NCBI GenBank assembly: GCA_025999215.1
Contig: AP024679.1
Span: forward strand, 36,007-100,006
DNA: 64,000 nucleotides
Reading direction: 5' to 3'
Source: Candidatus Dojkabacteria bacterium
Lineage (GTDB): Bacteria > Patescibacteriota > Dojkabacteria > J137
Shown: in pieces, positions 1-64,000 of the stretch
Layout of the letters: each line of letters starts with the position of its first letter
Position numbering within the stretch: the stretch's first letter is position 1
Program-made: the position numbers and the translations under genes
The notes under the pieces: generated by a model
Told to the model about the DNA's origin: nothing
Database searches by the model: none
Seen by the model: the letters and a program-made list of their open reading frames with translations, nothing else

Positions 1-1
1 A

Positions 2-220
2 TATTTATGCTCTTTTCCAGACACTTACCTTTATCAAGATGTTTACTATGATGTTTTGAATGTTAGCTTCGCTTCATACATGGATAAGGATATAGAGTTT
101 GAGCCAAACGATGATGTAGAAAGTGTAAAATGGTTTAAATATGATGAAATAGATTTTAATCTAGTTGCTTTTGACAGCGTAAAAAAAGCTCTAAAATTTG
201 TTAAACAAAAATTAAAATGA
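2..220 (+). CDS. 3' end of an upstream gene (partial; C-terminal fragment ...NVSFASYMDKDIEFEPNDDVESVKWFKYDEIDFNLVAFDSVKKALKF*); function unknown, possibly NUDIX-like
   Basis: Frame 2 is open from the window edge to a TGA at 218-220 that overlaps the rfbB ATG (ATGA). The C-terminal E..W...E motif is weakly NUDIX-like. Confidence 0.3.
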   Translation, partial: YLCSFPDTYLYQDVYYDVLNVSFASYMDKDIEFEPNDDVESVKWFKYDEIDFNLVAFDSVKKALKFVKQKLK

Positions 221-1245
221 ATATATTAGTAACCGGAGGCGCAGGTTTTATTGGATCAAATTTTGTACATTATTGGATAGAAAAATATCCCAGTGACAAT
301 CTGGTAGTTTTTGATAAATTAACTTATGCTGGAAACTTAGAAAACATTAAGGAAGTTTTGAGAGATTCAAGACCTAATGGTGCTATTTTTGTAAAAGGTG
401 ACATATGTAATAGAGATCTGTTGGAGAAAACATTAAAAGATTTTGAAATTGACTCCATTGTGCACTTTGCAGCAGAAAGTCACGTTGATAGAAGCATAGA
501 AGCTCCGGACGATTTTATACAAACGAACATAATTGGCACTTTTAATATTTTAGAATTACTTAAAAAATATCCTCATATTAGATTACATCATGTTTCAACT
601 GATGAAGTGTATGGAGATTTGCCTCTCGACAAACCAGAAGTTAAATTTACTGAAAACAGTAAATATTCTCCAAGTTCACCCTACTCAGCATCAAAAGCGG
701 CAAGTGATCATTTGGTAAGAGCTTATGTGCGAACTTATGGAATTAAAGCGACAATTTCTAATTGTTCAAACAATTTTGGACCTTTTTGTTTCCCTGAAAA
801 ACTCATACCCTTGGTTATTACCAGAGCGCTTTACAATCAAGAAATTCCTGTTTATGGAACAGGTGAACAAGTGAGAGATTGGATTCATACTAGAGATCAC
901 GTCTACGGTATAGATTTAATTTTACGAAAGGGCAAACTTGGTGAAACATATTTACTTGGAGGTAATGGTGAGAGACAGAATATTTGGGTTGTACGAAAAA
1001 TTTTAGAAATTTTAGGAAAACCAGAAAATTTAATTGTTCATGTTGGAGATCGAAAAGGCCATGACCAAAGGTATGCAATTGACTATTCAAAAGCTAGAAA
1101 AGATTTAGGTTTTGAACCTTTAAAAAATTTTGAAGAAAGATTAAAAGAAACAATTGAATGGTATAAAAATAATGAAGATTGGTGGAAAGAATCTAAAAAG
1201 AAAGCTGATATTATTGCTGAAAAATATTTAGCACAAAGATTATAA
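217..1245 (+). CDS. rfbB: dTDP-glucose 4,6-dehydratase
   Basis: N-terminal Rossmann motif VTGGAGFIGSNF, the YSASKAASDHLVRAY catalytic YxxxK motif, a length of 342 aa, and rfbA immediately downstream. Confidence 0.9.
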   Translation: MNILVTGGAGFIGSNFVHYWIEKYPSDNLVVFDKLTYAGNLENIKEVLRDSRPNGAIFVKGDICNRDLLEKTLKDFEIDSIVHFAAESHVDRSIEAPDDFIQTNIIGTFNILELLKKYPHIRLHHVSTDEVYGDLPLDKPEVKFTENSKYSPSSPYSASKAASDHLVRAYVRTYGIKATISNCSNNFGPFCFPEKLIPLVITRALYNQEIPVYGTGEQVRDWIHTRDHVYGIDLILRKGKLGETYLLGGNGERQNIWVVRKILEILGKPENLIVHVGDRKGHDQRYAIDYSKARKDLGFEPLKNFEERLKETIEWYKNNEDWWKESKKKADIIAEKYLAQRL

Positions 1246-1274
1246 TTTTAATTTTAAAATTTAAATTCTATTTT

Positions 1275-2141
1275 ATGAAAGGAATAATTTTAGCTGGGGG
1301 AAAGGGAACCAGACTTTACCCAATAACACTCGCTATTAGCAAACAACTAATGCCAATTTATGATAAACCAATGATTTATTATCCTCTTTCAACACTAATG
1401 ATGGCAGGAATTAGAAAAATTTTAATCATAACGACTCCACAACATCAAAGTTTATTTAAACAGTTGCTTGGAGATGGAAGTCAATTGGGTTGCGAGTTTC
1501 ACTATGAAATACAGGAAGTTGCAGATGGATTAGCGTCAGCTTTGGTTATAGGTGAAAATTTTATTGACGGAGATAATTCTGCTTTGATACTTGGAGACAA
1601 TATATTTTATGGGGCAGAATTTGATGATAGTTTAGAAGAAAATATGAATCCACAAGGAGCAATTGTTTATGCTTATCAAGTGTCAAACCCTGAACGCTAT
1701 GGGATATTTGAATTTGATAATAACATGAATGTTATCGGAATCGAGGAAAAACCCGCTAAACCAAAATCAAACTATGCGCAAACGGGACTTTATTTTTATG
1801 ATAACCGCGCTGTTGAATTTGCAAAACAATTAAGACCAAGCCAAAGAGGAGAATATGAAATTACTGATCTTCATAAGTTATACATTAATGATGGTTCACT
1901 GCAAGTTAGATTACTTGGTACTGGAAATGCTTGGTTAGATACAGGTACATTTGAGTCAATGAATCAAGCTTCACAATTTGTAGAGGTAATTGAAAAAAGG
2001 CAAGGTGTTAAAATAGGTTGTATCGAGGAGATAGCTTATCGTAAAGGTTACATTGATTCTAATCAGTTAGAAAAACTAGCCCAACCTTTACTCAAAAGTG
2101 GTTATGGTGAGTATTTGCTAAATATTTTGGAAAATAATTAG
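1275..2141 (+). CDS. rfbA: glucose-1-phosphate thymidylyltransferase
   Basis: N-terminal GIILAGGKGTRLYPIT motif, a 288-aa length typical of RmlA, and co-location with rfbB. Confidence 0.9.
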   Translation: MKGIILAGGKGTRLYPITLAISKQLMPIYDKPMIYYPLSTLMMAGIRKILIITTPQHQSLFKQLLGDGSQLGCEFHYEIQEVADGLASALVIGENFIDGDNSALILGDNIFYGAEFDDSLEENMNPQGAIVYAYQVSNPERYGIFEFDNNMNVIGIEEKPAKPKSNYAQTGLYFYDNRAVEFAKQLRPSQRGEYEITDLHKLYINDGSLQVRLLGTGNAWLDTGTFESMNQASQFVEVIEKRQGVKIGCIEEIAYRKGYIDSNQLEKLAQPLLKSGYGEYLLNILENN

Positions 2142-3515
2142 ACTTCGCCAATTCCAACTCCCTGATAATTAAATCCTGCGCTTTTTAGCTCTTTGCGATT
2201 CAAGGCATTTCGAGCATCAATAACTACTCGAGCTTTGGTTTGTTTAGAAAGTTTTTTCCAGTTTATATTTTTAAATTCATTCCATTCAGTTGCAATTACT
2301 ATAATTTCTGCTTGCTCTACTGCTTCTTCAATACTTTTACAAATCTTGATTGATGTATCTAAGTCTCGTCGAGCTTCTTCATTTGCTTGTGGATCAAAAG
2401 CAAAAACATAGAGTTTATGTTTTGCTAGAGTGTTAGCAAGTTTGATCGATTGAGATTTTCTAACATCACTGGTTCCTGGCTTGAATGAAAGCCCTAGTAT
2501 AGCTACTTTACTCTTGTTTATTTTTAATACTTTTTGAGTAACAAACTCCGGCATAAAATCATTAACCTGAACCGCTCCATCTAAGATTGGATTACTAAGA
2601 CCAAAAGCTTTAAAAGTTGACATCAACCCACTTACATCCTTCGGAAAACAACCACCACCCCAACCTAATCCTGCATAAAGGAAAGATCTTGAAATTCTTC
2701 TATCTAAGCCTAACCCATCCATAACTTCATTGATGTTTGCTCCGGTTTCGTCGCATAAAAGTGCAATAGAATTAGCAAATGAAATTTTTAAAGCTAGAAA
2801 AGCATTTGCTGTTACTTTAATCAATTCTGCACTTTCTATACTTGTCAAAACAAGTTTGCTGACAAAGTTACCTTTACCGTTATCGTCAGTGATGTAAGTT
2901 TTAGCGTATTCTTGAAAATTTTGTGTATCAACTGTATTTTTAAACTCATCGACATTTTTAAAAACTTCAATTATCTTAATTTTTGCATTTTCGTCACCAC
3001 CACCAATTACAACTCTATCTGCATGAAGCGTATCATAAATTGCCGAGCCTTCACGCAAAAATTCTGGATTTGAAATATATGAAAATTTTAAATTCGGATT
3101 TATTTTTTTAACTAAATCAATGATTTCTCTCCCTGTCCCTACTGGTACAGTACTTTTTTGAACGAAAATAACTTGGTCTTTCGAATGATTAGCAACAACT
3201 TCCTGCTACTTCAAAAACGTATCTGAGATCAGTGCTTCCATCAGGTAAATCTGGAGTTCCAACACAAGAAAAAACAATTTTGCAATTTTGTAAAGCTTCT
3301 TTATGATTTACTGTAGATATTAAATTTCCTGTTTTGATTCCTGACTCTATAAAACTATCAATTCCTGGTTCGTAAAAATAAGATTTTCCCTTTTTAATTG
3401 TTTGAATTTTACTTTCATCAACATCAACAGCCCAAACTTTATAACCAACATTTGCCAAAATTGCTGCAGTACTAAGTCCAACATACCCTGTTCCTATTAT
3501 TGCTATATTATCCAT
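2138..3515 (-). CDS. ugd: UDP-glucose 6-dehydrogenase, interrupted by one frameshift near 3205-3215
   Basis: The N-terminal piece carries MDNIAIIGTGYVGLSTAAILA. The downstream piece reads ...HSKDQVIFVQKSTVPVGTGREII...GFNYQGVGIG in a frame offset from the first by one base. The offset corresponds to one missing base in GCAGGAAG. Confidence 0.8.
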
Positions 3516-3696
3516 GGGAATTTTAATAAAAATTAATTTAGAAAATTATAGAAAATAAAATACAACAAATCCAAAAATTAATTAAAAAATGTAGGATTAA
3601 GCAATAGTCTTAAAAATTTGAAATATAAAAATGTTTTAGAATTTTTACTAAAAGTTTCAAGAATAGATGGAGACAAAAACCAGACCTATAGCAAAC

Positions 3697-4686
3697 TTAT
3701 TTATAATAACTCAAATACCAATCGATAAAAGCCTTAAGTCCAGCTTCAAGGTCTACTTTTGGATCAAAACCTACTGCATTTTTAATTTTCGAAGTATCTG
3801 CATAGGTTATCTCTACATCGCCCGGTGCTGGTTCGGTCAAAACAAGATTAGCTTTTTTATCAAGATATTTTTCAATCAAATTTACAAAAACTTTAGTACT
3901 ATAGGGTTTGCCATAACCAATGTTATAAACTTCATAATTTGGTAATATCTCAATTTTTGATTATTAAATTTATAGCTTCAACTATATCTGAAATAAAGGT
4001 AAAATCTCTTTTATTATTACCGTAATTAAACAATTTTATTGGTTCATTGTTCAATATAGATTTCGTAAAAATGATGGCAGCCATATCTGGCCTACCCCAA
4101 GGTCCATAAACAGTGAAAAAACGCAGTCCTATAGTTTGGATGTTAAACAAGTGTGAATAAACATGGGCCATAAGTTCATTTGATTTTTTAGTTGCAGCGT
4201 AAAGACTAATTGGCTTGTCCACATTAATTCCTTCATTAAAGGGTACTTTTTCAATGTTACCGTAAACAGAAGATGAACTTGCATAAATAATTTTTTTAAT
4301 TGAAAAGTTTCTTGCAAATTCTAAAATATTAAAAAAAGCTATAATGTTAGAGTCAATGTATTTTTGCGGATTAGTTATTGAATATCTCACACCAGCTTGA
4401 GCTGCAAGATGGATAATAAGATCAAAATTATATTTTTCTAATTTTTGAAAATTGGAATTATTGGATAAATCAAGTTTTAAAAATTTGTAATTACAAATTT
4501 ATTACTCTTGACCAAATTAGATTCGAAATCATCAATTCCCTGTAATTTTAATCTTTCATGCTTTAGTGAAACATCATAATAATCATCTATAGCATCTACC
4601 CCAATCACTTCATGATCTTGATTTAGTAATTGAAGTACTAAATGATGACCTATAAAACCTGCTACACCTGTAACTAAAATTTTCAT
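3697..4686 (-). CDS. NAD-dependent nucleotide-sugar epimerase (UDP-glucuronate/UDP-GlcNAc 4-epimerase-like), split by two frameshifts
   Basis: Three ORF pieces read the N-terminus MKILVTGVAGFIGHHL, the middle IHLAAQAGVRYS...SLYAATKKSNELMAHVYS...GLRFFTVYGPWGRPDMA and the C-terminus EVYNIGYGKP...VGFDPKVDLEAGLKAFIDWY. The frame changes at about 4485 (an A3 versus A4 run) and about 3950 (an A5 versus A4 run). Confidence 0.8.
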
Positions 4687-4782
4687 ATTATACTATTATA
4701 TCATCAAAGTATTAGAAAAAATTGCACAAAAGAAAAAAAAATATTAAAATACGTGGTAATTTGTTAGAAAATGAAAATGAGT

Positions 4783-5518
4783 AATTTACTTTCGATAGTA
4801 GTTCCTGCTTACAATGAGGAAAAAACTTTATCAAAAATAATTGAAAGGGTTGTTAATATTAAACTTCCAAGATGGTTGGTCAAAAGAGATAATTATAGTT
4901 AATGACGGTTCCAAAGATAAGACCTTCGATATAATGAAAGATCTTGCTAAAAAGTTTCCTGAAGTTAAAATTTTTGAAAATGAAAGGAATATGGGTAAAA
5001 CTCAGACTGTTAAGAATGGTCTACTGAAAACCAAAGGTGATGTTGTAGTTATTCAGGATGCAGATTTTGAGTATTATCCAGAAGAAATTCCCACTCTATT
5101 AGAAAAAATGATTAAAGAATCACTAGATGTAGTTTATGGAAATAGGTTTGGCAAAAAAAATAAAGTTATTTACTGGAAAAACTACTATGGTAACAGATTT
5201 TTATCGGCTTTTTCTAATTTATTCACTTATCCAAGAATTAAAACTTGGATTCCAGACATGGAAGTTTGCTACAAAATGGTAAATGGTGATATTTTTAGGG
5301 AACTTGCAAAAACGATTGAATCAAAAAGCACTTTTGGATTAGAGCCAGAAGTTACTGCCAAATTATCTAAATATAAAAAAGATGGCAAGCATTTGAAATT
5401 TGGTATAATCGCAATATCATACAAACCTAGAACAATTGAAGAAGGCAAAAAAATGCACGCTTTTAAAGATGGCTCCAAAGCGCTTTTCGAGATATTGAAA
5501 TTTAATTTATTTAAATAA
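4783..5518 (+). CDS. GT2 glycosyltransferase (polyprenol-phosphate / dolichol-phosphate mannose synthase-like), one frameshift near 4868
   Basis: The N-terminus MSNLLSIVVPAYNEEKTLSKII is in one frame. The remainder, DGWSKEIIIVNDGSKDKT...VVVIQDADFEY (DxD motif), lies in the +1 frame. A single extra A in CCAAGATGG explains the shift. Confidence 0.75.
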
Positions 5519-5521
5519 AAC

Positions 5522-5749
5522 ATGGATTTCAAACTTAATGACAGTATCAAAAATCTTGAAGTAAAAAGAGCTAGAGAGATAATTTATTTTATCACCAAGA
5601 CCAGGACTCAACACATTGGACTTGTGCCAACTTTTGAGCAATTGACTGATCATTACCAACGAACAAATAGAAAAGCTATCAGGCTTTTTTTGAAAATTGA
5701 TAGTAAAATTTTACAAAGAGTTAAGCATTTTGTTAGAAAAATTTTATGA
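5522..5749 (+). CDS. small hypothetical protein (75 aa)
   Basis: Open frame only, packed between two glycosyltransferase genes. No recognisable motif. Confidence 0.25.
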   Translation: MDFKLNDSIKNLEVKRAREIIYFITKTRTQHIGLVPTFEQLTDHYQRTNRKAIRLFLKIDSKILQRVKHFVRKIL

Positions 5750-7764
5750 AATTAAAAGTTCCTAAATCAGAAAAACCTAAAGTTTCAATTGTAATTCCAA
5801 TATACAACCAACTCAAATTAACTCTGGATTGTCTTAATTCCATACAAAATGCAAACGACAGCACCCCAGTTGAAGTTATTTTAATGGATGATAATTCACC
5901 AGACCCTAAAGTTCAATCAACTCTTTCTCAAGTTGAAGGTTTAATTTATGTACGAAATGAACAAAATTTAAGATTTGTGAAAAATGTGAATAAAGGCGCC
6001 AAAATGGCAAAGGGTGAATACGTTTATTTTTTGAATAATGATACCAAAGTTACAGATCATTACCTAGAAACTTGTCTTGAGTTATTTAAAAGATTTGATA
6101 ATGTTTTTAGCGTTGGATCAAAACTTATTTATCCTGATGGAAGACTGCAAGAAGCCGGATCGATACTGCATACTGACGCGACTGGAATTAATTTTGGAGC
6201 TTTTGATGATCCTGATCATTTTGAATACAACTATGTCAGGGAAGTACACTACTGCTCTGCTGCAGCACTGTTAGTTAAAAAAGATTTATTAAAAAAAATT
6301 GGTTGGTTTGATGAGGATTTTTCACCAGGTTATTATGATGATTCTGAGTTACAAATGAGAGCAAAAAAATTGGGCTATTTGACACTTTATCAACCTAAAA
6401 GCGTAGTTATTCATTACGAAGGAATGAGTCATGGAAAAGATAAAGATAAATTTAAAAATAGAATTTCATTCACACAAAAACTTAAAAACAAATTTATTCA
6501 GAAAGATAAACCTGTAGCTAACCTAAAGCCTTACCAACTTGAAAACAGAAAGAAAATACTTAAAAAGCGTAAAGCAGAATTTGAAAAATATTGTTATGAT
6601 GCAAGTGATCCTATTGGAAAAAAAATTTTTTTAAAAACCAAACCGCAGTTATTTTTCTTTGAAGATAATTTGCCCGATTTCGATAAAGCTTCTGGATCTC
6701 TAAGAGCCCTTAATTTACTAAAAATTTTACAAAAAGAATTTTCTGTAACATTGATTACTAGAAACAATAGCCAAAATTTAAAATATTACGATGAAGTAAC
6801 TCAAAGCGGAATTAGAGTCTTGATAGATAAAAACTTAAACATGGCAGATATTTATGATTTTGTAGTTAAAAATATTGAATTTGCAAAAGTTCTTGTTTTT
6901 TCTAGACCAGAAGTTTTCGCTTTCTTTTACGATTTTATTCATAAAACTTTAAAGGATAAAAATTTAGAGATTCCAATTGTATATGATACTGTTGATTTAC
7001 ATTTTTTAAGATTTAACATGCAATTACAGTTCATAGAAAACAGACATGAAAAAGACTACATTCAAAAAATGTTTGAATATCACAAAGCCCTAGAAACTCT
7101 TTTTATTACTGAAAGCAATGAAACATGGGTTGTAACACTTGATGAAAAAGATTTTCTATTAAAAAATAAATTTACAAAAAATGTTAGGGTTTTATCTAAC
7201 ATTATCGATCCCTCTCCTTCGCAAAGTCCTTATGAAAAAAGAAAAGATATGTTGTTTATTGGTAGTTTTGGCCACGAACCTAATGTTGATGCAGTTGAAT
7301 ATTATTATAATGAGATAGTACCTCTTTTGAAAAAAGAAAAGATTAATATAAAACTTCATGTAGTTGGATCTCAAATAGAGAGGTTACCCTCAGATATACA
7401 AAATAACAAATTTATTAAACTTCATGGTTTTGTTGAAAATTTAGATGAAGTATTTGAAAAATTTTTATTTGCTTTTTACCCATTGAGATTTGGTGCTGGA
7501 ATTAAGGGAAAAGTTACACAAGCGATGGCAATGGGACTTCCTATAATTACAACCAACATTGGAGCTCAAGGTTTAGAAAATCCTGACAAATTGATGCTTA
7601 TAGCAAACACAAAGGAAGAAATGATTAAAGCTATAAAAAGATATCTAAAATCAAAAAGTCTTTGGAATAGTAATCGTCAAAACTCAATCAAATACATTGA
7701 AAACAACTTCAGTTTTCAAGCTACCCACCAACAAATTATACAATTCAAAAATGAAATTATCTAA
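5746..7764 (+). CDS. two-domain glycosyltransferase (N-terminal GT2/GT-A fused to a C-terminal GT4-like/GT-B domain)
   Basis: The N-terminus carries VSIVIPIYNQ...LMDDNSPD...FLNNDT (a GT2 signature). The C-terminus carries HVVGSQ...GFVENLDEVFEKFLFAFYPLRFGAGIKGKVTQAMAMGLPIITTNIGAQG, which is a GT4-type C-terminal motif. Confidence 0.7.
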   Translation: MKLKVPKSEKPKVSIVIPIYNQLKLTLDCLNSIQNANDSTPVEVILMDDNSPDPKVQSTLSQVEGLIYVRNEQNLRFVKNVNKGAKMAKGEYVYFLNNDTKVTDHYLETCLELFKRFDNVFSVGSKLIYPDGRLQEAGSILHTDATGINFGAFDDPDHFEYNYVREVHYCSAAALLVKKDLLKKIGWFDEDFSPGYYDDSELQMRAKKLGYLTLYQPKSVVIHYEGMSHGKDKDKFKNRISFTQKLKNKFIQKDKPVANLKPYQLENRKKILKKRKAEFEKYCYDASDPIGKKIFLKTKPQLFFFEDNLPDFDKASGSLRALNLLKILQKEFSVTLITRNNSQNLKYYDEVTQSGIRVLIDKNLNMADIYDFVVKNIEFAKVLVFSRPEVFAFFYDFIHKTLKDKNLEIPIVYDTVDLHFLRFNMQLQFIENRHEKDYIQKMFEYHKALETLFITESNETWVVTLDEKDFLLKNKFTKNVRVLSNIIDPSPSQSPYEKRKDMLFIGSFGHEPNVDAVEYYYNEIVPLLKKEKINIKLHVVGSQIERLPSDIQNNKFIKLHGFVENLDEVFEKFLFAFYPLRFGAGIKGKVTQAMAMGLPIITTNIGAQGLENPDKLMLIANTKEEMIKAIKRYLKSKSLWNSNRQNSIKYIENNFSFQATHQQIIQFKNEII

Positions 7765-9313
7765 ATTCCCTATTCTTAAAAACAACTTTGTTTTAATAGT
7801 ATCATTGTTAGCTTTTTTTGTATTTAGTTTTATAAATTTAAAATATCCTGGTTTACAATATGATGAAGTTTTATTTGTAAATGCCGCAAGAGGAGGAGTA
7901 GGAAATGATAAAAGTTTCATTTATAAAGAATTTTTTGATATACCTGTTTTCTTAATGCAATATATTGGAGCTTTAAAATCTTATATTTATTTTCCTATTT
8001 TTTATATTTTTGGAGTTAATGTTTACACTATTAGAATTCCTACAATAATTATCTCTTTATTTTCTCTTGTAATCATTCATAAAGCAATTAAAAAATTTAC
8101 AGATCAAAAGCTTGCAAATCTTGTGGTGCTTCTTTTAAGCATTAACTCTGTTTTTATTAACTTAACAAGAACTGATGTTGGTCCAAATACGATTGAATTT
8201 TTTCTAAAATCGATAGCAATATTTTTACTTTTGAATTCCAAAGGTTTCAAAAAGTATTTTCTAACATTAATAATATTTTTGCTAGGTATTTTTAACAAGT
8301 TTAATTTTATATGGTTTGTAAATGCTTTTTTGGTAGTAACAATATTCTTAGAAATTATAAATTTTGATTTTAAAAAGCCTAAAATTAAACTGTTGAAAAG
8401 AATTGTTCCATCTACACTAATTTGGTTTGTAAGTGTATTTTTTCTGTTTAGACTTAACTCATTAAATAATAATGAAAGCAGTCTGATTTTTAATTTAAAT
8501 TTAATTCCTAAGTTTTTTAATCATATTATTTCTATTGTTGATCAAACTGCTTTTTATGAATATGCAATTAACAATTCTCAAATGTGGCTTAAAGGCCCTT
8601 ATTTGCTTATTGTATTTATTACAATAAGCTTGTCTATTTTAAAATTGATTAAAAATCGAGATTTACAAGATAACATAGTGAAACTCTATGTTATATCATG
8701 GATTTACTTTATTTTACATTTTGTTCAGATTTTAGTTACTCCCAAAGCTACTGCCCCATGGCACTGGTTCACAATTGAACCTTTTTTTACTTTTATTTTA
8801 AGTATCTCAATTTATATTAATTTTAAAAATAAAAAATTATATTTGCTAAATTTTATATTGTTAGTATTCATTCTTTTTTACTTATTGCTTCAAATTTTTT
8901 ATCATCAAGCGAATTATAAAAATGCTAGAAACCCCATCTGGAGCGAGGAAATTTATAATTTAATGGATTTTGCTAGTAATTCTAATAATAACTTTGTATC
9001 CATTGATTGGGGCTTTCACAATCAATTTTTAATAACAACATCTAACAATTCATCGAAATTTGTTGATTTGAGTTTTATTCTTAATTCGAAAAATGTTGAT
9101 AGTACAACTATCCAAAACTTACTTAAATTAGCAAGTGAAGAAAATAATTATTTTGTATTACACTCTGATAACTCTACAATTTTTAAAAATTCAAGGAATA
9201 ACTTTTTTCAAATTTTCGATAAAAATGGTGTAAAATTAGTCTTAGTAAAAACTTTTTATGATAATGAAAAGCCAATTTATGAAATATACAAAGCATCTGT
9301 TACAAACAATTAA
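7751..9313 (+). CDS. polytopic membrane glycosyltransferase, GT-C fold (PMT/ArnT-like GT39/GT83 type)
   Basis: About 12 predicted hydrophobic helices. There is an N-terminal loop YDEVLFVNAARGG and an overall architecture like dolichyl-phosphate-mannose protein mannosyltransferases. The ORF track start at 7697 overlaps the preceding gene, so an internal ATG at 7751 was chosen. Confidence 0.5.
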   Translation: MKLSKFPILKNNFVLIVSLLAFFVFSFINLKYPGLQYDEVLFVNAARGGVGNDKSFIYKEFFDIPVFLMQYIGALKSYIYFPIFYIFGVNVYTIRIPTIIISLFSLVIIHKAIKKFTDQKLANLVVLLLSINSVFINLTRTDVGPNTIEFFLKSIAIFLLLNSKGFKKYFLTLIIFLLGIFNKFNFIWFVNAFLVVTIFLEIINFDFKKPKIKLLKRIVPSTLIWFVSVFFLFRLNSLNNNESSLIFNLNLIPKFFNHIISIVDQTAFYEYAINNSQMWLKGPYLLIVFITISLSILKLIKNRDLQDNIVKLYVISWIYFILHFVQILVTPKATAPWHWFTIEPFFTFILSISIYINFKNKKLYLLNFILLVFILFYLLLQIFYHQANYKNARNPIWSEEIYNLMDFASNSNNNFVSIDWGFHNQFLITTSNNSSKFVDLSFILNSKNVDSTTIQNLLKLASEENNYFVLHSDNSTIFKNSRNNFFQIFDKNGVKLVLVKTFYDNEKPIYEIYKASVTNN

Positions 9314-11402
9314 AAATTTTACCGAAAGTTCAAAATCATCTTTTGTTGGTATTTTTTATTTAGTATTTTTTTGGTTAGTTTATTTTAGAAGTATATTCAC
9401 CGAAAAATCTTCTTTTTTTATTTTTTTCGATAATGTTGAACAATTTTATCCATGGTATCAAAAAATTAATTTTGCAATCCAAAATGGTTACATTCCGCTT
9501 TGGGACAACAATGTTCTTGGTGGACATTCCTTTGTAGGAGAATTTCAATCTGGAGCAATGTACTTACCAAATATTTTATTATCATTAATTTTTGGCAATA
9601 GTGATGGTATTTCTCTGATTTATATTGAGCTACTTGTTGCTTTGCATTTTCTATGGATGAGCATGGGAATGTTCTTTTTGTTAAAAAGATATAAGTTTGG
9701 TAATATTGCATCAATAACGGGTTCGATCGTTTTTTCATACTTTGGAACAACCATTGCAAGAGCGCCTGCGCAAACTTCAATATTTTATGGCCTGACTTAC
9801 ATTCCATGGGTATTGCTAACAACGCACTTGTTTTTTGAAAAAAAGTCAAAAAAATATTTAGTTATTACTGGAGTATTACTTGCTAGTCAAATTTATTCGG
9901 GACATATTCAACCTTTTTTTCACGCATCTTTAATGGTAGCTTCCTACTCTTTATATAAATTTATAATCTCTTTAGAATCAAAATTTGATTTTAAAACTAT
10001 ATTAAACAAATTAAAAAACTATACTTTTTCCATGTTGTTAGTGTTTACGACAGCATTGTTTTTAAGTTTTCCACAGCTTTATCTTTCACTTCAATATTTA
10101 AGCAATGCTTACAGGTGGTACGGTCCAGGATCTGTTGGACCAGACGATAAAATACCTTATGGTGTTTTTGGTTATTTATACAATGTTGAACTTGGAGGGA
10201 TTTTTAATTTGATTGATTGGAGAATATTCGTTGATGATGGAAATATTTTATATATCGGAATTGTATTTTTTACATTACTATTATTTGGGATATATTTTAT
10301 ATTTAAAAAAGATTTAGGCAAAAATAAAGAGGTAGATTTTTGGTTTCTCGCATCAATTATAGCTCTTTTAATTTCCCTTGGACATAGAAGTTTTTTAACT
10401 GCTATTATTTACGTGCTTCCATTACTTGATAAGGTTAGGCAAACTGGAAGGTACATAATTATTTTTCATTTTGCCATATCGGTTATAATAGCGTATGCTC
10501 TTTATAATCTTCAATCTAGGTCTTTCAAAATTCAAAATAAATATAAACTTATCTTACTAGCTATTGCGGGGTATATTTTCTTGAACGCTATATTTATGAG
10601 ATTTGTTATTGAAAAAGGGGCAATTTCTAATTTTGAATTATATCAGTGGATTGCTGTATCAATCATAATTTTGGCAATATCAGCAATAGAAAAGTTTAAA
10701 AAATATGCTTTGTTAACAATATTTATTACAGTAACTGCAACCTCACTAATGAGCGAAAGCTTGTTTGTTTATAAAATAAATGCAAGAAGCACATACCCTG
10801 ATGCTTATTTTGCTTCAAATGAGGCCATTGAATTTTTATTATCTCAAACTCAGAAAGAACAATTTAGAATATACAATTATGAAAATGCACTACCTCGCAA
10901 TATTGGTGATGTTTACGATATTCAAACAATTCTAGGGCATGGCGCAACAATGTATAAGCCATATTTTGATTTTTTGATGAGCGATATTAGTTTTGATAGT
11001 GATAAGTTAAATTTGTTAAATGTTAAGTACATTGTTAGTAAAAATGAACTTGATGACGATAGTGTTAAATTAGTTCTTAGAGACAATAAAAAGAATATTT
11101 TTGTCTATGAAAGAAATAATTACTTCCCACGAGTGTTTAGCTTAAATTATTTAGAAAACCAAACAGAAGATGAGATTAGTGAGATAAAGCTTTTGGAATA
11201 TTCAGATCATCATATAAAATATGATATCCAAATGAAAAATCCTGGCCAAGTAATTTTTTCAGAAGTTTATTATCCAGGATGGCATGCGTATGTAAACGGC
11301 AAAAAACAAGAAATACTTCCATTTGAAATATTAAGAAGCCTAAACTTAGAAGAGGGAGATAATCTAGTTGAATTTAGATACCAACCTTTTAAGTTTTTTT
11401 AA
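9258..11402 (+). CDS. YfhO-family-like polytopic membrane protein (GT-C-like glycosyl transferase/flippase used for glycosylating cell-surface polymers)
   Basis: The N-terminal motif FYPWYQKINFAIQNGYIPLWDNNVLGGHSFVGEFQSGAMYLPN resembles the YfhO signature. There are many TM helices and a large C-terminal extracytoplasmic domain. Confidence 0.55.
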   Translation: MIMKSQFMKYTKHLLQTIKNFTESSKSSFVGIFYLVFFWLVYFRSIFTEKSSFFIFFDNVEQFYPWYQKINFAIQNGYIPLWDNNVLGGHSFVGEFQSGAMYLPNILLSLIFGNSDGISLIYIELLVALHFLWMSMGMFFLLKRYKFGNIASITGSIVFSYFGTTIARAPAQTSIFYGLTYIPWVLLTTHLFFEKKSKKYLVITGVLLASQIYSGHIQPFFHASLMVASYSLYKFIISLESKFDFKTILNKLKNYTFSMLLVFTTALFLSFPQLYLSLQYLSNAYRWYGPGSVGPDDKIPYGVFGYLYNVELGGIFNLIDWRIFVDDGNILYIGIVFFTLLLFGIYFIFKKDLGKNKEVDFWFLASIIALLISLGHRSFLTAIIYVLPLLDKVRQTGRYIIIFHFAISVIIAYALYNLQSRSFKIQNKYKLILLAIAGYIFLNAIFMRFVIEKGAISNFELYQWIAVSIIILAISAIEKFKKYALLTIFITVTATSLMSESLFVYKINARSTYPDAYFASNEAIEFLLSQTQKEQFRIYNYENALPRNIGDVYDIQTILGHGATMYKPYFDFLMSDISFDSDKLNLLNVKYIVSKNELDDDSVKLVLRDNKKNIFVYERNNYFPRVFSLNYLENQTEDEISEIKLLEYSDHHIKYDIQMKNPGQVIFSEVYYPGWHAYVNGKKQEILPFEILRSLNLEEGDNLVEFRYQPFKFF

Positions 11403-12299
11403 AATTAATTTCAAAAAATTCTTTCTTTTTCTTTCATAAGCTTCAACAACTCCTTTGTAAATCTTTACTTGCTCATCTTTTTCTCTCACATATTTTTTAA
11501 AATATTTGATATGCTCTTCTCTCTCTTTTACAATTCTTTGTAAATTTTCATTTTGAATAGCTAAATTATGAGCAGCCTTTAAAAATTCAAACATATTATC
11601 AATATAAAGTGCTTGGTGATTTTTAATGATTGTTTTTAAGGAATAATCTACTTTTTCATTTTGCATTTGGGATATGGAATGTTGAGTAATTGCTTGTTTG
11701 TGTTTTCTGTAATAAAAAATTACTTCAGGTTCAAAAACAACTTTTTTATTCATTTCAATTATAGATAGCCAAAAATCATAATCTTCATATCCAAATTTCA
11801 TGGATCTTTTAAAACCACCAACCTTTTCCCAATCAGATTTATAAAACATGGCACATGAAGGTATTAAATTTCTAATTAACATTTCCCCAATGCTAAAAGG
11901 TGGCAACATTCTCTCCCCTTCTAAATCTCCAAAATAAACAGTCTTACCATAGCCAATACCTGCATTTGGAGTGGATATCATTTTATTAACAATTTTTTCT
12001 ATAAAATACTTGGATATTTTATCGTCTGAATCTAAAGTTAAGATTAAATCACCTTCAGAGTTTTTTACACCTGTATTTCGTGCTTCAGGTAAACCTTTAT
12101 TTTTTTTGTGAGTTACAACTTTATATTTTTTTGATAATTTGGATAAGTGTTCGTTTGTGTAAACGTCTGTTGACGCATCATTAACTATTACTATTTCTAT
12201 ATTTTTATATGACTGTTTTTCAACAGAAGCTATTGTTTCATCAATTAAATGCCCGTAGTTATAACAAGGGATAACGACAGAAACTTTTATTTTGCTCAT
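11364..12299 (-). CDS. GT2 glycosyltransferase
   Basis: Carries VSVVIPCYNYGHLIDETIASVEKQSYKNIEIVIVNDASTD and a DSDD motif. Confidence 0.8.
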   Translation of the reverse strand: MSKIKVSVVIPCYNYGHLIDETIASVEKQSYKNIEIVIVNDASTDVYTNEHLSKLSKKYKVVTHKKNKGLPEARNTGVKNSEGDLILTLDSDDKISKYFIEKIVNKMISTPNAGIGYGKTVYFGDLEGERMLPPFSIGEMLIRNLIPSCAMFYKSDWEKVGGFKRSMKFGYEDYDFWLSIIEMNKKVVFEPEVIFYYRKHKQAITQHSISQMQNEKVDYSLKTIIKNHQALYIDNMFEFLKAAHNLAIQNENLQRIVKEREEHIKYFKKYVREKDEQVKIYKGVVEAYERKRKNFLKLILKKLKRLVSKFN

Positions 12300-13228
12300 T
12301 AAATTAATTTTAACAGATATTTATGATACGTTTTTCCAACGAACTTTTGATAAATCAAATCAAATTGAACTTGGTTCTCTTTGCTTATATTATACCTTTT
12401 TTGTAAATTTTTATTTAAATTTCTGATTAACTTTTTTAAATTTATACATTTTTGAAAATCACTAATCTCCCTGTGCCAAAAATAAACGTGTCTCATTGTT
12501 TCTATTTCTTCTCTTTCTAAATTTATTTTTAAAATTTCTTTATAGGCCCACTCCAAAACTTTCAAAGCATATTCCTCTTGTTCGTTACTTTTCGATTTAC
12601 TAATGCTTTTTTGATGAATTCTATATAACAATAATTCCTGGTCTAAATTTTTTAAAATTAAATTATGTGCCAAATATTTTAAAATTAGGTGGTAATCTTG
12701 AGCCTTTTTGAAATTTTCATCATACATTCCAACCTTTAAAATAGAATCTTTTGTAAACATAAGTGTCGGATGTACAAAAACATTTTGAATAAAAATTTTT
12801 GATAAAATTTGTTCAAAAGAGTTTGGAACATTAATCTCACCTAAAATTTTATTTTGTTCATTAATTATTTTTGCTTTAGTTCCAATTAGAGATACTTCTG
12901 GATTTGATTTTAAGTATTCATACTGAATCTTAAGTCTATCAGGTTCCGCAATATCATCTGCATCCATTCTAGCGATGTAGGGCGAATTTGATTTTTGAAT
13001 CAAATAGTTTAAATTTGCCGTCAAACCATGATTTTTATCTCTTTTAAATATTTTTAATCTTTCATCTGTAAAAGTTTTTATGATTTTATAAGAATCATCA
13101 CTTGAATTATCATCAACTATCAAAAACTCAAACTCCTTAAATGATTGCTTTAAAATACTTTCAATGGAATCTCGCAAAAACGCTTGAGAATTGTAAACAG
13201 ACATAATTACGCTAATTTTTGGCTTCAT
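12299..13228 (-). CDS. GT2 glycosyltransferase
   Basis: Carries ISVIMSVYNSQAFLRDSIESILKQSFKEFEFLIVDDNSSDDS and an ARMDADD motif. Confidence 0.8.
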   Translation of the reverse strand: MKPKISVIMSVYNSQAFLRDSIESILKQSFKEFEFLIVDDNSSDDSYKIIKTFTDERLKIFKRDKNHGLTANLNYLIQKSNSPYIARMDADDIAEPDRLKIQYEYLKSNPEVSLIGTKAKIINEQNKILGEINVPNSFEQILSKIFIQNVFVHPTLMFTKDSILKVGMYDENFKKAQDYHLILKYLAHNLILKNLDQELLLYRIHQKSISKSKSNEQEEYALKVLEWAYKEILKINLEREEIETMRHVYFWHREISDFQKCINLKKLIRNLNKNLQKRYNISKENQVQFDLIYQKFVGKTYHKYLLKLI

Positions 13229-14229
13229 AAAACTTGCTTAAAAATTTGAAGATAATCTTCACCCATCTTTGATAGAGTGTAAAGTTTAGAGTTTTTTAAT
13301 GAATTACTTTTGAATTTATCAAAATCAGTAATAGCCAAAAAGATTTTTTCAACTAAGCTTTCAATATTTATATCATCATTTTTATGAAAAAGTTTATTGT
13401 TTAAAGGAGCTAAAAGGTCTTCATTAAAGAAAAGTAGTTCTTTCATAGATCCACTATCAAATGTTACAATAGGCAAACCAGAACTTACAGCTTGAATTAT
13501 TGAATTTGGGCAAGGTGGGTTAAGTTGTGTAAAGATATAAATATCAGCTTTTCTTAACTCTTTAGCGATATAATCTAAATCTTTAAGTCCATGAAAAACT
13601 ATATATTCTCGATCAAGGTGTTTTTTAAGATCTTCTTCAACCTTTCCTATGACATGCAATTCAATATTAAATTTTTTTGAAACTTCATCTAAAGCTAAAA
13701 CCATCGGTTCAATCATTGATAAATTCCGAATAAATCCATCGGTAATAAACTTTACTTTAGCTTTTGGATCGAAATCTTTGTTTGAAGGAAAAAATTTTTT
13801 TGTATCGCAACCATTAATAATTTTAAAAACATTTGAAGTTCTTGGCTCTCCATAAGAATAAACACATTGTTTTTTTGAATATTCGCTTTGAAAAATATAA
13901 TGAGTAGTATAATTTTGATAAATTTCTTTGGCGTACTTGTAATCTGGAATTTCTTGATAACCCTCTCCATGAATTTCAAAAGAATATACCCCATCTAATC
14001 TTTGTATGATAGCTCCACCTCTTTCTTTAATAAATTTAATTTTATCTAAATAATATCTAGTAGCAAAAAAAATAGCTTTAGCTTCATTAATGTTTTTAGT
14101 GGTAAAAAAATTTTGAGATTCAAGATATTTTTTAAGATTCATCATGAAGCTTCTTGGTCCACCCGTATATTGATATTCATAATCTATAAAAATTTGGGCG
14201 CGTTTTTTCAAAAAAAAATTTAATTTCAT
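13225..14229 (-). CDS. GT4-like (GT-B) glycosyltransferase
   Basis: C-terminal CPNSIIQAVSSGLPIVTFDSGSMKEL motif. Sits in an operon with the GT2 genes, with 4-nt overlaps. Confidence 0.55.
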   Translation of the reverse strand: MKLNFFLKKRAQIFIDYEYQYTGGPRSFMMNLKKYLESQNFFTTKNINEAKAIFFATRYYLDKIKFIKERGGAIIQRLDGVYSFEIHGEGYQEIPDYKYAKEIYQNYTTHYIFQSEYSKKQCVYSYGEPRTSNVFKIINGCDTKKFFPSNKDFDPKAKVKFITDGFIRNLSMIEPMVLALDEVSKKFNIELHVIGKVEEDLKKHLDREYIVFHGLKDLDYIAKELRKADIYIFTQLNPPCPNSIIQAVSSGLPIVTFDSGSMKELLFFNEDLLAPLNNKLFHKNDDINIESLVEKIFLAITDFDKFKSNSLKNSKLYTLSKMGEDYLQIFKQVL

Positions 14230-14232
14230 TGT

Positions 14233-14946
14233 TTATTTCCAAACAAATCTTATGTTTTTGATTTTTTCTGCTCTCATTCTATCTCTCATTTTGTCATCTT
14301 TTATTTTCAAATATCCAATTTTATGCGCATGTAACTCAACAAAAATGTAGTCACAAATTTTATGTAATTTATTATCAAATAAATCATTAAGCAGGTCATA
14401 TTCTGCTCCTTCAACATCAATTTTTAGAACTTTAATTTTATCTATTTTATTTTCTTTTATAAAATCAACCAACCTTACCACTTCAACTTCCACAAAATCA
14501 TTTTTATTAACATTATTTTTTTTGTGAAAGAGTGACGAACCTTCTGAATACAAAACTGGATCTTTGGCAGTATCATTATGTCTATAAAGCTTCATCTTGC
14601 CGTTCTTGGAATATACAGCTTTATTATAAATATGCACATTTGGAAGATCTTTAACTTTCTCCTTAAGAATATCAAACGCAATTGGTTCGGGTTCAAATGC
14701 ATACACTGTTGCACCTCTTTTTCCTACCGGAACGGTTTCTTGTCCTACATTGGCACCACAATCAATAAACACTTCTCCTTCAGTATAAGAATTTACAACT
14801 TCCGCCATATCGATTGGCTCAAACCAATAATCATCAATTTTTTTGCGAATTTTTATTTTTCTAAATAAGTTTTGAATTTTATTTAGCACTTTATTGATAT
14901 TAAAAATTAACACCAAAATTCTATCACTTAAACTATGAGTATACAA
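14233..14946 (-). CDS. FkbM-family SAM-dependent methyltransferase
   Basis: Carries VFIDCGANVGQETV...ATVYAFEPEP...KIKVLKIDVEGAEYDLL, which is the FkbM signature. Confidence 0.7.
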   Translation of the reverse strand: MYTHSLSDRILVLIFNINKVLNKIQNLFRKIKIRKKIDDYWFEPIDMAEVVNSYTEGEVFIDCGANVGQETVPVGKRGATVYAFEPEPIAFDILKEKVKDLPNVHIYNKAVYSKNGKMKLYRHNDTAKDPVLYSEGSSLFHKKNNVNKNDFVEVEVVRLVDFIKENKIDKIKVLKIDVEGAEYDLLNDLFDNKLHKICDYIFVELHAHKIGYLKIKDDKMRDRMRAEKIKNIRFVWK

Positions 14947-15064
14947 ATGTAAATCTGCTAAAACTTACAGTATAAGCATTTATCTAACAAACAGTTAAAA
15001 AAATGAAAAATGCTATAATATCTCTGATTTACAATAAATCAAATCATAAAGAAAACAAAAAATC

Positions 15065-15500
15065 ATGAAAAATTTTTATGAATGGTACTATGAAAAATAT
15101 TTTTCAAAAAATGAAATTTATGAATTTGAAAACGGTTTTAGGTTGGTATTAGTTGAGAAGAAAAATTTACTAGATTTTAATGTAGACATAGTACTTCAGG
15201 CTGGAAGTTTTTTTGATTCTTTCTATGATTTCCACAAGGAACATCACATTTTCTTGAATACATGATCTGTAGACCTAATAAAAGGTTTAAAAGCAAAAAA
15301 GCTCAAGATAAATTTAAGTTTGGTAATATCAATCGTCCTCATATTTATACCAATGCTTCCGTGTCTCCCAAACTCATGACTTTTACGGTTGGGGGCACTT
15401 CAAGGGTGCAAATAGAATTTTTGAATATCTTTATTATCAAATTGACTATCCAATTGAAAGATTTAGCGAATTTTTGATCAAGAAAAAGATAATACTTGCA
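15065..15500 (+). pseudogene. decayed remnant of an M16 (pitrilysin-like) peptidase N-terminal region
   Basis: The fragments LVLVEKKNLLDFNVDIVLQAGSFFDSF...HKEHHIF and ...YTNASVSPKLMTF align with the intact M16 at 34776 (LVVVEEEN..VTVTTIYKVGS...GFAHLFEHLMF...NAFTAQDYTNYY). They are broken by stops and shifts, with AT-rich noncoding DNA out to about 15860. Confidence 0.35.
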
Positions 15501-15861
15501 GAATATAAAAGTAAAAGTTTACCTAAAAACAAAGATGCTAATCTAAAGTATAATCAATTTATTTTTAGTAAATTCTATGCTGGTTTTGTAAATTATCCTA
15601 TTGGTGATGAAGATAGCATAAATAAAATAACACTTAAACATCTAAAAATTTAGATTGGATAAAAAAATAGTTAATAGCATCCCTGACAGGCCAATAAGTC
15701 ATTCGTTAAATGATAATATTTTTATAAAAAGTTGGAAATTAAGTTGTTATCATTTCAAAGATAACAACAATCAAAATATATCTCTGTCTATAAATTTTAA
15801 TAAAAAAATTATTAAAAAACGATACACAAGCAATAGTCAATGAAGTAGTGCTAAGTTTTCT

Positions 15862-16893
15862 TTAGTTTATTGATAATCTATAATCAAGCCCCAAATCAAG
15901 TACTTGATTTATAAGTGCAATTCCCTGAACAAACATTGCTGTACCATGAATATCTGGTTCATCCAAGCCTTGAGTGATTTTTTTTCCGTAATACTTATCG
16001 TTTGCCTTATGCCTATAAAATGAAAAGCCTCCTTTATCTTCATGATAAAACTGTTTGTATAATCTTAACCTTTGATACATAAAATCTTTAATTTCATCAT
16101 GTCTATGCTTGGAAAATCTCGATGTTATATACAATACATAGACAATATTAAAGTTAAAGCATGCCTCTTTGTCATGAACAGCAGAAAGAGCTGTGTCAAT
16201 AATCATATCTACCTTCGGTATATTTTCAATCCCTATTACATCAAGCCCAATTAATATTTTCATTGCTCCATTGATTTTCTCTGAAAGTGGCGTGTTACCG
16301 CGATACCATGTTCCGTCCGATGGAGATTGAATGGATAATAACCAATTTTTAATAAAATTAACATTTTCTTCTTTTAGTCTTTGACTTTTAGGAAAAAACA
16401 TCTCGTTCATCTTCATGAAAAAAAGAAGAGTGCCAAGATGACTTCCAGCATCCCAAGGTCTAGACCAATCGAAACTTTCAAGATATTTTTCAATTTGTTT
16501 TGTATTTTGGGGTAGGTCTTTGAATGGTTTGCTAGGTTTTGAGCCTAGCATATTCAAAGCTGCAAAAGATTGCCTCGTTTCTGCTCTTCGAGTTTTTTTA
16601 GCTTCATGATTTTGTTTGGTAAATAAAAATCTTCTTGTATTTCCAGTAATAAGCGGATCAAATATGTAACCATTTTTATGTTCAAACTGCTTAATTTGAG
16701 TAGCTATCTTTTCTTTTTGGGATGTTTTTAAGTTTTTTAATTTTCCGGTTATGTAGAGAATTTTTGTTAAAAAAACAAAATTACCTAATCCCCATTTATC
16801 TTTTTCATCAAACAAGTCACCACTATATGAGTACTTAACATGTTCAAAATCTCCAACAATCTGTTTTTGTAAAAAAATTATCCAGATTATCAT
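15862..16893 (-). CDS. hypothetical protein with prenyltransferase / squalene-oxidase-like (alpha-alpha toroid) repeats
   Basis: Repeats of the PFTB repeat type: DGTWYRGNTPLSEKINGAMKILIGLDVIG and KGGFSFYRHKAN...DIHGTAMFVQGIALI. Embedded in the glycan operon. Confidence 0.35.
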   Translation of the reverse strand: MIIWIIFLQKQIVGDFEHVKYSYSGDLFDEKDKWGLGNFVFLTKILYITGKLKNLKTSQKEKIATQIKQFEHKNGYIFDPLITGNTRRFLFTKQNHEAKKTRRAETRQSFAALNMLGSKPSKPFKDLPQNTKQIEKYLESFDWSRPWDAGSHLGTLLFFMKMNEMFFPKSQRLKEENVNFIKNWLLSIQSPSDGTWYRGNTPLSEKINGAMKILIGLDVIGIENIPKVDMIIDTALSAVHDKEACFNFNIVYVLYITSRFSKHRHDEIKDFMYQRLRLYKQFYHEDKGGFSFYRHKANDKYYGKKITQGLDEPDIHGTAMFVQGIALINQVLDLGLDYRLSIN

Positions 16894-16910
16894 TTATTTT
16901 ATAAATCCAA

Positions 16911-17892
16911 TCAATGCTTTTCATTTACTAAATTTTTAAAAATACTAATATATTCTTGAGTTGCTCTCTCAATAGAAAAATTTTTCCTATCAATCTTTAT
17001 TTTTTCGACTAATTTCGGGTATTTTTGTATAGCTAACTTTAAAGTTTCAGAAAGATTATTAGTGTTTATTTTATCAGGTAGCGATACTCCATAATTTTGA
17101 GCTAATTCCTTTGTGCCTCCTGAATTGTGATAAATTACAGGTAATCCTACAGATAATGCCTCAACTACAACATTGGGGCATGGATCATTACTTGCCGCAT
17201 GCAAAAAAAAGTCGCATTCACTTAAACTTTTTGCCACTTCAGTGTAAGTTTTCTCACCTAGAATCTTAACATTTCTTTTTGGCACTTCTTCATTCCATCG
17301 CCCAATAAAACTCATTTCAACTCCTGGTACCTCGGACATCAAGGATATAGTATCAAAACCTTTTAGCCTATTTGTGGACCAGCTATTTGCAATTAATTTA
17401 ATTTTTTTTCCTAATTTAAAATCTTCCTTTAACTTAAAAACATTATGATCAGCTCCATTATAAATAATTACATGTTTATTATCAGAGTAACCAAATTTTT
17501 GGAAAGCGTTTAGACTTTCAATACTTTGAAAGATTCTAAAATCAGCTATTTTAGATAATTCAATTTGTTTTTGATCATTTTCTATAAACTGATTGGCATA
17601 TGTTGCCCTCAAGCCATCTAATCTGTGTATCAATTTAAATTGATACCTATTAAATAACTTATTTAATTTACTTTCTCTTCTACTTAATATTTTTTTTTAT
17701 TTCATTTACATCGAGCTCCTTATTTTGACCGGCACTCGCTGCTGAAATTAGTACTATATCTGTTTTTGGTGTAATTTTTTTTTCTAAAACAATCCCTTGT
17801 GTTCGACTTAACTCTTTCTTCAAACTTCTCAAAAAGGAATTTATACCACCCCAAGCTCCTTCAATTGTTTCATACCACACAAATACTCTCAC
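16911..17892 (-). CDS. GT4 glycosyltransferase, one frameshift near 17634-17680
   Basis: The N-terminal piece is MRVFVWYETIEGAWGGINSF. The C-terminal piece carries ASNDPCPNVVVEALSVGLPVIYHNSGGTKEL. Confidence 0.65.
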
Positions 17893-17893
17893 T

Positions 17894-18892
17894 TTAATTT
17901 AATAAAAAATTAAATAATTCAAAATATTGTTTACCTACTTGTTTCATTGTCAAATTTGATTTTATATATTCCTTATTTCTCCTACCAATTATTCTTCGCA
18001 ACTCATAATTTTCAATTAAATTACTCAAAGCGCTATACCATTCTTCATCACTTCGACATATTGTTATTCCTCGATTAAGATAAGATGGAACCGGTGAAGC
18101 CACCACAGGTAATCCAACAGCCATCGGGTAGGCAACTTTACTTAGCGCATGCCCTAAATTATAAGGCACACTCAAATCTCTGGGTGCAATTTTTATATCT
18201 CCTCGTAAAAAGCTCTTGTGAACTGTTTTAAAATTGAATTTAATAAAAGTATTTGGTATAAAATCAATTTCTGGTTTTTGATCTGAGACGAAAAGCAAGT
18301 TCAAATTCTTATATTTATTTTGAAGCTCTATCAAAATCTCAGAAATCAAGCTAATATCTTTTGCTTTTTTAGAGTAACCATTGTATAAGAGGTTTATCAT
18401 ATCAGTATTTTCATGTATTTTATTAGTCTTAATAAATTTATCTTCTATTGCTTCCTCAATTAAAAAGGTTAATTTATTGTATTGAGAATAAATTTGCTGT
18501 AAATGTTCAGAAGAAACAATAATGCAATCTGCTAAATTTAACATATCCTTTATATCTTTTTTCATTTGATTAATCTTTTGAATTTGTTCCTCATTAAAAA
18601 TACCAATATCTGCCTCTAACGCAAATACATCGATGTTTATGTCAAAAATAATTAAAGTTCCTTGATTTTTAAGTTTCTTAGCTATGGTTAAAAATTCGCC
18701 AAAATAAGCCTTTTGAAAAATAACAGCATCATATTTTTGAGATTCATTATAAATCTCTAATTTGTAACGCAAAAAATATTTTTTCTTGAAATGGTTTATA
18801 ACATTGTATACACGTAATCTTGTAGATGCCCAAGCATCATTATAAGGCTTTAAATCATCACTTATGAATCCAATTCTTTTAGTTTTTTTCAT
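17894..18892 (-). CDS. glycosyltransferase (GT-B / GT4-like)
   Basis: C-terminal KVAYPMAVGLPVVASPVPSY motif. Position in the operon. Confidence 0.5.
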   Translation of the reverse strand: MKKTKRIGFISDDLKPYNDAWASTRLRVYNVINHFKKKYFLRYKLEIYNESQKYDAVIFQKAYFGEFLTIAKKLKNQGTLIIFDINIDVFALEADIGIFNEEQIQKINQMKKDIKDMLNLADCIIVSSEHLQQIYSQYNKLTFLIEEAIEDKFIKTNKIHENTDMINLLYNGYSKKAKDISLISEILIELQNKYKNLNLLFVSDQKPEIDFIPNTFIKFNFKTVHKSFLRGDIKIAPRDLSVPYNLGHALSKVAYPMAVGLPVVASPVPSYLNRGITICRSDEEWYSALSNLIENYELRRIIGRRNKEYIKSNLTMKQVGKQYFELFNFLLN

Positions 18893-18895
18893 GTT

Positions 18896-19751
18896 TTATC
18901 TGCTAAAAAATTGTTTGATTTTATTAACTTTTTGAATTCTCTTAAATTTTTTATAACATTTTTTTGTTTTAAAACTCTTAATTTTATTATTTAATTCCTC
19001 TTCAGTAATAAAAAATGAAGAGTCCTTTTCAGTTAATTTTATACCATTTTTGTCGAGAAAATCATTTATTAAGTTTTTATTGAAAGCATCCTCTGCACGA
19101 ACATTTTGAGCAAAGCTAATCGCTAGCAGCAAAATTTTAAAATCTTCATCTGATTGTGATTCTTGTTTCCAGCATTTTTCAAAAATCCTAATATACCTGT
19201 GATGTTTATGAAAGTGTGCAATTCCTTTTCGGAAAATATCTTCATAAAATTGTTCAAAATCGTGTAAACCAACCACATCTTTTTTTTCAGATGATTGGTA
19301 ACCTTGTTTTAACATTGCTTTGATAGTATAAGTTTCTGGTCTTAGTGAAACGCTTTCTGATGGAATTTCTTTGATAGCTTTTTTTAAAAGATTTGTTTTA
19401 TAGATCCTAAATCCTGCTGATCTTGGGCCGCCAAAAAATTTATCAATTACATACGCTCTACCTTCAAAAAAAGAGTCTGTATATCTATTAATAATTTTAT
19501 TTATAAATTTTACTACCAACTGAGGACTGGGAAGCAAATCAGCATCAATCATTACAGTCCAATTTTTTTTGGAATCAATTGCTAGTTCATATGATTCTTT
19601 CAATGCTTTACTAAAAGGCGCAACATTTTTAACGACTTTAGGCGAAATTTGAAAATGGTTTTTCAATTAGACTACAGCATGCTTGAGTTGTTCTTTCCCC
19701 AACACTTCTTACAATGAAAGTAATGTCATTAGAATTTAATTTTGTATCCAT
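18896..19751 (-). CDS. GT-A-like hypothetical (putative glycosyltransferase), one frameshift near 19660
   Basis: Start MDTKLNSNDITFIVRSVGERTTQACCSLIEKPF, then a +1 shift into ...NWTVMIDADLL (DxD-like). The ATG overlaps the stop of the upstream ABC ATPase gene. Confidence 0.35.
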
Positions 19752-20962
19752 TTGTATTTTACTTTAAAATATCCCCCAAAAGGTACAAGTTCGGGTTCAG
19801 ATTGAATAGCGAATCTACCACCAGTAGCACTAACCAAAGAAAAATTATCTTGTTTTCTCCACTTAAATGCAATTCTATACGTTCCAGGCATTAAAGAATT
19901 ATCTTCTAAAATAACTCTAAAGTTGTTATGTCCAACTTTAATGCTTGGTCTTTGATGTCCAAATATAACATTTTTTAGAGAAGTAATCGTAATCCCTTCT
20001 GGTGAAACTATATCAAGACCTAGTATAGGGTTTTGATACTCTGATCTACTTTCAAAATTAAACTCAAAAACTATTTTTTCCTTATGCTTAAAAATCTCAG
20101 TATTTTCACCTTTTTCATTTGTAATATTCAGTGTAATGTTGTAAATATCCCCTGTAGATTCATAAACTATCAACTTTGGATCAATATTTTGAACTTCCTT
20201 TGCAATAGTATGCTTGTAATAAAAATCAATTGCATTTAAAGTTTCTCCTGTATAGAGTTCTTTTCCTTTATCAATAACCATAACTCTATTACAAATTCTT
20301 TCTACTTGTCTCATATCATGAGAAATGAATATAATTGAAGTCTTTTTTCTAATATCCTCCATCCTTTCCATGCATTTTCTCTTGAAACTAATATCACCTA
20401 CAGCCAAAACTTCATCAACCAATAAAACTTCAGGAACTCTATGAATAGCAATTGAAAAACCTAAACGAACTTTCATTCCTGATGAATAAGTTGAAACTGG
20501 TGCATCTAAAAAATCTCCAATATCTGCAAATTTTACAATATCATCAAACTTTGCTTTTATCTCACTTCTCGACATCCCCAAAATTGTTCCATTCAAAAAT
20601 ATATTCTCTCTTCCAGTCATGTGAGGATGAAAACCTGCCCCAACAGCAATTAATGATCCAACATTACCGTTTACAACTATTCTTCCATCATCTGGTGGGA
20701 AAATACCAGCTATTAGTCTCAATAAAGTAGACTTCCCAGAACCATTTTCGCCAATTATTCCAAAAATCTCTCCTTTTTTAACTTCAAAAGAAACATTTCT
20801 TAATGACCAAAACTCTGATTTTCTGAGTTTTGTAGTATCAGGCGGCAAATTTACAAAGCTTTTAGCTAAATCTAAAGTACCTAAAAAAAGGCTTCTCCGT
20901 AAGTTTCGTGAGAACTTTTTACTAACATTTTCTACTTTTATTGCAAAAGGATCCTCTTTCAT
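19736..20962 (-). CDS. wzt: ABC transporter ATP-binding protein, Wzt/TagH type, with a C-terminal substrate-binding domain
   Basis: Walker A GIIGENGSGKSTLLRLIAG, LSGG-like YSSGMKVRLGFSIA, Walker B LLVDEVLAVGD, plus an extra roughly 150-aa C-terminal domain. Confidence 0.85.
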   Translation of the reverse strand: MKEDPFAIKVENVSKKFSRNLRRSLFLGTLDLAKSFVNLPPDTTKLRKSEFWSLRNVSFEVKKGEIFGIIGENGSGKSTLLRLIAGIFPPDDGRIVVNGNVGSLIAVGAGFHPHMTGRENIFLNGTILGMSRSEIKAKFDDIVKFADIGDFLDAPVSTYSSGMKVRLGFSIAIHRVPEVLLVDEVLAVGDISFKRKCMERMEDIRKKTSIIFISHDMRQVERICNRVMVIDKGKELYTGETLNAIDFYYKHTIAKEVQNIDPKLIVYESTGDIYNITLNITNEKGENTEIFKHKEKIVFEFNFESRSEYQNPILGLDIVSPEGITITSLKNVIFGHQRPSIKVGHNNFRVILEDNSLMPGTYRIAFKWRKQDNFSLVSATGGRFAIQSEPELVPFGGYFKVKYKWIQN

Positions 20963-21807
20963 ATCATTTTTTCGATTACTCTATCTTCACTAACATAAAA
21001 AAGTCTAAGAGCTAAGAGGAAAATTAAAAATGTAACTAAAGAAATAATCAAATAAATATCTAAATTTTGAACATTCTTTTCTATCAATAAATCTCTAGCA
21101 ACACCAAGTAAATAAGTTAATGGATTATATTTCAAAGCAATTTGCAAGTTTTCATTTTCGGTATTTGAAGCAAAAAGAACCGGTGTAACGTACAGTAGCA
21201 ATTCCATGAGTTTGTTTATTACTCTTCCAATGTCTACTGCCACAATATTTATTACTCCAACAATCAAGCCAATTGAACTTCCTAAAAAAAATAAAGGTAA
21301 AATTGTAAGAGGAAAAAAAATACTCAAAAAACTAAATTTTACTCCAAAAAGCATTAAAGTCGTTATAATGATCACAAAAGAAATTGTAAAATTCACCAAA
21401 TGCTGAAAATTTTCTTTGAATAACAAAGCTTCATGAGGGAATTTTACTTGCATTATAAATCCAGCTCCTGCATTTAAAGTATTACTTGACGCAACATAAA
21501 AACCCATAAAAAGCCCCCAAATTGAAGTACTTAATAGAACATATGCAGGATATGGAATTGTTGTTTCACCTGGATCCAAAACCCCTGTGTAATTCAAAAA
21601 TGCCCAGTTAACAATGCCTACCAATGGTGTAATCAATATCCAAGCTATTCCTAGAAAAGATTTTTTATAAGTCATTAAAAAATCTCTTTTAAACAACTGA
21701 AAAATTAGTTCACGATAATCATAAACATTTCTAAACATTATGTACCAAGTTTTGAATATGTTTACTTTGAATCTTTGATTAGGTGTGTAGATAGTTTTAT
21801 ATTCCAT
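20959..21807 (-). CDS. wzm: ABC-2 type polysaccharide/teichoic-acid export permease (Wzm/TagG)
   Basis: Six TM helices and a 282-aa length. It overlaps the wzt start by 4 nt. Confidence 0.8.
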   Translation of the reverse strand: MEYKTIYTPNQRFKVNIFKTWYIMFRNVYDYRELIFQLFKRDFLMTYKKSFLGIAWILITPLVGIVNWAFLNYTGVLDPGETTIPYPAYVLLSTSIWGLFMGFYVASSNTLNAGAGFIMQVKFPHEALLFKENFQHLVNFTISFVIIITTLMLFGVKFSFLSIFFPLTILPLFFLGSSIGLIVGVINIVAVDIGRVINKLMELLLYVTPVLFASNTENENLQIALKYNPLTYLLGVARDLLIEKNVQNLDIYLIISLVTFLIFLLALRLFYVSEDRVIEKMI

Positions 21808-21853
21808 AATTTTTTATTAACATATGATTATACAACCTTGAGCTTTTAAAAGT

Positions 21854-24140
21854 CTAGTTTGGTAAATTTCTTGTAAAAATTTTTCTACTCTTCCCTACCA
21901 CAGTTATGTAAGGTTCTGAATTAAACTCTATCAAATCTATTTCACCTGGAGTTTCGCCATCAAGAGTTAGAAAATACCTCTCTTGCCCTTCTGTTATATA
22001 GCCTAAAAATATACTTCCATTTGTACCTCTTGCAGAAACTAAAATTTTATCATTCAACTTTATAAAATCTGTTTCACCAACAACAAAAGAATTTGGTAAA
22101 TACTCCCAATTTGACAAATTGTTTTCTGATGTTCCAAATCTAAAATAAATTTTTCCGCTCCATCCTTTAACTACTTGAAACAATTTTGAATTAAAAACAC
22201 CAATATTGCTTGAACCAGGAACACTACCACCAGTGTGGTACCAGTTTGTAGCTGAAATTTCATCATAACTTCTGACCCAAATTCTACCATCCCAACCTTT
22301 AACTCTCTGATACAGCTTCCCACTATAAACCGTACCATTCCTACTGTTTGTGATCATCCGGCCCTGATCCTCCCCAATTTTCCGGAACTGAACTCCAACT
22401 CGACTTCCATCAAACGCATCTTGTAATGATTTCGCCATTACTTTTTAATGTATGAGATATAAAGTTTTGAATCATGTACTTCCATAGTGAAATCTCAGCT
22501 TGCCGAAACATCGCCTATGTGCTCCCAATTGCGCTCCAATGTACTACCGTCATAACTTCTCACCCATACTCTTCCGTCCCAACCTGGCACAGCAGAGTAC
22601 AACAATTTTCCGTCAAAAGTTTGTAGGGATACGATCAAACTTTGATGATCCTCCCGTGTGTTGCCACTGCGCTCCAACGTACTGAACCATCATAAGCTTC
22701 TCACCCATATTCTCCCGTCCCAACCATGTACTGCTTGATACAACTTGTTATCATAAACTCTTCACTCACAGACCTTGTTATTTCTAGGTGTGCTTCCTCC
22801 ATTCTCTCCCCAAGGGTTCCAGGTACATTAGATAAACTAAATTCAGCATTTATCAACCCATATCCAAATTCTTGATCCCAACCAGGAGTTCCTAAATCGA
22901 TAACTGCAGTTGAAATTACACGTTCTATAGTTTTATTAGAAATGCTGGAATTTTTGGATTTCATTAACGCTGCTAGCGCACTCACTTGCGGAGCAGCGAA
23001 GCTAGTACCAGCGCCACTAATGGGGTTATCTTGTTGTGTAAAATTTTGAAACAAATCCCCAGAGGATTCATCTGAACAAGTATTAGTCAAAAAACATGAA
23101 AATGTTTGAGATACGACCTTAGATGTTGAAAATTGTCCTACTGGTGCTACTACATCAAGTTTTTGACCAAAATTTGAATATTGAGCCCTTGTATCGTTCG
23201 GGTTGATTGCTCCTACAGCTATCACATAATCCATACCTGCAGGAAAATATTGATTTATATCTGAATTATTATTTCCCGCCGAAGCTACAACCACCACTCC
23301 ATTTTGATAAGCATAAGAGAGAGCATTTTGAAGATTTTGATCATAACCTTTACCGCTCAAACTCATATTGATTACATCTGCACCATTATCGACAGCATAT
23401 ATTATTGCATCCGTTAAGAATCAGCCGTATTTGTAACGCCTCTTAAGTCGTTGTCTGGATTGCTACATGTGGGATCATTGTTTCCTTGAGAATCATAGCA
23501 AAAAGATGTGTCGTTTGGGATAAAAAGGTTTTATTGGCATTATTCTGACATTGTGTGCGATTCCTACTAATTTGTCTGGCGCATCCTCGCCTGCTTTTCC
23601 TGCTATTATTGTCGCTACAAAAGTTCCATGCCCATCATCATCATTTGCGTGATTTATCTTTTCTAAGTTCTTGAGTATTGCATGGATATGCTGTACTTTG
23701 TCTCGAATATCGCATATGTATTTTTGAAAAGCATCATAAGGTGAAACAAAATTCATAGTGTGCAAGTTCATTCTGGACTTTGAAAATATCTCCTGTCATA
23801 TCCCTCGTTGATAAACTCGCATTTGGTGCTGATCTAACGGCACCTCAATATTGAGGCCTAGAAAATTTTTGTAGCTGATAGTTTCCTCCTGCGTCATAGT
23901 CGTAGTTTTCATAAGCAACTCCAGTATCAATTACAGCAACAATTACATTTGGATCACCTCCACCATGAAGAATCTACGCTTCACATCCTCCCAATAATTT
24001 CCAAGCTTCTGGAATTTTTATTTTTTCCAAATACCAATGAGTGATAGTGGAATAATCAGATGGTAAAGCTCTGAATGCATCGTATTATCCCAAGTTTCTA
24101 ATTTACTAAATTATATTGGGTTGTATTTTGCATATTTTCA
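21854..24140 (-). pseudogene. degraded subtilisin-like (S8) serine protease with C-terminal lectin-like beta-propeller repeats
   Basis: Pieces in several frames read: N-terminal PEAWKLLGG...VIVAVIDTGVAYENYDYDAGGNY (Asp site); HGTFVATIIAGKA (His site); DAIIYAVDNGADVINMSLSGKG...VVVASAGNNNSD...GTSFAAPQVSALAALM (Ser site). The C-terminal repeats are GKLYQRVKGWDGRIWVRSYD, SKLFQVVKGWSGKIYFRFG and GKLLYSAVPGWDGRVWVRSYDGS. There are in-frame TAG/TGA stops plus multiple frameshifts. Confidence 0.6.
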
Positions 24141-24438
24141 TTAATTAATAAAATGTCTTTCAATAATTTTTTATGCTAAGGTTTTATTAACCAAGATCTA
24201 CCTATAAAAATTTTTAAACTCTTTTACACTTTTAACATAATGTAAATCCTTGATATATAGTCTAAGATGTTCTTCTGATCTATTGTAGATCTTTCTTATT
24301 AAGATTTCAGCATAACTCACCAACGAGTTCACAACTGTTTTCTCCAACTAATGACTTATCGACATAATTTATTGCTTTTTCAATTTTTTGATTTGTATTC
24401 TTTAATTTTTGCACTTGATACCAAAAGCCAGGTTCACC

Positions 24439-25365
24439 TCAAAATTGAATAAAGATTTTGGCCAGGGCAGAGAGTTGCATCTTCTGTTTTTGTGCCCTAC
24501 AACATTTTCTTGCCATTCTCAATTCAACTTCCCAATAATCACTTAATCCTGGCAAGGAGTAGCCTGTAAGGAAGCAAGGGACTTTGATGAAGGGTTTTCC
24601 TGCTCAAAATCCCCAATCAAAGCTATACCTAAAGTTGCATAATTTGGTGGAGAATGAGCTCCAGTTACACCCAAACTACCAGCACGACCTTCATAAATAT
24701 TTCCTTCTTTATCGATTAAAAAGTTGTATCCAATATCTTGCCAAAGTTCATGCGGTTCATCACAATCTTGGTTAGATGGATCATAATACCCCAGAATTAT
24801 TTACACATCTAATTTTATGATATTCATAAATAGCCCTAACTGCACTAGATAAATCATCAGTTGTGTTTTGAAAAACAGTATGATGAATTACAAAATAATT
24901 TATATGTGGAGCAATATATGGTTGCCAAAGAGAATTAGTTGGTGCCCCCCAATCTTCTCGTAATTTTACATCTAATCCTAAATTTCTAAAAAATGATCTT
25001 TTAATATCTGGATCAGGAAAATTATCAGAAGTTAAGTATCTTCTATCTTTAAAATAATGTATTTTCAAGTTATGTCCACTCAAAATTTGAATTTCACTAA
25101 CATCTGAAGAGTATGGAAATAACTCTGAAACAAATGATGAACTGGCATCTTGATTAAATTCATAATCACCATGTAAGTGATCAAATATTTTTTCATTTCC
25201 ATCTTTGTAAATTATTTTAAATTTTACTTTACCCCAATCTATTGCTTCATTAGAAGAAAAACTAAATGCAATGATTTCAGAGTCGTTTGAATGGATACTC
25301 TGTGCAATGACTGTAGAAATTAAAATTGAAAAAAATGAAATAGCAAGAATCAAAAACTTTCTCAT
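24439..25365 (-). CDS. N-acetylmuramoyl-L-alanine amidase (Amidase_2 / PGRP fold) with signal peptide; two frameshifts
   Basis: A signal peptide is followed by an N-terminal domain and then YFVIHHTV...VRAIYEYH. After a shift at about 24780 it reads WQDIGYNFLIDKEGNIYEGRAGS...GAHSPPNYATLGIALIGDF...ATPC. After a further shift at about 24500 (CC versus CCC) it reads PGLSDYWEVELRM. Confidence 0.7.
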
Positions 25366-25371
25366 AAATTA

Positions 25372-26498
25372 TTATTGCAATAATTTCAAAGTTTTTAAAC
25401 TTAATCTATCATAACTAATTTGATCAACAACTTTTTGTGCATTATACAATTTTTCTTTAGTTAACTCTGGGTTTTTAAGTAAAGCCATTATCTGATTAGA
25501 GATGCTTGTTTTATTTAAATTTTTAATTTTTACAACTTCATCTTGAAAATCTTCAAATTGTGGTATATATGAGGTTATAACAATAGCATTTGATGCTAAA
25601 CATGTTCGTACCGCTCCACTCGCTGATTCACCAACATGCTGGTAAGGTAAAACAAAGAAAGTCAACACATGCTTGCGTAAATTTCTAATCTCTTCTCGTT
25701 CTAAAAAATCTGTTATAAAAACTACTCTATCTTCTATATTCTAAACTTTTAGCTAAATTTAAAGACTTTTTTATATTCTGATTGCGCATAAATGTTATTA
25801 GGACTCAACTGCATTTAAACCTAAGAACATAAAGCTTGAGGGTATTGATTCCAAATTTCTTCTAAAAGCTTCAATAACCAGTAGGAATGTTTTTGTTTTT
25901 ATTAAAAAGTCCATGCGTCCCAATTATCGGATAATACTCACTCAAACCAAGATCCTTTTTAACTTTAAATTTTGCTCTTGGATAAAATAACTTTTCACCC
26001 AAAGGGATAAAAACTACATTATTTAGTTTTTTGCTCATATAAACTTGATCGTTTTTATTATGAACAATTATTTTATCTGCAAGTGATAAATTTTTACATG
26101 ATTTAGTCAAATCAAACGTATCTGATCTAACTGCATGTAGCTCTAAAATAATTTTTATGTTTAGTTTTTGTAAATCTGAAAGCAACTTATCTAGCGTTTC
26201 ACTTGAGTAGTAAGCTCCAGAATGATATTGAATGTGAACTGAATCAAAATTTTCATTTTTAATTTTTTTGGTTACATCATTAAAATCATTCTCCCCCATA
26301 TTCCAAAGTCTAACAACATTTGAATTATCTCCTCTAACTCTATCAGCAATATCTTTATTTGCGATGATTAATAAATTTTTAAAGACTTTTTCGCATGATT
26401 GATAAAGAAGTCTAGTATCTTCTGCAATACCATCTTGAGAATTGTATGGAGAAATTACCGCATGTTTACTGTTTTTTATATTTAACCAAATTGGGCAT
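25372..26498 (-). pseudogene. GT4 glycosyltransferase, heavily fragmented (at least 4 frame changes in 25690-25870)
   Basis: N-terminal part MPNLVKYKKQ/HAVISPYNSQDGIAED...; linker LVIEAFRRNLESIPSSFMFLGLNAVES; C-terminal part DRVVFITDFLEREEIRNLRKHVLTFFVLPYQHVGESASGAVRTCLASNAIVITS. Confidence 0.55.
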
Positions 26499-26512
26499 CA
26501 AATCAAAAATAT

Positions 26513-27611
26513 TTATAATTCTTTCAGCAACATTCGCCCAAGATATTTCATCAGCTTTCCTTTTCGCTGAGAGCTACATATTTCATTTATGTTTTCAATT
26601 TTTCGTTCATAAATTTTCCTCATTATTTCCGAGAGATTTTCTACTGACGGTTCTGCCCATCTAGCTCCAACATTTCCCAGATTCTGATTGATAAGCTAAA
26701 TCAACTTCAAAATCAAGTAAAAATGCGCTATTTTCGTCTACAAAGTCTAAAACTCCACCATACCCAGTTGTTATTAGTGGTACTTCACAATAAATTGTTT
26801 CAGCCATTGGCAAACCAAATCCTTCTGCTCGTGATGGATAAACGCAACAATCTGAATTTTTAGTTAAAAATTTCATTTGTCCGGGTGTCAAATCAGTTCT
26901 ATCTATTACCTCGACTTCAGGAGCATTCTCATTTTGCAATTCTTTCAAAAGATTTGGAACCATGTTGTTTGGATTAGGAAAAGTTTTAATTATTAACACA
27001 CAATCATCATTTTTATCAAATGTTTTAAAATACGCTTTCAATAAAACATCTACTCCTTTTCTTGCTCTGCCTGTGCTTGCATGAAAAAATTTAAAGTTTT
27101 TTTTGGTTTTTAGTTCAAATTTCTCTGGTTTAGCATTAATAAAATCATTATCAATTCCTTCAGAGATATTAAATATAGGTACTCTAATACCTGAATCTTT
27201 CATTATGTGATATACAAACTTACTTGTTACAAACATTAAATGCGCATATTCGTTAATTTCATCAACAAGTTTCTTTGGAAAAATACTTTCTTCCCAAGCA
27301 ATGTATGGAATAATTATTTTTGAAGGTATTTCACTTAAACCATATAAGCCATCAGTATCTCTAGGAGTATTATTAAAAATAGCAATGTCACTTTGTTTTC
27401 TTTCTAAAGAAATCAAATTTTTTAATTCCGATTGCTCAATTTCTTTTTTTGTAGGTAAATAATCAATTCTATCTTTTGGACACCAAAGCCAAACATTCAA
27501 ATTTCTGTATTGAGAGCTCAAGGCCAAAGCTAAATTTCGATTTACTTGAGCCAAACTATAATTTGTGAAATACGGACCAACTATCTGTACGGATTTACTT
27601 TGCAAGTTCAT
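26513..27611 (-). CDS. GT4 glycosyltransferase, one frameshift near 26660
   Basis: Carries KGVDVLLKAYFK...CVYPSRAEGFGLPMAETIYCEVPLITTGYGGVLDF. The tail SESG then continues in another frame as ...ARWAEPSVENLSEIMRKIYE. Confidence 0.7.
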
Positions 27612-27612
27612 T

Positions 27613-27969
27613 TTAATTTTTAGTTTTACTCTTTAATTTTTCTAAGTCGCTTTTTAAATTTTCAATTTCTTTTGTTATCTCTTCAATGGCTTTGAATGTC
27701 AGGTTGTTGAACTTTTGTTGCCTCATACTAGGTTTTTCAATAACATTAATTGTTGTAAAAATAATTTTTTCCTGCACAAAAGTTTTTATTTTTCCCATTA
27801 GCCCAAATCTTTTGGGTGGTTTAAAATAGATAGTTTCAAGAATATTTTTTGATGCTTCAAGACCTGGCAAAATAAAATTCTTAAGAAAATTTTCATTACT
27901 TTCTTTTAGTTTTCCTTCTTTTTTTAGTATAGATTTTGCTTTTGATCTAAGCATTTCAGAATCAATCAT
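27613..27969 (-). CDS. hypothetical small protein with C-terminal coiled coil
   Basis: An ORF of 118 aa ending ...EEITKEIENLKSDLEKLKSKTKN. Confidence 0.3.
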   Translation of the reverse strand: MIDSEMLRSKAKSILKKEGKLKESNENFLKNFILPGLEASKNILETIYFKPPKRFGLMGKIKTFVQEKIIFTTINVIEKPSMRQQKFNNLTFKAIEEITKEIENLKSDLEKLKSKTKN

Positions 27970-29035
27970 TGTTTACAAAAGGGATAACATCTACATAATT
28001 CTTGAACTCCAGTTTTTCTTTGACTTGTTTATTTTGAATGTCTATTTCAAACCAATTTGATTCACTATCTTTTGCAAAAGCTACAAAATTAGAGCAGGTA
28101 ATTTTATTTATATCTGATAGCTTCACCAAAGGCTCCACTTTCTTGTTTTCATACAAAACTTTAAATAAGTCGTTATTTTCGTAATTAAAACCTATTGCGT
28201 AATCACTTTGGCTGCACATAATTTCAGATCTTTTCATATTTTCAATTGGATTAATTTCGCTTGAACCTAAAAATAAATATCCTACATTCATATCATCATC
28301 TCTAGTGTAATTAACAAACAGAATATTGTCGTCGCTAGTGAAAAAAACATCTGTAATTGATTTATTTTCAATTTTGTACATTAGCTCTCCACCTATTGTT
28401 GCGAGATAAAAGCTAGAATCACTATCTTTCAACAATATCCTATTTTTCAAATCATTAACTTCCAAAATATTCGCATTAAGTCTAGAGATTTTTAATATTT
28501 CTCCTGAAACTAAATCAAGGCTATGTAACCACATGTTGTTTTGAGGACCTTGAGTAAAATAAATTTGATCATTACTTATCCAGATGTAGCTAGAAACTCC
28601 TTCCTTGGCGTTTTGAGAGTAAAAAGTAAACTGGTTTAAATCTTTTGATTCTAAATCGTAAACATAAATATCATATATATCATTAGTCATACCAACCAAA
28701 GCTAAATTTTTACCATTTGGTGAAAATTTAGCATCTATCCAATTTTTCCTACTTAAACTTGCTGTAAGCATTGTTTCGTTTTCCAATATTTTTACAACAT
28801 CTTGATCGGTTATTTGAGCAATCTTAACTTTTTGTGTATTTAAATTTGTTGGAGTATCCCCATCATTTGAGTACTCATCAAGCGGATTTGATACAGGGTA
28901 TGATGTGATTTTCTCATCTAAATCTTTATTCTCATTTGGCATAGTAGAAAACATGTATATTCCTAAGGAAAATCCCACCAAAAGTGAACTTGAAATAAAT
29001 ATCAAAAAAAGAATAAATTTTATTAAAGACTTCAT
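27962..29035 (-). CDS. signal-anchored beta-propeller protein (TolB/PD40-like repeats)
   Basis: N-terminal TM helix. Repeats such as WIDAKFSPNGKNLALVG...IYVYDLESKDLNQFTF and SDQIYFTQGPQNNMWLHSLDLVSGE. Confidence 0.5.
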   Translation of the reverse strand: MKSLIKFILFLIFISSSLLVGFSLGIYMFSTMPNENKDLDEKITSYPVSNPLDEYSNDGDTPTNLNTQKVKIAQITDQDVVKILENETMLTASLSRKNWIDAKFSPNGKNLALVGMTNDIYDIYVYDLESKDLNQFTFYSQNAKEGVSSYIWISNDQIYFTQGPQNNMWLHSLDLVSGEILKISRLNANILEVNDLKNRILLKDSDSSFYLATIGGELMYKIENKSITDVFFTSDDNILFVNYTRDDDMNVGYLFLGSSEINPIENMKRSEIMCSQSDYAIGFNYENNDLFKVLYENKKVEPLVKLSDINKITCSNFVAFAKDSESNWFEIDIQNKQVKEKLEFKNYVDVIPFVNND

Positions 29036-29076
29036 ATCCTTATTTTAAATTATTTTTAATTAAAATAAAACTTTAA

Positions 29077-29613
29077 TTAAATAATTTTAGTAAACAACTT
29101 AATTGACAAAATTAAACTTTCCCAAAATGAAAAATTTTCTACATTTGTTTCGCTAAAACTTTTTCCATACACCACCATTCCTTCTTGAGAGCAATCATAA
29201 GCTAGGTAAGGTAGCAAATATTCAAAAGTAACTAATCCTATTTGAGTATTTTTTTTCAATTGACTGCAAAAATCTTCTATTTTTGTTACAACGTCAGCGC
29301 TAACCTCTTCATTAAAACTGAAAGTTTTGTATTCAACACCTTGACTATCTAATTCTTTTTTTAATTCATTAAATTCTAAAACTGAAACATTATTTCCTTT
29401 TTTGTCAGATACATTGATATATACTTCATCAAGCTCACGCCAATCTTTAATTTCTAATGGCCTTTTGTAGCTGACGATAAAATAGCTTAAAAAGGGTATA
29501 CAACATATAAAAACTAAAGAACCCACAAAAATGCTCCATAAAACCTCCTTTGATAATATTTTTCGTAATTTTCTTTTTATCTTATAATTTTTATTTTTTC
29601 TTGAATACTTCAT
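29077..29613 (-). CDS. membrane-anchored hypothetical protein
   Basis: Lys-rich N-terminus, then one TM helix (VLWSIFVGSLVFICCIPFLSYFIV). Confidence 0.3.
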   Translation of the reverse strand: MKYSRKNKNYKIKRKLRKILSKEVLWSIFVGSLVFICCIPFLSYFIVSYKRPLEIKDWRELDEVYINVSDKKGNNVSVLEFNELKKELDSQGVEYKTFSFNEEVSADVVTKIEDFCSQLKKNTQIGLVTFEYLLPYLAYDCSQEGMVVYGKSFSETNVENFSFWESLILSIKLFTKII

Positions 29614-30265
29614 ATTTATTTAAGTTATTATTTTTTCCATCAGCACAAAATTCATCAATTAACTTAAGTTTACAGTTATTTAAAATCTCTCTCAATTCTT
29701 CCTCTGTAGTGTTATGAACAAACCTTACTGCACCTTTTTGTCCAAACGACAATAAGTAATTATTTTCTCCTAAATCCTCAATTATTTTTTCTTTTAATTT
29801 TGGATCTTTTAAAAATTGCCATATTGTCAATATAAATATTCCTTCTTTTTCTAAAAGATTTTCAACTTTTTTAAAAAAAGTTATTCTGCTAATTTTAGAC
29901 TCAAAATGATGAAATAACCCAAAAGCAACAACAAAATCAAATGAAAAACCTTGCAATACACTCCAATTGTCTTCTTCAAGATCAAAACAAAAAAATGAAA
30001 AACTGGAAGTGGTTTCATAATTTCGCGATTTTGCTAAATTTAGCATTGCTTCTGAATTATCTACACCTACGTATGATGAAAATTTGATATTGTTATCAAT
30101 CAAAAATTTCAAAAACCTTCCATTACCACAACCCAAATCTAAAACTCTTAAATTATTTTTTTTCAAATATTTTAAAATTTCGAACCAACCCCTCCATGGG
30201 CTTAGTCTCGTCTGAGAAAATTCATGCGCATATTCGGAGTAAAGATTTGTTGATTTTCTCATTTT
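29591..30265 (-). CDS. Trm9/ALKBH8-like class I SAM methyltransferase (tRNA wobble cm5U to mcm5U methyltransferase-like)
   Basis: Carries YSEYAHEFSQTRLSPWRGWFEIL...VLDLGCGNGRFL, matching the Trm9 N-terminal signature (HFS.TR..PW..V..FL...DVGCGNGKYL). The start was moved to the internal Met (MRKSTNLY) to remove the 5' overlap with elp3. Confidence 0.65.
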   Translation of the reverse strand, partial: KMRKSTNLYSEYAHEFSQTRLSPWRGWFEILKYLKKNNLRVLDLGCGNGRFLKFLIDNNIKFSSYVGVDNSEAMLNLAKSRNYETTSSFSFFCFDLEEDNWSVLQGFSFDFVVAFGLFHHFESKISRITFFKKVENLLEKEGIFILTIWQFLKDPKLKEKIIEDLGENNYLLSFGQKGAVRFVHNTTEEELREILNNCKLKLIDEFCADGKNNNLNKYEVFKKK

Positions 30266-30309
30266 TTCAATAATAACACAAAAATTAAAGTCAATGATAT
30301 AATCTAAAA

Positions 30310-32103
30310 ATGTCAAAATACAAATTTGATCCCAAAATTTATCAACAAGAATTAATAGAAATCGCAAAAGAATTGGCGCTATCAGAATCTTTGAGTAAAA
30401 AATATATAGACAGAGTAATAAAAAAACACCCTCAAGATGGAAATAAAGTCTTCAGCAGGGATAAACTAATTTTAGGATTAAAGTGGTTGTGGAAAAATGG
30501 TTTAGTTGATTTTGATCAAGCAAAATTAAAACACATAATTAAATGTTTAAAACTCAAACCTACCAGAAGCATATCAGGAGTTACAACTGTTACAGTTTTA
30601 ACAAAACCCTTTGCATGCCCAGGAAAATGTATTTTCTGCCCAAATGACGTGAGAATGCCCAAAAGCTACATTGCAACAGAGCCCGGAGCACAAAGAGCTC
30701 TTATGAATAGATTTAGTCCCTATCTTCAAGTTTGGAATAGATTGAAAGCTCTACAAAACATTGGGCACCCTACCGATAAAATTGAATTGTTAGTTTTAGG
30801 TGGAACGTGGTCTTATTACCCTGAAAAATACAAAGTATGGTTTATTGAAGAATGTTTTAGAGCAATGAATGATTTTGGCAAAAATTTAAAAAATACAAGT
30901 GATAAAATAATCGAAATAAAAGAATATTTACAAAATGATTACAATGATGAACTTAGAAAAGAAACAGGCGATAAACCATACAATCAATTAATTCAAACTC
31001 CTCAATTTAAAAATCATTTTAAAAAATTCCTATCACCTGAGCCTAATTTAGAATTAGATATTTTGTGGAAGAAATTAGAAGAAGAGCAAGTTAAAAATTC
31101 AAAAGGCAAGGTCCGGTGTGTAGGGTTAGTGCTTGAAACAAGACCTGACTGTATCACACCTCAAGAAACGCTAAGACTTAGAAAATTAGGGGCAACTAAA
31201 ATTCAACTTGGAATACAGACTTTGGATGATAAAATAAGCGAATTAAACAAAAGAGGTGAAACTAAAAAAGACACAATAAATGCTTTCAAATTATTAAGAT
31301 CAGCTGGATTTAAAATACATGCACATATAATGCCAAATTTGTATGGCTCCAATCCAAAAACCGATTTGAAAGTTTACAAAGAACTATTTAGCTCTCCTAA
31401 TTTTCGACCTGATGAAATTAAAATTTATCCAGCATCAATCATCAAGCACACAGAACTAGAAAAACTTTACAAAGAAGGAAAGTATAAACCCTACAGCACA
31501 AATGAGCTTGTAGACTTAGTGGCAAAATGTATAGAAGTAACACCTGAATATTGTAGAATCACAAGAGTAATACGAGATATTCCGTCTACCGAGATAACAT
31601 CTGGCAACAAAACTACTAATTTACGAGAAGTGGCGGAAGATAAGTTAAAAAGGGAAGATAGACCAAACAGAAATATCAGAGCACGAGAAATTAAAAATCA
31701 AAAAATTAATCTGAAAGAACTTAAACTTGATCAAATAAAATACGAAACAATTAATAGCTTGGAATATTTTTTGCAATTTATAACAAACGATAGAAAAATT
31801 GCAGGTTTTTTAAGATTATCGGTTCCTAAACAATTTAAAAACCCTATTACCAGTGAGCTTGATGATTGCGCAATTATCAGGGAAATTCATGTATACGGAC
31901 CAAGTTTGGGGATCAACACCAAATCTTTTGGAGAAGCTCAACATCTTGGTTTGGGAACGAAATTAATCAAAAGAGCTGAAGAAATAGCAAAAAAGTATAA
32001 TTTTCCCAAACTTGCTGTAATTTCAAGTATTGGAACAAGAGAATATTACAAAAAGCGTGGTTTTGAATTGATCAAGCTTTACCAGATTAAAGAATTGTTC
32101 TAA
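30310..32103 (+). CDS. elp3: Elp3 homologue: radical-SAM plus GNAT tRNA U34 carboxymethyl-modifying enzyme
   Basis: Radical SAM cluster FACPGKCIFCPN; Elp3-specific PKSYIATEPGAQRAL and LVLGGTWSYYPEKYKVWFIEECF; C-terminal GNAT REIHVYGPSLGI...HLGLGTKLIKRAEEIAKK. Confidence 0.85.
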   Translation: MSKYKFDPKIYQQELIEIAKELALSESLSKKYIDRVIKKHPQDGNKVFSRDKLILGLKWLWKNGLVDFDQAKLKHIIKCLKLKPTRSISGVTTVTVLTKPFACPGKCIFCPNDVRMPKSYIATEPGAQRALMNRFSPYLQVWNRLKALQNIGHPTDKIELLVLGGTWSYYPEKYKVWFIEECFRAMNDFGKNLKNTSDKIIEIKEYLQNDYNDELRKETGDKPYNQLIQTPQFKNHFKKFLSPEPNLELDILWKKLEEEQVKNSKGKVRCVGLVLETRPDCITPQETLRLRKLGATKIQLGIQTLDDKISELNKRGETKKDTINAFKLLRSAGFKIHAHIMPNLYGSNPKTDLKVYKELFSSPNFRPDEIKIYPASIIKHTELEKLYKEGKYKPYSTNELVDLVAKCIEVTPEYCRITRVIRDIPSTEITSGNKTTNLREVAEDKLKREDRPNRNIRAREIKNQKINLKELKLDQIKYETINSLEYFLQFITNDRKIAGFLRLSVPKQFKNPITSELDDCAIIREIHVYGPSLGINTKSFGEAQHLGLGTKLIKRAEEIAKKYNFPKLAVISSIGTREYYKKRGFELIKLYQIKELF

Positions 32104-32111
32104 AATTAATT

Positions 32112-33602
32112 ATGAAACCAGAACAAGCTCCTAAACAAGCTCCTAACAATCCATCTGAAAATCCGCAAGAAACAAATTTAATTCTGGGAATTTTTGCAGA
32201 AATAGAAAAACTGCTTACAGATTTAGAAGATAACTCTGATTTGGGAAATTGGTTAAAGAATTTTAAGCAAGTTGATGAAGATAACTCCTCTGATAACAGT
32301 GAGCAACAAAAAATCCCTAATGTTCCAATTGGAAAAATTAAGGGTGATATAACATATTGCTTAGACCTCCTATTTACAGAAGGTGTTAGCGAAGATAGAG
32401 CTGTAAAAATATTAATTATTCTTACTCTTTTAAATACTAGAAATGGTAATATTCCCGAAAAATTAAAGATAAACTTGATATCTTTTTTTATACAATACTT
32501 AGAAGATAAAAGAGATGAAGATTTCGTTAAAAAGGTGATTAAACAATACTTCTACATATCACTAAACACAAATCTTGACATTTTAAATTTCATAGTTACT
32601 TCTTTGCTTAAAAATTCACACTTACACTTATTCAAACTTACAATAGAAGGTTTATTTAATGATGTCTTGAATAGTCGAAATATTAGTGACAATCCGTCAA
32701 AACAAATATTAATTAATATCCTTAATGCTCTAGAATCTATAAATCAAGATAAAAAAAATATAAACGAAACAAAAGCTGAGCTTTCATTGTTACTATTGTT
32801 AATTGAAAGTTTCAATAAAAATAACAAAGAATCTCAAAATTTCAATGGAAATATTGAATCGCACTTGAACAAGTTTATTGAAAATAAAAAAAATTTTAAA
32901 GATGAAAGACTATGTATTAATCCTCCCTGTAACATAGTACAAAATTTTTCCATAAAAAAAGAAGGAAACGTCATTAAAATTACATTTAATATTGGAAGCA
33001 AACCTGTATTTTTGATATTAAAAAATTTTGAACTATCGCAGGTCTCTATCTCTAATACTAGTATTTTAGAAATCTTGGAGAAAATTATTTTAGTCGTAAC
33101 ATTTTTTAATTTACACAATCAAAATAAGTCAGTCTATTTAGATTTAGAAAATTTAAATATTAAACATGTAATATCAAAATTAGTAGAATTAATTTTGAAG
33201 GATTTTGTTACATTTCTTAACCACTCATCAATTCATTTTCGTAGTATGAATGAAAGTATAGATCTTACTGTAACAGAAAGAATTGAAAATAATCAAATTC
33301 ATACTGCATTTGAAAATCCAAGTCAACTGGTTCAACTAATGATATGTGCACAAATTTTTAGAAGTTCTGAAATACCCTCCATTAACGTTCATGGAGAAAA
33401 AGTAACACTCACAATTAAAATAGATTCAAATTTTTTAGAAGAATTTGAAACAATATTTGGATACTACAAGGCATCAAAAGTTAATGGTAAGACTGCGTAT
33501 GTGACACAAAATATTGATAATAAAAAAGTTATAATAACCATAGTATTGCTCAAGGAGGCAGATAACTTTAATATTATTACAACTTATCCAACAATTACTT
33601 GA
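32112..33602 (+). CDS. hypothetical cytoplasmic protein (496 aa) with a Pro/Gln/Asn-rich low-complexity N-terminus
   Basis: Long ORF with no signal peptide and no recognisable motif. Confidence 0.35.
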   Translation: MKPEQAPKQAPNNPSENPQETNLILGIFAEIEKLLTDLEDNSDLGNWLKNFKQVDEDNSSDNSEQQKIPNVPIGKIKGDITYCLDLLFTEGVSEDRAVKILIILTLLNTRNGNIPEKLKINLISFFIQYLEDKRDEDFVKKVIKQYFYISLNTNLDILNFIVTSLLKNSHLHLFKLTIEGLFNDVLNSRNISDNPSKQILINILNALESINQDKKNINETKAELSLLLLLIESFNKNNKESQNFNGNIESHLNKFIENKKNFKDERLCINPPCNIVQNFSIKKEGNVIKITFNIGSKPVFLILKNFELSQVSISNTSILEILEKIILVVTFFNLHNQNKSVYLDLENLNIKHVISKLVELILKDFVTFLNHSSIHFRSMNESIDLTVTERIENNQIHTAFENPSQLVQLMICAQIFRSSEIPSINVHGEKVTLTIKIDSNFLEEFETIFGYYKASKVNGKTAYVTQNIDNKKVIITIVLLKEADNFNIITTYPTIT

Positions 33603-33638
33603 TTTGGTTTAACAAAATGTTAAAATGTATATAGTCTT

Positions 33639-34088
33639 ATGCCAGAAATTATGCCAAATTATAACCAACAAGAAATACCCGATAGGTTAAAGGAGGGAAT
33701 ACGGTGGTTAATTAACAAACTTAGCCCTATCTATAATCAGGATGTCAAAGAAGGACCCTTGCCTTTAATGAAAATCTTAATAAATGAAGAAAAACGTCAA
33801 CAAGATTTGGACTACATTAAAAGGATTGCTAAATATTGGCAAAATTACAGGAATTATATACAAAATAACTCAAAAGAGATTATAATAAATCAACTAAAGG
33901 AACTTTTAACAATTACAGATGGGTTCTATGGAATAGAAGAAATTGAAGGATTAACTCAACCTCCTTTTAACTTTGATGGTAGTAATCCACCATATAATAC
34001 TGAACAACTTGCTGAAATGCTTGTTCAGATATTAGATATTTTACCAAAATTATTGAACCAACTTGATCAAACCCCAGATGAATTCTAA
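33639..34088 (+). CDS. hypothetical protein (149 aa)
   Basis: ORF only. Confidence 0.3.
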   Translation: MPEIMPNYNQQEIPDRLKEGIRWLINKLSPIYNQDVKEGPLPLMKILINEEKRQQDLDYIKRIAKYWQNYRNYIQNNSKEIIINQLKELLTITDGFYGIEEIEGLTQPPFNFDGSNPPYNTEQLAEMLVQILDILPKLLNQLDQTPDEF

Positions 34089-34754
34089 TTATTTATATTT
34101 TAAAATTAAAATACCAGAAACAAAACTAACTAGAAAACTAACTGATAAAACTAGTGTTAATTCAAAATTTGGATTATATAATTCACTTGATTGGTAGGGC
34201 TTTTGGGTTTCACTATAATTATTATTAAAATTTTCATCCTCCACATAACTTGGCACAACAATTTCAAAGTTTGAATCATCTTCTAATTCTTCATCTTTAT
34301 AATTTTGTAAAGAATTCAAAAGAATTTCGTTTTCATTAATAACTATTTTAGTATTATCATTAACATTAAAACTTAGATTTTTAGCTTCATTTGATATCAA
34401 ATGTATTTCACCCAAAACTTGCCTATCATCAAAACTTCCACTCGTACTAACAATGCTAACGCAAATTCTACCATCAACTACAAAATTTTCACCACATTGT
34501 GATGGTAAGTAAAATAGTTTTGAATTTTTATTTTTTATAAATTCTAGACTTTCAAAGTCACCGTTCACGCTAATATCTAAATCAATCGCATTAGTAACAC
34601 TCGCAGATTCAAAAACAACTTCAAATATTACTTCCCCAGAACCATTTAAATTTTCATCTTTAAGCTCAAAAACAACTTCTTGAGCAAATACTGGGAAAAC
34701 AAGCACCAACCAAAGAATTGTTATCAAAAAAAACCTCATATTTAATACTAGCAA
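34089..34754 (-). CDS. secreted/cell-surface protein with signal peptide and C-terminal TM anchor
   Basis: N-terminal signal peptide FLITILWLVLVFPVFAQE. C-terminal hydrophobic segment LTLVLSVSFLVSFVSGILIL followed by KYK. Confidence 0.35.
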   Translation of the reverse strand: MLVLNMRFFLITILWLVLVFPVFAQEVVFELKDENLNGSGEVIFEVVFESASVTNAIDLDISVNGDFESLEFIKNKNSKLFYLPSQCGENFVVDGRICVSIVSTSGSFDDRQVLGEIHLISNEAKNLSFNVNDNTKIVINENEILLNSLQNYKDEELEDDSNFEIVVPSYVEDENFNNNYSETQKPYQSSELYNPNFELTLVLSVSFLVSFVSGILILKYK

Positions 34755-34775
34755 ATAATTAATTTTTGTAAAATT

Positions 34776-36041
34776 ATGATAAAATTAATCATGGCGAAAG
34801 ATTTAAAATTCACAAAAGAAATTTTAGATAATGGATTAACCCTTGTAGTCGTAGAAGAAGAAAATTCACCAACAGTCACTGTAACAACTATTTATAAAGT
34901 CGGCTCCAAAAACGAACACCCAGAGCACACTGGATTTGCTCATCTTTTTGAACATCTGATGTTTGGAGGTTCTAAAAATATTACTAACTTTGATAAAGAA
35001 CTTGAAAAAATCGGAGGTTCATGTAATGCATTTACTGCTCAGGACTATACCAATTATTACACAAGAGCTCTCGCTTCAAACTTAGAAGTTCTTCTGTGGC
35101 TTGAATCAGACAGAATGTTAGAATTAAAGTTAGACCAAAAAAGACTGGATGTTCAAAAAGGAGTGGTCATTGAAGAATTCAAAGAAAGATATCTAAATAG
35201 TCCATACGGAGATTACTGGCTTGAAGTTTATCCTCTTGTGTTTGGTGAAAATAATGCTTATGGTTGGCATGTGATAGGTAAAAGTTTAGAAGACATTAAA
35301 AAATCTAATTTAGATGATGTAAGAGATTTTTTTTATACTTTTTATAGACCGGATAATGCTATTCTAGCAATAGCAGGGGGTGTTGATACCAAAGAAACTA
35401 TTGAACTTGTTAAAAAATGGTATTCAGACATTCCAAAAGCAAAGAAACAAAGCTATGAAGTTGGCAAACCTCAACCCATCAAAGGTATCAAAACCAAAAC
35501 TGTTTATTCTGATGTACCGAATGATGCTCTTGGAATTTTTTTCAATGCTCCTAGCGTTCGTGACAAAGACTATTTTTCTTTTCAGATTTTAATAGAAATT
35601 TTAGGTGGTCGCTCAACAGCAGTACTACCTTACACTTTGGTGAAAGAAAAGGAACTATGCATTTCTTTTGGTGTCGATGAATTTGAACATTTAGATCTAA
35701 ATGCTCTTTGTTTGACTACGACAATTAATTCAAACGCGAATATATCTCAAGTTGAAGATGAAATTTGGACTATTTTAAAAAAGGTATCCGATTTAATTAC
35801 TCAGGAGGAACTTGATCGGACAATTAACAATAAGCTCTTTGCAAAAGAATATGGTTTAATGACTAACCTTGCAAAAGCCAACATGATTGCTTTTTATGAG
35901 TTGATAGGTGATATTGATAGAATAAATAATTTTTATGATATGTACAAAAAAATTAAACTCAATGATGTGAAAGATTTAGCTAATAGAATAATTTCAGAAC
36001 AAAACTATGCAGTACTTTATTATCGCGCCCAAAATGCTTGA
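34776..36041 (+). CDS. M16 family zinc peptidase (pitrilysin-like, active subunit)
   Basis: Inverted zincin motif HLFEHLMF (HxxEH) and the M16 N-terminal fold signature. Confidence 0.8.
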   Translation: MIKLIMAKDLKFTKEILDNGLTLVVVEEENSPTVTVTTIYKVGSKNEHPEHTGFAHLFEHLMFGGSKNITNFDKELEKIGGSCNAFTAQDYTNYYTRALASNLEVLLWLESDRMLELKLDQKRLDVQKGVVIEEFKERYLNSPYGDYWLEVYPLVFGENNAYGWHVIGKSLEDIKKSNLDDVRDFFYTFYRPDNAILAIAGGVDTKETIELVKKWYSDIPKAKKQSYEVGKPQPIKGIKTKTVYSDVPNDALGIFFNAPSVRDKDYFSFQILIEILGGRSTAVLPYTLVKEKELCISFGVDEFEHLDLNALCLTTTINSNANISQVEDEIWTILKKVSDLITQEELDRTINNKLFAKEYGLMTNLAKANMIAFYELIGDIDRINNFYDMYKKIKLNDVKDLANRIISEQNYAVLYYRAQNA

Positions 36042-37344
36042 TAGATCCAAAAAACCTAAAACAAAAAACTATTTTGAATTGCAAAATATCGTACCAGAGG
36101 TTTTGTGTGATGATAAGGTTGAAATTTTTTATCATGATCAAACAAAAGAAGATGTGATTGTTTTGAAATTATACTATCCACTTAATGCTCTCGACATTCC
36201 AAACGCCCTTGTTACAAGTTATCTGGCAAAGGTTTTACTTGAATGTGGCACTCAAAAATATAGTTTCAAAGAATTATTAGACGCATACACTTACCATGGT
36301 ATTTCCTTGTCAATGTTCTCTAATCCTTTTGCCTTGGAGATAAACGGAGAATGTCTAACATCTAAATTTTCAGAACTTCTACACTTTTTAGATGAAATAA
36401 TTTATCAACCTAGATTTGATGTTAAAGAATTTAAAAAAATAATGTTGAGGGCAAAGCAGAATTTTAAAATAAACATGAATGATAATAGTTATCTGGCTGA
36501 CGTTCTGATGGGGCAAAAAATGTTTGGAAATAACAATCCTTATGGGTATTTTCTAAAAGAAAAAGATTACGATGACATTGCAATTGATCAATTCAAAACT
36601 CTTCACGAGGAAAGAGTAATTCCTAGAACCCCAACTGTTAGCATAGCTGGAAATTTAAGCGAAAAGCAACTTAAACAACTTCAAAAATTTTTAACTGAAA
36701 GAGCAAGTAAAAAAGTTCCTTTTGACACAGGAATTAAATTTACAAAACCTGCTACAAACAAAAAGTTGTCACAAAAAATTAAAAAGAAAGCAACCCAAAC
36801 TTCAATTAGAAGTTTTTCTATTATTTCAAATATAGATTGCGAAACAGAAGAATTTTTTAATTTAAAAATTACTAATTTTATTTATGGTGGATCTTTTTTC
36901 AATTGTAGATTAATGCAAACTCTCCGCGAAGAAAAAGGCTACACATACGGAGCACACTCTTGGTTGTCAGACTATAACTCTCATGCTTTAGCTTTAGAAA
37001 TCAGCACTGAAGTAAAATCTGAAACAACACAAGATTCAATTAAAATAATTTTTGATGAAATGATCAATCTATCTCATAACAAATTGCAAAAAAACCTAAT
37101 TCCTATGGTAAAAATCAAACTAAAGACAAAGCTAGCAGATAGCCTTTCTCATGCATTCCGGCAACTTGATTTTTATATTGAACGAAAACTTAAAAATATT
37201 GATCCTCAGGAATCTTTAAAGAATTATGTAAGAGCAATAGAAAATTTTAATCACGATGTGCTTGTACAAACAGCGGAGAATTTTTTGAGACCGGAAAATT
37301 TCTATACGGTCTTAGTAACTCCTCAAAAAGTTTCGTTGGATTAA
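36007..37344 (+). CDS. M16 family peptidase, second (likely non-catalytic M16B-type) subunit
   Basis: Paralogous M16 fold without an HxxEH motif. It overlaps the first M16 gene by 35 nt, a pair organisation typical of two-subunit M16 enzymes. Confidence 0.65.
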   Translation: MQYFIIAPKMLDRSKKPKTKNYFELQNIVPEVLCDDKVEIFYHDQTKEDVIVLKLYYPLNALDIPNALVTSYLAKVLLECGTQKYSFKELLDAYTYHGISLSMFSNPFALEINGECLTSKFSELLHFLDEIIYQPRFDVKEFKKIMLRAKQNFKINMNDNSYLADVLMGQKMFGNNNPYGYFLKEKDYDDIAIDQFKTLHEERVIPRTPTVSIAGNLSEKQLKQLQKFLTERASKKVPFDTGIKFTKPATNKKLSQKIKKKATQTSIRSFSIISNIDCETEEFFNLKITNFIYGGSFFNCRLMQTLREEKGYTYGAHSWLSDYNSHALALEISTEVKSETTQDSIKIIFDEMINLSHNKLQKNLIPMVKIKLKTKLADSLSHAFRQLDFYIERKLKNIDPQESLKNYVRAIENFNHDVLVQTAENFLRPENFYTVLVTPQKVSLD

Positions 37345-37348
37345 AGCG

Positions 37349-39841
37349 TTAAGTATTTTTTACAACTTGAAATTTACCGTTTTTATAATCAATTATAACT
37401 TTATCACCACTCGCTATTTCTTCTTTTAGCAATGCCTCAGCAAGTAAATCGTCAATTTCTTTTTGCACTACTCTCCTTACTGGTCTAGCACCAAACTCTG
37501 GTTGATAACTAATTAATGCCAACTCTTCAATTGCTTTTTTTGTTACTTCAAGCTCAATATTTTGATCTTTCATCATTTTCTTAGTCTTGTTCAAGAAAAG
37601 TTCAACAATTTTTATAATTTGATCTGGCGATAACGCTTGGAATACTATGATTTCATCAAGCCTGTTTAAAAATTCAGGTCTAAAATGTTTTTTCAATAGT
37701 TCAAAAATTGCTGCCTTAACATCATCCCAATTCGGAACGAGTTCCTTAGTTTCTTTCATCTTAATTATTTTTGTATCATTTTCCTTTTTCATTGAATCAA
37801 CCATTTTCCCTATTTGTTGAGCACCAAAAGCACTTAAGATTAAATCTGAACCAATATTGCTCGTAGCAATAATAATCGTATTTTTAAAATCCACAGTTCT
37901 ACCTTTTCCATCAGTTAGCTTTCCATCATCCATAACTTGAAGCAATATATTAAACACATCAGGATGAGCTTTCTCTATCTCGTCAAAAAGAATAACTGAG
38001 TATGGTTTTCGTCTAACTTTCTCAGTTAACTGACCACCTTCATCATAACCCACATAACCAGGTGGGGATCCAATTAAACGAGTTACCGCGAATTTTTCCA
38101 TATACTCACTCATATCAATTCTAATCATTGCATCCTCATCACCAAAAACAAGTTCTGATAAAGCTTTAGCAAGCTCAGTTTTTCCAACTCCTGTTGGACC
38201 CAAAAATAAAAATGAGGCAATAGGTCTGTTAGGATCTTTCATTCCAGTTCTAGCTCTTCTGATTGCTCTAGCCACAAGATGCACGGCTTCATCCTGTCCT
38301 ATCACTCTTTTGTGTAATTCATCTTCAAGATTCAAAAGTCTATCTTTTTCCTCTTTATTTAGCTCAGTTATTGGAATACCTGTCATTCTTGAAATAATTT
38401 CATGTATATCACTCACTTTAACAACAGGAGTACCTGTACCTCGCTTTCGTTGCCACTCTTCCTCTATTGGCTTCATTTGTTCTTTGATTTTTTCAATTTC
38501 AACCTTTATTTCAGCTGCTTCTTTATGCTGTCCTGCTCGTGTTAAAGCTTCTCTCTCAGCTTCTAGCTTATTAATCTCATTTTTGTATTCTCTAAGCTCA
38601 TTTGGCTCACTTGTAAAATTTAGTTTAACTCGACTACAAGCTTCATCAAGTACATCAATAGCTTTATCTGGTAAAAATCTATTTTTTATGTACCTGTGAG
38701 ATAGTTCTGAAGCTGCGGCTATTGCTTCATCATCGATTTTTAACTTATGATGAGCCTCATAACGCTCTTTTAAACCTTTTAAAATTTTTATAGTATCTTC
38801 AACACTTGGCTCATTTATGAGCACAGGTTGAAATCTTCTTTCTAAAGCTGCATCTTTTTCAATATATTTTTGATATTCATTTAGAGTTGTTGCTCCAATT
38901 ACTTGCAACTCTCCTCTTGCTAAAGCGGGTTTGATCAAATTTGAAAAATCTAGTTCTCCCTGTTGAGCTCCAGAACCAACAATTGTATGTAATTCATCAA
39001 TAAACAAAATAACCTTTCTTTCTACTTTTTGTAATTCATCGAGTAATTTTTTTGCTCTTTCTTCAAATTCACCTCTATATTTCGATCCAGCAACCAAACC
39101 TGCAAGATCAAGCGCTTTAACTTTTTTATCTTTAAGCACTTCTGGTACTTGACCATTTACTATCCTCAAAGCCAGACCTTCCGCTATTGCTGTTTTACCG
39201 ACTCCTGGTTCTCCTATCAAAACAGGGTTGTTCTTTTTTCTTCTTGACAAAATTTCTATAACCCTTGTTATTTCCTCATCTCTTCCAATCACAGGATCAA
39301 TTTTGTCTTCCATAGCAAGTGCAGTTAGATCTTTTGTAAACTCATCCAATGTTGGTGTTTCAGTTTCACCTAAATTTTTTCCTTCTTTATCGCCTTGCCC
39401 AACAATTTTTATTACAGCTTGTCGCGCTTGTGGATGCGTTATTGCGTACTTTCTCAAAATTTGTGCAGCAATTCCCTCGCTTTCTAAAATTAATCCTAAA
39501 AACAAATGTTCAGTTCCAATGTAGTTGTGATTCAATTCAAGTGCTTCTCTATAAGCTAACTGAACAACTTGTTGCGCCCTTGGTGAAAAGGAAGGTTTAT
39601 CAATTGAAAAATTTCCAACAGAACACTGCTTATCAACCACATTTTTTAATTCTTCAACCTTTATTCCAAGCTCCTTAAAAACCCTATTCATTACCACATC
39701 ATCAGATGTTAAAGCATACAGCAAGTGTTCGGTGTCAACTGACCGCTGTTTTTTTGAAACGGCATATTCTACCGCATTCTGCAGTGCTGTTTCTGTTCTT
39801 TTGGCAAATAGATCTGATAGGTTCATACCTAATTTTAGCAC
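37349..39841 (-). CDS. Clp/Hsp100 AAA+ chaperone (ClpB/ClpC family; short ~75-aa middle domain resembles ClpC more than ClpB)
   Basis: Two Clp_N repeats; NBD1 [13 protein letters not shown]; NBD2 [14 protein letters not shown]; sensor and arginine-finger regions; 830 aa. Confidence 0.9.
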
Positions 39842-39865
39842 ACTTTATTAAAGAGTGCTAATTTT

Positions 39866-40867
39866 TTATGAATTTAGAATTTTTTTTATTTCAGGTAATA
39901 AATCAATAAATTTATATATTTCGTTTTTTTGTACTGAATAGACTTCTCCATGATATCCAAGTGCTGAAATACAGTAGTTAAATGCTTTTGTAGTTCCATT
40001 ATTTTGAAAATTTTGTGGTTCTACGCTTGGAATGGTTTGAGATGAAATAAAAGCCTTGAAAATGTTTAAATCATCTAACTTTTCTCTCAAGACTGGATGC
40101 AAAATATGGCTTCCTGCTCTGTAAACTATCATGGGTCCCTCTCCAATTTTTGGCACCACATCTTCATTTGACATCATATGATTAGATGGAAAATAGTCAA
40201 GCACACAACAATATTCAACCGTGTATTCATAACCAATACCGTTGCCAGCATGATTTTGCATTTCTTCATCATCGTGAAAAGCAATGCAAGCATTATCTAA
40301 GAAATTTTTACTTGTTTTGAGTATGGTGAGTAGTGAAAAAATTGAAACAGCATTGTCAATACTACTCGAAAAAATGGCAGAATCAGTCTCCCAGTATTCT
40401 TTTTTAAATGATCCAAAAACTCCAGGTACTATTCCATTTTTTTCTAACTCTTCTTTGCTATTAAATCCAAGGTACAAAAAAAGTTCCGAAAATTTTTCAA
40501 TATTTTCAGACTTGAGATTACTTTTATGGTAAATTCCTCCATGGAAAATTCCCTTTTTAGTTTTGACATAAACAGCAGAATGATCAAATCTATTGGGAAA
40601 AACCCAGCCAATAGGTAAAATACTACATGTTCCATCTTCAAAAACCTTTGTTATTTGAAAACCAACCTGATCAATATGAGCGCTAAACATAACTTTAGAA
40701 TTTCTTGGATCACCAACAATTATAGTTCCAAATCTATTTACAAAATATTCAACACCGATATCATCTAATTCTCTTAAGATAAAATTTTTCATACCTTCTG
40801 TGTCACCAGTAACAGAATGTATCTTGCTTAATTTTTCAAGCAGTTTAAAACTTAATTTATTTTTCAT
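39866..40867 (-). CDS. M42 family metallo-aminopeptidase (TET/FrvX-like)
   Basis: Carries SVTGDTEGM...AHIDQVGFQITK and has the M42 length and layout. Confidence 0.75.
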   Translation of the reverse strand: MKNKLSFKLLEKLSKIHSVTGDTEGMKNFILRELDDIGVEYFVNRFGTIIVGDPRNSKVMFSAHIDQVGFQITKVFEDGTCSILPIGWVFPNRFDHSAVYVKTKKGIFHGGIYHKSNLKSENIEKFSELFLYLGFNSKEELEKNGIVPGVFGSFKKEYWETDSAIFSSSIDNAVSIFSLLTILKTSKNFLDNACIAFHDDEEMQNHAGNGIGYEYTVEYCCVLDYFPSNHMMSNEDVVPKIGEGPMIVYRAGSHILHPVLREKLDDLNIFKAFISSQTIPSVEPQNFQNNGTTKAFNYCISALGYHGEVYSVQKNEIYKFIDLLPEIKKILNS

Positions 40868-41798
40868 TATTAATCAAATTAAAAATTTTAAATGTTGTTT
40901 CTTCAATGTCTTTTTCACTAAAAAAATTAATGTCATCCAATTTTGAATGATAAATTGTCATCAGTTTATTCAAATCACAAGAAAACATTCGGGTTTGACT
41001 GAAAACAGACTGATCTTTGATTGGAAAACCTAGCATCAAAGTTTCTACATCATTATAAACTTTAAGCTCACCAAAAGCTATGCAATCAACGATTAAATGT
41101 TTAGCTTTGTTAAAGATTGTACTATATTCTTTTTCAAATTGCCTATATCCATAACCCCAATATGTAGGAAAATCGTAAGAGAGTTCTTCATTTCCAGAAA
41201 ACACAAAAAGTGAATTCTCGAGAATTAAAGAATTTTTTGATAAAAGATTTAGCATCACTAAAGTTCCACTCAAATTATCAACGACTCCATTTTCAACTGT
41301 ATCAAGGTGAGAATAAACGATAAATTCAGGATTTTGAAAATTTCCAACCAAAACATTAGCGGTAGTATAATTGTATTTTTCAACTTCAATGTAGCTTTTT
41401 ATGTTTCGGCTTTTCTTTGTTTTTGATGAATTCAAAAACACTTGGCTTGACCGCCCATGAAGGAGTCCTTTCGTAAAGGTGTGTTTGGAGATTGCGCTGC
41501 AATGTGGATTAGTAGCGATATAATTTCTTTCGAAATCTAAGTCTTCTTCAAACGTACTTAACGTAAAATCATTTTGCTCACCTGATTCAAAGCATATCGG
41601 CTCCGCTTCAATCTTTTGACCATCAATTTCTAACCCATAATCCTTGTAAACGGGAACACTATTTTTAAATTGTTGGATAACAGGGTTAAATTCTTTCAAA
41701 AAATCAACCAAAATTTCTGTTGCCGCCTCTTCTCCTTGGGCATTTCTTTTAATCAGGTTTTTTTGAATAACTTTTTCTAGAAATTTTTTATAATTCAT
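40857..41798 (-). CDS. M28-like zinc peptidase
   Basis: Motifs YSHLDTV (HxD), DNLSG and GNEELSY (EE) in the order expected for M28 metal ligands. Confidence 0.45.
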   Translation of the reverse strand: MNYKKFLEKVIQKNLIKRNAQGEEAATEILVDFLKEFNPVIQQFKNSVPVYKDYGLEIDGQKIEAEPICFESGEQNDFTLSTFEEDLDFERNYIATNPHCSAISKHTFTKGLLHGRSSQVFLNSSKTKKSRNIKSYIEVEKYNYTTANVLVGNFQNPEFIVYSHLDTVENGVVDNLSGTLVMLNLLSKNSLILENSLFVFSGNEELSYDFPTYWGYGYRQFEKEYSTIFNKAKHLIVDCIAFGELKVYNDVETLMLGFPIKDQSVFSQTRMFSCDLNKLMTIYHSKLDDINFFSEKDIEETTFKIFNLINNEK

Positions 41799-41820
41799 AA
41801 TGTAACTTTAACTAAAACGA

Positions 41821-42912
41821 TTATACTTCATTTTTTACAAAATTCTGGAGAATATTATAGAACTCAATCAAACTATCTATATCTACCCATTCCTCGTCGC
41901 TTGCAATTCCACCTCCGATTGGTCCAAACTCTACTGCTGGTATCCCTATACGTGCGTAGTGCCTTGCATCGGAAGAACCCATAGCAGAATAAAATTTTTG
42001 TTTTCTTTTTGTTATTTGCTCAGTGATAGATTTTAATTGTTGCAAATAAGCATTATTTTCTTCAACATTTAGACACGGTTCGTCAACTACAATCTCAACA
42101 CCATCCGCCCTACTTTCTTTTTAATTTTTTCTATCAAACCTTCTTTATCTTCTGGTAAATATCTCAAATCCAAACTTAAAATACATTCATCAGGAATTTT
42201 ATTGAAAGCTTTATTGTTTGTTTCAATGTTACTAAAATTTACAGAAGTTACCCAGACATTTTTTTCTTGAGTTTTTGGAATAGGAAACAATTTCAAAATT
42301 CTTCTCAATTGCTTCACTTGCTTTGCTGGATTGAATTTAGCCCAAGCCAAGGATAAGCTCCATGAGCTGTTTTTCCTTTAAATTTTAGTTTAAGCCATAC
42401 TATTCCTCTTGCCCTTTATTGACTATATCAAAATTTGTAGCTTCACCTGCTATCACAAACTTTGCTCGAACGCCTTGATCAATCTGATATTTCGTTCCAT
42501 AAAACCCTCCCACCTCTTCGTCAGTAACTATTTGTAGGGCAACTGAAGTGTTGGTTTTGTGAGCTATATCTCTAAAAGCATAAACCATACTAGCAATATT
42601 GCCTTTCATATCCATGCTCCCAATACCATAAATTTTATTATCTTCTATTCTAGCCTGATATTTTTCAAATTTTGCAGGTATGACATCTAAGTGCCCGTTA
42701 AGGATTAAATCAAAGTTTCTGTGTCCTGTTGATTTGTTGTGAATCAGTAAACTTTTGTAGCCATTACTTTCAAACTCTTCGATCGTATAGTCAGTTAGCT
42801 CACTTTTAACAATTTCTAAACTATTTTCTAATTCGGCAAAATTAGTAGGGTTAGTTTTTATTTCAATGAGTTTAACTGCAAGGTCGATTATTTTTTGTTT
42901 TATTTGTTTCAC
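41821..42912 (-). CDS. M20 family metallopeptidase (ArgE/DapE/CPG2-like), split into three ORFs by two frameshifts
   Basis: Piece 1 carries GHLDVIPAK...YGIGSMDMKG. Pieces 2 and 3 carry the C-terminal dimerisation and catalytic part (...GSSDARHY...IPAVEFGP). Gaps lie at about 42060 and about 42370. Confidence 0.65.
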
Positions 42913-42973
42913 AGCATTTGATTAAACTATAAGTTTAATTTTTTTAATTTGCAAAGATTCAGTTTTGTATTGT

Positions 42974-43426
42974 TTATGGTTCAAGCGCTAATTCGTGTTG
43001 TCTTGAACTTTCTCTTTTAGACGCATTTCCGCCTGAGCCGGCTCTTATTTCTTTCCAATTGTAAAAATTTTTTCCAAATTTTTCATAAAATTCTTGAAAT
43101 TTGTCATTAAAAATTTCAGAAATTTGCGCCTTAATTTTGAAATCTGAAATCTGCTTTCCTGCAGCAATCATGAAAATCCCTTTTTTAGCTAGGCGTTTCT
43201 GTTCTCGCTTTGATTTTGGCTGCCGACAAACCTGCAATGCAATATTTATTTCAATTTCATTAATTTTAAACTTTAATAGCACATCTGTCTTCGCGCCATA
43301 ATCCAAGTCAGGACTTGCTTCTACTGTAAACCCCATTGCTTTGGCTATTTCTTTAACACGCTCTTCAGCTCTCTTACCTACTTCTTGAGCTTCTCTCCCT
43401 TGATTTTGTCTTAGCTTTTCTTTCAT
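42974..43426 (-). CDS. small hypothetical protein, possibly restriction-endonuclease-like (PD-(D/E)xK-type fold, loosely reminiscent of archaeal Holliday-junction resolvase Hjc)
   Basis: The N-terminus GKRAEERVKEIAKAMGFTVEASPDLDYGAKTDVLLKF loosely resembles Hjc/restriction-endonuclease-fold N-termini (GS.ER.....L...GF.V.R...S.....D.IA). No canonical E-x-K (catalytic lysine) triad was identified, so the call is weak. Confidence 0.3.
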   Translation of the reverse strand: MKEKLRQNQGREAQEVGKRAEERVKEIAKAMGFTVEASPDLDYGAKTDVLLKFKINEIEINIALQVCRQPKSKREQKRLAKKGIFMIAAGKQISDFKIKAQISEIFNDKFQEFYEKFGKNFYNWKEIRAGSGGNASKRESSRQHELALEP

Positions 43427-43482
43427 AGAAATGAATACACTAACGAATTAAAATATTTAAAAATGCATAAATAAACTATTTT

Positions 43483-44955
43483 TTATGCTTCTAATTGATT
43501 AACATCTCTTGAATGCGTTTGTTGGTTTGGAACATCCTTTCTTACGTTCGTCATATCAACAAAAAATTTAAAAATCTCGAAAATAATGTGTTGCAAAGCT
43601 TGTAACAAAGCTTCTTTAGATTCAAATTTATTTTCCTTAATTCGGTTTATCGCATCTTGGTGAATATTAATGATCATAGAAACATATTCGCTCCTTTGAT
43701 TATCGTCTAATCTTATGTAGTGACCTGTATTTTCTACATAGCCGTTTATTTGAGATAAATCAGGGATTTGAAGAGCGCCAGCATCCCTAAAAATATCATT
43801 TACAATTTCTAAAACTGCCACTACGACATCTTTGCTAGGTAATAAGAGAGAAACATCTTCTTGCCACTTTTCTTGAATATATGGTTGTTCTGGTGGGACT
43901 CCTCTCAGCGTAAGTCCATGTGTTTGGGCTTGGTTTATGAAATCTTGCAGTGGATTTATCATGAAGCCTCCAAGATCTTCCATCCAAAAAACATCAACAT
44001 CAAGCATTGCATTTAATGCCATGAAAATTCCTGGGTATATGCCTGAATAATAAGTTTCAGCAGTTGGTCGACATAAAACAGTTTCGTTACTCCTTATTGC
44101 TTCAATTAGTGCGTTCTGATCAACTGTCTCAAACTCATTATTTCCATCTGAATATGTGTTCATTTTCCGGAAAACTCGACCTTGACTTACTACATAATAT
44201 TGTGTTGTTGTACCTTCCCCATAAATCACAAATCCAAATGGTTTATTTGGTAGCGAAACTTGGTCATAATTCTCAGTTGGAGGAGAACTTAGTCCTTCTA
44301 ATATATTTAAGACTGCATCCTTGAAAAAAGCGTCTAAATCTAGTTCTGGTACTTTACAAACAGGAATCATTTCTACGTACATATTCATAAGTTTGGTATA
44401 AAAATCTTTTAAGTCCAAAATTTCATCAGAGTTATTATATTCGGTATCTTTACCCAACAAAGTTTTTGCCATATTATTAGCATTTTTTGGAACAACAGAA
44501 TGATTATGCAATGGGTGACCTGCTTTCCCTCCATTTTCATGAAGACTTTTATGCTGGGATATCCTAGGCCTTACACTTTTATCTTGGATGTAAGGTCTGT
44601 CTGATGGCATATTGAATTTTAGAACTTGTGGAATTATAGTTCTATACTTCTCTATATTTTGTGACGAAAATATATCATTAAGATCTAGAACTATATATTT
44701 TGCGCCAACTAATGAAGCTGCAATTGCGCCTGCTATATTTCTCACATTTGGAACATTTAAGTGCTGGACTGATATTACTACTGGATCTGTTTCACCATTT
44801 AATATTGTTTGAATATATTTTCCAAAATGTGACCGTACTAAATCACAATACTCTCTAATACCAAACATATTCTCCATAAATTCATTAATAATCTTAATAC
44901 GCTCGCCTCTATTTTCATAATTTGGCTCTGATTCATTAAAGTAATTTAGCTCCAT
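43483..44955 (-). CDS. hypothetical protein (490 aa), no recognisable domain; composition is less AT-biased than its neighbours
   Basis: Long intact ORF. It is preceded by the promoter / structured leader / terminator described below. Confidence 0.4.
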   Translation of the reverse strand: MELNYFNESEPNYENRGERIKIINEFMENMFGIREYCDLVRSHFGKYIQTILNGETDPVVISVQHLNVPNVRNIAGAIAASLVGAKYIVLDLNDIFSSQNIEKYRTIIPQVLKFNMPSDRPYIQDKSVRPRISQHKSLHENGGKAGHPLHNHSVVPKNANNMAKTLLGKDTEYNNSDEILDLKDFYTKLMNMYVEMIPVCKVPELDLDAFFKDAVLNILEGLSSPPTENYDQVSLPNKPFGFVIYGEGTTTQYYVVSQGRVFRKMNTYSDGNNEFETVDQNALIEAIRSNETVLCRPTAETYYSGIYPGIFMALNAMLDVDVFWMEDLGGFMINPLQDFINQAQTHGLTLRGVPPEQPYIQEKWQEDVSLLLPSKDVVVAVLEIVNDIFRDAGALQIPDLSQINGYVENTGHYIRLDDNQRSEYVSMIINIHQDAINRIKENKFESKEALLQALQHIIFEIFKFFVDMTNVRKDVPNQQTHSRDVNQLEA

Positions 44956-44985
44956 CTATTCAAACATAAAAGCTATAACAAAAAC

Positions 44986-45009
44986 TAAAAAATCTCCCTT
45001 TCGGGAGAT
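44986..45009 (-). terminator. rho-independent terminator (stem UCUCCC-GAAA-GGGAGA followed by UUUUUU) located 30 nt upstream of the 43483..44955 start codon
   Basis: Perfect 7-bp inverted repeat ATCTCCC/GGGAGAT at 44992-45009 with an A6-7 run at 44986-44992 on the plus strand, which is a U-run on the minus strand. Confidence 0.5.
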
Positions 45010-45091
45010 TAATATTTATTTACCATCTCCCCTACCTCTAGATATTCACTAGAGATAAGATGATATTTGAGCAGATGGTAAAGTTTTTCAT
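44986..45091 (-). ncRNA. candidate small structured RNA or cis-regulatory leader (~106 nt), containing a 17-codon mini-ORF (MKNFTICSNIILSLVNI)
   Basis: Minus-strand sigma70-like promoter TTGACA-17nt-TAGAAT (plus coordinates 45097-45125). Predicted transcript GUGUCAUGAAAAACU[UUACCAUCU]GCUCAAAUAUCAUCUUAU[CUCUAG]UGAAUAU[CUAGAG]GUAGGGG[AGAUGGUAA]AUAAAUAUUAA[UCUCCC]GAAA[GGGAGA]UUUUUU. It has a 9-bp outer stem, a nested 6-bp hairpin and a terminator hairpin followed by a U-run. Confidence 0.35.
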
Positions 45092-45096
45092 GACAC

Positions 45097-45125
45097 ATTC
45101 TAGCATAGTCAGCGTAGTTTGTCAA
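45097..45125 (-). promoter_or_regulatory. sigma70-like promoter (-35 TTGACA, 17-nt spacer, -10 TAGAAT) reading leftward
   Basis: Plus strand 45120-45125 TGTCAA (reverse complement TTGACA); 45097-45102 ATTCTA (reverse complement TAGAAT); the spacer 45103-45119 is 17 nt. Confidence 0.4.
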
Positions 45126-45189
45126 CACATTTTGCTCTAAAACTCAAAACATTATTAACAAATTATGCTTTTTAATTTATACTTTTATA

Positions 45190-48171
45190 ATGATCTCAGA
45201 AAGTTTAAGGAAAATAGTCAAAAAATCTAACATCCTTGCAATTTTATTTGCATTAGTTGCAATTTTTTCAGTAAGCAATATTTCGAGTCAAATAGAAGAA
45301 GGGAGAATTATACCTTTCGGGATACTCAACAATGTTTTTGCTGAATTTTCTCGGTCTGCACCAAACAGCACGAAACTTGCTAAAAATTTATCAACATCAT
45401 CAAATATCCAAGACCAATCGGATAGATGCCAAATTGTTGACCCAAATAGACCTGATATTTTAACTGCTTGGGAATACGAGGGAGTCAGTGGCGCTCAAAT
45501 TAAAGGAGATAATATTGCTGGAGCTAACCCTGGAGTTTCTTATGGAGCAGGCTTTGATGCGCCCAAAGATGAGACCGTTAGAGATTACGCAAGTAGTCTC
45601 GGAATGAGTTATAATCTTGCTATATTTAGTGCACCAAATGAAGTTGGCAATGCGATTGCATTTGTGAATGCCAACATTGATGCTGGATTCATACCCATCG
45701 TAAGGCTTTGCGTTGCAGTTGCTGATTCATGCCAATTTAATAGCCCAAACGATGTAATTGGTTTTTATACAGCGCTTCACGATGGAGCTAACGGAGAATT
45801 TATAGCTATGGTTGGACCAAATGAGCCCGGAACTGGTGAAGATGGTTACATTGAAATGAATGGATTTGGCGGAATCAATTCTTATGCTCAAATAATAAAT
45901 TTTGTAAACGAAGCTGCTACAGGACTTCAAAAGTATAGAAGCATTAATGGAGGAAAAATGTATTTATCCCCTGGAGCTTTTAACCTAACCAATCCAATAA
46001 ACCGTGATGTATATGAGTATCTCTACAATCCATCAAACCCAAAGCTCAAAATTAATTTGTTTGATTATCTTATGGGAAATGTCTATGCTCAAGGCGAGCC
46101 TGCTGTTAAAAATGTGCCCTACCCTTACGCAACTTACAGAGATGGAGAAAACCATGATGGAAATGGACTTGGTAATTTTGCGGAAGAAAATAATATTCCT
46201 GTGATTTTGACAGAATTTGGCATTTTCAAAGAAGCAGGTGATAGTAAAACAGTTCTTTTAAATGAAGCTATAGAATCTTTTAAGTTATTTTGCGCAGATG
46301 AAACAATTGCTGGAGTGTTGTTTTTTCAATCATTTTTAAATGACGATGGAACAGTTTTAATAAGTGATATAGAGCAAAGAAAGGAATTTCATGGGTTAAC
46401 CAAACAAGAACATAGCTTAATAATTGGAGACTGTACGAAATCTAGTCCATTTAAAGATTGGGCATGGGCTAACTGTAATTTTGACTCTTGTATCTATAAA
46501 GATTATGAGTATGATCCAAAATCAACTGCATCAGCTTGTGGTGTTGAAGATAAACCTTTAACGGGTGATGGTAAACCTGCACTCAAAGTCGTATGCTCTA
46601 ATGGAATTTGTAGTACCAGAGCTATTAAGACTATCGATATTGGAATGCCAATTAGACATTTTGGAGGAAATAGTTTAAATGGTTCACCAACTCACCAGTA
46701 CCCATCAATTTGTAGTGAACTTTCAACTCAATTTGCAAATAAAAATTATGACACCATAAACCAATTTGCAGGTGTAATTAACATGGGTGGAACCCAATAC
46801 CCAATGCCATGGCTTGGATCGGCTATAAATTGCGCGAGCCAATTATTGCTAGCTACTCAAGAATTTGCATACCTTACACCAGATAAATATACATTTAACC
46901 CACATCCAGGAAGTAAAATTGAAGAAATCGTTAACGAAATAAACTCAGACGAAATTTACGGCATGCCATGGGAAACATACAACGGCGCTATACCAGGCGA
47001 ACCACTTTATGATGCAGCGCCAACCATGAATGAAACGCGCTCAATTATCGATGAAGCAGCAATATGCTTGATGCGCGATGAAGCAACTGATCTGGACGAT
47101 AGATTATTTTGCCTTGATAAACGAAAAAATCCCAACCAAGTATTTGCTTTCAACGATTATGATCCGTACAAAAGCGATTTAGAGTGGGAAAAGTCTACCT
47201 GCAACACAAATATGGTCTATAGAAAAGACCCCAAAAATATGATCTATGGACCTGAAATTCAAGTGTCAGACATTGAGACAGTAGAAACTATTTCTGAATC
47301 AGAACTATGTTATGAATTTGCACGCAGAAACTCAGAAGGAGTAACCTCAAAAATACTAGCAGGTGTTGATTATCCTAGGTATTTCCCTGATGGTGACACA
47401 TCTAACGCTACTCCAAATTGTCAAATAGATCGTACAAAATTTGTAAATGGAGTTTCATGTGCTGCTCTTAGTTGTTCAAGCTCTGATATTTTAAAAGGAA
47501 AATGTAAGGCTGACTTAAGGTTTAAAGATTGTTTTAACTATGTAAATTCTTCACAATCAAGTGAACATCAAATTTATTTGAAAGCAGATAGCAATGTTTT
47601 CGCGCAAGTTCCACAAGTTGAAATAGAAGGAATTTACGATGCTTTGTACTGGATGTACCTACGCACTCAAAATTCTTTCAAAAATAAAAAATTCAAAATA
47701 GTATTTAGAGAAAACATCGGAATGAATGTTGAGGTAAACTCTAAAATTAGGGATGCCAACAGAGGAAAAGATGATGCGCTTAATCCGAAATTTCCAGCTG
47801 GCGAGTCCGAAAATCTGTACGCTCAGGAATTAAACTCTTGTGAAGTGCCAGACAACATGTACTCGTATAACAACCTGCTAGCAAAAAATAGCCCAATTAA
47901 AACTCAATATCAATACTTTGATTGGCTTGGATATTTGGACATTTTGCAAGAAATACAGAAAGTTTATTTTGGTAACACTCATACTTGCCTGATATCAACT
48001 TTGAGACAAAATCTAGACTCTTTGGTACAGAGGGCAGCTCCAAATAGCGATAGAGAGTTTATTTTGGTGAGTGGTTCCGCGTTAAAAACAATGAGTTATC
48101 CCCTATTCACTTGTGATGAACTCAACTTAAGAATAGCCAAAGATCCATATTTTACGCTTATATGGAAATGA
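45190..48171 (+). CDS. large secreted protein: N-terminal TIM-barrel glycoside hydrolase of clan GH-A (GH5-like), plus a ~600-aa Cys-rich C-terminal region of unknown function
   Basis: Signal/TM ILAILFALVAIFSV. The MVGPNEPG (NEP acid/base motif) and ILTEFGIF (nucleophile motif) sit about 135 aa apart. There are many conserved Cys residues in the C-terminal half. Confidence 0.5.
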   Translation: MISESLRKIVKKSNILAILFALVAIFSVSNISSQIEEGRIIPFGILNNVFAEFSRSAPNSTKLAKNLSTSSNIQDQSDRCQIVDPNRPDILTAWEYEGVSGAQIKGDNIAGANPGVSYGAGFDAPKDETVRDYASSLGMSYNLAIFSAPNEVGNAIAFVNANIDAGFIPIVRLCVAVADSCQFNSPNDVIGFYTALHDGANGEFIAMVGPNEPGTGEDGYIEMNGFGGINSYAQIINFVNEAATGLQKYRSINGGKMYLSPGAFNLTNPINRDVYEYLYNPSNPKLKINLFDYLMGNVYAQGEPAVKNVPYPYATYRDGENHDGNGLGNFAEENNIPVILTEFGIFKEAGDSKTVLLNEAIESFKLFCADETIAGVLFFQSFLNDDGTVLISDIEQRKEFHGLTKQEHSLIIGDCTKSSPFKDWAWANCNFDSCIYKDYEYDPKSTASACGVEDKPLTGDGKPALKVVCSNGICSTRAIKTIDIGMPIRHFGGNSLNGSPTHQYPSICSELSTQFANKNYDTINQFAGVINMGGTQYPMPWLGSAINCASQLLLATQEFAYLTPDKYTFNPHPGSKIEEIVNEINSDEIYGMPWETYNGAIPGEPLYDAAPTMNETRSIIDEAAICLMRDEATDLDDRLFCLDKRKNPNQVFAFNDYDPYKSDLEWEKSTCNTNMVYRKDPKNMIYGPEIQVSDIETVETISESELCYEFARRNSEGVTSKILAGVDYPRYFPDGDTSNATPNCQIDRTKFVNGVSCAALSCSSSDILKGKCKADLRFKDCFNYVNSSQSSEHQIYLKADSNVFAQVPQVEIEGIYDALYWMYLRTQNSFKNKKFKIVFRENIGMNVEVNSKIRDANRGKDDALNPKFPAGESENLYAQELNSCEVPDNMYSYNNLLAKNSPIKTQYQYFDWLGYLDILQEIQKVYFGNTHTCLISTLRQNLDSLVQRAAPNSDREFILVSGSALKTMSYPLFTCDELNLRIAKDPYFTLIWK

Positions 48172-48309
48172 AAATTTAAAAATTACCTGCGTTACTGATT
48201 TAAGCGATGAAAGATACTCTGATGAATTAGGCGAATTTTTATGTTCCAAAGGATACGAAGTACCTGGCATTTGTGATAATTTATTCTGCCCTGTTCAAGT
48301 CAAGCCAAG

Positions 48310-50342
48310 TAAATACTGGTAACTGTCGTTGAGGACGGAATTATTGACGAAGGAGGAGTTTACGTGAAAGATTGACAAAGACGCTAAATATGTTGCCAGC
48401 CAAAGTAATGGCGGAAGTATTGTTGAACCAATTGAAAATTTTGTAGAAAAAACAGGTGCCAGTGTTGCTATAAATGCAAATTTATACAACCAATTTGGTG
48501 TTCCAGAAGGGCTGTACGGAGGGCAAGGTCAGATTTCATATGTAGTCCCCAGGTCCAGAGCGAAGTGACTACAAAATTTCAATGCTTATTGGTAATTTAA
48601 ATACTGATGCTCCGTACATAGCTGGTAATGTTGTAGCTGAACGTGATAATAAATTTTATTTAGTTGATATAAGTAAGTGGAATGCTTTGGATGCTAATAC
48701 TATTAACGCACTTACCCAAGGTACGTTAGCAGGAATAGATGTAGCAATTACCGGTTCGGCTATAGTTGGTGTAGATTCTCAAATTTATAAAGATTACACA
48801 ACAATGTCTTTAGAAGAATTTAATCAGAAACACTCATATTCTGACTACTTACAAAAAACTGTACGTACTATTATTGGATGGGATAACAGATCTAATGTTG
48901 TATTTTTAATTTTAGATAACGCAGACTTTTATACAATGCTTGAAAAGTCAGCTGAGGTAGGCATATCTTACGGAATAGTGATGGATGGAGGTGTATCATC
49001 ACAATTGTTTTATGAAAATGGATTTGAAAATGTTGATAGCAAGCTAAGAGAAAATAATCCAAAAGTTTATGATCCATCAGGTCAAGGACGTAGCGTAGCA
49101 GGTTATGTTGGAGCAATTTTAAATCAAACTTCTCAACAACTAACAAGAGCTTCCGCTACGGGCAATTTTTCGCTTATTTATCCTACAGATTATAAAGAAA
49201 TTGAGCATGAATCACTTGATTACGGTTATGAAAGATCAGAAACTTGGACGCATGCAGGACTTGATTTTGTAGGTACAAAAGGATCACCTATTTATGCATC
49301 AGCTTCAGGAACAGTTATTGTGGCTAGACCCGTAGAGCCAAACCACAACAGAGACGCTCAACCCTACGGAAATTTTGTGATGATAGAACACTCTAATGGT
49401 TATGTAACGCTTTATGCTCACTTGGATAAAATTTCGGTTAAAAAGGGTGATATTGTGCTTGCTGGAGACACGATAGGAACAATGGGTAATACTGGAAATG
49501 TATATTGTGAAGGTAACAGGCGTCCTAGTGGTCCTGATGATGATACTTGTGGTGTTCACTTACACTTTGAACTTAGAAAAAATAAAAATTGTAAATGGGA
49601 TGGTAACCCTCTAACTTCAGTCTTTGGTAGTTGTACTATGGATCCAAAACCATTTCTCTCTGGGTCAGTAAGAGGTAGACAAGTCTTTTGCGGTGTAGAT
49701 AACACTCTTAATCTTGATCAAACTGGTGTGCTTGGATGTAATTTGAACATAAAAGATATTAATGACAACCCAGATTTTGCAAAATTAACACCAATAATCT
49801 CAACTAGAATCAAATCTTACAACCTTGATGATAATTTGAGTCATACTTGGCTATATTCACCATACGAAAGTGAAGAATTATTTAACCAGATTAAAGATCA
49901 AAAATTTAATGGATCGTTTGATGCAGCAAAATTACATGCTCAATTCAGAAAAGAAGTTACAGATTTTGTAATCAGTAAATCAAAACAATTAGGAGTAAAT
50001 CCAAGATTAGCATTAACTCTTTGGATAGAAGAAAGTGGAGGAAGCGCGCTTGGCAGAGCTGCAATGGGTTGTCTATATTTCAGAGGCACTGCTCAAGAAA
50101 CATCTACTCTACCCCTTGATTATGATCCACTTGATGAAAGTTATAAACAAAAAACTTTAGATCATTTGAATGAGCAAATTGAGTGTTTAGCAAGTTATGT
50201 AAATGAATTTGATAACTTTAGAGAATTCATGTGTACATATTCTGGTGAATCTGATAGAAAAAATTGTCAAATATTTACAAACAATCCTAATTTTCCGGTA
50301 AATGTTTGTAGAATTTATAATTATCAAGAACAAAAATTCTAA
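48310..50342 (+). CDS. peptidoglycan hydrolase: phosphodiester-glycosidase (NAGPA-like) domain fused to an M23 (LytM/lysostaphin-like) metallopeptidase domain; N-terminal region frameshifted at least twice
   Basis: NAGPA-like KTGASVAINANLYNQFGVPEGLYGG...GIVMDGGVSSQLFYENG. M23 HAGLDFVGTKGSPIYASASGTVIVA...GNFVMIEHSNGYVTLYAHLD...GNTGNV...GVHLHFE. The upstream pieces (ILVTVVEDGIIDEGGVYVKD / KIDKDAKYVASQSNGGSIVEP...) lie in different frames. Confidence 0.6.
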
Positions 50343-50803
50343 TGAGTAAAACCAAGTCAAAAACAAAAGGGCGACTTTTTAGCTTAACTACTATTCTTAT
50401 GTTTAGTTTTGTTATTGCGCTTTCAGTTTTGACAGTGTTTTTAAATTTATATAACTCTAACGATACGAAGCCGCAAAACTCACAAAATGACGAAGGAATT
50501 ATCAACAACTTAAACAGAGATGAAGTGAATTTTGAAAATTTTGAAAACTTGGAAAATTACACACAATACGAGTTATTAATCAAAAATTTGCCATTTGAAA
50601 ACGATACGTTTACGGTTTCTTTAATATCTTTTGAAGATGAACAAAAACCTAAACTTTTAGTTAAAACGATTACGTTGAGTGGTAAAAGTGATTTTTCACG
50701 GTGGCTTAAAGCCTTTGGTTTGACAGAAAACGATGTAGAAGCAATTTATTCAAGCTCACCAGATAGTTCATTTGAGGGCGCATACGATGCTGAGAATATT
50801 TAA
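50342..50803 (+). CDS. membrane-anchored hypothetical protein (153 aa)
   Basis: N-terminal TM helix LFSLTTILMFSFVIALSVLTVFL. The start overlaps the stop of the upstream hydrolase (TAATG). Confidence 0.35.
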   Translation: MSKTKSKTKGRLFSLTTILMFSFVIALSVLTVFLNLYNSNDTKPQNSQNDEGIINNLNRDEVNFENFENLENYTQYELLIKNLPFENDTFTVSLISFEDEQKPKLLVKTITLSGKSDFSRWLKAFGLTENDVEAIYSSSPDSSFEGAYDAENI

Positions 50804-50920
50804 AATATTTATTTTTTATCCTTCACAACCTAACGCATGAAGTTTTAATTATTCCATAACTCTCAAAGCAAGCTTTTCTGTAAAAAGTATATTAAACTTT
50901 TTAAGCACCTAATCTTCAAT

Positions 50921-51358
50921 TTACCTATTCGTTTTTAATTCTCCTCTTTCTCTTTTTTCTAGCATTTCTGCTACATAGCCTAAAAGCTCTTGAGGATCGG
51001 TTGTGCTTTTAAGTTTGTAACCATGAGCGCCCAACTCCAAAGCATTTTGTACTGCTATATCACCCCCTATATTGGTTAGCATTATAATCGCCGGATCTCC
51101 ATATCTTTCTTTGTTGTCTAGCAACTCTGTTAAAGTTTCTATTCCATCTTTCTTGGGCATAACAATATCTAGCAATATTAAGTCGTATTTAGTTGCCTCA
51201 GCTTTGGCAAGAGCATCATCACCATCAGAAGCGCCAGAAACTTCGTAATTGTCAACTGTAGATAACAATTCAATGAATGTTGTTCTAGCATCGGGTTCAT
51301 CTTCCACTACCAAAATATTGTAAGTTTTTGGTAAGGTTTCGTTAGTCTGGTGATCCAT
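50921..51358 (-). CDS. stand-alone response-regulator receiver (CheY-like REC domain only)
   Basis: Carries ILVVEDEPDARTTFIELL...YDLILLDIVMPKKDGIETLTEL, a 145-aa length and no output domain. Confidence 0.8.
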   Translation of the reverse strand: MDHQTNETLPKTYNILVVEDEPDARTTFIELLSTVDNYEVSGASDGDDALAKAEATKYDLILLDIVMPKKDGIETLTELLDNKERYGDPAIIMLTNIGGDIAVQNALELGAHGYKLKSTTDPQELLGYVAEMLEKRERGELKTNR

Positions 51359-51505
51359 ATTTGAAAAACTTAATATTTAATTAAAATATGATCATACTTT
51401 TTTATCAAATTGTCAAGTAAAAGTTAAAATCACATCAAAATCTAGTCATGGAGTTTTGAGTAAGTTTTTGTTAAAATTAGGAGATTATTTATTATCTTCT
51501 CAAAT

Positions 51506-52999
51506 TTGACTGTTCGAACAAGATTAGCACCAAGCCCAACAGGTTCTATGCACATTGGTGGAGTCCGAACTGCGCTATACTGCTATGCACTGGCAAAAAA
51601 GAATGAAGGGCAATATATTTTGAGAATTGAAGATACGGATACAAAAAGGTTCGTTGAGGGTTCAATTGAGGAGATTTTAAAAGTTCATGAAATTTATGGA
51701 ATCAAACCTGATGAGGGTCCAACATACGGCGGCAATTATGGCCCATACATTCAGACACAAAGGAAAGAAATTTATCAAAAGTATGCGCACGAATTAGTCG
51801 AAAAAGGGCATGCGTACTATTGCTTTTTGTTTGGTGACGAACTTGAAAACCTTCAGAATGAATTTCTCAAAAAAGGTACAGGCTTTAGATCTCCGTACAG
51901 GGACATGCCAATTGAGGAAGCTAAGCAAAAAATAGATTCTGGCGAAAAATATGTTATTAGAATGAAAACACCAAATAACGAAAAAATTGAATACACTGAC
52001 GGAGTGCAAGGCAAAGTTGTTTTTGATAGTAACATGGTTTCAGACCAAATTATTCTAAAAAGTAATGGATTGCCCACTTATCACTTAGCTGTTGTGGTCG
52101 ATGATCACTTGATGGAAATTACTCATGTTTTTAGAGGTGTTGAATGGCTTACCAGTACACCCAAGCAAATATTATTGTATAGATTTTTAGGTTGGGAAAT
52201 GCCTCCTTTTTATCATTTATCAACAATTCTTGATCCTGATACTGGCAAAAAATTATCAAAAAGATCAGGCACAGTTTCTGCAATGGAATTTATACGTGAA
52301 GGATACATTCCTGAAGCTGTAAATAATTTTTTGATGCTTTTGGGTTGGTCCCCGCCTATTGAGAGAGCTCACGGCGAAAAAGAACGAGAAATTTTTACCC
52401 TAGATGAATTTATTGAATTGTTCGATCCAAAAGATTTAAACAAAAGTAATCCTGTATTCAATCGTCAAAAACTTCTTTGGTTTAACAAAGAATATATTAA
52501 AAATATGAATACTCTTGATCTAGCAAACAGAGTTGTTGATTGGGTAAAAAACTATTTACCTGATAGAAATCTACTTAGCCACCTTGAAACAGACCCAAAC
52601 CTTGAAGATAAAGTTAAACTCGTCAAAGATCGATGCTATTTAATCAAAGATTTGGTCGAATCAATTAGCTTTTTTTATCACAGGCCTGAAAACATTGTTT
52701 GGGAAATAAAGCAACTTAAAAACGTACCCCGCAATCAAATTCCTCAAATACTAGAAGAATTAAAAAACTTCTTAACCGACTTTTCTGAAAATTCTAGTGA
52801 TTGGTTACACGAAAAATGGGAAAAAGGAATTAGAAATATTGCAGATAAATTTACAATGAAACACGGCGATGCTTTCATGATTTTGAGGTTAAGTGTTACT
52901 GGAAAACCTGTATCTCCTCCACTTTTTGAAGCACTGCAACTTCTTGGAAAACAAGAAATTATTAGTAGAATTGAAAGTGCTTTAAAATCTTTTAAATAG
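51506..52999 (+). CDS. gltX: glutamyl-tRNA synthetase
   Basis: Carries VRTRLAPSPTGSMHIGGVRTALY (HIGH region) and KLSKRSG (KMSKS). The start is inferred as TTG at 51506. Confidence 0.9.
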   Translation: MTVRTRLAPSPTGSMHIGGVRTALYCYALAKKNEGQYILRIEDTDTKRFVEGSIEEILKVHEIYGIKPDEGPTYGGNYGPYIQTQRKEIYQKYAHELVEKGHAYYCFLFGDELENLQNEFLKKGTGFRSPYRDMPIEEAKQKIDSGEKYVIRMKTPNNEKIEYTDGVQGKVVFDSNMVSDQIILKSNGLPTYHLAVVVDDHLMEITHVFRGVEWLTSTPKQILLYRFLGWEMPPFYHLSTILDPDTGKKLSKRSGTVSAMEFIREGYIPEAVNNFLMLLGWSPPIERAHGEKEREIFTLDEFIELFDPKDLNKSNPVFNRQKLLWFNKEYIKNMNTLDLANRVVDWVKNYLPDRNLLSHLETDPNLEDKVKLVKDRCYLIKDLVESISFFYHRPENIVWEIKQLKNVPRNQIPQILEELKNFLTDFSENSSDWLHEKWEKGIRNIADKFTMKHGDAFMILRLSVTGKPVSPPLFEALQLLGKQEIISRIESALKSFK

Positions 53000-55259
53000 C
53001 ATTTTTTTCTTCATTTCTTTTCTTTTTAAGCTTGTTTTCAAATAGTTTACTTATATCTGATTTTTTAATTTCTTTGCGAGGTTGTCCATTATACTTAGGT
53101 AATGACACTGTAAATGTGCTTCCTTTGCCGACTTCACTTTCTACTTTAATTTGACCATTCATATTTTTAATTAAGCTAAAAACAACATAAAGCCCAATAC
53201 CCGTACCACCTGGACGAACAATTTGCCTTTTTCCTATAGTTCCTGAAGAATCAAGATAAGGGTTGATTCTATAAAACTTTTTACCTAAATTTTTAATTTC
53301 ACGCTTTGGTATGCCCTCACCAGTATCAATTGTACCAAATAAAATTTGGTCATCTTTTTGTTTTGCGAAAATAGTAACTACACCTTCCTCTGTGTATTTC
53401 ACAGCGTTACTTACTAAATTATCTAAAATTTGTTGTACACCAGTTTTATCGGCATACGCTTTCAAATTATCACCCACAATTTTTGTTTGCATCTTTAGCC
53501 CTTTCTTTTCTGCTTGAGGTTTATATGCATCCAAAGAATTTTGTACTGCAACCTTAATATCTACTCCCTCAAAAGTCAAATCTAATCTATCATTCTCAAT
53601 TCTTGCAGATGAAAGTATGGTTTCTAAAATTTTTATCTCTCTATTTATGTTGTCTCTTGCAATTTGAATATATTTTTCAACTTTTGAATCTTTTAATCCT
53701 GCCTTATCAGTTAAAACTTTGAGCATAAATAGAGCGTTTCTAGCGGTACCCAGAGGAGTTCTCAGTTCATGCCCCAAAATATCTAGCATATCTCTCTCTT
53801 TTCTAAGTGCTTCAGCAAGGTCTTCATTCTTCCTCTTTAGTTCTGCAGTAGCTTCATCAATTTTCTTTTGGAGAGTTAGGTTAAAGTTTTGGATTTCTTG
53901 GTAATAGTAAGCCCTTGCTACAGAAGCTACAAATATGTCAAAAATATTTTTTAAAAAATCAGTTTCTGAACTACCGAACGGAATGCTTCCGTTTCTGTTT
54001 GAAAATAAGGCAACAAGATTTATTCCTCTAGCCTTACTTTTAAAACTTAAAATTAAACCTGTTTCCTGTTGGAAATTTAGACTAAAATTTCTAATTATTT
54101 CTTCTTGAATATTTTGGTCAACCAAATTGTAAACTATTATTTTATCTTTTTGCTTTAAGTAATTAAGTAATTTAATTACAATTTCGTCCTCAATTTGAGA
54201 AAAAATAATTTTGCCAGAAAAACTTAAATGTATTTTTATAAATTTAGGTTGAAGATTTTTCGAAATAACATTTATCGTTTTTTCGTATATTGTCGAAATA
54301 TTTAATTCATAATTAATTTCCTGAATATAATTACTTATAACAATTTTTGGATCAAAACCTGGATTAATTATGCTTGATGTTACTTTTTGGCTTACAAAAT
54401 TTTTAAAAGAGTCAAAAAATAAGATATACAACACAGCAATAAAAATCCCAAAAATATACGAAGGGAGACTAAATATATCTTTAAATAAAATTATATGAAT
54501 ATATACTAAGAAATAAAAAGAGAAAAATAACAATGATGATATTATTGCAACATAAATTATTCTTCCTAAAATTAGCCGAAAATCAAAAAGCCTATATTTA
54601 AGAACCGCATAGGAAATTGCTAGTATCCAGATTATAGAGGCTACTTGTCCAAACCAATTCAGTGAAAAAATATTTAGGCTAGGCAAAAATAAATTTGTGA
54701 TCATTGCAAGTAATGAACTTATTAACGATCCTCCAAGTATTATTATAATTTGTATTTTTTCTATAAATCTTACTTTGTTTAAAGATTTTAAAAGTAAAAA
54801 ATAACAATATGAAAATACTATTGGGAAATAAGGAAAATAAATAAAAAAATATAACTTACCAAAAACAATCTTTTTTTCACCTTCGACAGGAATTTGAATA
54901 CTATCAATAATGTAATCAGTATTTAAGGTTACAAAAAAAATAAGTGCTACTATAATAAAGAGCAAGTTAACAAAGACATGCCTGCTTAATTTTAGTTTTT
55001 CGTAACAAAATACTAAATACATGAAAGGTGTCATCAAAGCAGAGGCATATAATATTTTACCCCAAAGTTCTGCATTTTTTACTTCTAAGGCTGATCTATA
55101 AAAAATCATTGAAATACACCAAATAAAAATGCTTAGACACAAAAAACTAAATAAAAGATATAATTCATCTTTTTTATACAAACCTCTTATACAAAAAATT
55201 AGAAATAAAAAGAAATTACACAGAGCAATAAGAAGTATTATTGAGTTAATAAAATCCAT
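52992..55259 (-). CDS. sensor histidine kinase with a ~7-TM N-terminal domain
   Basis: Multiple N-terminal TM helices; HisKA LGHELRTPLGTARNAL; HATPase_c G-box GGTGIGLYVVFSLIKNMNGQIKVESEVGKGSTFTVSLP. Confidence 0.8.
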   Translation of the reverse strand: MDFINSIILLIALCNFFLFLIFCIRGLYKKDELYLLFSFLCLSIFIWCISMIFYRSALEVKNAELWGKILYASALMTPFMYLVFCYEKLKLSRHVFVNLLFIIVALIFFVTLNTDYIIDSIQIPVEGEKKIVFGKLYFFIYFPYFPIVFSYCYFLLLKSLNKVRFIEKIQIIIILGGSLISSLLAMITNLFLPSLNIFSLNWFGQVASIIWILAISYAVLKYRLFDFRLILGRIIYVAIISSLLFFSFYFLVYIHIILFKDIFSLPSYIFGIFIAVLYILFFDSFKNFVSQKVTSSIINPGFDPKIVISNYIQEINYELNISTIYEKTINVISKNLQPKFIKIHLSFSGKIIFSQIEDEIVIKLLNYLKQKDKIIVYNLVDQNIQEEIIRNFSLNFQQETGLILSFKSKARGINLVALFSNRNGSIPFGSSETDFLKNIFDIFVASVARAYYYQEIQNFNLTLQKKIDEATAELKRKNEDLAEALRKERDMLDILGHELRTPLGTARNALFMLKVLTDKAGLKDSKVEKYIQIARDNINREIKILETILSSARIENDRLDLTFEGVDIKVAVQNSLDAYKPQAEKKGLKMQTKIVGDNLKAYADKTGVQQILDNLVSNAVKYTEEGVVTIFAKQKDDQILFGTIDTGEGIPKREIKNLGKKFYRINPYLDSSGTIGKRQIVRPGGTGIGLYVVFSLIKNMNGQIKVESEVGKGSTFTVSLPKYNGQPRKEIKKSDISKLFENKLKKKRNEEKNAI

Positions 55260-55297
55260 ATGCTTATTTTAATTATAAATCAATTAACAAAATAAAA

Positions 55298-56953
55298 TTA
55301 TTGCTCAGCATGGCGGCTCTCCTCCTCATAGCTTCCATTTACAGTTACGTAAGGATAACTTAAATTTCCTATCCACTGTAATTGTTCTAAGATTTTAATG
55401 ACTTTTTGAAAAATTTTTACTCTTTCTGGAGTTAAGCCTTCTTTATAACTTGAAAAAAAATACTCGAAAAGTAAATTTACATCTTCATAACATATATTTT
55501 TACGCTCTTCCTTGATAATATAATCATAAATTAATCTTTTCAAAGAATCTTTCGATTTTTTGTTATTATAATCTATTAAATCATTCCTATTGCACAAACC
55601 TAAAATTTCCTTTATTTTATTGATAAACATAGATCTTATATAAACCTCAAACTCACATCCATACATAATACATTCTGAAGTTTTATCAGGTAATGTTGTA
55701 GGGTTCAAACCCAAATCATACTTCTCATCATCAAATGTACTGCGTATAATTGGTGAATTATCTATGCCTGCTAGTGGCTTGATTACAGTTATAATTATTC
55801 CCATTTCTCTTAAAAATTCAATACTTGATGGAGTAACTGCACCTGGTTCGCTATCATCTATAATTATTGCTCCATCCAATGCCATTTGAAATTCCTGTTT
55901 AACACAACTTTTTATCCATTGTTCATCACTAGGATAGTTCCGTTTTAATTCAGCTACTCTTTCCCAATATAGTTTTTCAAAATCAAGGGGTGTAGTTATT
56001 GCTAATACAACTATTTTACTTTTTTTGAAGACATCAAGCCAGTTTTCTGCAACAGTTACTTTTTCCCTGTTTTGCATTTCTGCTGATTTTTCTTTTCTAG
56101 AATCATAAACAATCATATCTTCTGCAAGTATCTCTACTACACTTTTACCAATTCTACCTAATCCTATAACACCTATTTTATTTTTAGGCTTTTGGTTTCC
56201 ATTGACTATAGCATTTAATTCCTGATCTTTTCTTAAACTTTCAACTAACCTCAATATACAGTTAACAGTACCTGCATGTCCTGTTGTAGTTGGGTATTCA
56301 AGCAACTGACCATATTTAAATAAACCTGGAAGCGTTGCACCTAAACCTAAAAATGGTGTAGATGGAAATTTTGATAATAATTTCGTCAACAAAAAAATTC
56401 TTTTATTCCTATCTTTCTTTAAGCGCCAAAGTAACCTAGTTTTAAAAAATAAAGGATCACCTTCTGCAAGTGCCCGAAATAATTTATAAGTACTGACTAA
56501 ATCTACAGGAATCACAATTACTAACATGTTATCCAAACCTTTATAGTACGCAATAGGTATGGGCGGAAGACAAGATAATAATTCCATATAACATTTAACC
56601 TGTGCAGGATCTTCAAAATTAATAACTTCAGCAATTGGAAGAAACATTTTAGCTTCCGCTGAATTGTTTCCCCGAGGCGGCACTAAAAAAATATTTAAAT
56701 TATTAACATCAATACCTTTTTCGTCTAAAAAAGAGTAAGGGTTTTCATAGATTTCAAAGATAAGATTAATACTTTCTTCTGTTCTTTGGAGCTGATCTTC
56801 AGCCAAATTATTTAGTTTTTTTTTAATTTCTTCTAGTTTTTTTAATGCTTTTTGCTTCATTTTATTCAATAATCTTTCAGCCGAAAAAATTTCTTGCTGT
56901 CCACCATTTGTTACTTCAGGTGTAAATGTTTGGTCTTCAACTGTTGGCTCCAT
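55298..56953 (-). CDS. hypothetical 551-aa protein with a central NAD(P)-binding Rossmann motif
   Basis: The KIGVIGLGRIGKSVVEIL GxGxxG motif resembles 2-hydroxyacid/prephenate dehydrogenase-type dinucleotide-binding sites. The flanking regions are unrecognised. Confidence 0.4.
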   Translation of the reverse strand: MEPTVEDQTFTPEVTNGGQQEIFSAERLLNKMKQKALKKLEEIKKKLNNLAEDQLQRTEESINLIFEIYENPYSFLDEKGIDVNNLNIFLVPPRGNNSAEAKMFLPIAEVINFEDPAQVKCYMELLSCLPPIPIAYYKGLDNMLVIVIPVDLVSTYKLFRALAEGDPLFFKTRLLWRLKKDRNKRIFLLTKLLSKFPSTPFLGLGATLPGLFKYGQLLEYPTTTGHAGTVNCILRLVESLRKDQELNAIVNGNQKPKNKIGVIGLGRIGKSVVEILAEDMIVYDSRKEKSAEMQNREKVTVAENWLDVFKKSKIVVLAITTPLDFEKLYWERVAELKRNYPSDEQWIKSCVKQEFQMALDGAIIIDDSEPGAVTPSSIEFLREMGIIITVIKPLAGIDNSPIIRSTFDDEKYDLGLNPTTLPDKTSECIMYGCEFEVYIRSMFINKIKEILGLCNRNDLIDYNNKKSKDSLKRLIYDYIIKEERKNICYEDVNLLFEYFFSSYKEGLTPERVKIFQKVIKILEQLQWIGNLSYPYVTVNGSYEEESRHAEQ

Positions 56954-56957
56954 TTTA

Positions 56958-57752
56958 TTATAATTTAGAAGTTAAAATATACTCTATCACCATAAACCTT
57001 TCATCCTTGTAAAAAGGTATGGTAGAAAACTTAATAGGTACCTTTATACCATGAAAATTAAACTTAACAGTCCTATTGTCATGGTGATTAAAGTCTAAAG
57101 GTTTAGATTTAATTATTTTATTCCAATAATTCCACGCAAATTTTACTTTCTTTATTTTCTCTATTGTATCTAAATATATAGGATCATCCACCATGTAACC
57201 ACACTCAGAATAATACAAATCCAGTAAATGCTTTATAGTCTCTTCATAAGTATTTTTATCAACAAATTTTCCACCCCATTCCGGATCTAGCGCAATATCT
57301 AACAAACTCCGTCCATAAACATTTTCATATTCTTTCTTAGACACGCCTGATAGTTTTATAAACAAATTAGAAGCTTTCCAAACTCTGTACCTATCGTCAA
57401 TCATATACCCAAACACCCACGGCTTATTAAAAAGCTCTCTTACGGATTCAACTGCTTTTGTTACGTCTTCTTCACTTGGTGGATCCATTCGTTTACCATA
57501 TGTGTATTCTCTCTCAAGTAAACTCATCTCTAACACATCTGCTATCGCGTTTAGAGTTTCTTTGTTGGCGTTTGTTACTCCATTTTCTATTCTTGAAATT
57601 GAGCCTGAAGCAGCTCCTATTTCTAACTCCACATCAAACTGTGATAATCCAGCTCTTTTTCTAAAATATCTTAACCTTCTACCTGTTTTCATTGCTTGCA
57701 TTGTTCTTTGATCGGTATAGTCTATTTTAAATTTATTTTGTTGCTTAATCAT
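56958..57752 (-). CDS. XRE-family helix-turn-helix protein with a ~150-aa C-terminal domain of unknown function (paralogue 1)
   Basis: Carries LRYFRKRAGLSQFDVELEIGAASGSISRIENGVTNANKETLNAIADVLEMS (HTH_XRE). Confidence 0.6.
   Translation of the reverse strand: MIKQQNKFKIDYTDQRTMQAMKTGRRLRYFRKRAGLSQFDVELEIGAASGSISRIENGVTNANKETLNAIADVLEMSLLEREYTYGKRMDPPSEEDVTKAVESVRELFNKPWVFGYMIDDRYRVWKASNLFIKLSGVSKKEYENVYGRSLLDIALDPEWGGKFVDKNTYEETIKHLLDLYYSECGYMVDDPIYLDTIEKIKKVKFAWNYWNKIIKSKPLDFNHHDNRTVKFNFHGIKVPIKFSTIPFYKDERFMVIEYILTSKL
57378..57686. repeat. direct repeat copy A (~309 nt, near-identical to 58165..58473)
   Basis: The encoded residues 23-125 and 37-139 of the two XRE paralogues are essentially identical. 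The plus-strand antisense ORFs 57458..57664 and 58245..58451 translate almost identically (differing only near one end). The period is 787 bp. Confidence 0.8.
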
Positions 57753-58581
57753 GTTTACGAATTAAGTATTCCACTAAATTAAACCTTTCGTCAAGATGTA
57801 ACGGTACTATAGAAAAATACACTGGATAACTAAACAAACCCGTATTAAACGTAACTTTTCTTCTTTTAACATCTTGAAGCTTCAATGGTCTCGATGATTT
57901 TACCCGTGGCCATAGCTCTTTAACTTGATCATTTGTATCTAAAAAGTAAATAGTTTTACTAACCACATCATCATCTACCATAAATCCACACTTTGTATAA
58001 AAAGACTCTAACAAATCTTTTAGAATATTAAAATAACTATTTCTTTTGAGAAATTTTTTTCCAAGATTATCATCCAATACAATCTCAATTAGCGATCTAC
58101 CCTTGTTTTTATCTACTTCATCTTGATTTAGTCTTAAAAATCTCCTCATCGCATTTGATATTTCCCAAACTCTATACCTATCATCCAATAAATACCCAAA
58201 CACCCATGGCTTATTAAAAAGCTCTCTTACGGATTCAACTGCTTTTGTTACGTCTTCTTCACTTGGTGGATCCATTCGTTTACCATATGTGTATTCTCTC
58301 TCAAGTAAACTCATCTCTAACACATCCGCTATCGCGTTTAATGTTTCTTTATTGGCATTTGTTACTCCGTTTTCTATTCTTGAAATTGATCCTGACGCTG
58401 CTCCTATCTCTAATTCAACTTCAAACTGAGAGAGATTGGCTCTTTTCCTGAAGTATCTTAGTCGTCTTCCAGTGATGAAGGCATCCCCCAGCATACTTGT
58501 AGTGCTGTGTTTTTTTTTGGCTGTAAATGATGCCTGTAGTTTCATTGCGGTGATTTTACAACAAGTACAAGTTGATGTCAA
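57745..58581 (-). CDS. XRE-family helix-turn-helix protein (paralogue 2; the true start is probably the internal Met at about 58494)
   Basis: Same HTH as paralogue 1. The C-terminal domain is homologous but diverged. Confidence 0.6.
   Translation of the reverse strand: MTSTCTCCKITAMKLQASFTAKKKHSTTSMLGDAFITGRRLRYFRKRANLSQFEVELEIGAASGSISRIENGVTNANKETLNAIADVLEMSLLEREYTYGKRMDPPSEEDVTKAVESVRELFNKPWVFGYLLDDRYRVWEISNAMRRFLRLNQDEVDKNKGRSLIEIVLDDNLGKKFLKRNSYFNILKDLLESFYTKCGFMVDDDVVSKTIYFLDTNDQVKELWPRVKSSRPLKLQDVKRRKVTFNTGLFSYPVYFSIVPLHLDERFNLVEYLIRKHD
58165..58473. repeat. direct repeat copy B
   Basis: See copy A. Confidence 0.8.
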
Positions 58582-58661
58582 TTGAATTTGACGAATTTGA
58601 AAAATACTTGAAAATTTTTATGGTTGTGGTATACTGAACAAGATTAATTTAAATTTAGATT

Positions 58662-58928
58662 ATGGCAAACACGAAATCCGCAAAAAAAGCTATCAGATCT
58701 CAAGAAAGAAAAAGGCAATACAATCTAAAAAGACTTACAGAATTCAGGCTTGCAAGAAAGCAAGTTAAAAAGGCTGTGGAAAGTGGGAATGCAGAAGAAG
58801 CAAAGAAACTTCTTTCATTTGCTTACAAAAAGATCGATAAAGCTGCAAAATCTGGACCAATTAGCAAAAATGCAGCTAGCAGGTACAAATCTAAGCTTGC
58901 AAAACTTGTTGAATCAATAACCAAATAA
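58662..58928 (+). CDS. rpsT: 30S ribosomal protein S20
   Basis: Carries MANTKSAKKAIRSQERKRQYNLKR...; 88 aa, basic. Confidence 0.9.
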   Translation: MANTKSAKKAIRSQERKRQYNLKRLTEFRLARKQVKKAVESGNAEEAKKLLSFAYKKIDKAAKSGPISKNAASRYKSKLAKLVESITK

Positions 58929-58944
58929 AAATTTGATATTTTGT

Positions 58945-58979
58945 CCTAACAAGTATAGAATTTTCTAGTTAGGCTTTTT
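58945..58979 (+). terminator. possible intrinsic terminator after rpsT
   Basis: CCTAAC ... GTTAGG inverted repeat followed by CTTTTT. The loop is long (17 nt), so the call is tentative. Confidence 0.3.
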
Positions 58980-58981
58980 CA

Positions 58982-59515
58982 ATGAAATGGAGTTTTTTGA
59001 ATATTTTAAATGACGCACTGTTACCTGCTTCGTTAATGATAGTCTCAAAGTTTATTGGAGTTTTTGTAGTTGTGCTTTTATTTAACCTTGATTGGAGTTT
59101 GGAGGAATATTCAAACCAAATATTTGCATTCGGTACAACAAAAAGTGTAGATGACGCTATTATTATCACTAGCTATTCAGATTTGTTTATGTATTTAGTC
59201 ATGGTTTTGTTTTTGAGCTTTTCTATAATTAGAGCAGTTTTTTTTCATTCAACTCACATTAATCCAGAAATTTTTTACAAACTTACTCTCAATAATCTTT
59301 CGGACTTGGTTAAGAATTCTTTTGTTATCTATAAATCTGCAACTATTTGGCTAATTTTTACAATTTTTGCAAACTTAGTTATTCTTGCAAATTCAGTCCT
59401 TGGCAAAAGTTTTGCGTGGATTGGATTACTTACCGCTTCAATTACAATTAGCCTTGCGGTAATTTTAGCTAGCGATGTTTCTAGGGAAATTAAATCTCAG
59501 AAAAACATTAAATAA
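58982..59515 (+). CDS. small integral membrane protein (about 4 TM)
   Basis: Hydrophobic segments LLPASLMIVSKFIGVFVVVLLF, LFMYLVMVLFLSFSII, IWLIFTIFANLVILA and IGLLTASITISLAVILA. Confidence 0.4.
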   Translation: MKWSFLNILNDALLPASLMIVSKFIGVFVVVLLFNLDWSLEEYSNQIFAFGTTKSVDDAIIITSYSDLFMYLVMVLFLSFSIIRAVFFHSTHINPEIFYKLTLNNLSDLVKNSFVIYKSATIWLIFTIFANLVILANSVLGKSFAWIGLLTASITISLAVILASDVSREIKSQKNIK

Positions 59516-59627
59516 TTTTATTTTTTTCTAGATTTAAGAATTGCCACCCCTAACATTAATTAAGTTTCTCGAGAGAAATTATTAAACAGCTGTTGAAAAA
59601 ATTTTTATAATGTCCTAGTCTGTAAGT

Positions 59628-59870
59628 ATGGAATATCCAAATTACATTTCAAGGTTGTTTTGGGAATACGATATATCTCTTTTAAATCACAAGTTACATA
59701 AAAATTTAATTATCGAGAGAGTATTGGAAAAAGGAAATTTTGACGCTATCTCATGGCTATTTAAAAATTATTCTTTTTCTGATATTTGTGAATCATTGTC
59801 GTCTCCAAACATTTCATCACCTACACGCTTTTTATGGCAAAATTATTTTGCTAAAATCACTCAAGCTTAA
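59628..59870 (+). CDS. small protein (80 aa), putative partner/antitoxin-like component of the downstream nucleotidyltransferase
   Basis: Its stop lies 9 nt upstream of the start of the NTase gene, a gene pair on one strand. No HTH was recognised with certainty. Confidence 0.3.
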   Translation: MEYPNYISRLFWEYDISLLNHKLHKNLIIERVLEKGNFDAISWLFKNYSFSDICESLSSPNISSPTRFLWQNYFAKITQA

Positions 59871-59879
59871 AATTATTCC

Positions 59880-60521
59880 ATGAAAATATTTAACGAAGTT
59901 TTACCTGATTACTCTTTTGATTTATTTCAAAAAATTAGCACAAATTCTAGTTTTAATAATTTCTACCTTGCTGGTGGGACATCACTTGCTCTTCAGCTAG
60001 GTCATCGTGAATCCATCGACCTAGATTTTTTTACCAATGAACCATTTACAACTTCAATCATGAATTCATTTCCTGCAAAATATGAAGTTATTCGTTTATT
60101 TGATAACTCAATTGAAATCTTTGCGCAAGACACCAAAATCATGTTTTTTTATTTTGCTTTTCCACTCTACAAACCTTTAATGAAACATAAAGGTATGAAA
60201 TTAGCTCATCCAATTGACATTGGATTAATGAAACTTTTAGCATTGCAAGGCAGAACTACAAAAAAAGATATCATTGATCTTTATTTTATTGATCAAAAAA
60301 TTATTGCATTAGAGAAATTATTAGAAATTTTTGAAAAAATTTACCCTAAGGAAGGTTTCAATAGCTACAGCAGTATTAAATTACTTTTTGATGAAAATTT
60401 ATTAAAAAGTGAACCTCTTCCTAAAATGTTTCACGAAATAAATTGGGAAGAGTGTTTCGAATTAGTAACTAGCAAAGTTTTACAACACATCAATAAACTA
60501 CTCAATGGTTATTCCACTTAA
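59880..60521 (+). CDS. nucleotidyltransferase-fold protein of the AbiEii/DUF1814-like (type IV toxin / abortive-infection) class
   Basis: FYLAGGTSLALQLGHRESIDLDFFT matches the minimal NTase motif G[GS]x9-13DxD and the AbiEii-type (K/A)GGTAL...R.S.DiDf signature. Confidence 0.5.
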   Translation: MKIFNEVLPDYSFDLFQKISTNSSFNNFYLAGGTSLALQLGHRESIDLDFFTNEPFTTSIMNSFPAKYEVIRLFDNSIEIFAQDTKIMFFYFAFPLYKPLMKHKGMKLAHPIDIGLMKLLALQGRTTKKDIIDLYFIDQKIIALEKLLEIFEKIYPKEGFNSYSSIKLLFDENLLKSEPLPKMFHEINWEECFELVTSKVLQHINKLLNGYST

Positions 60522-60568
60522 AATTATAAATTTAGGTTAAGTTTTAATTCTACAAAGTTAATGGTAGA

Positions 60569-61021
60569 ATGCTAGTGTATTTAATTTTAAATATGAATAA
60601 CGATTTAACTCAGCTTACTAAAAACATCAAAGTTGCTCAAATCATTGAAATAAACAAGCATCCAAATGCTGATAGATTAGTACTCGTAAAGCTAGATATT
60701 GGAGCTAATCAAGTTGTAGAAATTGTAACAGGTGCCACCAATATTAATGTTTCTGATTTTGTGCCATTTCTCTCTTCCGGGTCGATAGTGCCCGGTTACA
60801 AAATATTTGAAAACAAAACCATACTTTTGCAACCAAAAGATATACGAGGAGTGGTTAGTAATGGAATGATTTTATCTGAATTTGAGGTCGGTTTTAGTGA
60901 TGATCATAGTGGTATATTTATTTTGAATGAGTTTGGAATCAATGAGGATGATATTGGAAAGAGCTTAATTGAAGTAATACCTGAAATTTTAGAAAAAGTA
61001 AGTAATAATTTTAATTATTAA
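60569..61021 (+). CDS. stand-alone tRNA-binding domain protein (CsaA/Trbp111-like, EMAP/Myf fold)
   Basis: Carries KVAQIIEINKHPNADRLVLVKLDIGANQVVEIVTGATNI...VVSNGMILSEFEVG. Confidence 0.75.
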   Translation: MLVYLILNMNNDLTQLTKNIKVAQIIEINKHPNADRLVLVKLDIGANQVVEIVTGATNINVSDFVPFLSSGSIVPGYKIFENKTILLQPKDIRGVVSNGMILSEFEVGFSDDHSGIFILNEFGINEDDIGKSLIEVIPEILEKVSNNFNY

Positions 61022-61030
61022 ATTAATAAA

Positions 61031-61537
61031 ATGTCGCTAAGAACCAAAGCTAGGATAGCTGCATTTATTTTGTTAATACTAGGTTTAGCAGGCATAGTTC
61101 TAGCTTACCCTTCCAGTGAAGATGATAGTTTTACTCAGGAAAAAGTAGAAATGAATAAAAGTTTAGATAAAGCTTTAGATAATTCTGAAATTTCAGATAC
61201 AAATTCACAAACAAATGCTTTCGAAACAAGATTTCTCGATTATGATGATGAATTATTACAATTGGCCAATGAGTACAAAATAGTTCTTTTTTTTCATGCT
61301 GATTGGTGCCCAACTTGTTTAGCCTTAGAAAGAGATATCAATCGAAATATTGATTCAATCCCTCAAAATGTTTTAATTCTGAAAGCGCCTTACGGCAACA
61401 ATGGTGAAACGGAACTAGCGCAAAAGTACAATGTGAAGGTGCAACACACTCTCATTCAACTTGACAACGAAGCTAAACCCAAAAAAACTTGGGTTGGAAG
61501 TTTTAGGCTTGAAGAAGTTATTAGTGAATTAGTTTAA
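61031..61537 (+). CDS. membrane-anchored thioredoxin-fold thiol-disulfide oxidoreductase (TlpA/ResA-like) with a variant WCPTC active site
   Basis: N-terminal TM helix AAFILLILGLAGIVLA, then ...VLFFHADWCPTCLALERD. Confidence 0.6.
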   Translation: MSLRTKARIAAFILLILGLAGIVLAYPSSEDDSFTQEKVEMNKSLDKALDNSEISDTNSQTNAFETRFLDYDDELLQLANEYKIVLFFHADWCPTCLALERDINRNIDSIPQNVLILKAPYGNNGETELAQKYNVKVQHTLIQLDNEAKPKKTWVGSFRLEEVISELV

Positions 61538-61539
61538 TT

Positions 61540-62277
61540 ATGTTACTACAAATTTTTGCATCTTTTTTTGCTGGAATATTAACTGTACTTTCACCGTGTA
61601 TTTTTCCCTTTTTACCTGTAATTTTGACTAATGGAGAAAAAAAATTAAAAAAGCCTTTAATTATAGTTGCATCGCTTTCTATTTCAGTAATAATTTCTAC
61701 TTTAATTTTTAAAACTTTAGTTGAATTATTAGATCTTCCTAAAGATTTTTTGAGAGACTTATCGGCAATACTTCTTTTTGTGATTGGTTTTTTTATCATT
61801 TTTCCAGAAGTTTGGAATTTTATTGAAAACAAATTAGAAATTAATTCAAAGTCAAACCAACTCCTCTTGATATCGAGTAAAAAACGGGGTGCATTGGGTG
61901 ATATTGCGATTGGCGCATCCCTTGGCCCTGCTTTTGCATCGTGTAGTCCTATTTACACAATAATTTTAGCTCAAGTTTTGCCAGCAAATTTTTTTGAAGG
62001 AACTATTTATTTAGTTTTCTACGCCATAGGTTTAGGATTAATTTTATTGGTAATTTCATTTTTGGGAGATGTTTTTGTCAGAACTCTTAGGTTTGCTGTT
62101 AACCCTCATGGTAATTTCAAAAAAATTGTTGGTTTTACTTTAATTATCGTGGGTTTTCTAATATTTTTTGATTATGACAAAACAATCTCATCATTTTTAC
62201 TCCAAAATGAAACTTATCTTAATTTTTTGGAAAAGGTTATAGATTTAGAATCTCAGTTTACAAATAGCTTTAATTAA
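61540..62277 (+). CDS. ccdA: CcdA/DsbD-family thiol:disulfide interchange membrane protein
   Basis: Carries AGILTVLSPCIFPFLPVIL and a second Cys motif region GASLGPAFASCSPIY. About 6 TM helices. Confidence 0.75.
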   Translation: MLLQIFASFFAGILTVLSPCIFPFLPVILTNGEKKLKKPLIIVASLSISVIISTLIFKTLVELLDLPKDFLRDLSAILLFVIGFFIIFPEVWNFIENKLEINSKSNQLLLISSKKRGALGDIAIGASLGPAFASCSPIYTIILAQVLPANFFEGTIYLVFYAIGLGLILLVISFLGDVFVRTLRFAVNPHGNFKKIVGFTLIIVGFLIFFDYDKTISSFLLQNETYLNFLEKVIDLESQFTNSFN

Positions 62278-62279
62278 GT

Positions 62280-62891
62280 TTAATTTTTTGAGATCTTGAG
62301 TGCATCCCTGATATTTTTGTAGTCAAACCCTAGATTAATTAATTTCATTTTAAGTGTTTCATTATTTGAGTGTTTATTTTTCTGCAAGTACGTCATTATT
62401 TTCTCTATTTCTTTTTCTGTTTGATAATTTTTATTTAAAGCTTTATTGATAATTTGGTTACTGACTCCTTTATTTTTTAATTCAAACATAATTTTCCTCC
62501 TACCAATTAATTTGTGCTCTACCCTATTTTTTACATACCAATCAGCAAAATTATCATCATTTAATAAATTTTTTGATTTTAAGGTATTTAAAATTTCTTC
62601 AATTTGATTTTGCCTTAATTGCAATTTGTATTGAGCATATTGCAAAAATTCTTGGATACTTCTTGGTCTCAAACTTAACCATCTTTTCACTCTTTCATAA
62701 ATTCTAGGATCAATAGCATTAGATTTAACATTTTCAAGTTCTATTGAACGTAAAGTTTTTCCTTTGTATAAATTATGTTCAACCACACTATCAATATGAA
62801 CTGTGGCAAATAATTTATCATTAATGTAAATCTCAACATAATTTTTATATTTTGGAGATTTTGCAATTTTGGTTATTATATTACCTTTCAC
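62280..62891 (-). CDS. recX: RecX-like regulatory protein
   Basis: Three-helical-repeat architecture and conserved ...RSIQEFLQYAQYKLQLRQNQIEEILNTLKSKNLLNDDNFADWYV; 203 aa. Confidence 0.65.
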   Translation of the reverse strand: MKGNIITKIAKSPKYKNYVEIYINDKLFATVHIDSVVEHNLYKGKTLRSIELENVKSNAIDPRIYERVKRWLSLRPRSIQEFLQYAQYKLQLRQNQIEEILNTLKSKNLLNDDNFADWYVKNRVEHKLIGRRKIMFELKNKGVSNQIINKALNKNYQTEKEIEKIMTYLQKNKHSNNETLKMKLINLGFDYKNIRDALKISKN

Positions 62892-63924
62892 GTGTAAAGA
62901 ATCCTATTTTTAATTTTTCTAATAAAAGATTGAGCGAAATTAGGGTAATAAATTTATAAAAGCTAAATATACAAATCAAAAGTCTAAAAATATACTCTGG
63001 ATTGTAATTTGTAACTAACCAATATGTAAAACTAAGCATTACTATTCTTCCAAAAAGTTGTATTGTTTCTAAAATTATATTTAATTCTTCAATATTTTCG
63101 CTTTTAAAATCTTTTAAAATCAAGTCTTTGGTACTTGTTTCTAAATCTTCTTTAACCGTATCAGATGTTGATGAAGTAATCACGACAAGCGCACTACGCA
63201 CAAAAAGAGCTGGAAAATTCCATAATGCTGCAAATACTACATTAAAAACACTTCTTAAAAAATATCCCCAAAGCCCAATTTTGTATTTAAAGTTACTAGA
63301 TCGTTTAGCTTCAAAATATGAACTCAATGCTGAAATTAACCCAATCACACTTAAAAATGAACCAACACCGAGCTCACTTTCCAAAAACAAAAAAGGAATA
63401 ATTGCAAATATTGCAACAAACAATGAATTTATACCCGAATCAAAAAAGAAAATTATACCTTGGAACAAAAAACTCTTTCGTTTAACTATGTTTAAAATGC
63501 TTTTCGAGCTAATTTTATTTTGTGGTAGTTTATTATATTTCCACGGAACCAAAAACAAACCTAGCTGAACCAAAAAACCAAGTAAAAATAACGAAACATA
63601 ACTTTCATCAAAAGAGACTAAACTACCTACCATGAAAGGTATTACTATCCCCAAAATTAACTCCAAACTTTTTTGAGTGTTTATAAAAACACTTCTTTCT
63701 TGGCCATGTAATTCTTTTATATAAAAAGTATGATGAACTGCCCAATAAAGTCCGTGCGGAATCGATCTTAATACTGCTATAACCATGTATTTTTCCCCAA
63801 TCTCATCAATCAAAAGTAAAGTTGCAATTATAGGTATCAAGCTCATAGAATACATAAACCTCATTGCAAAAAGATACCCAGCGGAATCCAAAATCATTGT
63901 TCCAACAATAAAAATAACCCACAA
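62881..63924 (-). CDS. polytopic membrane protein, transporter-like (possibly MFS); the N-terminus may extend toward the window edge
   Basis: About 10 hydrophobic helices. The ORF start at 63924 is only 76 nt from the window end. Confidence 0.35.
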   Translation of the reverse strand: MWVIFIVGTMILDSAGYLFAMRFMYSMSLIPIIATLLLIDEIGEKYMVIAVLRSIPHGLYWAVHHTFYIKELHGQERSVFINTQKSLELILGIVIPFMVGSLVSFDESYVSLFLLGFLVQLGLFLVPWKYNKLPQNKISSKSILNIVKRKSFLFQGIIFFFDSGINSLFVAIFAIIPFLFLESELGVGSFLSVIGLISALSSYFEAKRSSNFKYKIGLWGYFLRSVFNVVFAALWNFPALFVRSALVVITSSTSDTVKEDLETSTKDLILKDFKSENIEELNIILETIQLFGRIVMLSFTYWLVTNYNPEYIFRLLICIFSFYKFITLISLNLLLEKLKIGFFTRER

Positions 63925-64000
63925 AGATAAATAAAAAATTAAATATTCTAAAATTATAATTGTTAAGTCGTTTGTTGCTCTGTAAAGTAGAATTTGATAA

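Follow-up and report, generated by a model that had tools for sequence, protein, structure and literature searches.

A stretch of 64,000 nucleotides from a tiny-genome bacterium, Candidatus Dojkabacteria (the whole stretch is called the window here), carries an Elp3 gene and, divergently transcribed beside it, a gene for a Trm9-like methyltransferase; enzymes of these two kinds build mcm5U in archaea and eukaryotes. Catalytic residues of both proteins are conserved among their bacterial relatives, and the two genes are neighbours in many other bacterial species. The locus is probably a two-gene module for modification of the tRNA wobble uridine, in which Elp3 would form cm5U34 and the Trm9-like enzyme would convert it to mcm5U34. 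The positions of the features are collected in Table 1.

Table 1. Features of the Elp3/methyltransferase locus, in window coordinates.
Feature	Position	Strand	Basis or remark
Putative Trm9-family class I SAM-dependent methyltransferase, 223 aa	29591-30262	-	domains, Trm9 alignments, AF2 model
HH dyad H118, H119 (= yeast Trm9 H115/H116)	29906-29911	-	invariant in 118/118
SAM-binding motif I LDLGCGNGR (D42 = yeast Trm9 D72)	30116-30142	-	D42 invariant in 118/118
Trm9-type N-terminal substrate motif FSQTRLSPW (R19 = yeast Trm9 R29)	30194-30220	-	aligned to Yarrowia Trm9 NTRYKPW
47-bp AT-rich intergenic region between divergent starts	30263-30309		TATAAT hexamer 8 bp upstream of Elp3 ATG
Elp3 gene, 597 aa	30310-32103	+	TIGR01211, Pfam domains, solved relatives
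Radical-SAM [4Fe-4S] motif CPGKCIFC, C103-x3-C107-x2-C110	30616-30639	+	translation and alignment
65-aa insertion (aa 189-253) in radical-SAM domain, conserved YNxxV-type motif	30874-31068	+	
Linker zinc cysteine triad position, NRNIRA (N453, N455, A458)	31666-31683	+	aligned to M. infernus CRCIRC
GNAT/KAT acetyl-CoA domain: E525, H527, QHLGLG (aa 544-549), Y579/Y580	31753-32103	+	

The Elp3 gene and its subclade

As judged from its sequence, the gene on the forward strand codes for an Elp3 of full length whose acetyl-CoA pocket is intact. Its product scores 493.4 bits against the NCBIfam model TIGR01211 ELP3 (cutoff 350), covering model positions 44-521 of 522, and consists of a basic N-terminal region of about 84 residues, a radical-SAM domain, Radical_SAM_C and a C-terminal GNAT/KAT domain. 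Pfam finds Radical_SAM_C at 82.6 bits, Radical_SAM at 52.2 and Acetyltransf_1 at 24.8 (cutoff 20.7). The top solved relatives are the Elp3 of M. infernus (343 bits, E ~1e-101) and of D. mccartyi (323 bits), and the yeast, human and mouse proteins score 279-285 bits. An exact-sequence look-up of the protein matched no record.

The three cysteines of the radical-SAM motif align to the cluster cysteines of M. infernus Elp3 and do not vary among 59 bacterial Elp3; PKSYIATEPGAQRAL stands at residue 117. Residues K157 and K335 of the radical-SAM domain complete the acetyl-CoA pocket, for which the counterparts of M. infernus K150, K266, Q461 (E386 in D. mccartyi), H463 and Y517 are all present. K157, K335, H527 and Y579 are invariant in the same 59 proteins, and the position of E525 is a glutamate in 57 of them. 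An earlier note on this DNA had placed the two genes at these positions, with the end at 29591, and had described the plus-strand gene as having the Elp3 architecture of radical SAM and C-terminal GNAT. The coordinates are correct, the TIGR01211 score and the Pfam domains above cutoff bear out the architecture, and the loss of GNAT pocket residues, which the note had named as a possible refutation, has not occurred, as K157, K335, E525, H527 and Y579 are in place.

By alignment, the window Elp3 lies in a subclade that has an insert and lacks the zinc-binding cysteine triad. Its alignment to PDB proteins breaks at residues 188/254, and the insertion between them is missing from solved Elp3 structures; among the 59 bacterial Elp3, inserts of 30-134 residues are found only in the subclade without a complete zinc triad. 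The zinc-binding CxCxxC, a feature of Elp3 described before (PMC6367351), is lost in the window and kept as CCC in 47 of the 59. The triad does not define the whole Elp3 family, because eukaryotic Elp3 is also without it. The 84-residue N-terminus, which bacterial relatives conserve, holds 19 K/R and 10 D/E. No alignment to the N-terminus of archaeal Elp3 is obtained, and the TIGR01211 match begins at residue 69. In Elp3 of the archaeal/eukaryotic type, a basic N-terminal extension is needed for tight tRNA binding.

The methyltransferase and its relation to Trm9

If translation began at the mechanical ORF start of the methyltransferase, a TTG at 30367, the gene would run into Elp3. The ATG at 30262 is the most likely true start, and the resulting product of 223 residues is 100% identical to a public gene call (P0001). 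The protein holds HEFSQTRLSPWRGWFEIL and LDLGCGNGRFL, matches the generic Pfam domains Methyltransf_31/25/12/11, and is modelled by AF2 as a Rossmann-type fold with a pLDDT of 93.6.

Membership of the Trm9 family is supported by several lines of comparison. Searched alone against the PDB, the window enzyme matches PH0226 (40.9 bits) and XrdM/ToxA (34.5) ahead of Trm9, which is third at 32.5 bits (5cm2_Z, E 6.6e-7, N-terminal motif included); with a family profile, MM_2633 reaches 59 bits and Trm9 is second at 53, over profile positions 27-229 of 244. The higher-scoring proteins, however, are matched over the Rossmann core only, whereas Trm9 aligns from the N-terminal motif through to the C-terminal region. 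Identity to Yarrowia Trm9 is about 21-22%, and hhalign gives the Trm9 match a probability of 98.9%. An intermediate is provided by a Saccharibacteria enzyme that also adjoins Elp3 (L061): its top solved relative is Trm9 with 74 bits, the runner-up has 50, and it shares 33% identity with the window enzyme (E 7e-25). In the reverse direction, when about 4,900 ORFs of 100 loci and the window were searched with Yarrowia Trm9, only Elp3-linked methyltransferases matched (79 of 79). Saccharibacteria members scored 50-72 bits, level with archaeal members from Thermoplasmata. Several close homologues are labelled TRM9 by JGI. NCBIfam matches all lie far under their cutoffs (39 against 240, for example), and a CmoM/CmoA/CmoB-type identity was rejected on the NCBIfam comparison. 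Fold searches with the model did not single out Trm9, nor was it the closest solved structure.

The residues of the active site can be compared with yeast Trm9, in which R29A loses ~95% of activity, H115 and H116 are the proposed holders of the cm5U carboxylate, and H116A is inactive (PMC4678810). Six of the nine residues tested by mutagenesis in the yeast enzyme are identical in the window: R29, D72, H115, H116, W145 and R241. Among 118 family members, R19 (R29) is kept in 112, W148 (W145) in all and R180 (R241) in 117, and the His-His dyad and the tryptophan also align to Yarrowia Trm9. The position of yeast W168 is F173 in the window enzyme, whereas 98 of 118 relatives have W. N215 (N in 83 of 118) follows a six-residue loop and is probably the counterpart of yeast N271; the alignment to solved Trm9 ends before it. 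Judging from these alignments, Y243 is the sole one of the nine counted as replaced. V182 occupies its place in the window, and the family has C in 41, V in 36, A in 13 and Y in 13 of the 118.

Linkage of the two genes across bacteria

The pair in the window is divergent, with start codons 47 bp apart. The TATAAT hexamer in the spacer may belong to a promoter; a consensus promoter scan of the 47 bp gave no full sigma-70 match and no terminators.

Elp3 adjoins the methyltransferase in 65 of 80 loci, each from a different species, or in 65 of the 74 with at least 2.7 kb of upstream DNA. The paired genes are mostly 0-100 bp apart and divergent, and they occur in at least five phyla (Patescibacteria, Chloroflexota, Acidobacteriota, Myxococcota and Fermentibacteria). 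In an all-against-all clustering of the neighbours in the 80 loci, every family other than the pair is limited to 8 loci at most. Together with the 65 pairings, this shows that the adjacency is not due to chance. Metagenomic Elp3 loci with upstream DNA contain the methyltransferase in 8 of 12 cases, and the pair recurs in a second Dojkabacteria genome, with 62% identity for Elp3 and 44% for the methyltransferase. Members of the methyltransferase family from Thermoplasmata also turned up in the scan (L068, L079).

In some lineages other genes lie between the two, an SDR in Thermoanaerobaculia and a CysH-like PAPS reductase in some Anaerolineales. Being lineage-specific, they were rejected as core parts.

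A third partner of the Trm112, thiolase or Urm1-like kind was sought, and the motif scan of the window gave only a thioredoxin CPxC. No Trm112-like ORF was found by motif in the 64-kb window or as a conserved neighbour in the 80 loci. A signature scan for MnmE, MnmG and MnmA over the window and the fetched loci matched only two Era-like GTPases. Scans of the window for tRNAs and Rfam families found nothing, and hence there is no linked tRNA substrate.

These results bear on the remaining claims of the earlier note. The physical pairing that it had singled out is strongly conserved, while its statement that Elp3 is rare in bacteria understates the distribution. The Trm9/ALKBH8 N-terminal signature and LDLGCGNGRFL that it had read in the divergent neighbour are present as quoted. 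Its Trm9-like assignment holds in the residues, the Saccharibacteria link, the reverse search and the JGI label, and finds no echo in the fold comparison. The possibility it had raised that other class I families would be closer is true of two or three raw scores, by a slight margin, but these cover the Rossmann core only.

Proposed chemistry, alternatives and known systems

The chemistry and the tRNA substrates of the pair are what we infer from homology. Elp3 would bind tRNAs with U34 and cleave SAM at the [4Fe-4S] cluster to a 5'-deoxyadenosyl radical; the GNAT-bound acetyl-CoA would give an acetyl group, which Elp3 would join to C5 of U34, yielding cm5U34. The methyltransferase would then grip the cm5U carboxylate through its conserved arginine and His-His dyad and transfer a methyl group to it from SAM, resulting in the methyl ester mcm5U34. 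The shared 47-bp upstream region would probably provide co-expression of both genes. M. infernus Elp3 makes cm5U in vitro (PMC7663514). Tests on a bacterial Elp3 have so far been confined to that of D. mccartyi, whose tRNA-induced activity is weak.

Points against the mcm5U reading are the replaced Y243, the failure to find Trm112 in the window or the 80 loci, the lost zinc triad, the insert, the weak activity of D. mccartyi Elp3 and the slightly better raw scores of non-Trm9 proteins. Alternatively, Elp3 makes cm5U34 and the partner turns it into something else, by methylating a different atom in the side chain or the base, or by acting on an ncm5U or hydroxylated substrate, so that a new xcm5U derivative arises. 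Cys, Val or Ala in most members at the Y243 position would suit such a product, as would Gln at W23 in 32 and Gly at N215 in 22 of the 118, which indicate subfamilies. Trm112, which was not seen here, is required by the eukaryotic and H. volcanii Trm9. In H. volcanii, moreover, cm5U is rapidly turned into other, unidentified species (PMC6144793). Nevertheless, the proposed carboxylate holders (R29, H115/H116 and R241) and W145 are near-invariant, and thus carboxyl O-methylation fits best; a different product seems unlikely.

Elp3 has long been proposed as a protein acetyltransferase, and the pair could act on a target other than tRNA U34, for instance another RNA or a protein. The window links no tRNA gene or RNA element to the pair, and substrate binding could be different in an Elp3 that has the insert and has lost the zinc site. 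Every catalytic residue of the tRNA reaction is retained, however, and the partner is homologous to a tRNA U34 methyltransferase, which makes this reading very improbable. It is just as doubtful that the genes, whether recently acquired by horizontal transfer or left as a relic, are non-functional. Several other genes of the window look fragmented, but both ORFs of the pair are intact with all catalytic residues, their GC of 0.31 is that of the surroundings, and the pair in the second Dojkabacteria genome is preserved in the way that vertical inheritance under selection produces. That the methyltransferase is a generic class I enzyme (small-molecule or UbiE/BioC-like), unrelated and beside Elp3 by accident, is strongly disfavoured by the NCBIfam scores, the core-only extent of the competing PDB matches, the near-invariant Trm9 catalytic residues in the 118 members, and an adjacency kept across phyla with no other conserved neighbour.

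With mcm5U34 as the preferred product, a wider proposal may be put forward tentatively. A compact, Trm112-free Elp3/Trm9 pathway could make mcm5U-type wobble uridines in many bacteria, namely most of the Patescibacteria lineages sampled, Anaerolineae and other Chloroflexota, Thermoanaerobaculia and Myxococcota, either replacing MnmE/MnmG or working beside it. The xcm5U chemistry would then extend to three domains, and Elp3 proteins that carry an insert and lack the zinc site would form a new structural class.

According to reviews, bacterial Elp3 is confined to Dehalococcoides, with no direct evidence of bacterial xcm5U derivatives (PMC7663514), Trm112-dependent methyltransferase homologues are undetectable in bacterial genomes, and the distribution of Trm9 is limited even within archaea (PMC5372719). 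A conserved Elp3/Trm9-like pair in several bacterial phyla contradicts this picture and leads to a concrete prediction, mcm5U34 in bacterial tRNA. The literature open to full-text search contained no report of mcm5U in bacteria and no description of a bacterial Elp3/Trm9 pair. If the prediction is true, the pair represents a second bacterial route to C5-modified wobble uridine and offers simple two-protein systems in which the chemistry of Elp3 and Trm9 can be studied free of Elongator and Trm112. It would also inform how minimal-genome CPR bacteria maintain accurate decoding, and bear on the origin of the eukaryotic Elongator pathway.

The archaeal system of H. volcanii (HVO_2888/HVO_1032 with Trm112) resembles the window pair in its stand-alone Elp3 without Elp1/2/4/5/6, and the dependence of the Trm9-family methyltransferase on cm5U is counted as common to both. 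In Sulfolobus solfataricus the genes for Elp3 and Trm9 are physically clustered as well, and mcm5U is the product of the H. volcanii Trm9 (PMC6144793). The window pair differs in its bacterial host and in having no Trm112 gene found nearby; its Elp3 has the 65-residue insert and no zinc cysteine triad, which archaeal Elp3 keeps, and its methyltransferase does not conserve Y243. The eukaryotic Elongator (Elp1-6) with Trm9-Trm112 or ALKBH8-TRMT112 likewise combines these two catalytic families, predicted in the window to carry out the same cm5U to mcm5U conversion. Active-site residues of Trm9 are common to both, and both Elp3 proteins are without the zinc triad. Unlike the eukaryotic system, the window has no accessory subunits, no Trm112 was seen, and the genes are adjacent and divergent.

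The one characterised stand-alone bacterial Elp3 is that of D. mccartyi, DmcElp3 (PDB 5L7J/5L7L/6IA6), for which the accessible literature makes no mention of a partner methyltransferase. E525 of the window Elp3 corresponds to its E386, a position occupied by Gln in the archaeal enzyme. DmcElp3 is nearly devoid of an N-terminal extension, shows weak tRNA binding and has an intact zinc triad, whereas the window Elp3 has an 84-residue basic N-terminus (19 K/R), the insert and no triad. The bacterial MnmE/MnmG pathway (with MnmC or MnmM/MnmL) to xnm5U34 shares the C5-of-U34 target and the presumed decoding role, but its enzymes and chemistry, with GTPase and FAD, glycine or ammonium and methylene-THF, are unrelated. 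In the CmoA/CmoB/CmoM pathway of Gram-negative bacteria, which leads from cmo5U to the methyl ester mcmo5U, CmoM likewise esterifies a side-chain carboxylate of U34.

The Elp3 protein and its insert-bearing subclade

The earlier note had claimed an Elp3 of full architecture in the window, and the product bears this out. It carries the radical-SAM motif CPGKCIFC (C103-x3-C107-x2-C110) and, at aa 117, PKSYIATEPGAQRAL; QHLGLG and REYY lie in its C-terminal GNAT region. Radical_SAM, Radical_SAM_C and Acetyltransf_1 are the Pfam domains found, and the NCBIfam Elp3 model TIGR01211 is matched with 493 bits (cutoff 350). Among solved structures, the Elp3 proteins of M. infernus (343 bits) and D. mccartyi (323 bits) come closest, followed by yeast, human and mouse Elp3 at 279–285 bits.

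Loss of the acetyl-CoA pocket was named in the earlier note as evidence that would speak against its reading. M. infernus Elp3 requires K150, K266, Q461, H463 and Y517 to bind or hydrolyse acetyl-CoA (Lin et al., PMC6367351). These positions (the third is E386 in D. mccartyi) correspond to K157, K335, E525, H527 and Y579 of the window protein. Across 59 aligned bacterial Elp3 sequences taken from related loci, K157, K335, H527, Y579 and the three cluster cysteines are invariant, and Glu occupies the E525 position in 57. The pocket residues are thus mapped and conserved, and the pocket is therefore intact.

The window Elp3 differs from the solved prokaryotic enzymes of M. infernus and D. mccartyi by a 65-aa insertion in the radical-SAM domain (aa 189–253), at which the PDB alignments are interrupted, and by loss of the zinc-binding cysteine triad in the linker. 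A further feature is its basic N-terminus of 84 aa (19 K/R), with nothing comparable in D. mccartyi Elp3. Insert and incomplete triad go together across the 59 sequences. The 12 with an incomplete triad all have an insert of 30–134 aa; of the 47 with an intact CCC triad, only L009 (41 aa) exceeds 25 aa at this position. The subclade lacking the triad wholly or partly includes the window protein and members from Pacebacteria, WWE3, Myxococcota and Thermoanaerobaculia/Multivorans (loci L001, L003, L005, L019, L024, L031, L041–L043, L045 and L049), and its inserts have a YNxxV-type motif in common.

Relationship of the methyltransferase to Trm9

The mechanical ORF of the methyltransferase begins at TTG 30367 and would overlap Elp3; the product from ATG 30262 is the one used in public gene calls. 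The strings quoted in the earlier note, HEFSQTRLSPWRGWFEIL and LDLGCGNGRFL, are both present, and the gene ends at 29591 as was claimed. Generic libraries assign the protein only class I methyltransferase domains. NCBIfam matches to ArsM, BioC, UbiG/UbiE, CmoA and others all fall far below their cutoffs.

Assignment to the Trm9 family, also claimed in the earlier note, is supported as far as sequence comparison goes. Among all PDB sequences, raw scores favour PH0226 (40.9 bits) and XrdM/ToxA (34.5 bits), in both cases through the Rossmann core only, whereas the match to Yarrowia Trm9 (5cm2_Z; 32.5 bits, E 6.6e-7) begins at the N-terminal QTRLSPW/NTRYKPW motif. A family profile of 44 sequences gives 59 bits to MM_2633 (profile positions 20–156) and 53 bits to Trm9 (positions 27–229 of 244); hhalign aligns it to Trm9 with 98.9% probability. 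When ~4,900 ORFs of the window and of 100 fetched loci were searched with Yarrowia Trm9, all 79 matches belonged to the Elp3-linked methyltransferase family, and Saccharibacteria members scored 50–72 bits, the level of archaeal members from Thermoplasmata. For one of these, the enzyme adjoining Elp3 at the Saccharibacteria locus L061, the best PDB match is clearly Trm9 (74 bits; runner-up 50), and the window protein is 33% identical to it over the full length (E 7e-25). Several close homologues are named 'tRNA (uracil-5-)-methyltransferase TRM9' by the JGI pipeline.

The residue-level comparison is more telling than raw scores. The equivalents of residues that Létoquart et al. (PMC4678810) had mutated in yeast Trm9 were counted over 118 bacterial family members, with the result listed below.

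Yeast Trm9 residues and their counterparts in the bacterial family
Yeast residue	Effect in yeast	Window residue	Conservation
R29	strongly needed	R19	112/118
D72	essential	D42	118/118
H115	contributing	H118	118/118
H116	essential	H119	118/118
W145	essential	W148	118/118
W168	essential	F173	W 98/118, F 19/118
R241	strongly needed	R180	117/118
Y243	strongly needed	V182	not conserved
N271	strongly needed	N215 (probable equivalent)	N 83/118

The N-terminal motif, these residues and the link through L061 identify the window methyltransferase, at the level of sequence, as a divergent Trm9-family enzyme, its own raw score alone being insufficient proof.

Linkage of the two genes and their setting

Scanning one genome per GTDB species with a methyltransferase profile gave 80 loci, in 65 of which Elp3 adjoins the methyltransferase. 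Six of the other 15 have less than 1.1 kb of upstream DNA, too short to be informative, so that the linkage rate is 65/74. The layout is nearly always divergent with a gap of 0–100 bp. L021 (Gracilibacteria) is the sole locus reported with both genes co-directional, in an operon-like arrangement with a 10-bp gap. In about a dozen loci one lineage-specific gene intervenes: a CysH-like PAPS reductase (ECGLH motif) in some Anaerolineales (L018, L025, L038, L039 and two others), or a short-chain dehydrogenase (SDR) in Thermoanaerobaculia/Multivorans (L005, L019, L024, L031, L042 and L045).

Hosts of the pair include many Anaerolineae and other Chloroflexota, Patescibacteria (Pacebacteria, WWE3, Saccharibacteria, Komeilibacteria, Parcubacteria and Gracilibacteria), Thermoanaerobaculia (Acidobacteriota), Myxococcota and Fermentibacteria; a few pair-bearing MAGs carry a Proteobacteria label, which is to be taken with caution. 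The physical pairing stressed in the earlier note is thus kept across several phyla, and this divergent pair also occurs in a second Dojkabacteria genome. Clustering of neighbouring ORFs found only the Elp3 and methyltransferase families common to the loci, the next-best family reaching at most 8. The module consists of these two genes and no others.

Conversely, when metagenomes were scanned with the window Elp3, 19 loci were obtained, 12 of them with at least 1 kb upstream. The methyltransferase is present in 8 of the 12, adjacent and divergent in 7 and 3 kb downstream in 1. In an Elp3 clade at 47–48% identity to the window protein (L092, L093, L094), the 4 kb to each side contain no Trm9-like gene; bacterial-type Elp3 is therefore not always paired.

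Dojkabacteria (WS6) are one of the candidate phyla of bacteria. The window is AT-rich, at a GC of ~0.27–0.35, and has content typical of a small genome, including a large envelope-glycan cluster, peptidases, ClpB/ClpC, GluRS and a two-component system. A tRNA scan found no tRNA genes in it, and an Rfam scan no matches. An amidase-like gene beside the split subtilase is likewise fragmented; both are pseudogenes or assembly frameshifts. Of the genes behind the methyltransferase, the 178-aa ORF overlaps its stop by 23 bp, and similar-sized genes occupy this place in another Dojkabacteria genome (L082), not in other phyla.

Features of the window
Feature	Positions	Strand	Remarks
Envelope-glycan cluster	217–21807, 26661–27611		RmlB/RmlA-like genes, many GT2/GT4 glycosyltransferases, FkbM methyltransferase, PMT_2 protein, Wzm/Wzt ABC transporter
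UDP-glucose dehydrogenase of cluster	2138–3058		no N domain; looks truncated
Epimerase fragment of cluster	3950–4390		looks truncated
Subtilase (Peptidase_S8)	22474–25365	-	broken into separate ORFs; GC 0.385 vs ~0.29 close by
Subtilase piece	22701–23366		Ser motif GTSFAAP; only profile positions 125–288 matched
Subtilase piece	23493–23771		His motif DDDGHGTF
Genes directly after methyltransferase	27613–29613	-	178, 357, 118 aa; no Pfam/NCBIfam match
Methyltransferase	29591–30262	-	223 aa from ATG at 30262
Elp3	30310–32103	+	597 aa
Elp3 insertion	30874–31068		
Position of lost zinc triad	31666–31683		
Genes directly after Elp3	32112–34088	+	496, 149 aa; no Pfam/NCBIfam match
Two long ORFs	43483–48171	-, +	490 aa (-), 993 aa (+); no Pfam match at E <= 1e-4
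Glutamyl-tRNA synthetase	51506–52999		unlinked to pair in other genomes
AbiEii-matching ORF	59880–60521		just first ~43 profile positions; unlinked to pair elsewhere
tRNA_bind protein (CsaA/Trbp111-like)	60569–61021		stand-alone; unlinked to pair in other genomes

Proposed route and comparison with known systems

Family membership, conservation of catalytic residues and linkage are observed, and from these we infer products and tRNA substrates. By homology, Elp3 would use SAM-derived radical chemistry and acetyl-CoA to place a carboxymethyl group on C5 of U34, and the Trm9-like enzyme would then esterify the carboxylate with a SAM methyl to yield mcm5U34. The conserved Arg and His-His may hold the carboxylate in place, which is their proposed role in yeast Trm9 (PMC4678810). 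A motif scan found no Trm112-like ORF in the 64-kb window, and none is conserved beside the pair in the 80 loci; the enzyme may act without this activator. No MnmE/MnmG signatures, those of the usual bacterial U34 route, were found in the window or fetched loci. The divergent start codons are separated by an AT-rich spacer of 47 bp, and this shared upstream region suggests joint expression. TATAAT lies 8 bp before the Elp3 ATG; a promoter scan of the spacer gave no complete consensus match.

Eukaryotes have an established Elp3/Trm9 route. Among archaea, Trm9-Trm112 of H. volcanii makes mcm5U, and the Elp3 and Trm9 genes are clustered in Sulfolobus (PMC6144793). For bacteria, a 2026 paper states that 'numerous bacteria' possess Elp3 alone, and a 2017 review from the laboratory behind the Trm9-Trm112 structure considers homologues of Trm112-dependent methyltransferases undetectable in bacterial genomes (PMC5372719). 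No description of a bacterial Elp3/Trm9 pair was found in the full-text literature searched, which does not prove that there is none; TRM9 is already the automated KO-style label of some family members.

The finding is real, and the interpretation as an mcm5U34 module is supported. Judged by homology, the locus represents the known Elp3/Trm9 system in bacterial form and not a new kind of system. It differs from the known system in being a compact divergent gene pair with no Trm112 found in the window or conserved nearby, in having an Elp3 of a subclade with an insert and without the zinc site, and in a Trm9 relative without Y243. The distribution of the pair is much broader than the consulted literature implies, and the bacterial counterpart of the Elp3/Trm9 system is a good, testable lead.

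What the first reader, a model, noticed from the sequence alone, without database searches (positions are those of the whole stretch)
42974..44955. Unknown 490-aa protein plus small restriction-endonuclease-fold candidate protein under the structured leader
The 490-aa protein has no recognisable domain and visibly less AT-biased codon usage than its surroundings, which suggests acquisition or strong constraint. The downstream 150-aa protein begins with a motif (GKRAEERVKEIAKAMGF...DYGAKTDVLL) loosely reminiscent of restriction-endonuclease-fold proteins such as Hjc, although no canonical E-x-K catalytic triad was identified. A nuclease-like small protein plus a large unknown behind a terminator-controlled leader would fit an uncharacterised defence-like or regulated stress module.
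Basis: inference. Interest (0 to 1): 0.5.

Follow-up and report, generated by a model that had tools for sequence, protein, structure and literature searches.

The report
Orphan gene pair in Dojkabacteria genome
Two genes of unknown function in a tiny uncultured hot-spring bacterium are real and native to its chromosome, but no test supported the idea that they form an acquired nuclease-based defence module.

Summary
Both ORFs exist exactly as described: 490 aa at 43483-44955(-) and 150 aa at 42974-43426(-). They are hypothetical proteins 093 and 092 of Candidatus Dojkabacteria MAG KatS3mg085. Neither matches Pfam, NCBIfam, PHROGs, PADLOC or PDB sequences.

The codon-usage claim fails. GC3 is 0.232 and 0.258 against a window mean of 0.218 ± 0.036, and both genes score like native genes.

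The 490-aa protein has one relative among about 15 billion proteins, a 514-aa protein (E 2e-14, 24-28% identity). It sits at the same position in a collinear Dojkabacteria contig. It is the fastest-evolving gene in that block; neighbours are 42-87% identical.

The 150-aa protein has no detected relative. The related genome carries an unrelated 255-aa gene in its place, so the pair is not conserved.

Its Hjc-like N-terminal motif is real, but the E-x-K motif reads Q-V-C. Comparison with an Hjc profile gives 2% probability. The structure models were too poor to use.

The leader is strongly structured (z = -5.3) and fits a ribosome-dependent attenuator with a 17-codon uORF. It is absent from the related genome.

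Verdict: these are ordinary lineage-restricted orphan genes heading an aminopeptidase gene string. Their function is unresolved and interest is low.

The parts
43483..44955 (-). 490-aa ORF (KatS3mg085_093). A soluble, acidic protein (pI 5.0) with no hydrophobic segment long enough to span a membrane. It belongs to a two-sequence family together with the 514-aa protein P0003.
   Evidence: The best-conserved stretch is R296-PTA-x-TYY-x3-YP-x15-W-x-EDL.
42974..43426 (-). 150-aa ORF (KatS3mg085_092). A basic protein (pI 9.6) with no detected homologue. It carries an Hjc-like N-terminal motif (G17, E21, G32-F33, D48), but has Q65-V66-C67 where E-x-K would be.
45097..45125 (-). Promoter-like site TTGACA-17-TAGAAT with a TG extension, facing the 490-aa gene. 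An equivalent site (TTGACA-17-TAAAAT) precedes the 514-aa gene in L001.
45038..45091 (-). 17-codon upstream ORF, MKNFTICSNIILSLVNI*. Its AUG lies 6 nt after the -10 hexamer, so it may be translated from a leaderless start. This is inferred.
45019..45082 (-). Large leader stem (arms 45019-45028 and 45073-45082, 10 of 10 complementary) enclosing an inner hairpin (45033-45057). Predicted energy is -25.9 kcal/mol. Its 3' arm, GGGGAGAUGGU, can instead pair with the 5' arm of the terminator (45003-45009 with 45025-45031), giving an antiterminator of -11.5 kcal/mol.
44981..45010 (-). Terminator-like hairpin AAUCUCCC-GAAA-GGGAGAUU followed by UUUUAGUUUU. Predicted energy is -12.2 kcal/mol. It lies inside the 5' leader, 26 nt upstream of the start codon of the 490-aa gene.
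41821..42912 (-). M20 peptidase gene broken into three reading frames. It lies directly downstream of the 150-aa gene and has no counterpart in L001.
40857..41798 (-). 313-aa protein with a weak M28-like match (a clan MH metallopeptidase family). It is 56-57% identical to the 314-aa gene of L001. Besides the 490-aa gene, it is the only gene of the inserted block shared by both genomes.
39866..40867 (-). M42 aminopeptidase gene (333 aa), the last gene of the same-strand string. It is present in the window only.

Best explanation
These are two native, lineage-restricted orphan genes of a Candidatus Dojkabacteria chromosome. They are not an acquired two-gene module.

The 490-aa gene is a real, vertically inherited, very fast-evolving gene. 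It encodes a soluble acidic protein of unknown fold. In the only two genomes that carry it, it is the first gene of a same-strand string of closely spaced genes that also contains an M28-like metallopeptidase homologue. In the window the string also holds a broken M20 gene and an M42 gene. This block lies between a giant secreted peptidoglycan-hydrolase gene and clpC. In more distant Dojkabacteria those two genes are direct neighbours.

The 150-aa gene is a strain-specific, basic orphan protein in a variable slot of that string. It keeps the first half of a PD-(D/E)xK-like motif but lacks the E-x-K element, so it is at most a degenerate, probably non-catalytic relative.

In this genome the string appears to be controlled by a ribosome-dependent transcription attenuator. 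A strong promoter starts a transcript at or near the AUG of a 17-codon uORF. If no ribosome is present, or if a ribosome reaches the uORF stop codon, the large stem or the terminator forms and transcription stops 26 nt before the 490-aa gene. If a ribosome pauses inside the uORF, the 3' arm of the stem is free to pair with the terminator's 5' arm, and transcription reads through.

Shown: the ORFs, their coding character, the absence of known domains, the single homologue, the synteny and the RNA pairings. Inferred: the attenuator logic (about 0.4). Also inferred, with about 0.2 probability, is that the 490-aa protein works with the co-transcribed aminopeptidase-like proteins in peptide or protein turnover.
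For: - Identity and rarity: both proteins are hypothetical proteins of Dojkabacteria MAG KatS3mg085 on an 862-kb contig. An exhaustive HMMER search of 1.84 billion representatives found one genuine relative of the 490-aa protein, P0003 (E 2.1e-14).
- Homology: the two proteins align from end to end.
- Synteny: P0003 lies in a collinear contig in the order giant NAGPA/M23 gene, divergent promoters, 514 aa, 255 aa, M28-like 314 aa, clpC, M16 peptidases.
- Insertion: in L003 and L004 the giant gene and clpC are directly adjacent, so the block is specific to this sub-lineage.
- Evolutionary rate: orthologue identities between the window and L001 are 42-87%, with one at 30%. The 490/514 pair is lowest at 24%.
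- Native character: host-typical GC3 and codon log-likelihood.
- Gene spacing: gaps within the string are 56, 61, 22 and -11 nt, and no terminator-like site lies inside it. In L001 the gaps are 17 and 23 nt.
- Leader: z = -5.3. The stem, antiterminator and terminator are -25.9, -11.5 and -12.2 kcal/mol. Masking nt 1-30 to 1-48, as a ribosome inside the uORF would, yields the antiterminator. For masks 1-30 and 1-42 this was seen on the transcript truncated before the terminator's 3' arm; for masks 1-42 and 1-48 the full-length fold also gives it. With mask 1-30 the full-length fold still forms the terminator. Masking 54 nt or more, or none, yields the terminator.
Against: - The function of the 490-aa protein rests only on gene neighbourhood in two genomes that are collinear by descent. 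That is weak evidence.
- The leader is not conserved. The orthologous 5' region in L001 has the same promoter but no significant structure (z = -0.7), no terminator and no uORF at the transcription start.
- The uORF has no run of any one codon. It has 4 Ile in 17 codons, which is unremarkable in an AT-rich genome.
- clpC has its own CIRCE-embedded promoter, so linkage to clpC may be only positional.
- The fast evolution of the 490-aa gene, together with a broken M20 gene next door, could equally mean relaxed constraint.
- The 150-aa protein was searched only with the word-indexed tool, not exhaustively, so distant relatives may exist.
Confidence: 0.5

Rival explanations
1. One reading: the 150-aa protein is a PD-(D/E)xK (Hjc-like) nuclease. 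It works with the 490-aa protein as an uncharacterised, horizontally acquired defence-like module switched by the leader.
For: The N-terminal motif has exactly the spacing of P. furiosus Hjc (G-x3-E-x10-G-F-x-V), followed by an Asp at the start of a predicted strand. The Hjc sequence was verified as PDB 1GEF and the motif was read. The low-confidence model has the helix-strand-strand-strand-helix order of that fold. The protein is basic, with pI 9.6.
Against: - hhalign against an alignment of four Hjc sequences gives 2% probability and aligns only residues 16-40.
- There are no Pfam, NCBIfam, PADLOC or PDB sequence hits, even at E <= 10.
- The third motif is Q65-V-C67, with no lysine.
- Codon usage is native.
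- The related genome lacks the 150-aa gene.
- Nothing similar is found in phages, plasmids or viral contigs.
Confidence: 0.05
2. Decay model: the block between the giant gene and clpC is a region of relaxed selection. The M20 gene is already a pseudogene. The 150-aa ORF is a young or dying strain-specific gene of little consequence. The 490-aa gene evolves fast because it is only weakly constrained. The leader hairpins are incidental.
For: The M20 gene is split over three frames. The neighbouring giant gene also carries several indels. The 490/514 pair has the lowest identity of all orthologues. The 150-aa and 255-aa genes are each confined to one genome. The leader is not conserved.
Against: Both ORFs are intact and keep full native coding statistics. 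The 490/514 pair keeps its length, its end-to-end collinearity and a sharply conserved motif block at residues 296-328. The leader's stability (z = -5.3), its perfect 10-nt and 8-nt stems and its matched alternative pairing are hard to explain by chance.
Confidence: 0.25
3. Conflict-system model: a fast-evolving first gene followed by a non-homologous, swappable small gene (150 aa basic here, 255 aa acidic in L001) is a toxin-immunity or other antagonistic pair in a chromosomal hotspot.
For: The 490/514 pair diverges very fast. Its least conserved part is residues 336-410, at 17% identity. The second gene is replaced between the two genomes. The location is between two conserved genes that are adjacent in other Dojkabacteria.
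Against: No signal peptide, transmembrane segment or known toxin, immunity or secretion domain was found. The C-terminal ends of the 490- and 514-aa proteins are still collinear and similar (E 0.013), unlike swapped toxin tips. There are only two genomes, so 'variable slot' rests on a single comparison.
Confidence: 0.07
4. ClpC-accessory model: the 490-aa family is an adaptor or regulator of ClpC, analogous to mecA or to the ctsR-mcsA-mcsB genes upstream of clpC in Firmicutes.
For: The gene lies upstream of clpC on the same strand in both genomes, with no predicted terminator in between.
Against: hhalign of the family against B. subtilis MecA (verified as PDB 3J3R) gives 0.8% probability. No McsB or other adaptor domains appear in Pfam. 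clpC keeps its own promoter overlapping a CIRCE operator in both genomes. Other Dojkabacteria have clpC without this gene.
Confidence: 0.1

Closest known systems
Archaeal Holliday-junction resolvase Hjc and the wider PD-(D/E)xK nuclease superfamily (Hjc, YraN, NERD, Mrr-type)
   Same: Residues 17-35 of the 150-aa protein follow G-x3-E-x10-G-F-x-V with the same spacing as P. furiosus Hjc (G5, E9, G20-F21). An Asp (D48) then opens a hydrophobic strand, as D33 does in Hjc. The predicted secondary-structure order is helix, three strands, helix.
   Different: Where Hjc has E46-V-K48, this protein has Q65-V-C67. The profile comparison gives 2% probability, and no Pfam or PDB sequence match exists. 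The loops are 3-4 residues longer. The C-terminal 60 residues are unrelated and probably disordered.
Leader-peptide transcription attenuators (trp, his, phe and ilv leaders of Proteobacteria)
   Same: The element has a promoter, a short uORF overlapping segment 1, mutually exclusive 1:2, 2:3 and 3:4 pairings, and a terminal GC-rich hairpin with a U-tract just before the first structural gene. The best, though non-significant, Rfam match was Phe_leader (E 0.7, 23 bits against a gathering score of 55).
   Different: There is no run of regulatory codons. The uORF appears to start at the transcript's 5' end. The downstream genes are not biosynthetic. There is no conservation in the one orthologous locus, and no Rfam family reaches its threshold.
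Lineage-specific orphan (ORFan) genes of Candidate Phyla Radiation genomes
   Same: The proteins are small-genome hypothetical proteins with no domain. Distribution is extremely narrow: two sequences for the 490-aa family and one for the 150-aa protein, among about 15 billion proteins. Codon usage is native and the chromosomal context is syntenic.
   Different: Nothing distinguishes these genes from that class, apart from the unusually elaborate leader in front of them.
clpC-upstream accessory genes of Firmicutes (mecA; the ctsR-mcsA-mcsB-clpC operon)
   Same: The genes lie upstream of clpC on the same strand.
   Different: There is no sequence or profile similarity. clpC here has its own CIRCE/HrcA-type operator and promoter.

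Membership tests
PD-(D/E)xK nucleases (Hjc-like) | Significant sequence or profile match to a family model | tested here: not met
   Pfam, NCBIfam and PDB phmmer gave no hit at E <= 10. hhalign against a four-sequence Hjc alignment gave 2% probability over 25 columns.
PD-(D/E)xK nucleases (Hjc-like) | Catalytic signature E ... D ... (D/E)-x-K on helix 1, strand 2 and strand 3 | tested here: not met
   E21 and D48 are present at Hjc-like spacing, but the third element reads Q65-V66-C67 and has no lysine. This was read from the sequence and compared with 1GEF as verified.
PD-(D/E)xK nucleases (Hjc-like) | Alpha-beta-beta-beta-alpha-beta core fold | tested here: inconclusive
Known anti-phage defence systems | Match of a component to a defence-system model | tested here: not met
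   PADLOC gave nothing for the 150-aa protein. For the 490-aa protein it gave only a 13-bit Csm2 hit at E 0.019 over 50 residues.
Known anti-phage defence systems | Conserved co-occurrence of the component genes in other genomes | tested here: not met
   In the only genome with a 490-family gene, the next gene is an unrelated 255-aa protein. The 150-aa protein has no match in any fetched locus.
Horizontally acquired island | Composition or codon usage deviating from the host; mobility genes; tRNA or repeat borders | tested here: not met
   GC3 z-scores are +0.39 and +1.1, and the codon log-likelihood is within the host range. There is no tRNA in the window. The locus is collinear with L001 over more than 20 kb. 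No phage, plasmid or viral matches were found.
Leader-peptide transcription attenuator | Promoter, short uORF, alternative terminator and antiterminator pairings, and a terminator with a U-tract upstream of the first gene | tested here: met
Leader-peptide transcription attenuator | Regulatory codon run in the uORF, and conservation of the element in orthologous loci | tested here: not met
   The uORF MKNFTICSNIILSLVNI has no codon run. The L001 leader is unstructured (z = -0.7) and has no terminator.
Leader-peptide transcription attenuator | Actual premature termination and read-through in vivo or in vitro | not testable with these tools
   This needs transcript mapping or in vitro transcription.
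ClpC adaptor proteins (MecA, McsB) | Homology to the MecA or McsB families | tested here: not met
   hhalign of the 490/514 alignment against MecA (3J3R) gave 0.8% probability. No MecA or ATP:guanido phosphotransferase Pfam hits were found.

The most novel reading that the evidence does not exclude
The 490/514-aa family is a new protein class, private to one Dojkabacteria sub-lineage. It works with the co-transcribed M28-like aminopeptidase homologue in amino-acid scavenging or protein turnover. In this genome it is switched on by a previously undescribed ribosome-sensing attenuator whose leader peptide is translated from a leaderless transcript start. That would be a way for a bacterium that depends on externally supplied amino acids (as is typical of this group; my own knowledge, not tested here) to couple translation stress to peptidase expression. 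A less likely variant is that the fast-evolving gene plus its swappable neighbour is a new antagonistic (toxin-immunity or defence) pair.
Probability: 0.12. Interest if true: 0.55.

Novelty: new member of a known kind. Interest (0 to 1): 0.2.

Why it matters
As it stands, it matters little. Candidate Phyla Radiation genomes are full of domain-less, narrowly distributed genes, and these two add no testable function.

Three points have some value:
- The 490-aa family is rare even by the standards of this group, with two sequences among about 15 billion proteins. It is clearly inherited and intact, which makes it a clean example of very fast protein evolution at a fixed chromosomal position.
- The leader is a well-formed candidate attenuator in a phylum where gene regulation is almost unstudied. 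If transcript data confirmed it, that would be a modest but real addition.

Tried and rejected
- Domain and family searches of both proteins, of the 514-aa homologue, and of six sub-fragments of the 490- and 514-aa proteins plus an N-terminal fragment of the 150-aa protein, against Pfam, PHROGs, PADLOC, NCBIfam and PDB sequences. Only scattered, mutually inconsistent hits with E > 0.003 appeared.
- Word-indexed homologue searches with each protein, and with the 490/514 alignment. Each returned only the query itself.
- AlphaFold2 on single sequences. pLDDT was 36.1 and 41.9, which is unusable.
- Locus scans. Two genome-collection scans gave nothing with the M28-like neighbour and three Dojkabacteria-type loci with the giant-protein alignment. 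Two metagenome scans gave nothing. Two viral scans gave nothing.
- tblastn against the phage and plasmid collections. No match.
- Testing whether the 255-aa gene of L001 is a diverged counterpart of the 150-aa gene. BLASTP gave E = 90 and phmmer gave nothing.
- A polymorphic-toxin reading with a swapped C-terminus. Rejected, because the C-terminal ends remain collinear and similar.
- The hit P0004 (E 3e-7). Rejected as a homologue. It is a repeat protein whose GTTAQYY blade motif matches one 32-residue hairpin of the 490-aa protein five times over.
- Rfam on the leader and on the whole window. Nothing reached threshold.
- Literature searches for KatS3mg and for Dojkabacteria with ClpC. Nothing relevant.
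Full report
**What is there.** The window is AT-rich (30.5% GC). It comes from an 862-kb contig of the metagenome-assembled genome Candidatus Dojkabacteria bacterium KatS3mg085. The two ORFs are its hypothetical proteins 093 (490 aa, 43483-44955, minus strand) and 092 (150 aa, 42974-43426, minus strand). Both coordinates and the quoted motif are correct.

Both ORFs behave as genuine coding sequence. A codon model trained on 38 long genes of the window gives them 0.238 and 0.239 per codon. Real genes score 0.220 +/- 0.040 (leave-one-out), 73 wrong-frame ORFs score -0.02 +/- 0.13, and all five alternative frames of each ORF are strongly negative.

**The composition claim.** GC3 is 0.232 for the large gene (z = +0.39) and 0.258 for the small one (z = +1.1), against 0.218 +/- 0.036 for 56 ORFs. 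The somewhat higher total GC comes from first codon positions. The whole 37-53 kb stretch shares it, including clpC and a glutamyl-tRNA synthetase gene. There is no compositional sign of acquisition.

**Known families.** Neither protein hits Pfam, NCBIfam, PHROGs, PADLOC or PDB sequences at any credible level. Six sub-fragments of the large protein and its homologue give no hits that agree with each other. tblastn against phage and plasmid collections and pattern scans of viral contigs are empty. Single-sequence AlphaFold models are unusable, with pLDDT 36.1 and 41.9. Fold searches with them return noise.

**Relatives and context of the 490-aa gene.** An exhaustive HMMER pass over 1.84 billion cluster representatives found a single genuine relative, P0003 (514 aa, E 2.1e-14). 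The two align from end to end at 24-28% identity, with a sharp conserved block R-P-T-A-x-T-Y-Y-x3-Y-P-x15-W-x-E-D-L. A second hit, P0004, is a repeat protein that matches one short hairpin five times, and I discount it.

P0003 lies on a 303-kb JGI contig (L001) that is collinear with the window over more than 20 kb. The shared order is histidine kinase, GluRS, response regulator, a small ORF, a giant NAGPA/M23 secreted protein, then divergently the 514-aa gene, a 255-aa gene, an M28-like 314-aa gene, clpC and two M16 peptidases. The divergent promoter pair is also conserved: TTGACA-17-TAGAAT or TAAAAT towards the orphan gene, and TTAACA-17-TATACT towards the giant gene.

In two more distant Dojkabacteria-type contigs (L003, L004) the giant gene and clpC are immediate divergent neighbours. 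The block is therefore an insertion specific to the sub-lineage of the window and L001. In the window it holds the 490-aa gene, the 150-aa gene, a broken M20 gene, the M28-like gene and an M42 gene. In L001 it holds the 514-aa, 255-aa and M28-like genes.

Orthologue identities between the window and L001 are mostly 42-87% (clpC 87%, giant protein 68%, M28-like 57%), with one at 30%. The 490/514 pair is the lowest at 24%. The gene is old enough to be inherited, is intact in both genomes, and diverges unusually fast. The protein is acidic (pI 5.0) and has no hydrophobic segment long enough to span a membrane.

**The 150-aa gene.** No homologue was found with the word-indexed search, and its 90% cluster is a singleton. 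None of the four related loci encodes anything similar. The gene that occupies its place in L001 is unrelated (BLASTP E = 90). The proposed two-gene module therefore fails the co-occurrence test in the one genome where it can be tested.

The motif resemblance is real. I recalled the P. furiosus Hjc sequence and verified it as 100% identical to PDB 1GEF. G17, E21 and G32-F33 of the 150-aa protein reproduce the spacing of G5, E9 and G20-F21 of Hjc, and D48 opens a hydrophobic stretch as D33 does. At the position of E46-V-K48, however, the protein reads Q65-V-C67. An hhalign comparison with a four-sequence Hjc alignment gives 2% probability and aligns only residues 16-40. The protein is basic (pI 9.6). 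At most it is a degenerate, probably non-catalytic derivative of that fold. Membership in the family is not supported.

**The leader.** Between the promoter (45125-45097) and the start codon of the 490-aa gene lies an RNA that folds far better than shuffled controls (z = -5.3, 0 of 200). It has four elements:
- a 17-codon uORF (45091-45038, MKNFTICSNIILSLVNI*), whose AUG is the sixth base after the -10 hexamer;
- a large stem with perfect 10-nt arms enclosing an inner hairpin, at -25.9 kcal/mol;
- a terminator-like hairpin with a GAAA loop and a U-tract, at -12.2 kcal/mol;
- a perfect 7-nt alternative pairing between the 3' arm of the large stem and the 5' arm of the terminator, extended to an antiterminator of -11.5 kcal/mol.

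Constrained folding gives the classical attenuator logic. Masking the first 30-48 nt, as a ribosome inside the uORF would, produces the antiterminator. For masks of 30 and 42 nt this was seen on the transcript truncated before the terminator's 3' arm. For masks of 42 and 48 nt the full-length fold also gives it, whereas the 30-nt mask still gives the terminator in the full-length fold. Masking 54 nt or more (a ribosome at the stop codon), or masking nothing, produces the terminator. The 5' arm can also pair with the start-codon region of the 490-aa gene (pair I2).

This is inference from sequence. No Rfam family reaches threshold. The orthologous leader in L001 is unstructured (z = -0.7) and has no terminator. 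If the element is functional, it is specific to this lineage.

**Relation to clpC.** I first considered that the block had been inserted between clpC and its promoter, which would make the 490-aa family a candidate ClpC accessory factor. That is weakened by a near-perfect CIRCE element directly upstream of clpC: TTAGCACTC-N9-GTGTGCTAA at 39835-39861, with one mismatch, against 0.01 expected by chance. It overlaps a promoter-like site, and a weaker copy sits at the same place in L001. clpC therefore keeps its own heat-shock-type control. The family also shows no similarity to MecA: hhalign gives 0.8% probability against the verified 3J3R sequence.

The only gene that travels with the 490-aa family in both genomes is the M28-like gene, in a string of closely spaced same-strand genes without predicted terminators. 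With only two genomes that are collinear by descent, this is weak evidence for a shared function.

The best description is two native, lineage-restricted orphan genes at the head of an aminopeptidase-type gene string. The string lies between a giant cell-wall hydrolase gene and clpC, and in this genome it sits behind a plausible ribosome-dependent attenuator. A role for the 490-aa protein alongside the aminopeptidase-like proteins is my best guess, at about 0.2 probability. Relaxed constraint or decay of the region is a serious rival at about 0.25. The nuclease and defence model is unlikely, at about 0.05.

Orphan genes of this kind are common in Candidate Phyla Radiation genomes, so interest is low. 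The leader is the most noteworthy element.

Noticed in passing
window 39835-39861 (and L001 13401-13427): A near-perfect CIRCE (HrcA operator) inverted repeat, TTAGCACTC-N9-GTGTGCTAA, lies directly upstream of clpC. It has 1 mismatch, against 0.01 expected by chance. It overlaps a promoter-like TTAGCA-18-TAAAAT site. A 3-mismatch copy is at the same place in L001. clpC in this lineage therefore appears to be under HrcA-type heat-shock control. In the best-studied bacteria CIRCE usually governs groE and dnaK (my own knowledge).
   Followed up: partly
window 39824-39841: The true clpC start is probably the ATG at 39826-39824 (MNLSDLF..., matching MNIS(E/D)LF in L001, L003 and L004), not the GTG at 39841 listed by the ORF finder. 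That ATG begins 6 nt after the -10 hexamer, which suggests a leaderless mRNA.
   Followed up: partly
window 41821-42912 (-): The M20 peptidase gene is split over three reading frames: Pfam Peptidase_M20 positions 1-90, M20_dimer 48-100, and Peptidase_M20 136-205. It is a probable pseudogene and is absent from the related contig L001.
   Followed up: yes
window 45190-50342 (+), breaks at about 48152-48565: The giant secreted NAGPA/M23 protein is one 1705-aa ORF in L001. Here it maps collinearly to three different frames, with extra in-frame stops or indels concentrated in about 400 bp. The result is separate 993-aa and 586-aa ORFs. Whether this is real gene decay, a real split or a local assembly error was not resolved.
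   Followed up: partly
window 45155-45192 (+) and 45091-45125 (-): The start codons of the giant gene and of the uORF both sit 6-7 nt after a good -10 hexamer, as does the clpC ATG. This suggests that leaderless transcripts are common in this organism. None of the genes read closely here shows an evident Shine-Dalgarno sequence.
   Followed up: no
window 40857-41798 (-) and L001 12354-13298: The 313/314-aa protein matches Pfam M28 only weakly (E 8e-4, below the gathering score, over residues 156-205 only). Pattern scans of the genome and metagenome collections found no relative. It may be another lineage-restricted, highly diverged clan MH metallopeptidase homologue.
   Followed up: partly
L003 9725-9892 and L004 9328-9937: In more distant Dojkabacteria-type contigs the giant hydrolase gene and clpC are immediate divergent neighbours. 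The L003 spacer carries several inverted repeats and a CIRCE-like half-site, GAGTGCTAA.
   Followed up: no
window 33639-34088 (+): A 149-aa ORF is the only other gene in the syntenic block with very low identity to its L001 counterpart (30%). It is a second fast-evolving small gene.
   Followed up: no

Follow-up and report, generated by a model that had tools for sequence, protein, structure and literature searches.

The window analysed here, a 64,000-nt stretch of a Candidatus Dojkabacteria genome, carries on its minus strand a promoter, a mini-ORF, a set of overlapping RNA stems and an intrinsic terminator, immediately followed by a gene for a 490-aa protein. This gene heads a same-strand run that continues with genes for a 150-aa protein, a split M20 peptidase, an M28-like protein, an M42 aminopeptidase and a ClpC-like protein. 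The features are listed below in window coordinates.

45120–45125, minus strand: -35 hexamer TTGACA, read from the sequence and kept in the syntenic relative L002
45097–45105, minus strand: extended -10 element TGcTAGAAT (11/12 plus TG); L002 has TGgTAAAAT at the same place
45038–45091, minus strand: leader ORF MKNFTICSNIILSLVNI, 17 codons by translation, with the ATG at 45091 and the stop TAG at 45040–45038
45073–45082, minus strand: region 1, UUUACCAUCU, codons 4–7, 5' arm of the predicted outer stem (fold; 1:2 duplex energy)
45057–45065, minus strand: region 1', AUAUCAUCU, spanning the Ile10–Ile11 codons (constrained folds with the first 20–25 nt masked)
45033–45057, minus strand: predicted inner hairpin P2, 9 bp, loop UGAAUAU (free and constrained folds)
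45032–45034, minus strand: second in-frame stop UAG, abutting GGGGAGAU (read directly from the sequence)
45019–45031, minus strand: region 2, GGGAGAUGGUAAA, shared between the outer stem (as its 3' arm) and the putative antiterminator (as its 5' arm) (constrained folds, duplex energies)
45003–45014, minus strand: region 3, UAUUAAUCUCCC, 3' arm of the putative antiterminator; includes the terminator 5' arm AAUCUCCC (45010–45003)
44987–44998, minus strand: region 4, GGGAGAUU and a U6 run; predicted terminator with region 3 and a GAAA loop (45010–44987)
43483–44955, minus strand: candidate regulated gene for the orphan 490-aa protein, first of the same-strand run

The near-consensus promoter TTGACA-17-TAGAAT of the preliminary description is present and is moreover of the extended type (TGcTAGAAT). 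Its score of 11/12 plus TG is the highest in the 10 kb scanned and ties for the highest in all 64 kb. The ATG of the mini-ORF lies only 5 nt downstream of the -10 box. A -10-like hexamer 5–7 nt before the ATG occurs in 12 of the 51 window genes (about 24%; 3, 6 and 3 genes at offsets of 5, 6 and 7 nt, and about 1 gene at other offsets), both neighbouring genes among them, and the window genes have no Shine-Dalgarno sequences. The RNA from the predicted +1 to the end of the U-run measures about 105 nt, and 31 nt separate the U-run from the ATG of the 490-aa gene (44955), small corrections to the ~106 and 30 nt given previously. The mini-ORF does have the 17 codons attributed to it; passed over there as leaving no room for a real protein, it has its ATG at the spacing of leaderless mRNAs. 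This spacing had gone unmentioned, as had a GGGAGAU-based antiterminator and a stop codon beside GGGAGAU, both described below.

Conservation of the promoter in L002, together with the lack of any other promoter-like site scoring at least 9/12 between the terminator and the ATG of the 490-aa gene, supports its assignment to that gene. By eye, a weak TATGTT can be seen 7 nt before this ATG. The GGGAGAU at the 3' side of the terminator was considered as a Shine-Dalgarno sequence and rejected, because the window genes lack such sequences and the ATG is 37 nt away.

The preliminary description called the 490-aa gene unknown, and it is indeed an orphan: among 5.8 billion proteins its product matches only itself. 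A HMMER scan of 1.84 billion representatives returned one true remote relative (P0002, 26% identity); another match, P0003, is a repeat-protein artefact. Neither the 490-aa nor the 150-aa protein has a match in Pfam, NCBIfam, PADLOC or a PDB sequence search, and the AlphaFold2 model of the former (pLDDT 42.6) is too poor for a fold search. L002 is the only syntenic relative, its neighbouring protein being 68% identical, and the protein collections hold none that is closer. In the more distant L003–L005 the 490-aa gene is absent; the ClpC-like gene is directly divergent from that of a big M23 protein in L004 and L005, and an ABC-transporter gene lies between the two in L003.

The predicted structure of the leader is far more stable than that of shuffled sequence (minimum free energy -39.4 kcal/mol against -21.1 ± 3.2 kcal/mol; z = -5.7; none of 200 shuffles as good), which bears out the structured RNA proposed earlier. 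At a GC content of only 32%, the leader fold takes ranks 1–3 when both strands are scanned in 12,778 sliding windows of 110 nt (mean -14.0, sd 4.9). Its stability is specific to this strand, the value for the plus-strand sequence being -27.8. Both stems of the preliminary description are found, at larger sizes than its 9 and 6 bp: the outer stem, UUUACCAUCU/AGAUGGUAAA, has 10 bp, and P2, built round a CUCUAG/CUAGAG core, has 9 bp including one G-U. The 3' arm of P2 contains the stop codon of the leader ORF, and we infer that P2 may act as a pause hairpin. The canonical terminator noted before the 490-aa gene is also present, with an 8-bp stem (AAUCUCCC-GAAA-GGGAGAUU, 4 G-C pairs, loop of 4) followed by a T-run.

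This terminator (45010–44987) ranks first among the terminator-like sites of the 64 kb and is the only canonical intrinsic one. Counts of such sites elsewhere in the window match those expected from shuffles or fall below them (6/5.8, 9/7.0, 3/8.0, 2/5.3); canonical terminators, to judge from these window scans, are hardly used in this genome, which counts against reading the unit as an attenuator. The stems are not conserved in L002, the one place where synteny allows the comparison: its leader, although it retains the same -35/-10 elements, both divergent promoters and a length of ~110 nt, lacks both an ORF and a terminator and does not fold significantly (z = -0.97). This absence, along with the several frameshifted genes that the genome carries, would fit a non-functional element that is either young or in decay, or parts brought together by chance. 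We regard such an origin as very improbable, since the unit combines the top fold of all windows with the best terminator and the joint-best promoter, and since it holds three of the 6 copies of the rare 7-mer GGGAGAT that the two strands (128 kb) contain. The sequence also recurs in L001, an independent short-read assembly with 2 mismatches in 2,477 nt, in which the leader is identical.

The repeated 7-mer gives the RNA two mutually exclusive ways to fold. GGGAGAU in the 3' arm of the outer stem (region 2) is the same sequence as in the 3' arm of the terminator (region 4); therefore region 2 can pair with the terminator 5' arm AUCUCCC as an antiterminator. This 2:3 helix, formed by GGGAGAUGGUA (45031–45021) and UAUU-AUCUCCC (45014–45003), has a predicted energy of -9.9 kcal/mol alone, and constrained folding places it near the terminator fold once the 5' part is masked. 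The terminator (3:4) has an energy of -12.2 kcal/mol and excludes the 2:3 helix. The 10-bp 1:2 duplex between codons 4–7 and region 2, which would keep region 2 from forming the antiterminator, has an energy of -19.0 kcal/mol (z = -4.7 relative to shuffles of the ORF sequence); masking of region 1 lets region 1' take its place in pairing with region 2. The ORF ends in frame with UAG AGG UAG; the first stop finishes 6 nt before GGGAGAU and the second directly adjoins it. In models of the nascent 89-nt RNA, a ribosome footprint at Ile6, Ile10 or Ile11 yields the antiterminator fold, and the RNA without a ribosome, or with one at the stop codon, does not.

A short ORF at the 5' end, a terminator before the gene, competing 2:3 and 3:4 helices, a 1:2 helix and a suitably placed stop codon are thus all found in the sequence and its folds, and they indicate that the element is probably a transcription attenuator of the leader-peptide (ribosome-mediated) kind, as in the classical trp/phe/leu systems, in which the mini-ORF is leaderless. 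Each step of the mechanism that follows is inferred from sequence and folding. Transcription is predicted to start at or beside the A of the ATG at 45091, so that a ribosome would load straight onto the 5' AUG. With no ribosome, region 1 would pair with region 2, the 3:4 terminator would form and transcription would stop ~31 nt before the 490-aa gene. Smooth translation to UAG AGG UAG would place the ribosome over the first bases of region 2, and the terminator would form again. An early stall, with Ile6, Ile10 or Ile11 in the A site according to the folding models, would mask regions 1 and 1'; region 2 could then pair with region 3 before region 4 is made, the terminator would be blocked, and RNA polymerase would continue into the 490-aa gene and perhaps also into the peptidase genes that follow. 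Because an early stall is what frees region 2, the signal would be slow translation of the leader.

The preliminary description had left the choice between a terminator-based cis-regulator and an independent sRNA. Promoter conservation at the downstream gene, the lack of another promoter and the leaderless ORF favour the cis-regulator and narrow it to a leader-peptide attenuator, with a riboswitch or an sRNA less likely. That the ~105-nt RNA, on its own or as a released attenuator product, acts in trans and that its position next to the 490-aa gene is secondary seems quite unlikely to us. A strong promoter and a strong terminator do predict a discrete, stable transcript, and there is a precedent in rnTrpL of Sinorhizobium, an attenuator-derived RNA with trans action (PMC6614838). 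However, the promoter is the conserved one of the downstream gene family, whose member here has no other recognisable promoter; the window contains neither a second copy of the element nor an obvious complementary target; and the RNA is not conserved in the nearest relative, L002. A role in trans would also supplement the attenuator rather than replace it.

Which signal the leader senses is uncertain. Four of 16 peptide residues are Ile (P = 0.05), a composition confounded by the need of region 1 to complement region 2 (AUCU against AGAU). The rare codon AUC, which accounts for 148 of the 1,526 Ile codons in the window, is used for all four; six of the last eight residues are Ile, Leu or Val, and the peptide has no run of any single amino acid. 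Our best guess is a shortage of isoleucine, or of branched-chain amino acids, with general translation stress as the alternative.

The statement that the element matches no recognised motif holds for Rfam and fails for the architecture, which is that of the classical 1:2/2:3/3:4 attenuator. In Rfam 15, no family reached its gathering threshold anywhere in the window, and a tRNA/tmRNA scan gave no match. At E ≤ 10 the locus matched no family except, below threshold, RF01859 (Phe_leader; 23.4 bits, where the gathering score is 55; E = 0.095 in a 351-nt search). The alignment is full-length and runs from the AUG region through the long 1:2 helix to the terminator; with its score below gathering, it indicates resemblance of architecture and not membership. 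As in trpL, pheL, pheM-pheST, leuL, ilvL, hisL and thrL of E. coli, a short ORF directly follows the promoter, region 1 lies in the ORF, 1:2, 2:3 and 3:4 pairings are available, a terminator precedes the structural gene, and a ribosome terminating at the stop codon would cover region 2. Unlike these attenuators, the window leader has no 5' UTR or Shine-Dalgarno sequence, shows four scattered Ile in place of a regulatory amino-acid run, precedes an orphan instead of a biosynthetic or aminoacyl-tRNA synthetase gene, and resides in a genome of the Dojkabacteria (CPR).

Ribosome-mediated attenuators that respond to antibiotics, such as those preceding vmlR, lmo0919 and bmrCD, were reportedly described by Dar et al. 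in 2016. They control resistance genes in Firmicutes, have upstream ORFs led by Shine-Dalgarno sequences, and respond to any stall in the upstream ORF with read-through. The window element shares with them an upstream short ORF, a terminator/antiterminator pair and the lack of an amino-acid run, yet nothing links the 490-aa gene to antibiotics. Attenuators of leuS and trpS have been predicted in Streptomyces (PMC1262725), and leaderless polycysteine short-ORF attenuators are found in mycobacteria (Canestrari et al., bioRxiv 10.1101/834739). In the latter, as predicted for the present case, a leaderless short ORF that opens an operon serves as a ribosome-stalling sensor for downstream genes; the present case differs in that its output would be an intrinsic terminator and its peptide has no Cys run.

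An exact-pattern scan for GGGAGAT..ATCTCCC..GGGAGATTTT over public genomes and metagenomes matched 6 genome and 36 metagenome loci. Among the matches are about 20 further loci with a leader ORF, the named ones all from Patescibacteria (leader-ORF cassettes: L007, L008, L010, L011, L016–L019, L022, L025, L027, L030, L032, L036, L037, L040–L044, L048 and L049). Eighteen loci, the window included, were tabulated automatically, and L016, L030 and L036 were added by eye; all of these have a near-consensus promoter, an ATG 4–12 nt later and an ORF of 12–30 codons. The scan pattern demands neither the promoter nor the near-leaderless ORF nor a downstream gene. In 18 of 18 tabulated loci the ORF stop lies -11 to +13 nt from GGGAGAU, a position that was itself a selection criterion; in two shifted reading frames a stop at the same distance occurs 0 and 1 times. 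The UAG-GGGAGAU junction is also present in L010, L007, L011, L041 and L037, and in several members the antiterminator helix reaches past the fixed 7 bp with differing sequences. The distance from the U-run to the downstream gene ranges from 0 to 58 nt among the tabulated loci; in L048 it is about 95 nt.

Six of the leaders precede leuS and encode Leu-run peptides (…LLLLKQ*) of the pattern MK......(L/F)LLL(L)(K/N)(Q/P)*. LeuRS was confirmed for L043, L048 and L049 from Pfam or listed Pfam domains; L027 was counted for a truncated product closely similar to that of L043; and L016 and L030, where the gene was not located, were assigned by leader alignment. At the leuS loci the regulatory codons clearly match the downstream gene. 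The N-terminus of these leaders varies, and the frame, the length and the Leu run are preserved. One further leader precedes a TrpRS-like gene and has a Trp codon; the other downstream genes encode a methyltransferase and hypothetical proteins. Conservation of nothing but the Leu run in the leuS-group peptides speaks against the 17-aa hydrophobic peptide of the window being the functional product of a small-protein gene with its own promoter and terminator. The leaderless start geometry, the hydrophobic peptide and the existence of leader peptides with functions of their own (peTrpL) agree with such a gene; but 17 residues are insufficient for a membrane span, and an ORF buried in mutually exclusive helices with its stop against the antiterminator has a regulatory layout, and we consider this explanation highly improbable.

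The cassettes share with the window element identical antiterminator and terminator arms, a near-leaderless ORF of 12–30 codons and a stop at or beside GGGAGAU. They differ from it in their downstream genes and have no sequence similarity to it beyond the arms, and several of them, unlike the window element, have the terminator 3' arm at a Shine-Dalgarno distance from the start codon. Because the scan pattern fixes the stem sequences, these loci show the recurrence of an architecture and not homology with the window element. Several matches were set aside because they are not leader-ORF attenuators, namely high-GC matches (L012, L031, L033, L035), palindrome arrays (L013, L015, L020, L023, L039) and plain terminators (L006, L009=L021, L029=L045, L034=L038).

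Another four matches, the related loci L014, L026, L028 and L046, have the same arms with tandem GAAGGUUAGCC repeats and no leader ORF. They lend some weight to a switch that works without a ribosome, in which a small ligand (as in an OFF riboswitch), an RNA-binding protein or temperature would stabilise or melt the P1-P2 hairpin and so decide whether region 2 is free for the antiterminator, the mini-ORF being incidental. The alternative pairings exist whether or not the RNA is translated, the very stable fold has an 11-nt asymmetric internal loop as a possible binding site, the last gene of the run is a ClpC-like heat-shock gene, and the name of the source points to a hot spring. Such a switch is nevertheless unlikely: Rfam at E ≤ 10 returns a leader-peptide model only, the hairpin is not kept in L002, and ClpC has its own CIRCE-bearing promoter. 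It would also need neither the leaderless ATG spacing nor stops abutting region 2, a placement that recurs in about 20 unrelated loci.

The leader-peptide attenuator of the window could, tentatively, belong to an undescribed and widespread family in Patescibacteria, although we rate this broader proposal as doubtful. Its members would be leaderless leader-peptide attenuators sharing GGGAGAU/AUCUCCC/GGGAGAU, with the terminator 3' arm often doubling as a Shine-Dalgarno sequence; they would replace T-box control of leuS and trpS, and lineage-specific orphan genes would be driven by them as well. Here the attenuator would switch on the orphan and aminopeptidase genes when isoleucine or translation capacity is short. 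If true, this would amount to an amino-acid-scavenging response in an organism that, as a CPR bacterium, is presumed to make few amino acids.

To our knowledge, gene regulation in CPR/Patescibacteria is almost unexplored, and our literature search found no report of transcription attenuation in these bacteria. The mechanism itself is textbook and involves no new principle; what makes the case interesting is therefore its phylogenetic setting and the recurrence of the cassette. The sequence comparisons suggest that reduced CPR genomes may use ribosome-coupled attenuation on leaderless mini-ORFs, and that one arm sequence may be reused across lineages, including before leuS and a trpS-like gene. 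The analysis also flags the orphan 490-aa gene as one that is predicted to be conditionally expressed. The locus and its ~20 look-alikes offer a concrete handle on how such organisms may sense their amino-acid supply.

Reading the minus strand of 44850-45400 for leader elements bore out the unit laid out in the preliminary description, a promoter, a mini-ORF, a nested hairpin and a terminator followed by the 490-aa gene:

Elements of the leader
45125-45120, minus: -35 element TTGACA, 17-nt spacer to the -10 (read from sequence)
45105-45097, minus: extended -10 element TGcTAGAAT (read from sequence)
ATG at 45091, minus: mini-ORF MKNFTICSNIILSLVNI and stop, beginning 5 bases after the -10 (translation)
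Between mini-ORF start and terminator, minus: nested hairpin (read from sequence)
45010-44987, minus: terminator AAUCUCCC-GAAA-GGGAGAUU with U6 (sequence and terminator scan)
44955-43483, minus: 490-codon ORF, ATG 31 nt beyond U6 (ORF call)

The promoter, proposed as TTGACA-17-TAGAAT, scores 11/12, carries the extended -10 TG and is the top site of its 10 kb in a promoter scan, and the terminator is the top terminator-like site across the whole window. The described stems are present with corrected sizes (outer stem 10 bp, inner hairpin 9 bp, terminator 8 bp), and the short gap between terminator and ATG measures 31 rather than 30 nt. Folding upheld the claim of a structured RNA: the 118-nt RNA has a minimum free energy of -39.4 kcal/mol, against -21.1 ± 3.2 in dinucleotide shuffles (z = -5.7). 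Despite a GC content of only 32%, it takes ranks 1-3 among 12,778 110-nt windows on both strands (mean -14.0, sd 4.9); its opposite strand folds 11.6 kcal/mol worse. The leader is identical in L001, a short-read assembly of this organism that was made independently. Several other top-stability folds (e.g. 22531-22670, 24511-24680) lie in a 2.3-kb minus-strand stretch, 22440-24780, of short broken ORFs and raised G+C; it has no Rfam match at E <= 0.1 and may represent a gene in decay or an RNA that has escaped recognition.

The 3' arms of the outer stem (GGGGAGAUGGUAAA) and of the terminator (GGGAGAUU) have GGGAGAU in common, which is complementary to AUCUCCC of the terminator 5' arm. This 7-mer occurs 6 times in 128 kb (both strands), 3 of them inside 40 nt of the leader. 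Because GGGAGAU is repeated and able to pair with the terminator 5' arm, the leader can be divided into the regions 1-4 known from classical attenuators, an alternative pairing that the preliminary description overlooked. Regions 1:2 form the outer stem, 2:3 the antiterminator and 3:4 the terminator:

Attenuator regions
Region 1, minus: UUUACCAUCU, in codons 4-7
Region 2, minus: GGGAGAUGGUAAA
Region 3, minus: UAUUAAUCUCCC
Region 4, minus: GGGAGAUU and the U-run

The 1:2 duplex has -19.0 kcal/mol (z = -4.7 versus shuffled ORF sequence), and in constrained folds region 1' (AUAUCAUCU), spanning Ile10-Ile11, is an alternative partner of region 2. The mini-ORF ends in UAG AGG UAG, the second UAG adjoining GGGGAGAU. 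We modelled the ribosome on the nascent 89-nt RNA, in which region 4 is not yet made, by blocking a 28-nt footprint before folding. With no ribosome, 1:2 forms and then the terminator. With the A site at Ile6, Ile10 or Ile11, the minimum-energy fold is the 2:3 antiterminator, which stalling at these codons would install instead. A ribosome that has reached the stop codon covers part of region 2, and the fold is again that of the terminator; such partial masking would lead to termination. In this model the leader follows the logic of the trp operon.

The promoter is best assigned by comparison with L002, the single syntenic relative. A word-indexed search of 5.8 billion proteins returned only a self-match for the 490-aa protein, which carries the annotation "hypothetical protein" in a Candidatus Dojkabacteria MAG with a contig of 862 kb. 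A full HMMER scan of 1.84 billion representatives yielded a single genuine relative, P0002 (26% identity, E = 2e-14), encoded in L002. In that locus, a large divergent M23/NAGPA protein shares 68% identity with the 993-aa ORF of the window, and downstream there is a ClpB/ClpC-like gene. Near base-for-base conservation extends to the promoters towards P0002 (TTGACA-17-TGgTAAAAT) and towards the large protein (TTAACA-17-TATACT). Since both divergent promoters are kept, the one at 45125 belongs to the 490-aa gene, whose 5' leader is the structured RNA; the scan found no other promoter-like site from the terminator to the ATG at 44955. This supports the proposed terminator-based layout and, at the level of sequence, argues for a cis-regulator over a free-standing sRNA gene. 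The terminated leader might additionally act in trans as an sRNA, for which rnTrpL offers a precedent (PMC6614838), but the conserved promoter is that of the downstream gene and we consider an independent sRNA improbable.

Conservation of the stems in related genomes, whose absence would speak against the element according to the preliminary description, was not found: in L002, the sole syntenic locus, the leader (~110 nt) has no ATG-initiated ORF, no terminator and no significant fold (z = -0.97), and the 490-aa gene is missing from L003-L005, which are more distantly related. That the element is a functionless relic is a minor option to which we give very little weight. The 490-aa protein has no family or PDB match, and its AlphaFold model is unusable. 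It is 26-28% identical to its L002 counterpart (5001-6545), versus 68% for the adjacent large protein, and forms an unusually fast-evolving orphan family seen in two genomes only. The large protein, a single 1,705-aa ORF in L002, occupies three frames at 45199-50330 (+), which implies two frameshifts in the gene, putatively from assembly indels, pseudogenisation or recoding. A second frameshifted gene, in the run behind the 490-aa gene, is the M20 peptidase at 41821-42912 (-). Its three successive ORFs (170, 87 and 74 aa) correspond to the N-terminal part of Peptidase_M20, to M20_dimer and to the C-terminal part of Peptidase_M20, respectively.

Neighbouring genes
45199-48168, plus, frame 1: M23/NAGPA piece
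48152-48565, plus, frame 2: M23/NAGPA piece
48549-50330, plus, frame 3: M23/NAGPA piece
Downstream of the 490-aa gene, minus: 150-aa orphan, M20 peptidase in three ORFs, M28-like protein, M42 aminopeptidase

The window (GC 30.5%) has habits of its own. Canonical intrinsic terminators (G+C-rich hairpin and T-run) do not exceed shuffle expectation anywhere in 1-64000 except at 45010-44987 (found/expected 9/7.0, 3/8.0, 6/5.8 and 2/5.3 in four parts). The leader terminator is therefore an exception rather than background, and genes of this genome are apparently not ended by such terminators. Shine-Dalgarno sequences are absent from most of the window's genes. Of 51 ORFs, 12 (about a quarter) have a -10-like hexamer whose end lies 5 nt (3 genes), 6 nt (6 genes) or 7 nt (3 genes) upstream of the ATG, compared with ~1 gene at any other offset; examples lie at 45155-45192 (+), 30281-30312 (+) and 58545-58581 (-), and the divergent 993-aa gene has TATACT-6-ATG. 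Leaderless mRNAs thus seem a major expression mode in this Dojkabacteria genome. The mini-ORF shares this spacing (TAGAAT-5-ATG), so its ATG, downstream of a predicted transcription start, is a plausible translation start. The ClpC/ClpB-like gene also looks leaderless (TAAAAT-5-ATG at 39826). Its own promoter, separate from that of the leader, is overlapped by a CIRCE-like inverted repeat, TTAGCACTC-N9-GTGTGCTAA (39835-39861, minus), which differs from the consensus of the HrcA operator at a single position.

We scanned species-representative genomes for GGGAGAT-N(8-30)-ATCTCCC-N(3-6)-GGGAGATTTT (25 fixed bases; by rough estimate <1 chance match expected) and metagenome contigs with slightly wider gaps. 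The scans gave 6 loci, 5 from Patescibacteria, and 36 loci, respectively. We set aside four high-GC matches, five palindromic-hairpin arrays and a few plain terminators, and retained 18 tabulated loci, counting the window, together with L016, L030 and L036, in which the script had failed to pick up the promoter or the start. Without being requested by the pattern, retained loci have a near-consensus TTGACA/TATAAT promoter and an ATG 4-12 nt after the -10. Their ORFs of 12-30 codons have a stop ending -11 to +13 nt from GGGAGAU, often as UAG-GGGAGAU as in the window; this stop position was a selection criterion, and shifting the frame by 1 or 2 placed a stop there in 0/18 and 1/18 loci. In the tabulated loci the downstream gene starts 0-58 nt past the U-run. 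The full-length minimum-energy fold of most members pairs region 2 with an ORF segment, and in several the antiterminator exceeds the fixed 7 bp through unrelated sequences (UGU/ACA, UUGU/ACAG, CUGAGGUA/UAUUUUAG; GGUA/UAUU in the window). A ribosome-independent switch, in which a ligand, protein or temperature acts on the outer stem and inner hairpin, would use the same helices; it is unlikely, as it leaves the leaderless ATG and stop-codon placement, recurrent across loci, unexplained.

Many leaders, independent of one another and spread over different lineages of Patescibacteria, reuse the same GGGAGAU/AUCUCCC arms. In L008, L017, L041 and L044 the downstream ATG lies 8-11 nt after GGGAG of the terminator 3' arm, where the hairpin would also hide a Shine-Dalgarno-like sequence, a putative joint transcriptional and translational control. 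This distance may explain the recurrence of the arms and does not hold in the window. The arrays (L013 ~1930-2080, L020 ~340-490, L039 ~5380-5540, L015 ~5100-5260, L023 ~220-375) are intergenic and comprise three 20-nt palindromic hairpins AATCTCCCTnnAGGGAGATT, ~40-60 nt apart, with arms as in the attenuators but lacking a leader ORF; a role as operators or bidirectional terminators is conceivable, as is a repeat element. At L014 (~1225-1330, minus), L026, L028 and L046, tandem copies of GAAGGTTAGCCnTCAGAAACT directly precede an antiterminator/terminator of the GGGAGAU type and a gene for a secreted protein, with no plausible leader ORF; this looks like a variant of the cassette with protein- or RNA-mediated antitermination.

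Some of the leaders lie in front of aminoacyl-tRNA synthetase genes. The gene downstream of the L043 leader encodes leucyl-tRNA synthetase (Pfam), and the truncated product at L027 is closely similar. LeuRS homologues led to two further leuS loci, L048 and L049; L016 and L030, where the position of the downstream gene was not located, were assigned by leader alignment. The six leaders are alignable, and their peptides (MKYRVVANLLLLNQ, MKVTSLTSLLLLKQ, MKQITITNFLLLNQ, MKQIIITNLLLLLKQ, MKQIIMTNLLLLKQ and MKAISLASLLLLKP, each followed by a stop) vary freely in the N-terminal half and keep frame, length and a Leu run, with Leu codons (CUU/CUC) forming region 1. A further LeuRS locus (L050, 68% identity) has no leader. 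NCBI labels one LeuRS as "Pacearchaeota", but the closest relatives of this protein that have a name bear the label "Patescibacteria group". The L018 leader lies ahead of a gene for a 333-aa synthetase of the class-I Trp/Tyr type and encodes a 12-residue peptide that contains a Trp. These sequences suggest that the leuS and trpS-like leaders are classical amino-acid attenuators of aminoacyl-tRNA synthetase genes, and that Patescibacteria-type genomes employ the GGGAGAU cassette as an attenuator that senses the ribosome. By analogy, the leuS group supports the mode of action proposed for the window's element; common descent is not proven thereby. Attenuators of leuS and trpS have been predicted in Streptomyces, and pheST attenuation is known in gamma-proteobacteria (PMC1262725).

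The window's leader peptide has 4 Ile among 16 residues (background 9%, P = 0.05) and Ile, Leu or Val at 6 of its 8 final residues. Three early Ile codons sit in regions 1 and 1', where stalls yield the antiterminator in the footprint folds. In the leuS leaders it is the Leu codons that make up region 1, and on that analogy our best, still tentative, guess at the signal is isoleucine. Each of the four Ile residues is encoded by AUC, a codon that is rare here (148/1,526 Ile codons in the window). Pairing with AGAU of region 2 demands AUCU, so this choice may be structural, reflecting RNA pairing rather than the signal. That the 17-aa peptide is itself functional is a minor, highly improbable option.

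The leader reaches the gathering threshold of no Rfam family, in agreement with the preliminary description's statement that it matches no recognised motif, and so belongs to none of the curated families; its probable mechanism is of a known kind, the classical attenuator. Certain sensory short ORFs of mycobacteria are likewise leaderless, but they are reported to act on translation by unmasking an RBS (10.1101/834739), whereas the window's leader would act through an intrinsic terminator. A literature search returned no report of attenuation in CPR/Patescibacteria. Part of the interest lies in the reuse of the GGGAGAU/AUCUCCC arms by independent Patescibacteria leaders. In this organism, an amino-acid-scavenging response would suit the peptidase genes behind the 490-aa gene, if they form one operon.

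What the first reader, a model, noticed from the sequence alone, without database searches (positions are those of the whole stretch)
45190..50803. Secreted hydrolase pair: GH-A-clan TIM-barrel enzyme with a ~600-aa Cys-rich tail, followed by a NAGPA-M23 fusion hydrolase and a small anchored protein
The NEP and TEFG catalytic motifs with correct spacing indicate a clan GH-A glycosidase. Its long cysteine-rich C-terminal region matches nothing known to me. The next gene fuses a phosphodiester glycosidase (NAGPA) domain to a lysostaphin-type M23 endopeptidase, a combination that would cut both teichoic-like phosphodiester-linked sugars and peptide cross-bridges. The 993-aa ORF may also continue for about 55 Cys-containing codons in the +1 frame past its annotated stop (YGNENLKITCVTDLSDERYSDELGEFLCSKGYEVPGICDNLFCPVQVKPSKYW).
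Basis: partly seen in the sequence, partly recalled or inferred. Interest (0 to 1): 0.5.

Follow-up and report, generated by a model that had tools for sequence, protein, structure and literature searches.

The report
One giant cell-wall hydrolase gene, split
The two large "genes" are pieces of one ~1,716-residue, membrane-anchored, multi-enzyme cell-wall hydrolase found only in Dojkabacteria-type ultrasmall bacteria; four single-base indels, probably assembly errors, split it here, and about 600 residues of it resemble no known protein.

Summary
The "pair" is one gene. Every relative found (14 in 5.8 billion proteins; about 75 strong representatives in 1.84 billion) is a single 1,370-2,450-aa protein. 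A syntenic Dojkabacteria locus carries an intact 1,705-aa orthologue (68% identity).

In the window the frame changes four times within 392 bp (48160, ~48317, 48370, 48551). Correcting four 1-nt indels gives a stop-free 1,716-aa protein with this order:
- N-terminal membrane anchor
- TIM barrel
- ~620-aa Cys-rich module
- NAGPA
- M23
- ~225-aa unknown C-terminal domain

A co-oriented small membrane protein follows.

At least three other genes in this window are also broken in short patches. The source is a ~11× PacBio HiFi/metaFlye genome. I therefore favour consensus error (~70%) over real decay.

Overall: a new variant of a known kind, of moderate interest.

The parts
45155..45183 (+). Candidate sigma-70-like promoter (TTAACA-17-TATACT) just upstream of the start codon
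   Evidence: Consensus scan, 10 of 12 matches. The number of such sites in the region is no higher than in shuffled sequence, so this is weak evidence.
45190..50342 (+). One gene for a ~1,716-aa multi-domain extracellular hydrolase, read in three frames in this assembly (annotated ORF1 45190-48171 and ORF2 48582-50342)
   Evidence: tblastn of the intact 1,705-aa P0002 is colinear over 45214-50330. After four 1-nt corrections the protein is 1,716 aa with no stop. The orthologue in syntenic locus L001 is intact. 12 of 13 other loci show one open frame.
45229..45276 (+). N-terminal hydrophobic segment (about residues 14-29): a signal-anchor or signal peptide
   Evidence: It is the only 19-residue window with Kyte-Doolittle mean above 1.6 in the whole reconstructed protein. 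A similar segment is present in all homologues. No signal-peptide predictor was available.
45415..46425 (+). Clan GH-A-like (β/α)8 TIM-barrel domain (about residues 76-412). Putative acid/base E212 (45823-45825, in GPNEP) and nucleophile E342 (46213-46215, in LTEFG).
46426..48292 (+). Cys-rich module of unknown fold (about residues 413-1033, 24 Cys). It ends in the TCxT...FLCxxGY...C motif, which lies in the +1 frame after 48160.
   Evidence: Conserved in all homologues. Invariant motifs include NQFAG, MPWLG.AI, DE, GPE and RD, plus invariant or strongly conserved residues in the IPGIYD and DWLGY stretches. No Pfam, NCBIfam or PDB sequence hit. AF2 pLDDT 59 and no Foldseek match.
48160..48551 (+). 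Patch with four 1-nt indels: extra base at 48160, missing base at ~48317-48318, extra base at 48370, extra base at 48551 (next to a CCCC run)
   Evidence: Three-frame translation and homology mapping. DNA alignment to L001 shows single-base gaps at the first and last sites. There is no other lesion in 5,153 bp. The chance that four random lesions cluster this tightly is about 0.002 (4 x the 4.4e-4 computed).
48319..49109 (+). NAGPA (phosphodiester glycosidase, PF09992) domain, spread over three frames
   Evidence: Pfam hit in ORF2 residues 17-176, profile positions 29-166 of 169. Upstream pieces VTVVEDG...VYVK and IDKDAKY...ISYVVP align to the sequence just upstream of the Pfam-matched part in P0002. 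Pfam itself does not extend into them.
49248..49589 (+). Peptidase M23 (lysostaphin/LytM-type zinc endopeptidase) domain with HxxxD (HAGLD, 49251-49265) and HxH (HLH, from 49557)
   Evidence: Pfam E 2.4e-27. NCBIfam hits to the M23 domains of ActS, ShyA/ShyC, MepM and NlpD. Motif positions.
49665..50339 (+). Conserved ~225-aa C-terminal domain of unknown function (invariant LWxEE, YSGE and five Cys; conserved NNPNFP)
   Evidence: Alignment of seven family members. No Pfam hit at E<=10. No PDB sequence hit below E 0.3. A few stand-alone relatives exist, one labelled Gottesmanbacteria.
50342..50803 (+). Small single-pass membrane protein (153 aa). Its start overlaps the hydrolase stop (TAATG), so it is probably co-transcribed and translationally coupled.
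   Evidence: 46% identical to the 151-aa gene downstream of the orthologue in L001. A 131-272-aa protein is encoded directly downstream in 8 of 10 related loci; a hydrophobic stretch lies within its first ~60 residues in seven, and further in in L010. No Pfam or NCBIfam hit.

Best explanation
Window 45190-50342 encodes one large exported enzyme, not two. An N-terminal hydrophobic segment exports it and probably tethers it to the membrane. Outside the cell it displays, in order:
1. a retaining-type clan GH-A glycosidase barrel (acid/base E212, nucleophile E342);
2. a ~620-residue cysteine-rich module of unknown fold, presumably disulfide-bonded;
3. a NAGPA-type glycosidase domain;
4. an M23 zinc endopeptidase;
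5. a further conserved domain of unknown function.

Together these would cut a peptidoglycan-type cell envelope at several kinds of bond. The family keeps the first ~1,040 residues constant and swaps the C-terminal wall-hydrolase cassettes (M23, VanY, Amidase_2, NAGPA, SGNH esterase). I therefore infer that the constant part is a platform and the variable part adapts to different walls. The target is most likely the wall of a host or neighbouring cell, with remodelling of the cell's own wall as the alternative.

A small membrane protein encoded immediately downstream is a conserved partner.

In this assembly the gene is interrupted by four 1-nt indels within 392 bp. These are most likely consensus errors of a ~11x HiFi/metaFlye assembly rather than biology.

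Shown: the single-gene structure, the domain identities, the GH-A fold, and the restriction of labelled relatives to Patescibacteria. Inferred: export, disulfides, substrates, the host-directed role, and the artefactual origin of the indels.
For: Single gene:
- tblastn of intact P0002 is colinear across all three frames.
- The corrected protein is 1,716 aa with no stop.
- All homologues are 1,554-1,981 aa. About 75 representatives score E<1e-30; those matching the whole module are mostly 1,370-2,450 aa.
- L001 is syntenic (ClpB ... hydrolase, small TM protein, response regulator, GluRS, histidine kinase) and holds an intact 1,705-aa gene.
- 12 of 13 other loci have one open frame.

Domains:
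- Pfam finds M23 and NAGPA. The M23 motifs are present.
- Distant barrel-only relatives give weak Glyco_hydro_cc hits.
- GH5 endoglucanases are among the best sub-threshold PDB sequence hits, and the one displayed alignment (6uje) covers the nucleophile strand.

Variable cassettes.

Partner gene.

Artefact argument:
- All lesions are 1-nt indels, clustered (P about 0.002, derived), at about 1 per 100 bp.
- That rate equals the error rate of a Q20 read, and the source paper kept CCS reads above Q20 and assembled them with metaFlye 2.8.3.
- A value of 10.8 in Table S3, which I read as coverage, applies to this genome. A related Dojkabacteria MAG occurs in the same sample.
- M20, S8 and Amidase_2 genes in the same window are broken in similar short patches, while long stretches between them are clean.
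Against: - No reads were available, so the indels could be real. In that case only the anchor, barrel and Cys-rich part would be made and exported.
- The window is 87% coding in ORFs of 100 aa or more, so errors are not uniform. Patchiness might instead reflect real decay of particular genes.
- No substrate is known for this GH-A family, for bacterial NAGPA domains, or for the two unknown modules.
- The barrel could act on a non-peptidoglycan polysaccharide. The top Foldseek hit is PslG, an exopolysaccharide hydrolase.
- The conserved chromosomal position across Dojkabacteria fits a housekeeping autolysin as well as it fits a host-directed weapon.
- Signal peptide or anchor status rests only on a hydrophobicity plot.
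Confidence: 0.8

Rival explanations
1. The frameshifts are real. In this strain the gene is a recent pseudogene or truncated allele. ORF1 still yields an anchored GH-A barrel plus most of the Cys-rich module. The NAGPA-M23-C-terminal part has no start or export signal and is dead.
For: The deposited finished circular genome carries the indels. HiFi consensus is normally accurate. One other MAG (L013) also has a frame change in its orthologue. Other genes in the window are also broken, which could mean ongoing gene decay in this lineage.
Against: - Four lesions lie within 392 bp and none in the other 4.7 kb (P about 0.002).
- All are 1-nt indels. There are no nonsense substitutions, and every catalytic motif downstream is intact.
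- The broken genes include a metabolic M20 peptidase and show the same short-patch pattern. That pattern looks technical.
- The gene is conserved and syntenic across the class.
Confidence: 0.25
2. One reading: two separate functional secreted enzymes, a GH-A glycosidase with a Cys-rich tail followed by an independent NAGPA-M23 fusion hydrolase.
For: Standard ORF calling gives two ORFs, each starting with ATG. GenBank annotates the first as a 993-aa protein.
Against: - ORF2 starts inside the NAGPA domain (profile position 29 onward).
- It has no hydrophobic N-terminus.
- The 410-bp "intergenic" gap encodes homologous protein in shifted frames.
- No homologue has this split.
Confidence: 0.03
3. 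The same single protein, but its role is housekeeping. It is an autolysin complex for the cell's own wall growth and daughter-cell separation, not a host-directed enzyme.
For: - The chromosomal position next to the response regulator and GluRS genes is conserved in at least eight loci.
- M23 domains score against the M23 domains of the division and elongation factors MepM, NlpD, DipM, EnvC and ShyA.
- A membrane anchor keeps it at its own surface.
- The small conserved membrane partner could be a regulator.
Against: - C-terminal catalytic cassettes are swapped among fairly close relatives (M23, VanY, Amidase_2, NAGPA, SGNH). Such swapping is more typical of antagonistic or host-interaction proteins.
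- A protein of 1,700 aa or more with a large Cys-rich module is unusual for a housekeeping autolysin.
- Neither point is decisive.
Confidence: 0.35
4. The barrel is a nutritional polysaccharide hydrolase acting on β-glucan, mannan, an exopolysaccharide or biofilm matrix. The wall-hydrolase domains are accessory.
For: The best structural neighbours are PslG, GH26 lichenase, and GH5 cellulases, mannanases and xyloglucanases. Distant relatives weakly hit Glyco_hydro_cc, a family that as I recall is GH128-like.
Against: - Structural similarity is spread evenly over many GH-A families at 10-17% identity, so it says nothing about specificity.
- Every recognisable domain fused to the barrel is a peptidoglycan-active type or a carbohydrate esterase.
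- No carbohydrate-binding module for plant polymers was detected.
Confidence: 0.2

Closest known systems
Clan GH-A glycoside hydrolases (GH5, GH26, GH39/PslG, GH53, GH128, GH1 and others)
   Different: Identity to any solved member is 10-17%. There is no Pfam or NCBIfam hit, and PDB sequence E-values are 0.2 or worse. No single family is favoured. Four conserved cysteines lie in the barrel. The substrate is unknown. It may be an unclassified family (dbCAN was not available).
M23 peptidoglycan endopeptidases (lysostaphin, LytM, MepM, ShyA)
   Same: Pfam PF01551, E 2.4e-27. The zinc-ligand motifs HxxxD and HxH are present.
   Different: It is one internal domain of a 1,716-aa protein. It carries a Cys-containing insertion (GNVYCEGNRRPSGPDDDTCG) between the GNTG motif and HLH. 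Its cross-bridge specificity is unknown.
NAGPA / phosphodiester glycosidase domain (PF09992)
   Same: The Pfam hit is above the gathering score (32 bits against 25). The AINA/G motif region is present upstream.
   Different: The match is weak and covers only part of the profile. Bacterial members are, to my knowledge, essentially uncharacterised. In the window the domain is spread over three frames.
Multi-catalytic modular cell-wall hydrolases (for example C. difficile Cwp19, staphylococcal Atl, phage tail-associated lysins)
   Same: Several wall-cleaving activities are combined in one exported polypeptide. Cwp19 also appears among the Foldseek hits to the barrel (E about 1e-5). The rest of this comparison is from my general knowledge.
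   Different: It is much larger. No known wall-binding repeats (SH3b, LysM, CWB2) were detected. Instead there is a ~620-aa Cys-rich module and a membrane anchor. Labelled relatives are confined to Patescibacteria MAGs, mostly Dojkabacteria.
Polymorphic toxin/effector architecture (constant N-terminal platform, variable C-terminal enzymes, small downstream partner)
   Same: The N-terminal ~1,040 residues are constant and the C-terminal hydrolase cassettes are exchangeable. A small membrane protein is encoded directly downstream in 8 of 10 loci.
   Different: No secretion-system marker, Rhs/PT-type repeats or pre-toxin domains were found. The partner is present whatever the cassette type, and there is no evidence that it is an immunity protein. 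This is an analogy only.

Membership tests
Clan GH-A glycoside hydrolases | (β/α)8 TIM-barrel catalytic domain | tested here: met
Clan GH-A glycoside hydrolases | Acid/base Glu in an Asn-Glu motif at the C-terminal end of strand β4 | tested here: met
   Invariant G-P-N211-E212-P in 14 sequences. It lies 4-5 residues after model strand 143-146, which is β4.
Clan GH-A glycoside hydrolases | Nucleophile Glu at the C-terminal end of strand β7 | tested here: met
   Invariant E342 (model residue 281) lies inside strand 277-282, which is β7. PDB GH5 endoglucanase 6uje aligns at this strand, though below threshold (E 0.22; 1egz at E 0.41 covers the same profile region).
Clan GH-A glycoside hydrolases | Sequence membership of a defined GH family (Pfam/CAZy model above threshold) | tested here: not met
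   No Pfam or NCBIfam hit at E<=1 and E<=0.1 respectively. The best PDB sequence E-value is 0.22. Only distant relatives give sub-threshold Glyco_hydro_cc hits. dbCAN could not be run.
Clan GH-A glycoside hydrolases | Retaining glycosidase activity | not testable with these tools
   Needs enzyme assays on an intact orthologue.
Peptidase M23 | Match to the family profile above the curated threshold | tested here: met
   PF01551, 95.4 bits against a cutoff of 28.7, E 2.4e-27.
Peptidase M23 | Zinc-binding and catalytic motifs HxxxD and HxH | tested here: met
   HAGLD at ORF2 residues 224-228 and HLH at 326-328.
NAGPA (PF09992) | Match to the family profile above the gathering score | tested here: met
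   32.0 bits against 25, profile positions 29-166 of 169. 32.6 bits in the frame-corrected protein.
NAGPA (PF09992) | Complete domain encoded in one reading frame | tested here: not met
   About 85 residues that align to the intact P0002 just upstream of the Pfam-matched part lie in two other frames (48319-48550). Pfam itself does not extend into them. The domain is complete in the orthologue P0002.
   The first Met lies inside NAGPA. There is no hydrophobic N-terminus. The gap encodes homologous sequence. Homologues are single ORFs.
Polymorphic toxin-immunity systems | Cognate small immunity gene that co-varies with the C-terminal toxin domain | tested here: inconclusive
   A small TM protein is downstream in 8 of 10 loci whatever the cassette type. 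Sequence similarity to ORF3 is detectable only in L001, L002 and L015.

The most novel reading that the evidence does not exclude
The constant ~1,040-residue N-terminal part (anchor, unclassified GH-A barrel, Cys-rich module) is a Dojkabacteria-specific surface platform. It carries exchangeable wall-degrading cassettes that breach the envelope of a host cell, in a manner analogous to polymorphic effectors. The Cys-rich module would be a new fold with its own active or binding site, marked by invariant residues within the NQFAG, MPWLG.AI, DE, GPE, RD, IPGIYD and DWLGY stretches. The small downstream membrane protein would be its regulator or self-protection factor.
Probability: 0.2. Interest if true: 0.7.

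Novelty: new variant of a known kind. Interest (0 to 1): 0.4.

Why it matters
How ultrasmall CPR/Patescibacteria cells attach to and feed on hosts is largely unknown, and no Dojkabacteria host is known. This family is conserved, syntenic and, among labelled relatives, confined to Patescibacteria MAGs, mostly Dojkabacteria. Its members are giant surface enzymes with swappable wall-cutting cassettes, which makes it a concrete candidate for that interface.

It would also supply a probable new clan GH-A family and a ~620-residue conserved module with no known relative, both directly testable by expressing an intact orthologue.

There is a practical point too. The GenBank annotation (a 993-aa "hypothetical protein" plus a separate M23 protein) is misleading. 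This finished HiFi genome contains short patches of frame errors that split several genes.

Tried and rejected
- **Alternative genetic code.** TGA read-through would not explain the breaks. The original frame after 48171 is full of stops, and the homology moves to other frames. Rejected.
- **Programmed frameshifting.** There are four shifts in both directions, no slippery heptamers, and homologues are unshifted. Rejected.
- **Other overlapping ORF chains as further frameshifts.** ORFs 5746-11402 are three distinct proteins, judged from their sequences alone as a glycosyltransferase and two polytopic membrane proteins. ORFs 34776-37344 match two naturally overlapping M16 peptidase genes in L001. 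Neither chain is a frameshift.
- **Sequence searches on the Cys-rich module and the C-terminal domain.** Pfam, NCBIfam and PDB phmmer/hmmsearch found nothing.
- **Foldseek on the Cys-rich model.** No match with E<0.6, but the model is weak (pLDDT 59), so this is not evidence for a new fold.
- **My recollection that the source genome was a Nanopore assembly.** This was wrong. The paper states PacBio HiFi and metaFlye.
- **Literature searches.** Searches for this family or for Dojkabacteria wall hydrolases found nothing relevant.
- **RNA genes.** No tRNA or Rfam RNA occurs in the window.
Full report
**1. The observation**

ORF1 contains GPNEP at residues 209-213 and LTEFG at 340-344. ORF2 has Pfam Peptidase_M23 (E 2.4e-27) and NAGPA (32 bits against a cutoff of 25). 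ORF1 and ORF3 have no Pfam or NCBIfam hit. The +1-frame peptide YGNENLK...PSKYW is present at 48161-48319.

The window is AT-rich (about 31% GC). By exact protein match it comes from Candidatus Dojkabacteria MAG KatS3mg085, an 862-kb contig.

**2. One gene, not a pair**

A search of 5.8 billion proteins with ORF1 returned only eight relatives. All are 1,554-1,713 aa and nearly all carry M23 at the C-terminus. A profile search raised this to 14, all 1,554-1,981 aa except the window's own 993-aa fragment.

The closest relative, P0002 (68% identity, 1,705 aa), aligns colinearly to window 45214-50330, but in three frames:
- the ORF1 frame up to about 48165;
- the +1 frame over 48158-48583, with a short return to the ORF1 frame for VTVVEDGIIDEGGVYVK at 48319-48369;
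- the ORF2 frame from 48549.

The junctions pin four single-base lesions:
- an extra base at 48160;
- a missing base at 48317-48318;
- an extra base at 48370;
- an extra base at 48551, beside a CCCC run.

The nucleotide alignment with the intact orthologue shows single-base gaps at the first and last sites. Correcting the four positions gives a 1,716-aa protein with no stop.

P0002 lies in a locus (L001) that is syntenic with the window on both sides. The shared order is ClpB, three hypothetical genes, the hydrolase, a 151-aa protein, a response regulator, GluRS and a histidine kinase. A scan of GTDB species representatives found 16 more loci. All are labelled Dojkabacteria, Patescibacteria group or uncultured Saccharibacteria MAGs. 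In 12 of 13 informative loci (L001 plus 12 of the GTDB loci) the gene is one open frame of 1,460-1,990 aa or runs off the contig. One locus (L013) has a single frame change at a different place.

ORF2 cannot be an independent gene. Its first Met is inside the NAGPA domain (profile position 29 onward). It has no hydrophobic N-terminus. The 410-bp "gap" upstream encodes homologous protein.

**3. Anatomy of the reconstructed protein**

- **Anchor (residues ~14-29).** This is the only strongly hydrophobic segment. It is a signal-anchor or signal peptide; no predictor was available.
- **TIM barrel (residues ~76-412).** See section 4.
- **Cys-rich module (residues ~413-1033).** It holds 24 Cys (3.8%, against 0.76% in nine other ORFs).
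- **NAGPA, then M23.** M23 has HAGLD and HLH intact.
- **C-terminal domain (~225 aa).** It has invariant LWxEE, YSGE and five Cys, and a conserved NNPNFP stretch.

The C-terminal half varies between homologues. They carry M23, a second degenerate M23, VanY, Amidase_2 or NAGPA. An SGNH esterase is inserted inside the Cys-rich module, between NQFAG and MPWLGSAI.

**4. The GH-A claim**

An AlphaFold2 model of residues 62-428, built with a 14-sequence alignment, is confident (pLDDT 85.6, pTM 0.84). It shows the alternating strand-helix pattern of a (β/α)8 barrel.

The invariant N211-E212-P213 follows strand β4 (model residues 143-146). The invariant E342 lies within strand β7 (model residues 277-282). 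That is the clan's 4/7 arrangement.

Sequence methods do not place the domain in any family:
- Pfam and NCBIfam find nothing.
- The best PDB hits are GH5 endoglucanases at E 0.22 and 0.41. The displayed 6uje alignment covers the nucleophile strand.
- More distant barrel-only relatives from the exhaustive search give sub-threshold Glyco_hydro_cc hits.

So the fold and the catalytic dyad are supported. Family membership and substrate are not.

**5. The Cys-rich module and the C-terminal domain**

The Cys-rich module has no Pfam, NCBIfam or PDB sequence relative. Its AF2 model is weak (pLDDT 59, pTM 0.60) and finds no structural neighbour. The fold therefore remains undetermined rather than shown to be new.

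Its many invariant polar and aromatic motifs look more like a functional site than a spacer. They include NQFAG, MPWLG.AI, DE, GPE and RD, with invariant residues also in the IPGIYD and DWLGY stretches. That reading is inference.

The C-terminal domain likewise has no hit. A few short stand-alone relatives exist, one of them labelled Gottesmanbacteria.

**6. Size and spread of the family**

The exhaustive profile search of 1.84 billion representatives found 189 proteins with E<1e-3 and 75 with E<1e-30:
- About 50 carry the whole N-terminal module, in proteins of roughly 1,370-2,450 aa.
- A further group matches mainly the Cys-rich part.
- Weaker hits match only the barrel region, in proteins of 350-1,200 aa.

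**7. The small downstream gene**

ORF3 overlaps the hydrolase stop (TAATG). It has one N-terminal transmembrane segment and is 46% identical to the gene in the same position in L001.

In 8 of 10 related loci a 131-272-aa protein is encoded immediately downstream on the same strand. A hydrophobic stretch lies within its first ~60 residues in seven of them, and further in for L010. Sequence similarity to ORF3 is detectable only in L001, L002 and L015. It is thus a conserved but fast-evolving partner. Its role is unknown.

**8. Are the frameshifts real?**

I could not see reads, so this is not settled. Several points favour an artefact:
- All four lesions are 1-nt indels. They lie within 392 bp of a 5,153-bp gene that is otherwise intact, with every catalytic motif preserved. 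The chance of such clustering is about 4 × (392/5153)^3 ≈ 0.002.
- The source paper (PMC9671151) assembled PacBio CCS reads filtered only at above Q20, using metaFlye 2.8.3.
- In the paper's Table S3 this genome has a value of 10.8, which I read as coverage. A related Dojkabacteria MAG of the same order occurs in the same sample.
- One indel per ~100 bp is what a single Q20 read would contribute.
- The same window holds other genes broken in short patches:
  - a Peptidase_M20 gene, with profile positions 1-90 in ORF 42400-42912 and 128-205 in another frame;
  - a Peptidase_S8 gene in at least three pieces;
  - an Amidase_2 gene;
  - probably a GT4 glycosyltransferase.
- Long stretches between these patches, including ClpB, GluRS and the M16 peptidases, are clean.

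This patchiness is hard to explain by neutral decay. I put an artefact at about 70% and real lesions at about 25-30%.

**9. Mechanism**

Shown: one exported polypeptide combines a GH-A-type glycosidase barrel, a NAGPA domain, an M23 endopeptidase and two conserved unknown modules. Relatives exchange the C-terminal wall-hydrolase cassettes.

Inferred: it is displayed on the cell surface, stabilised by disulfides, and cuts a peptidoglycan-type envelope at several bonds.

Cassette swapping on a constant platform, the large size, the restriction to a presumed episymbiotic lineage and the small downstream membrane partner make a host- or neighbour-directed role my preferred reading (about 40%). The conserved chromosomal position and the M23 similarity to division endopeptidases keep a housekeeping autolysin role nearly as likely (about 35%). 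A non-peptidoglycan polysaccharide substrate for the barrel is possible (about 20%).

**10. Comparison with known systems, and verdict**

The recognisable domains belong to known families: clan GH-A by fold, M23 and NAGPA. The architecture, the unclassified barrel family, the ~620-aa Cys-rich module and the C-terminal domain are, as far as the libraries and literature searches show, undescribed.

I rate it a new variant of a known kind, namely a modular extracellular cell-wall hydrolase, with interest 0.4. The domain calls and the frame suspicion were right. The "pair of genes" was not.

Noticed in passing
window 22400-25400 (minus strand): An Amidase_2-type gene and a subtilisin (Peptidase_S8) gene are each split over several reading frames. 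S8 profile positions 46-88 are in ORF 23493-23771 and 127-288 in ORF 22701-23366, and a DTG-motif piece lies in a third frame. The Amidase_2 core lies outside any long ORF, just below 24800. Fragments of a GWDGR(I/V)WVRS-repeat protein follow at 21854-22700.
   Followed up: partly
window 41799-42912 (minus strand): A Peptidase_M20 gene is broken. Profile positions 1-90 lie in ORF 42400-42912 and 128-205 in a different frame near 41800-42090. Intermediate pieces lie in other frames within about 600 bp. This is the same short-patch pattern as in the hydrolase gene.
   Followed up: partly
window 25372-27611 (minus strand): A GT4 glycosyltransferase (Glycos_transf_1 in ORF 26661-27611) appears to continue into ORFs 25871-26299 and 25372-25668 in other frames. 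It may be another frame-error patch. The two downstream pieces have no Pfam hit.
   Followed up: partly
L001-L015, immediately downstream of each orthologue: In 8 of 10 loci a small (131-272 aa) membrane protein is encoded 0-25 nt after, or overlapping, the end of the giant hydrolase gene. Its hydrophobic stretch is N-terminal in seven and further in for L010. Its sequence diverges so fast that only three loci are detectably similar to window ORF3.
   Followed up: partly
homologues P0003, P0011, P0012, P0013, P0014: An insertion of about 230 residues sits inside the Cys-rich module, between the NQFAG and MPWLGSAI motifs. In P0014 it sits further upstream. It is SGNH/GDSL-esterase-like by Pfam in four of the five; P0012 has no Pfam call. 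The insertion site is probably a surface loop or a boundary between sub-domains.
   Followed up: no
L013:9016-9405: The orthologue in another MAG (SRP141376_co3_398) also changes frame once, at a different position from the window's lesions. Long genes of this family are prone to being split in assemblies.
   Followed up: partly
window 43483-44955 (minus strand): A divergently oriented 490-aa protein has no Pfam or NCBIfam family. It is conserved in position in L001, but only at 24% identity. A bidirectional terminator-like hairpin at 44991-45010 separates it from the hydrolase promoter region.
   Followed up: no
P0155 (Candidatus Gottesmanbacteria, 341 aa) and P0154, P0156: The unknown C-terminal LWxEE/YSGE domain of the hydrolase also occurs in short stand-alone proteins. 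One is labelled Gottesmanbacteria; the other two are unlabelled. It is therefore an independent module.
   Followed up: no
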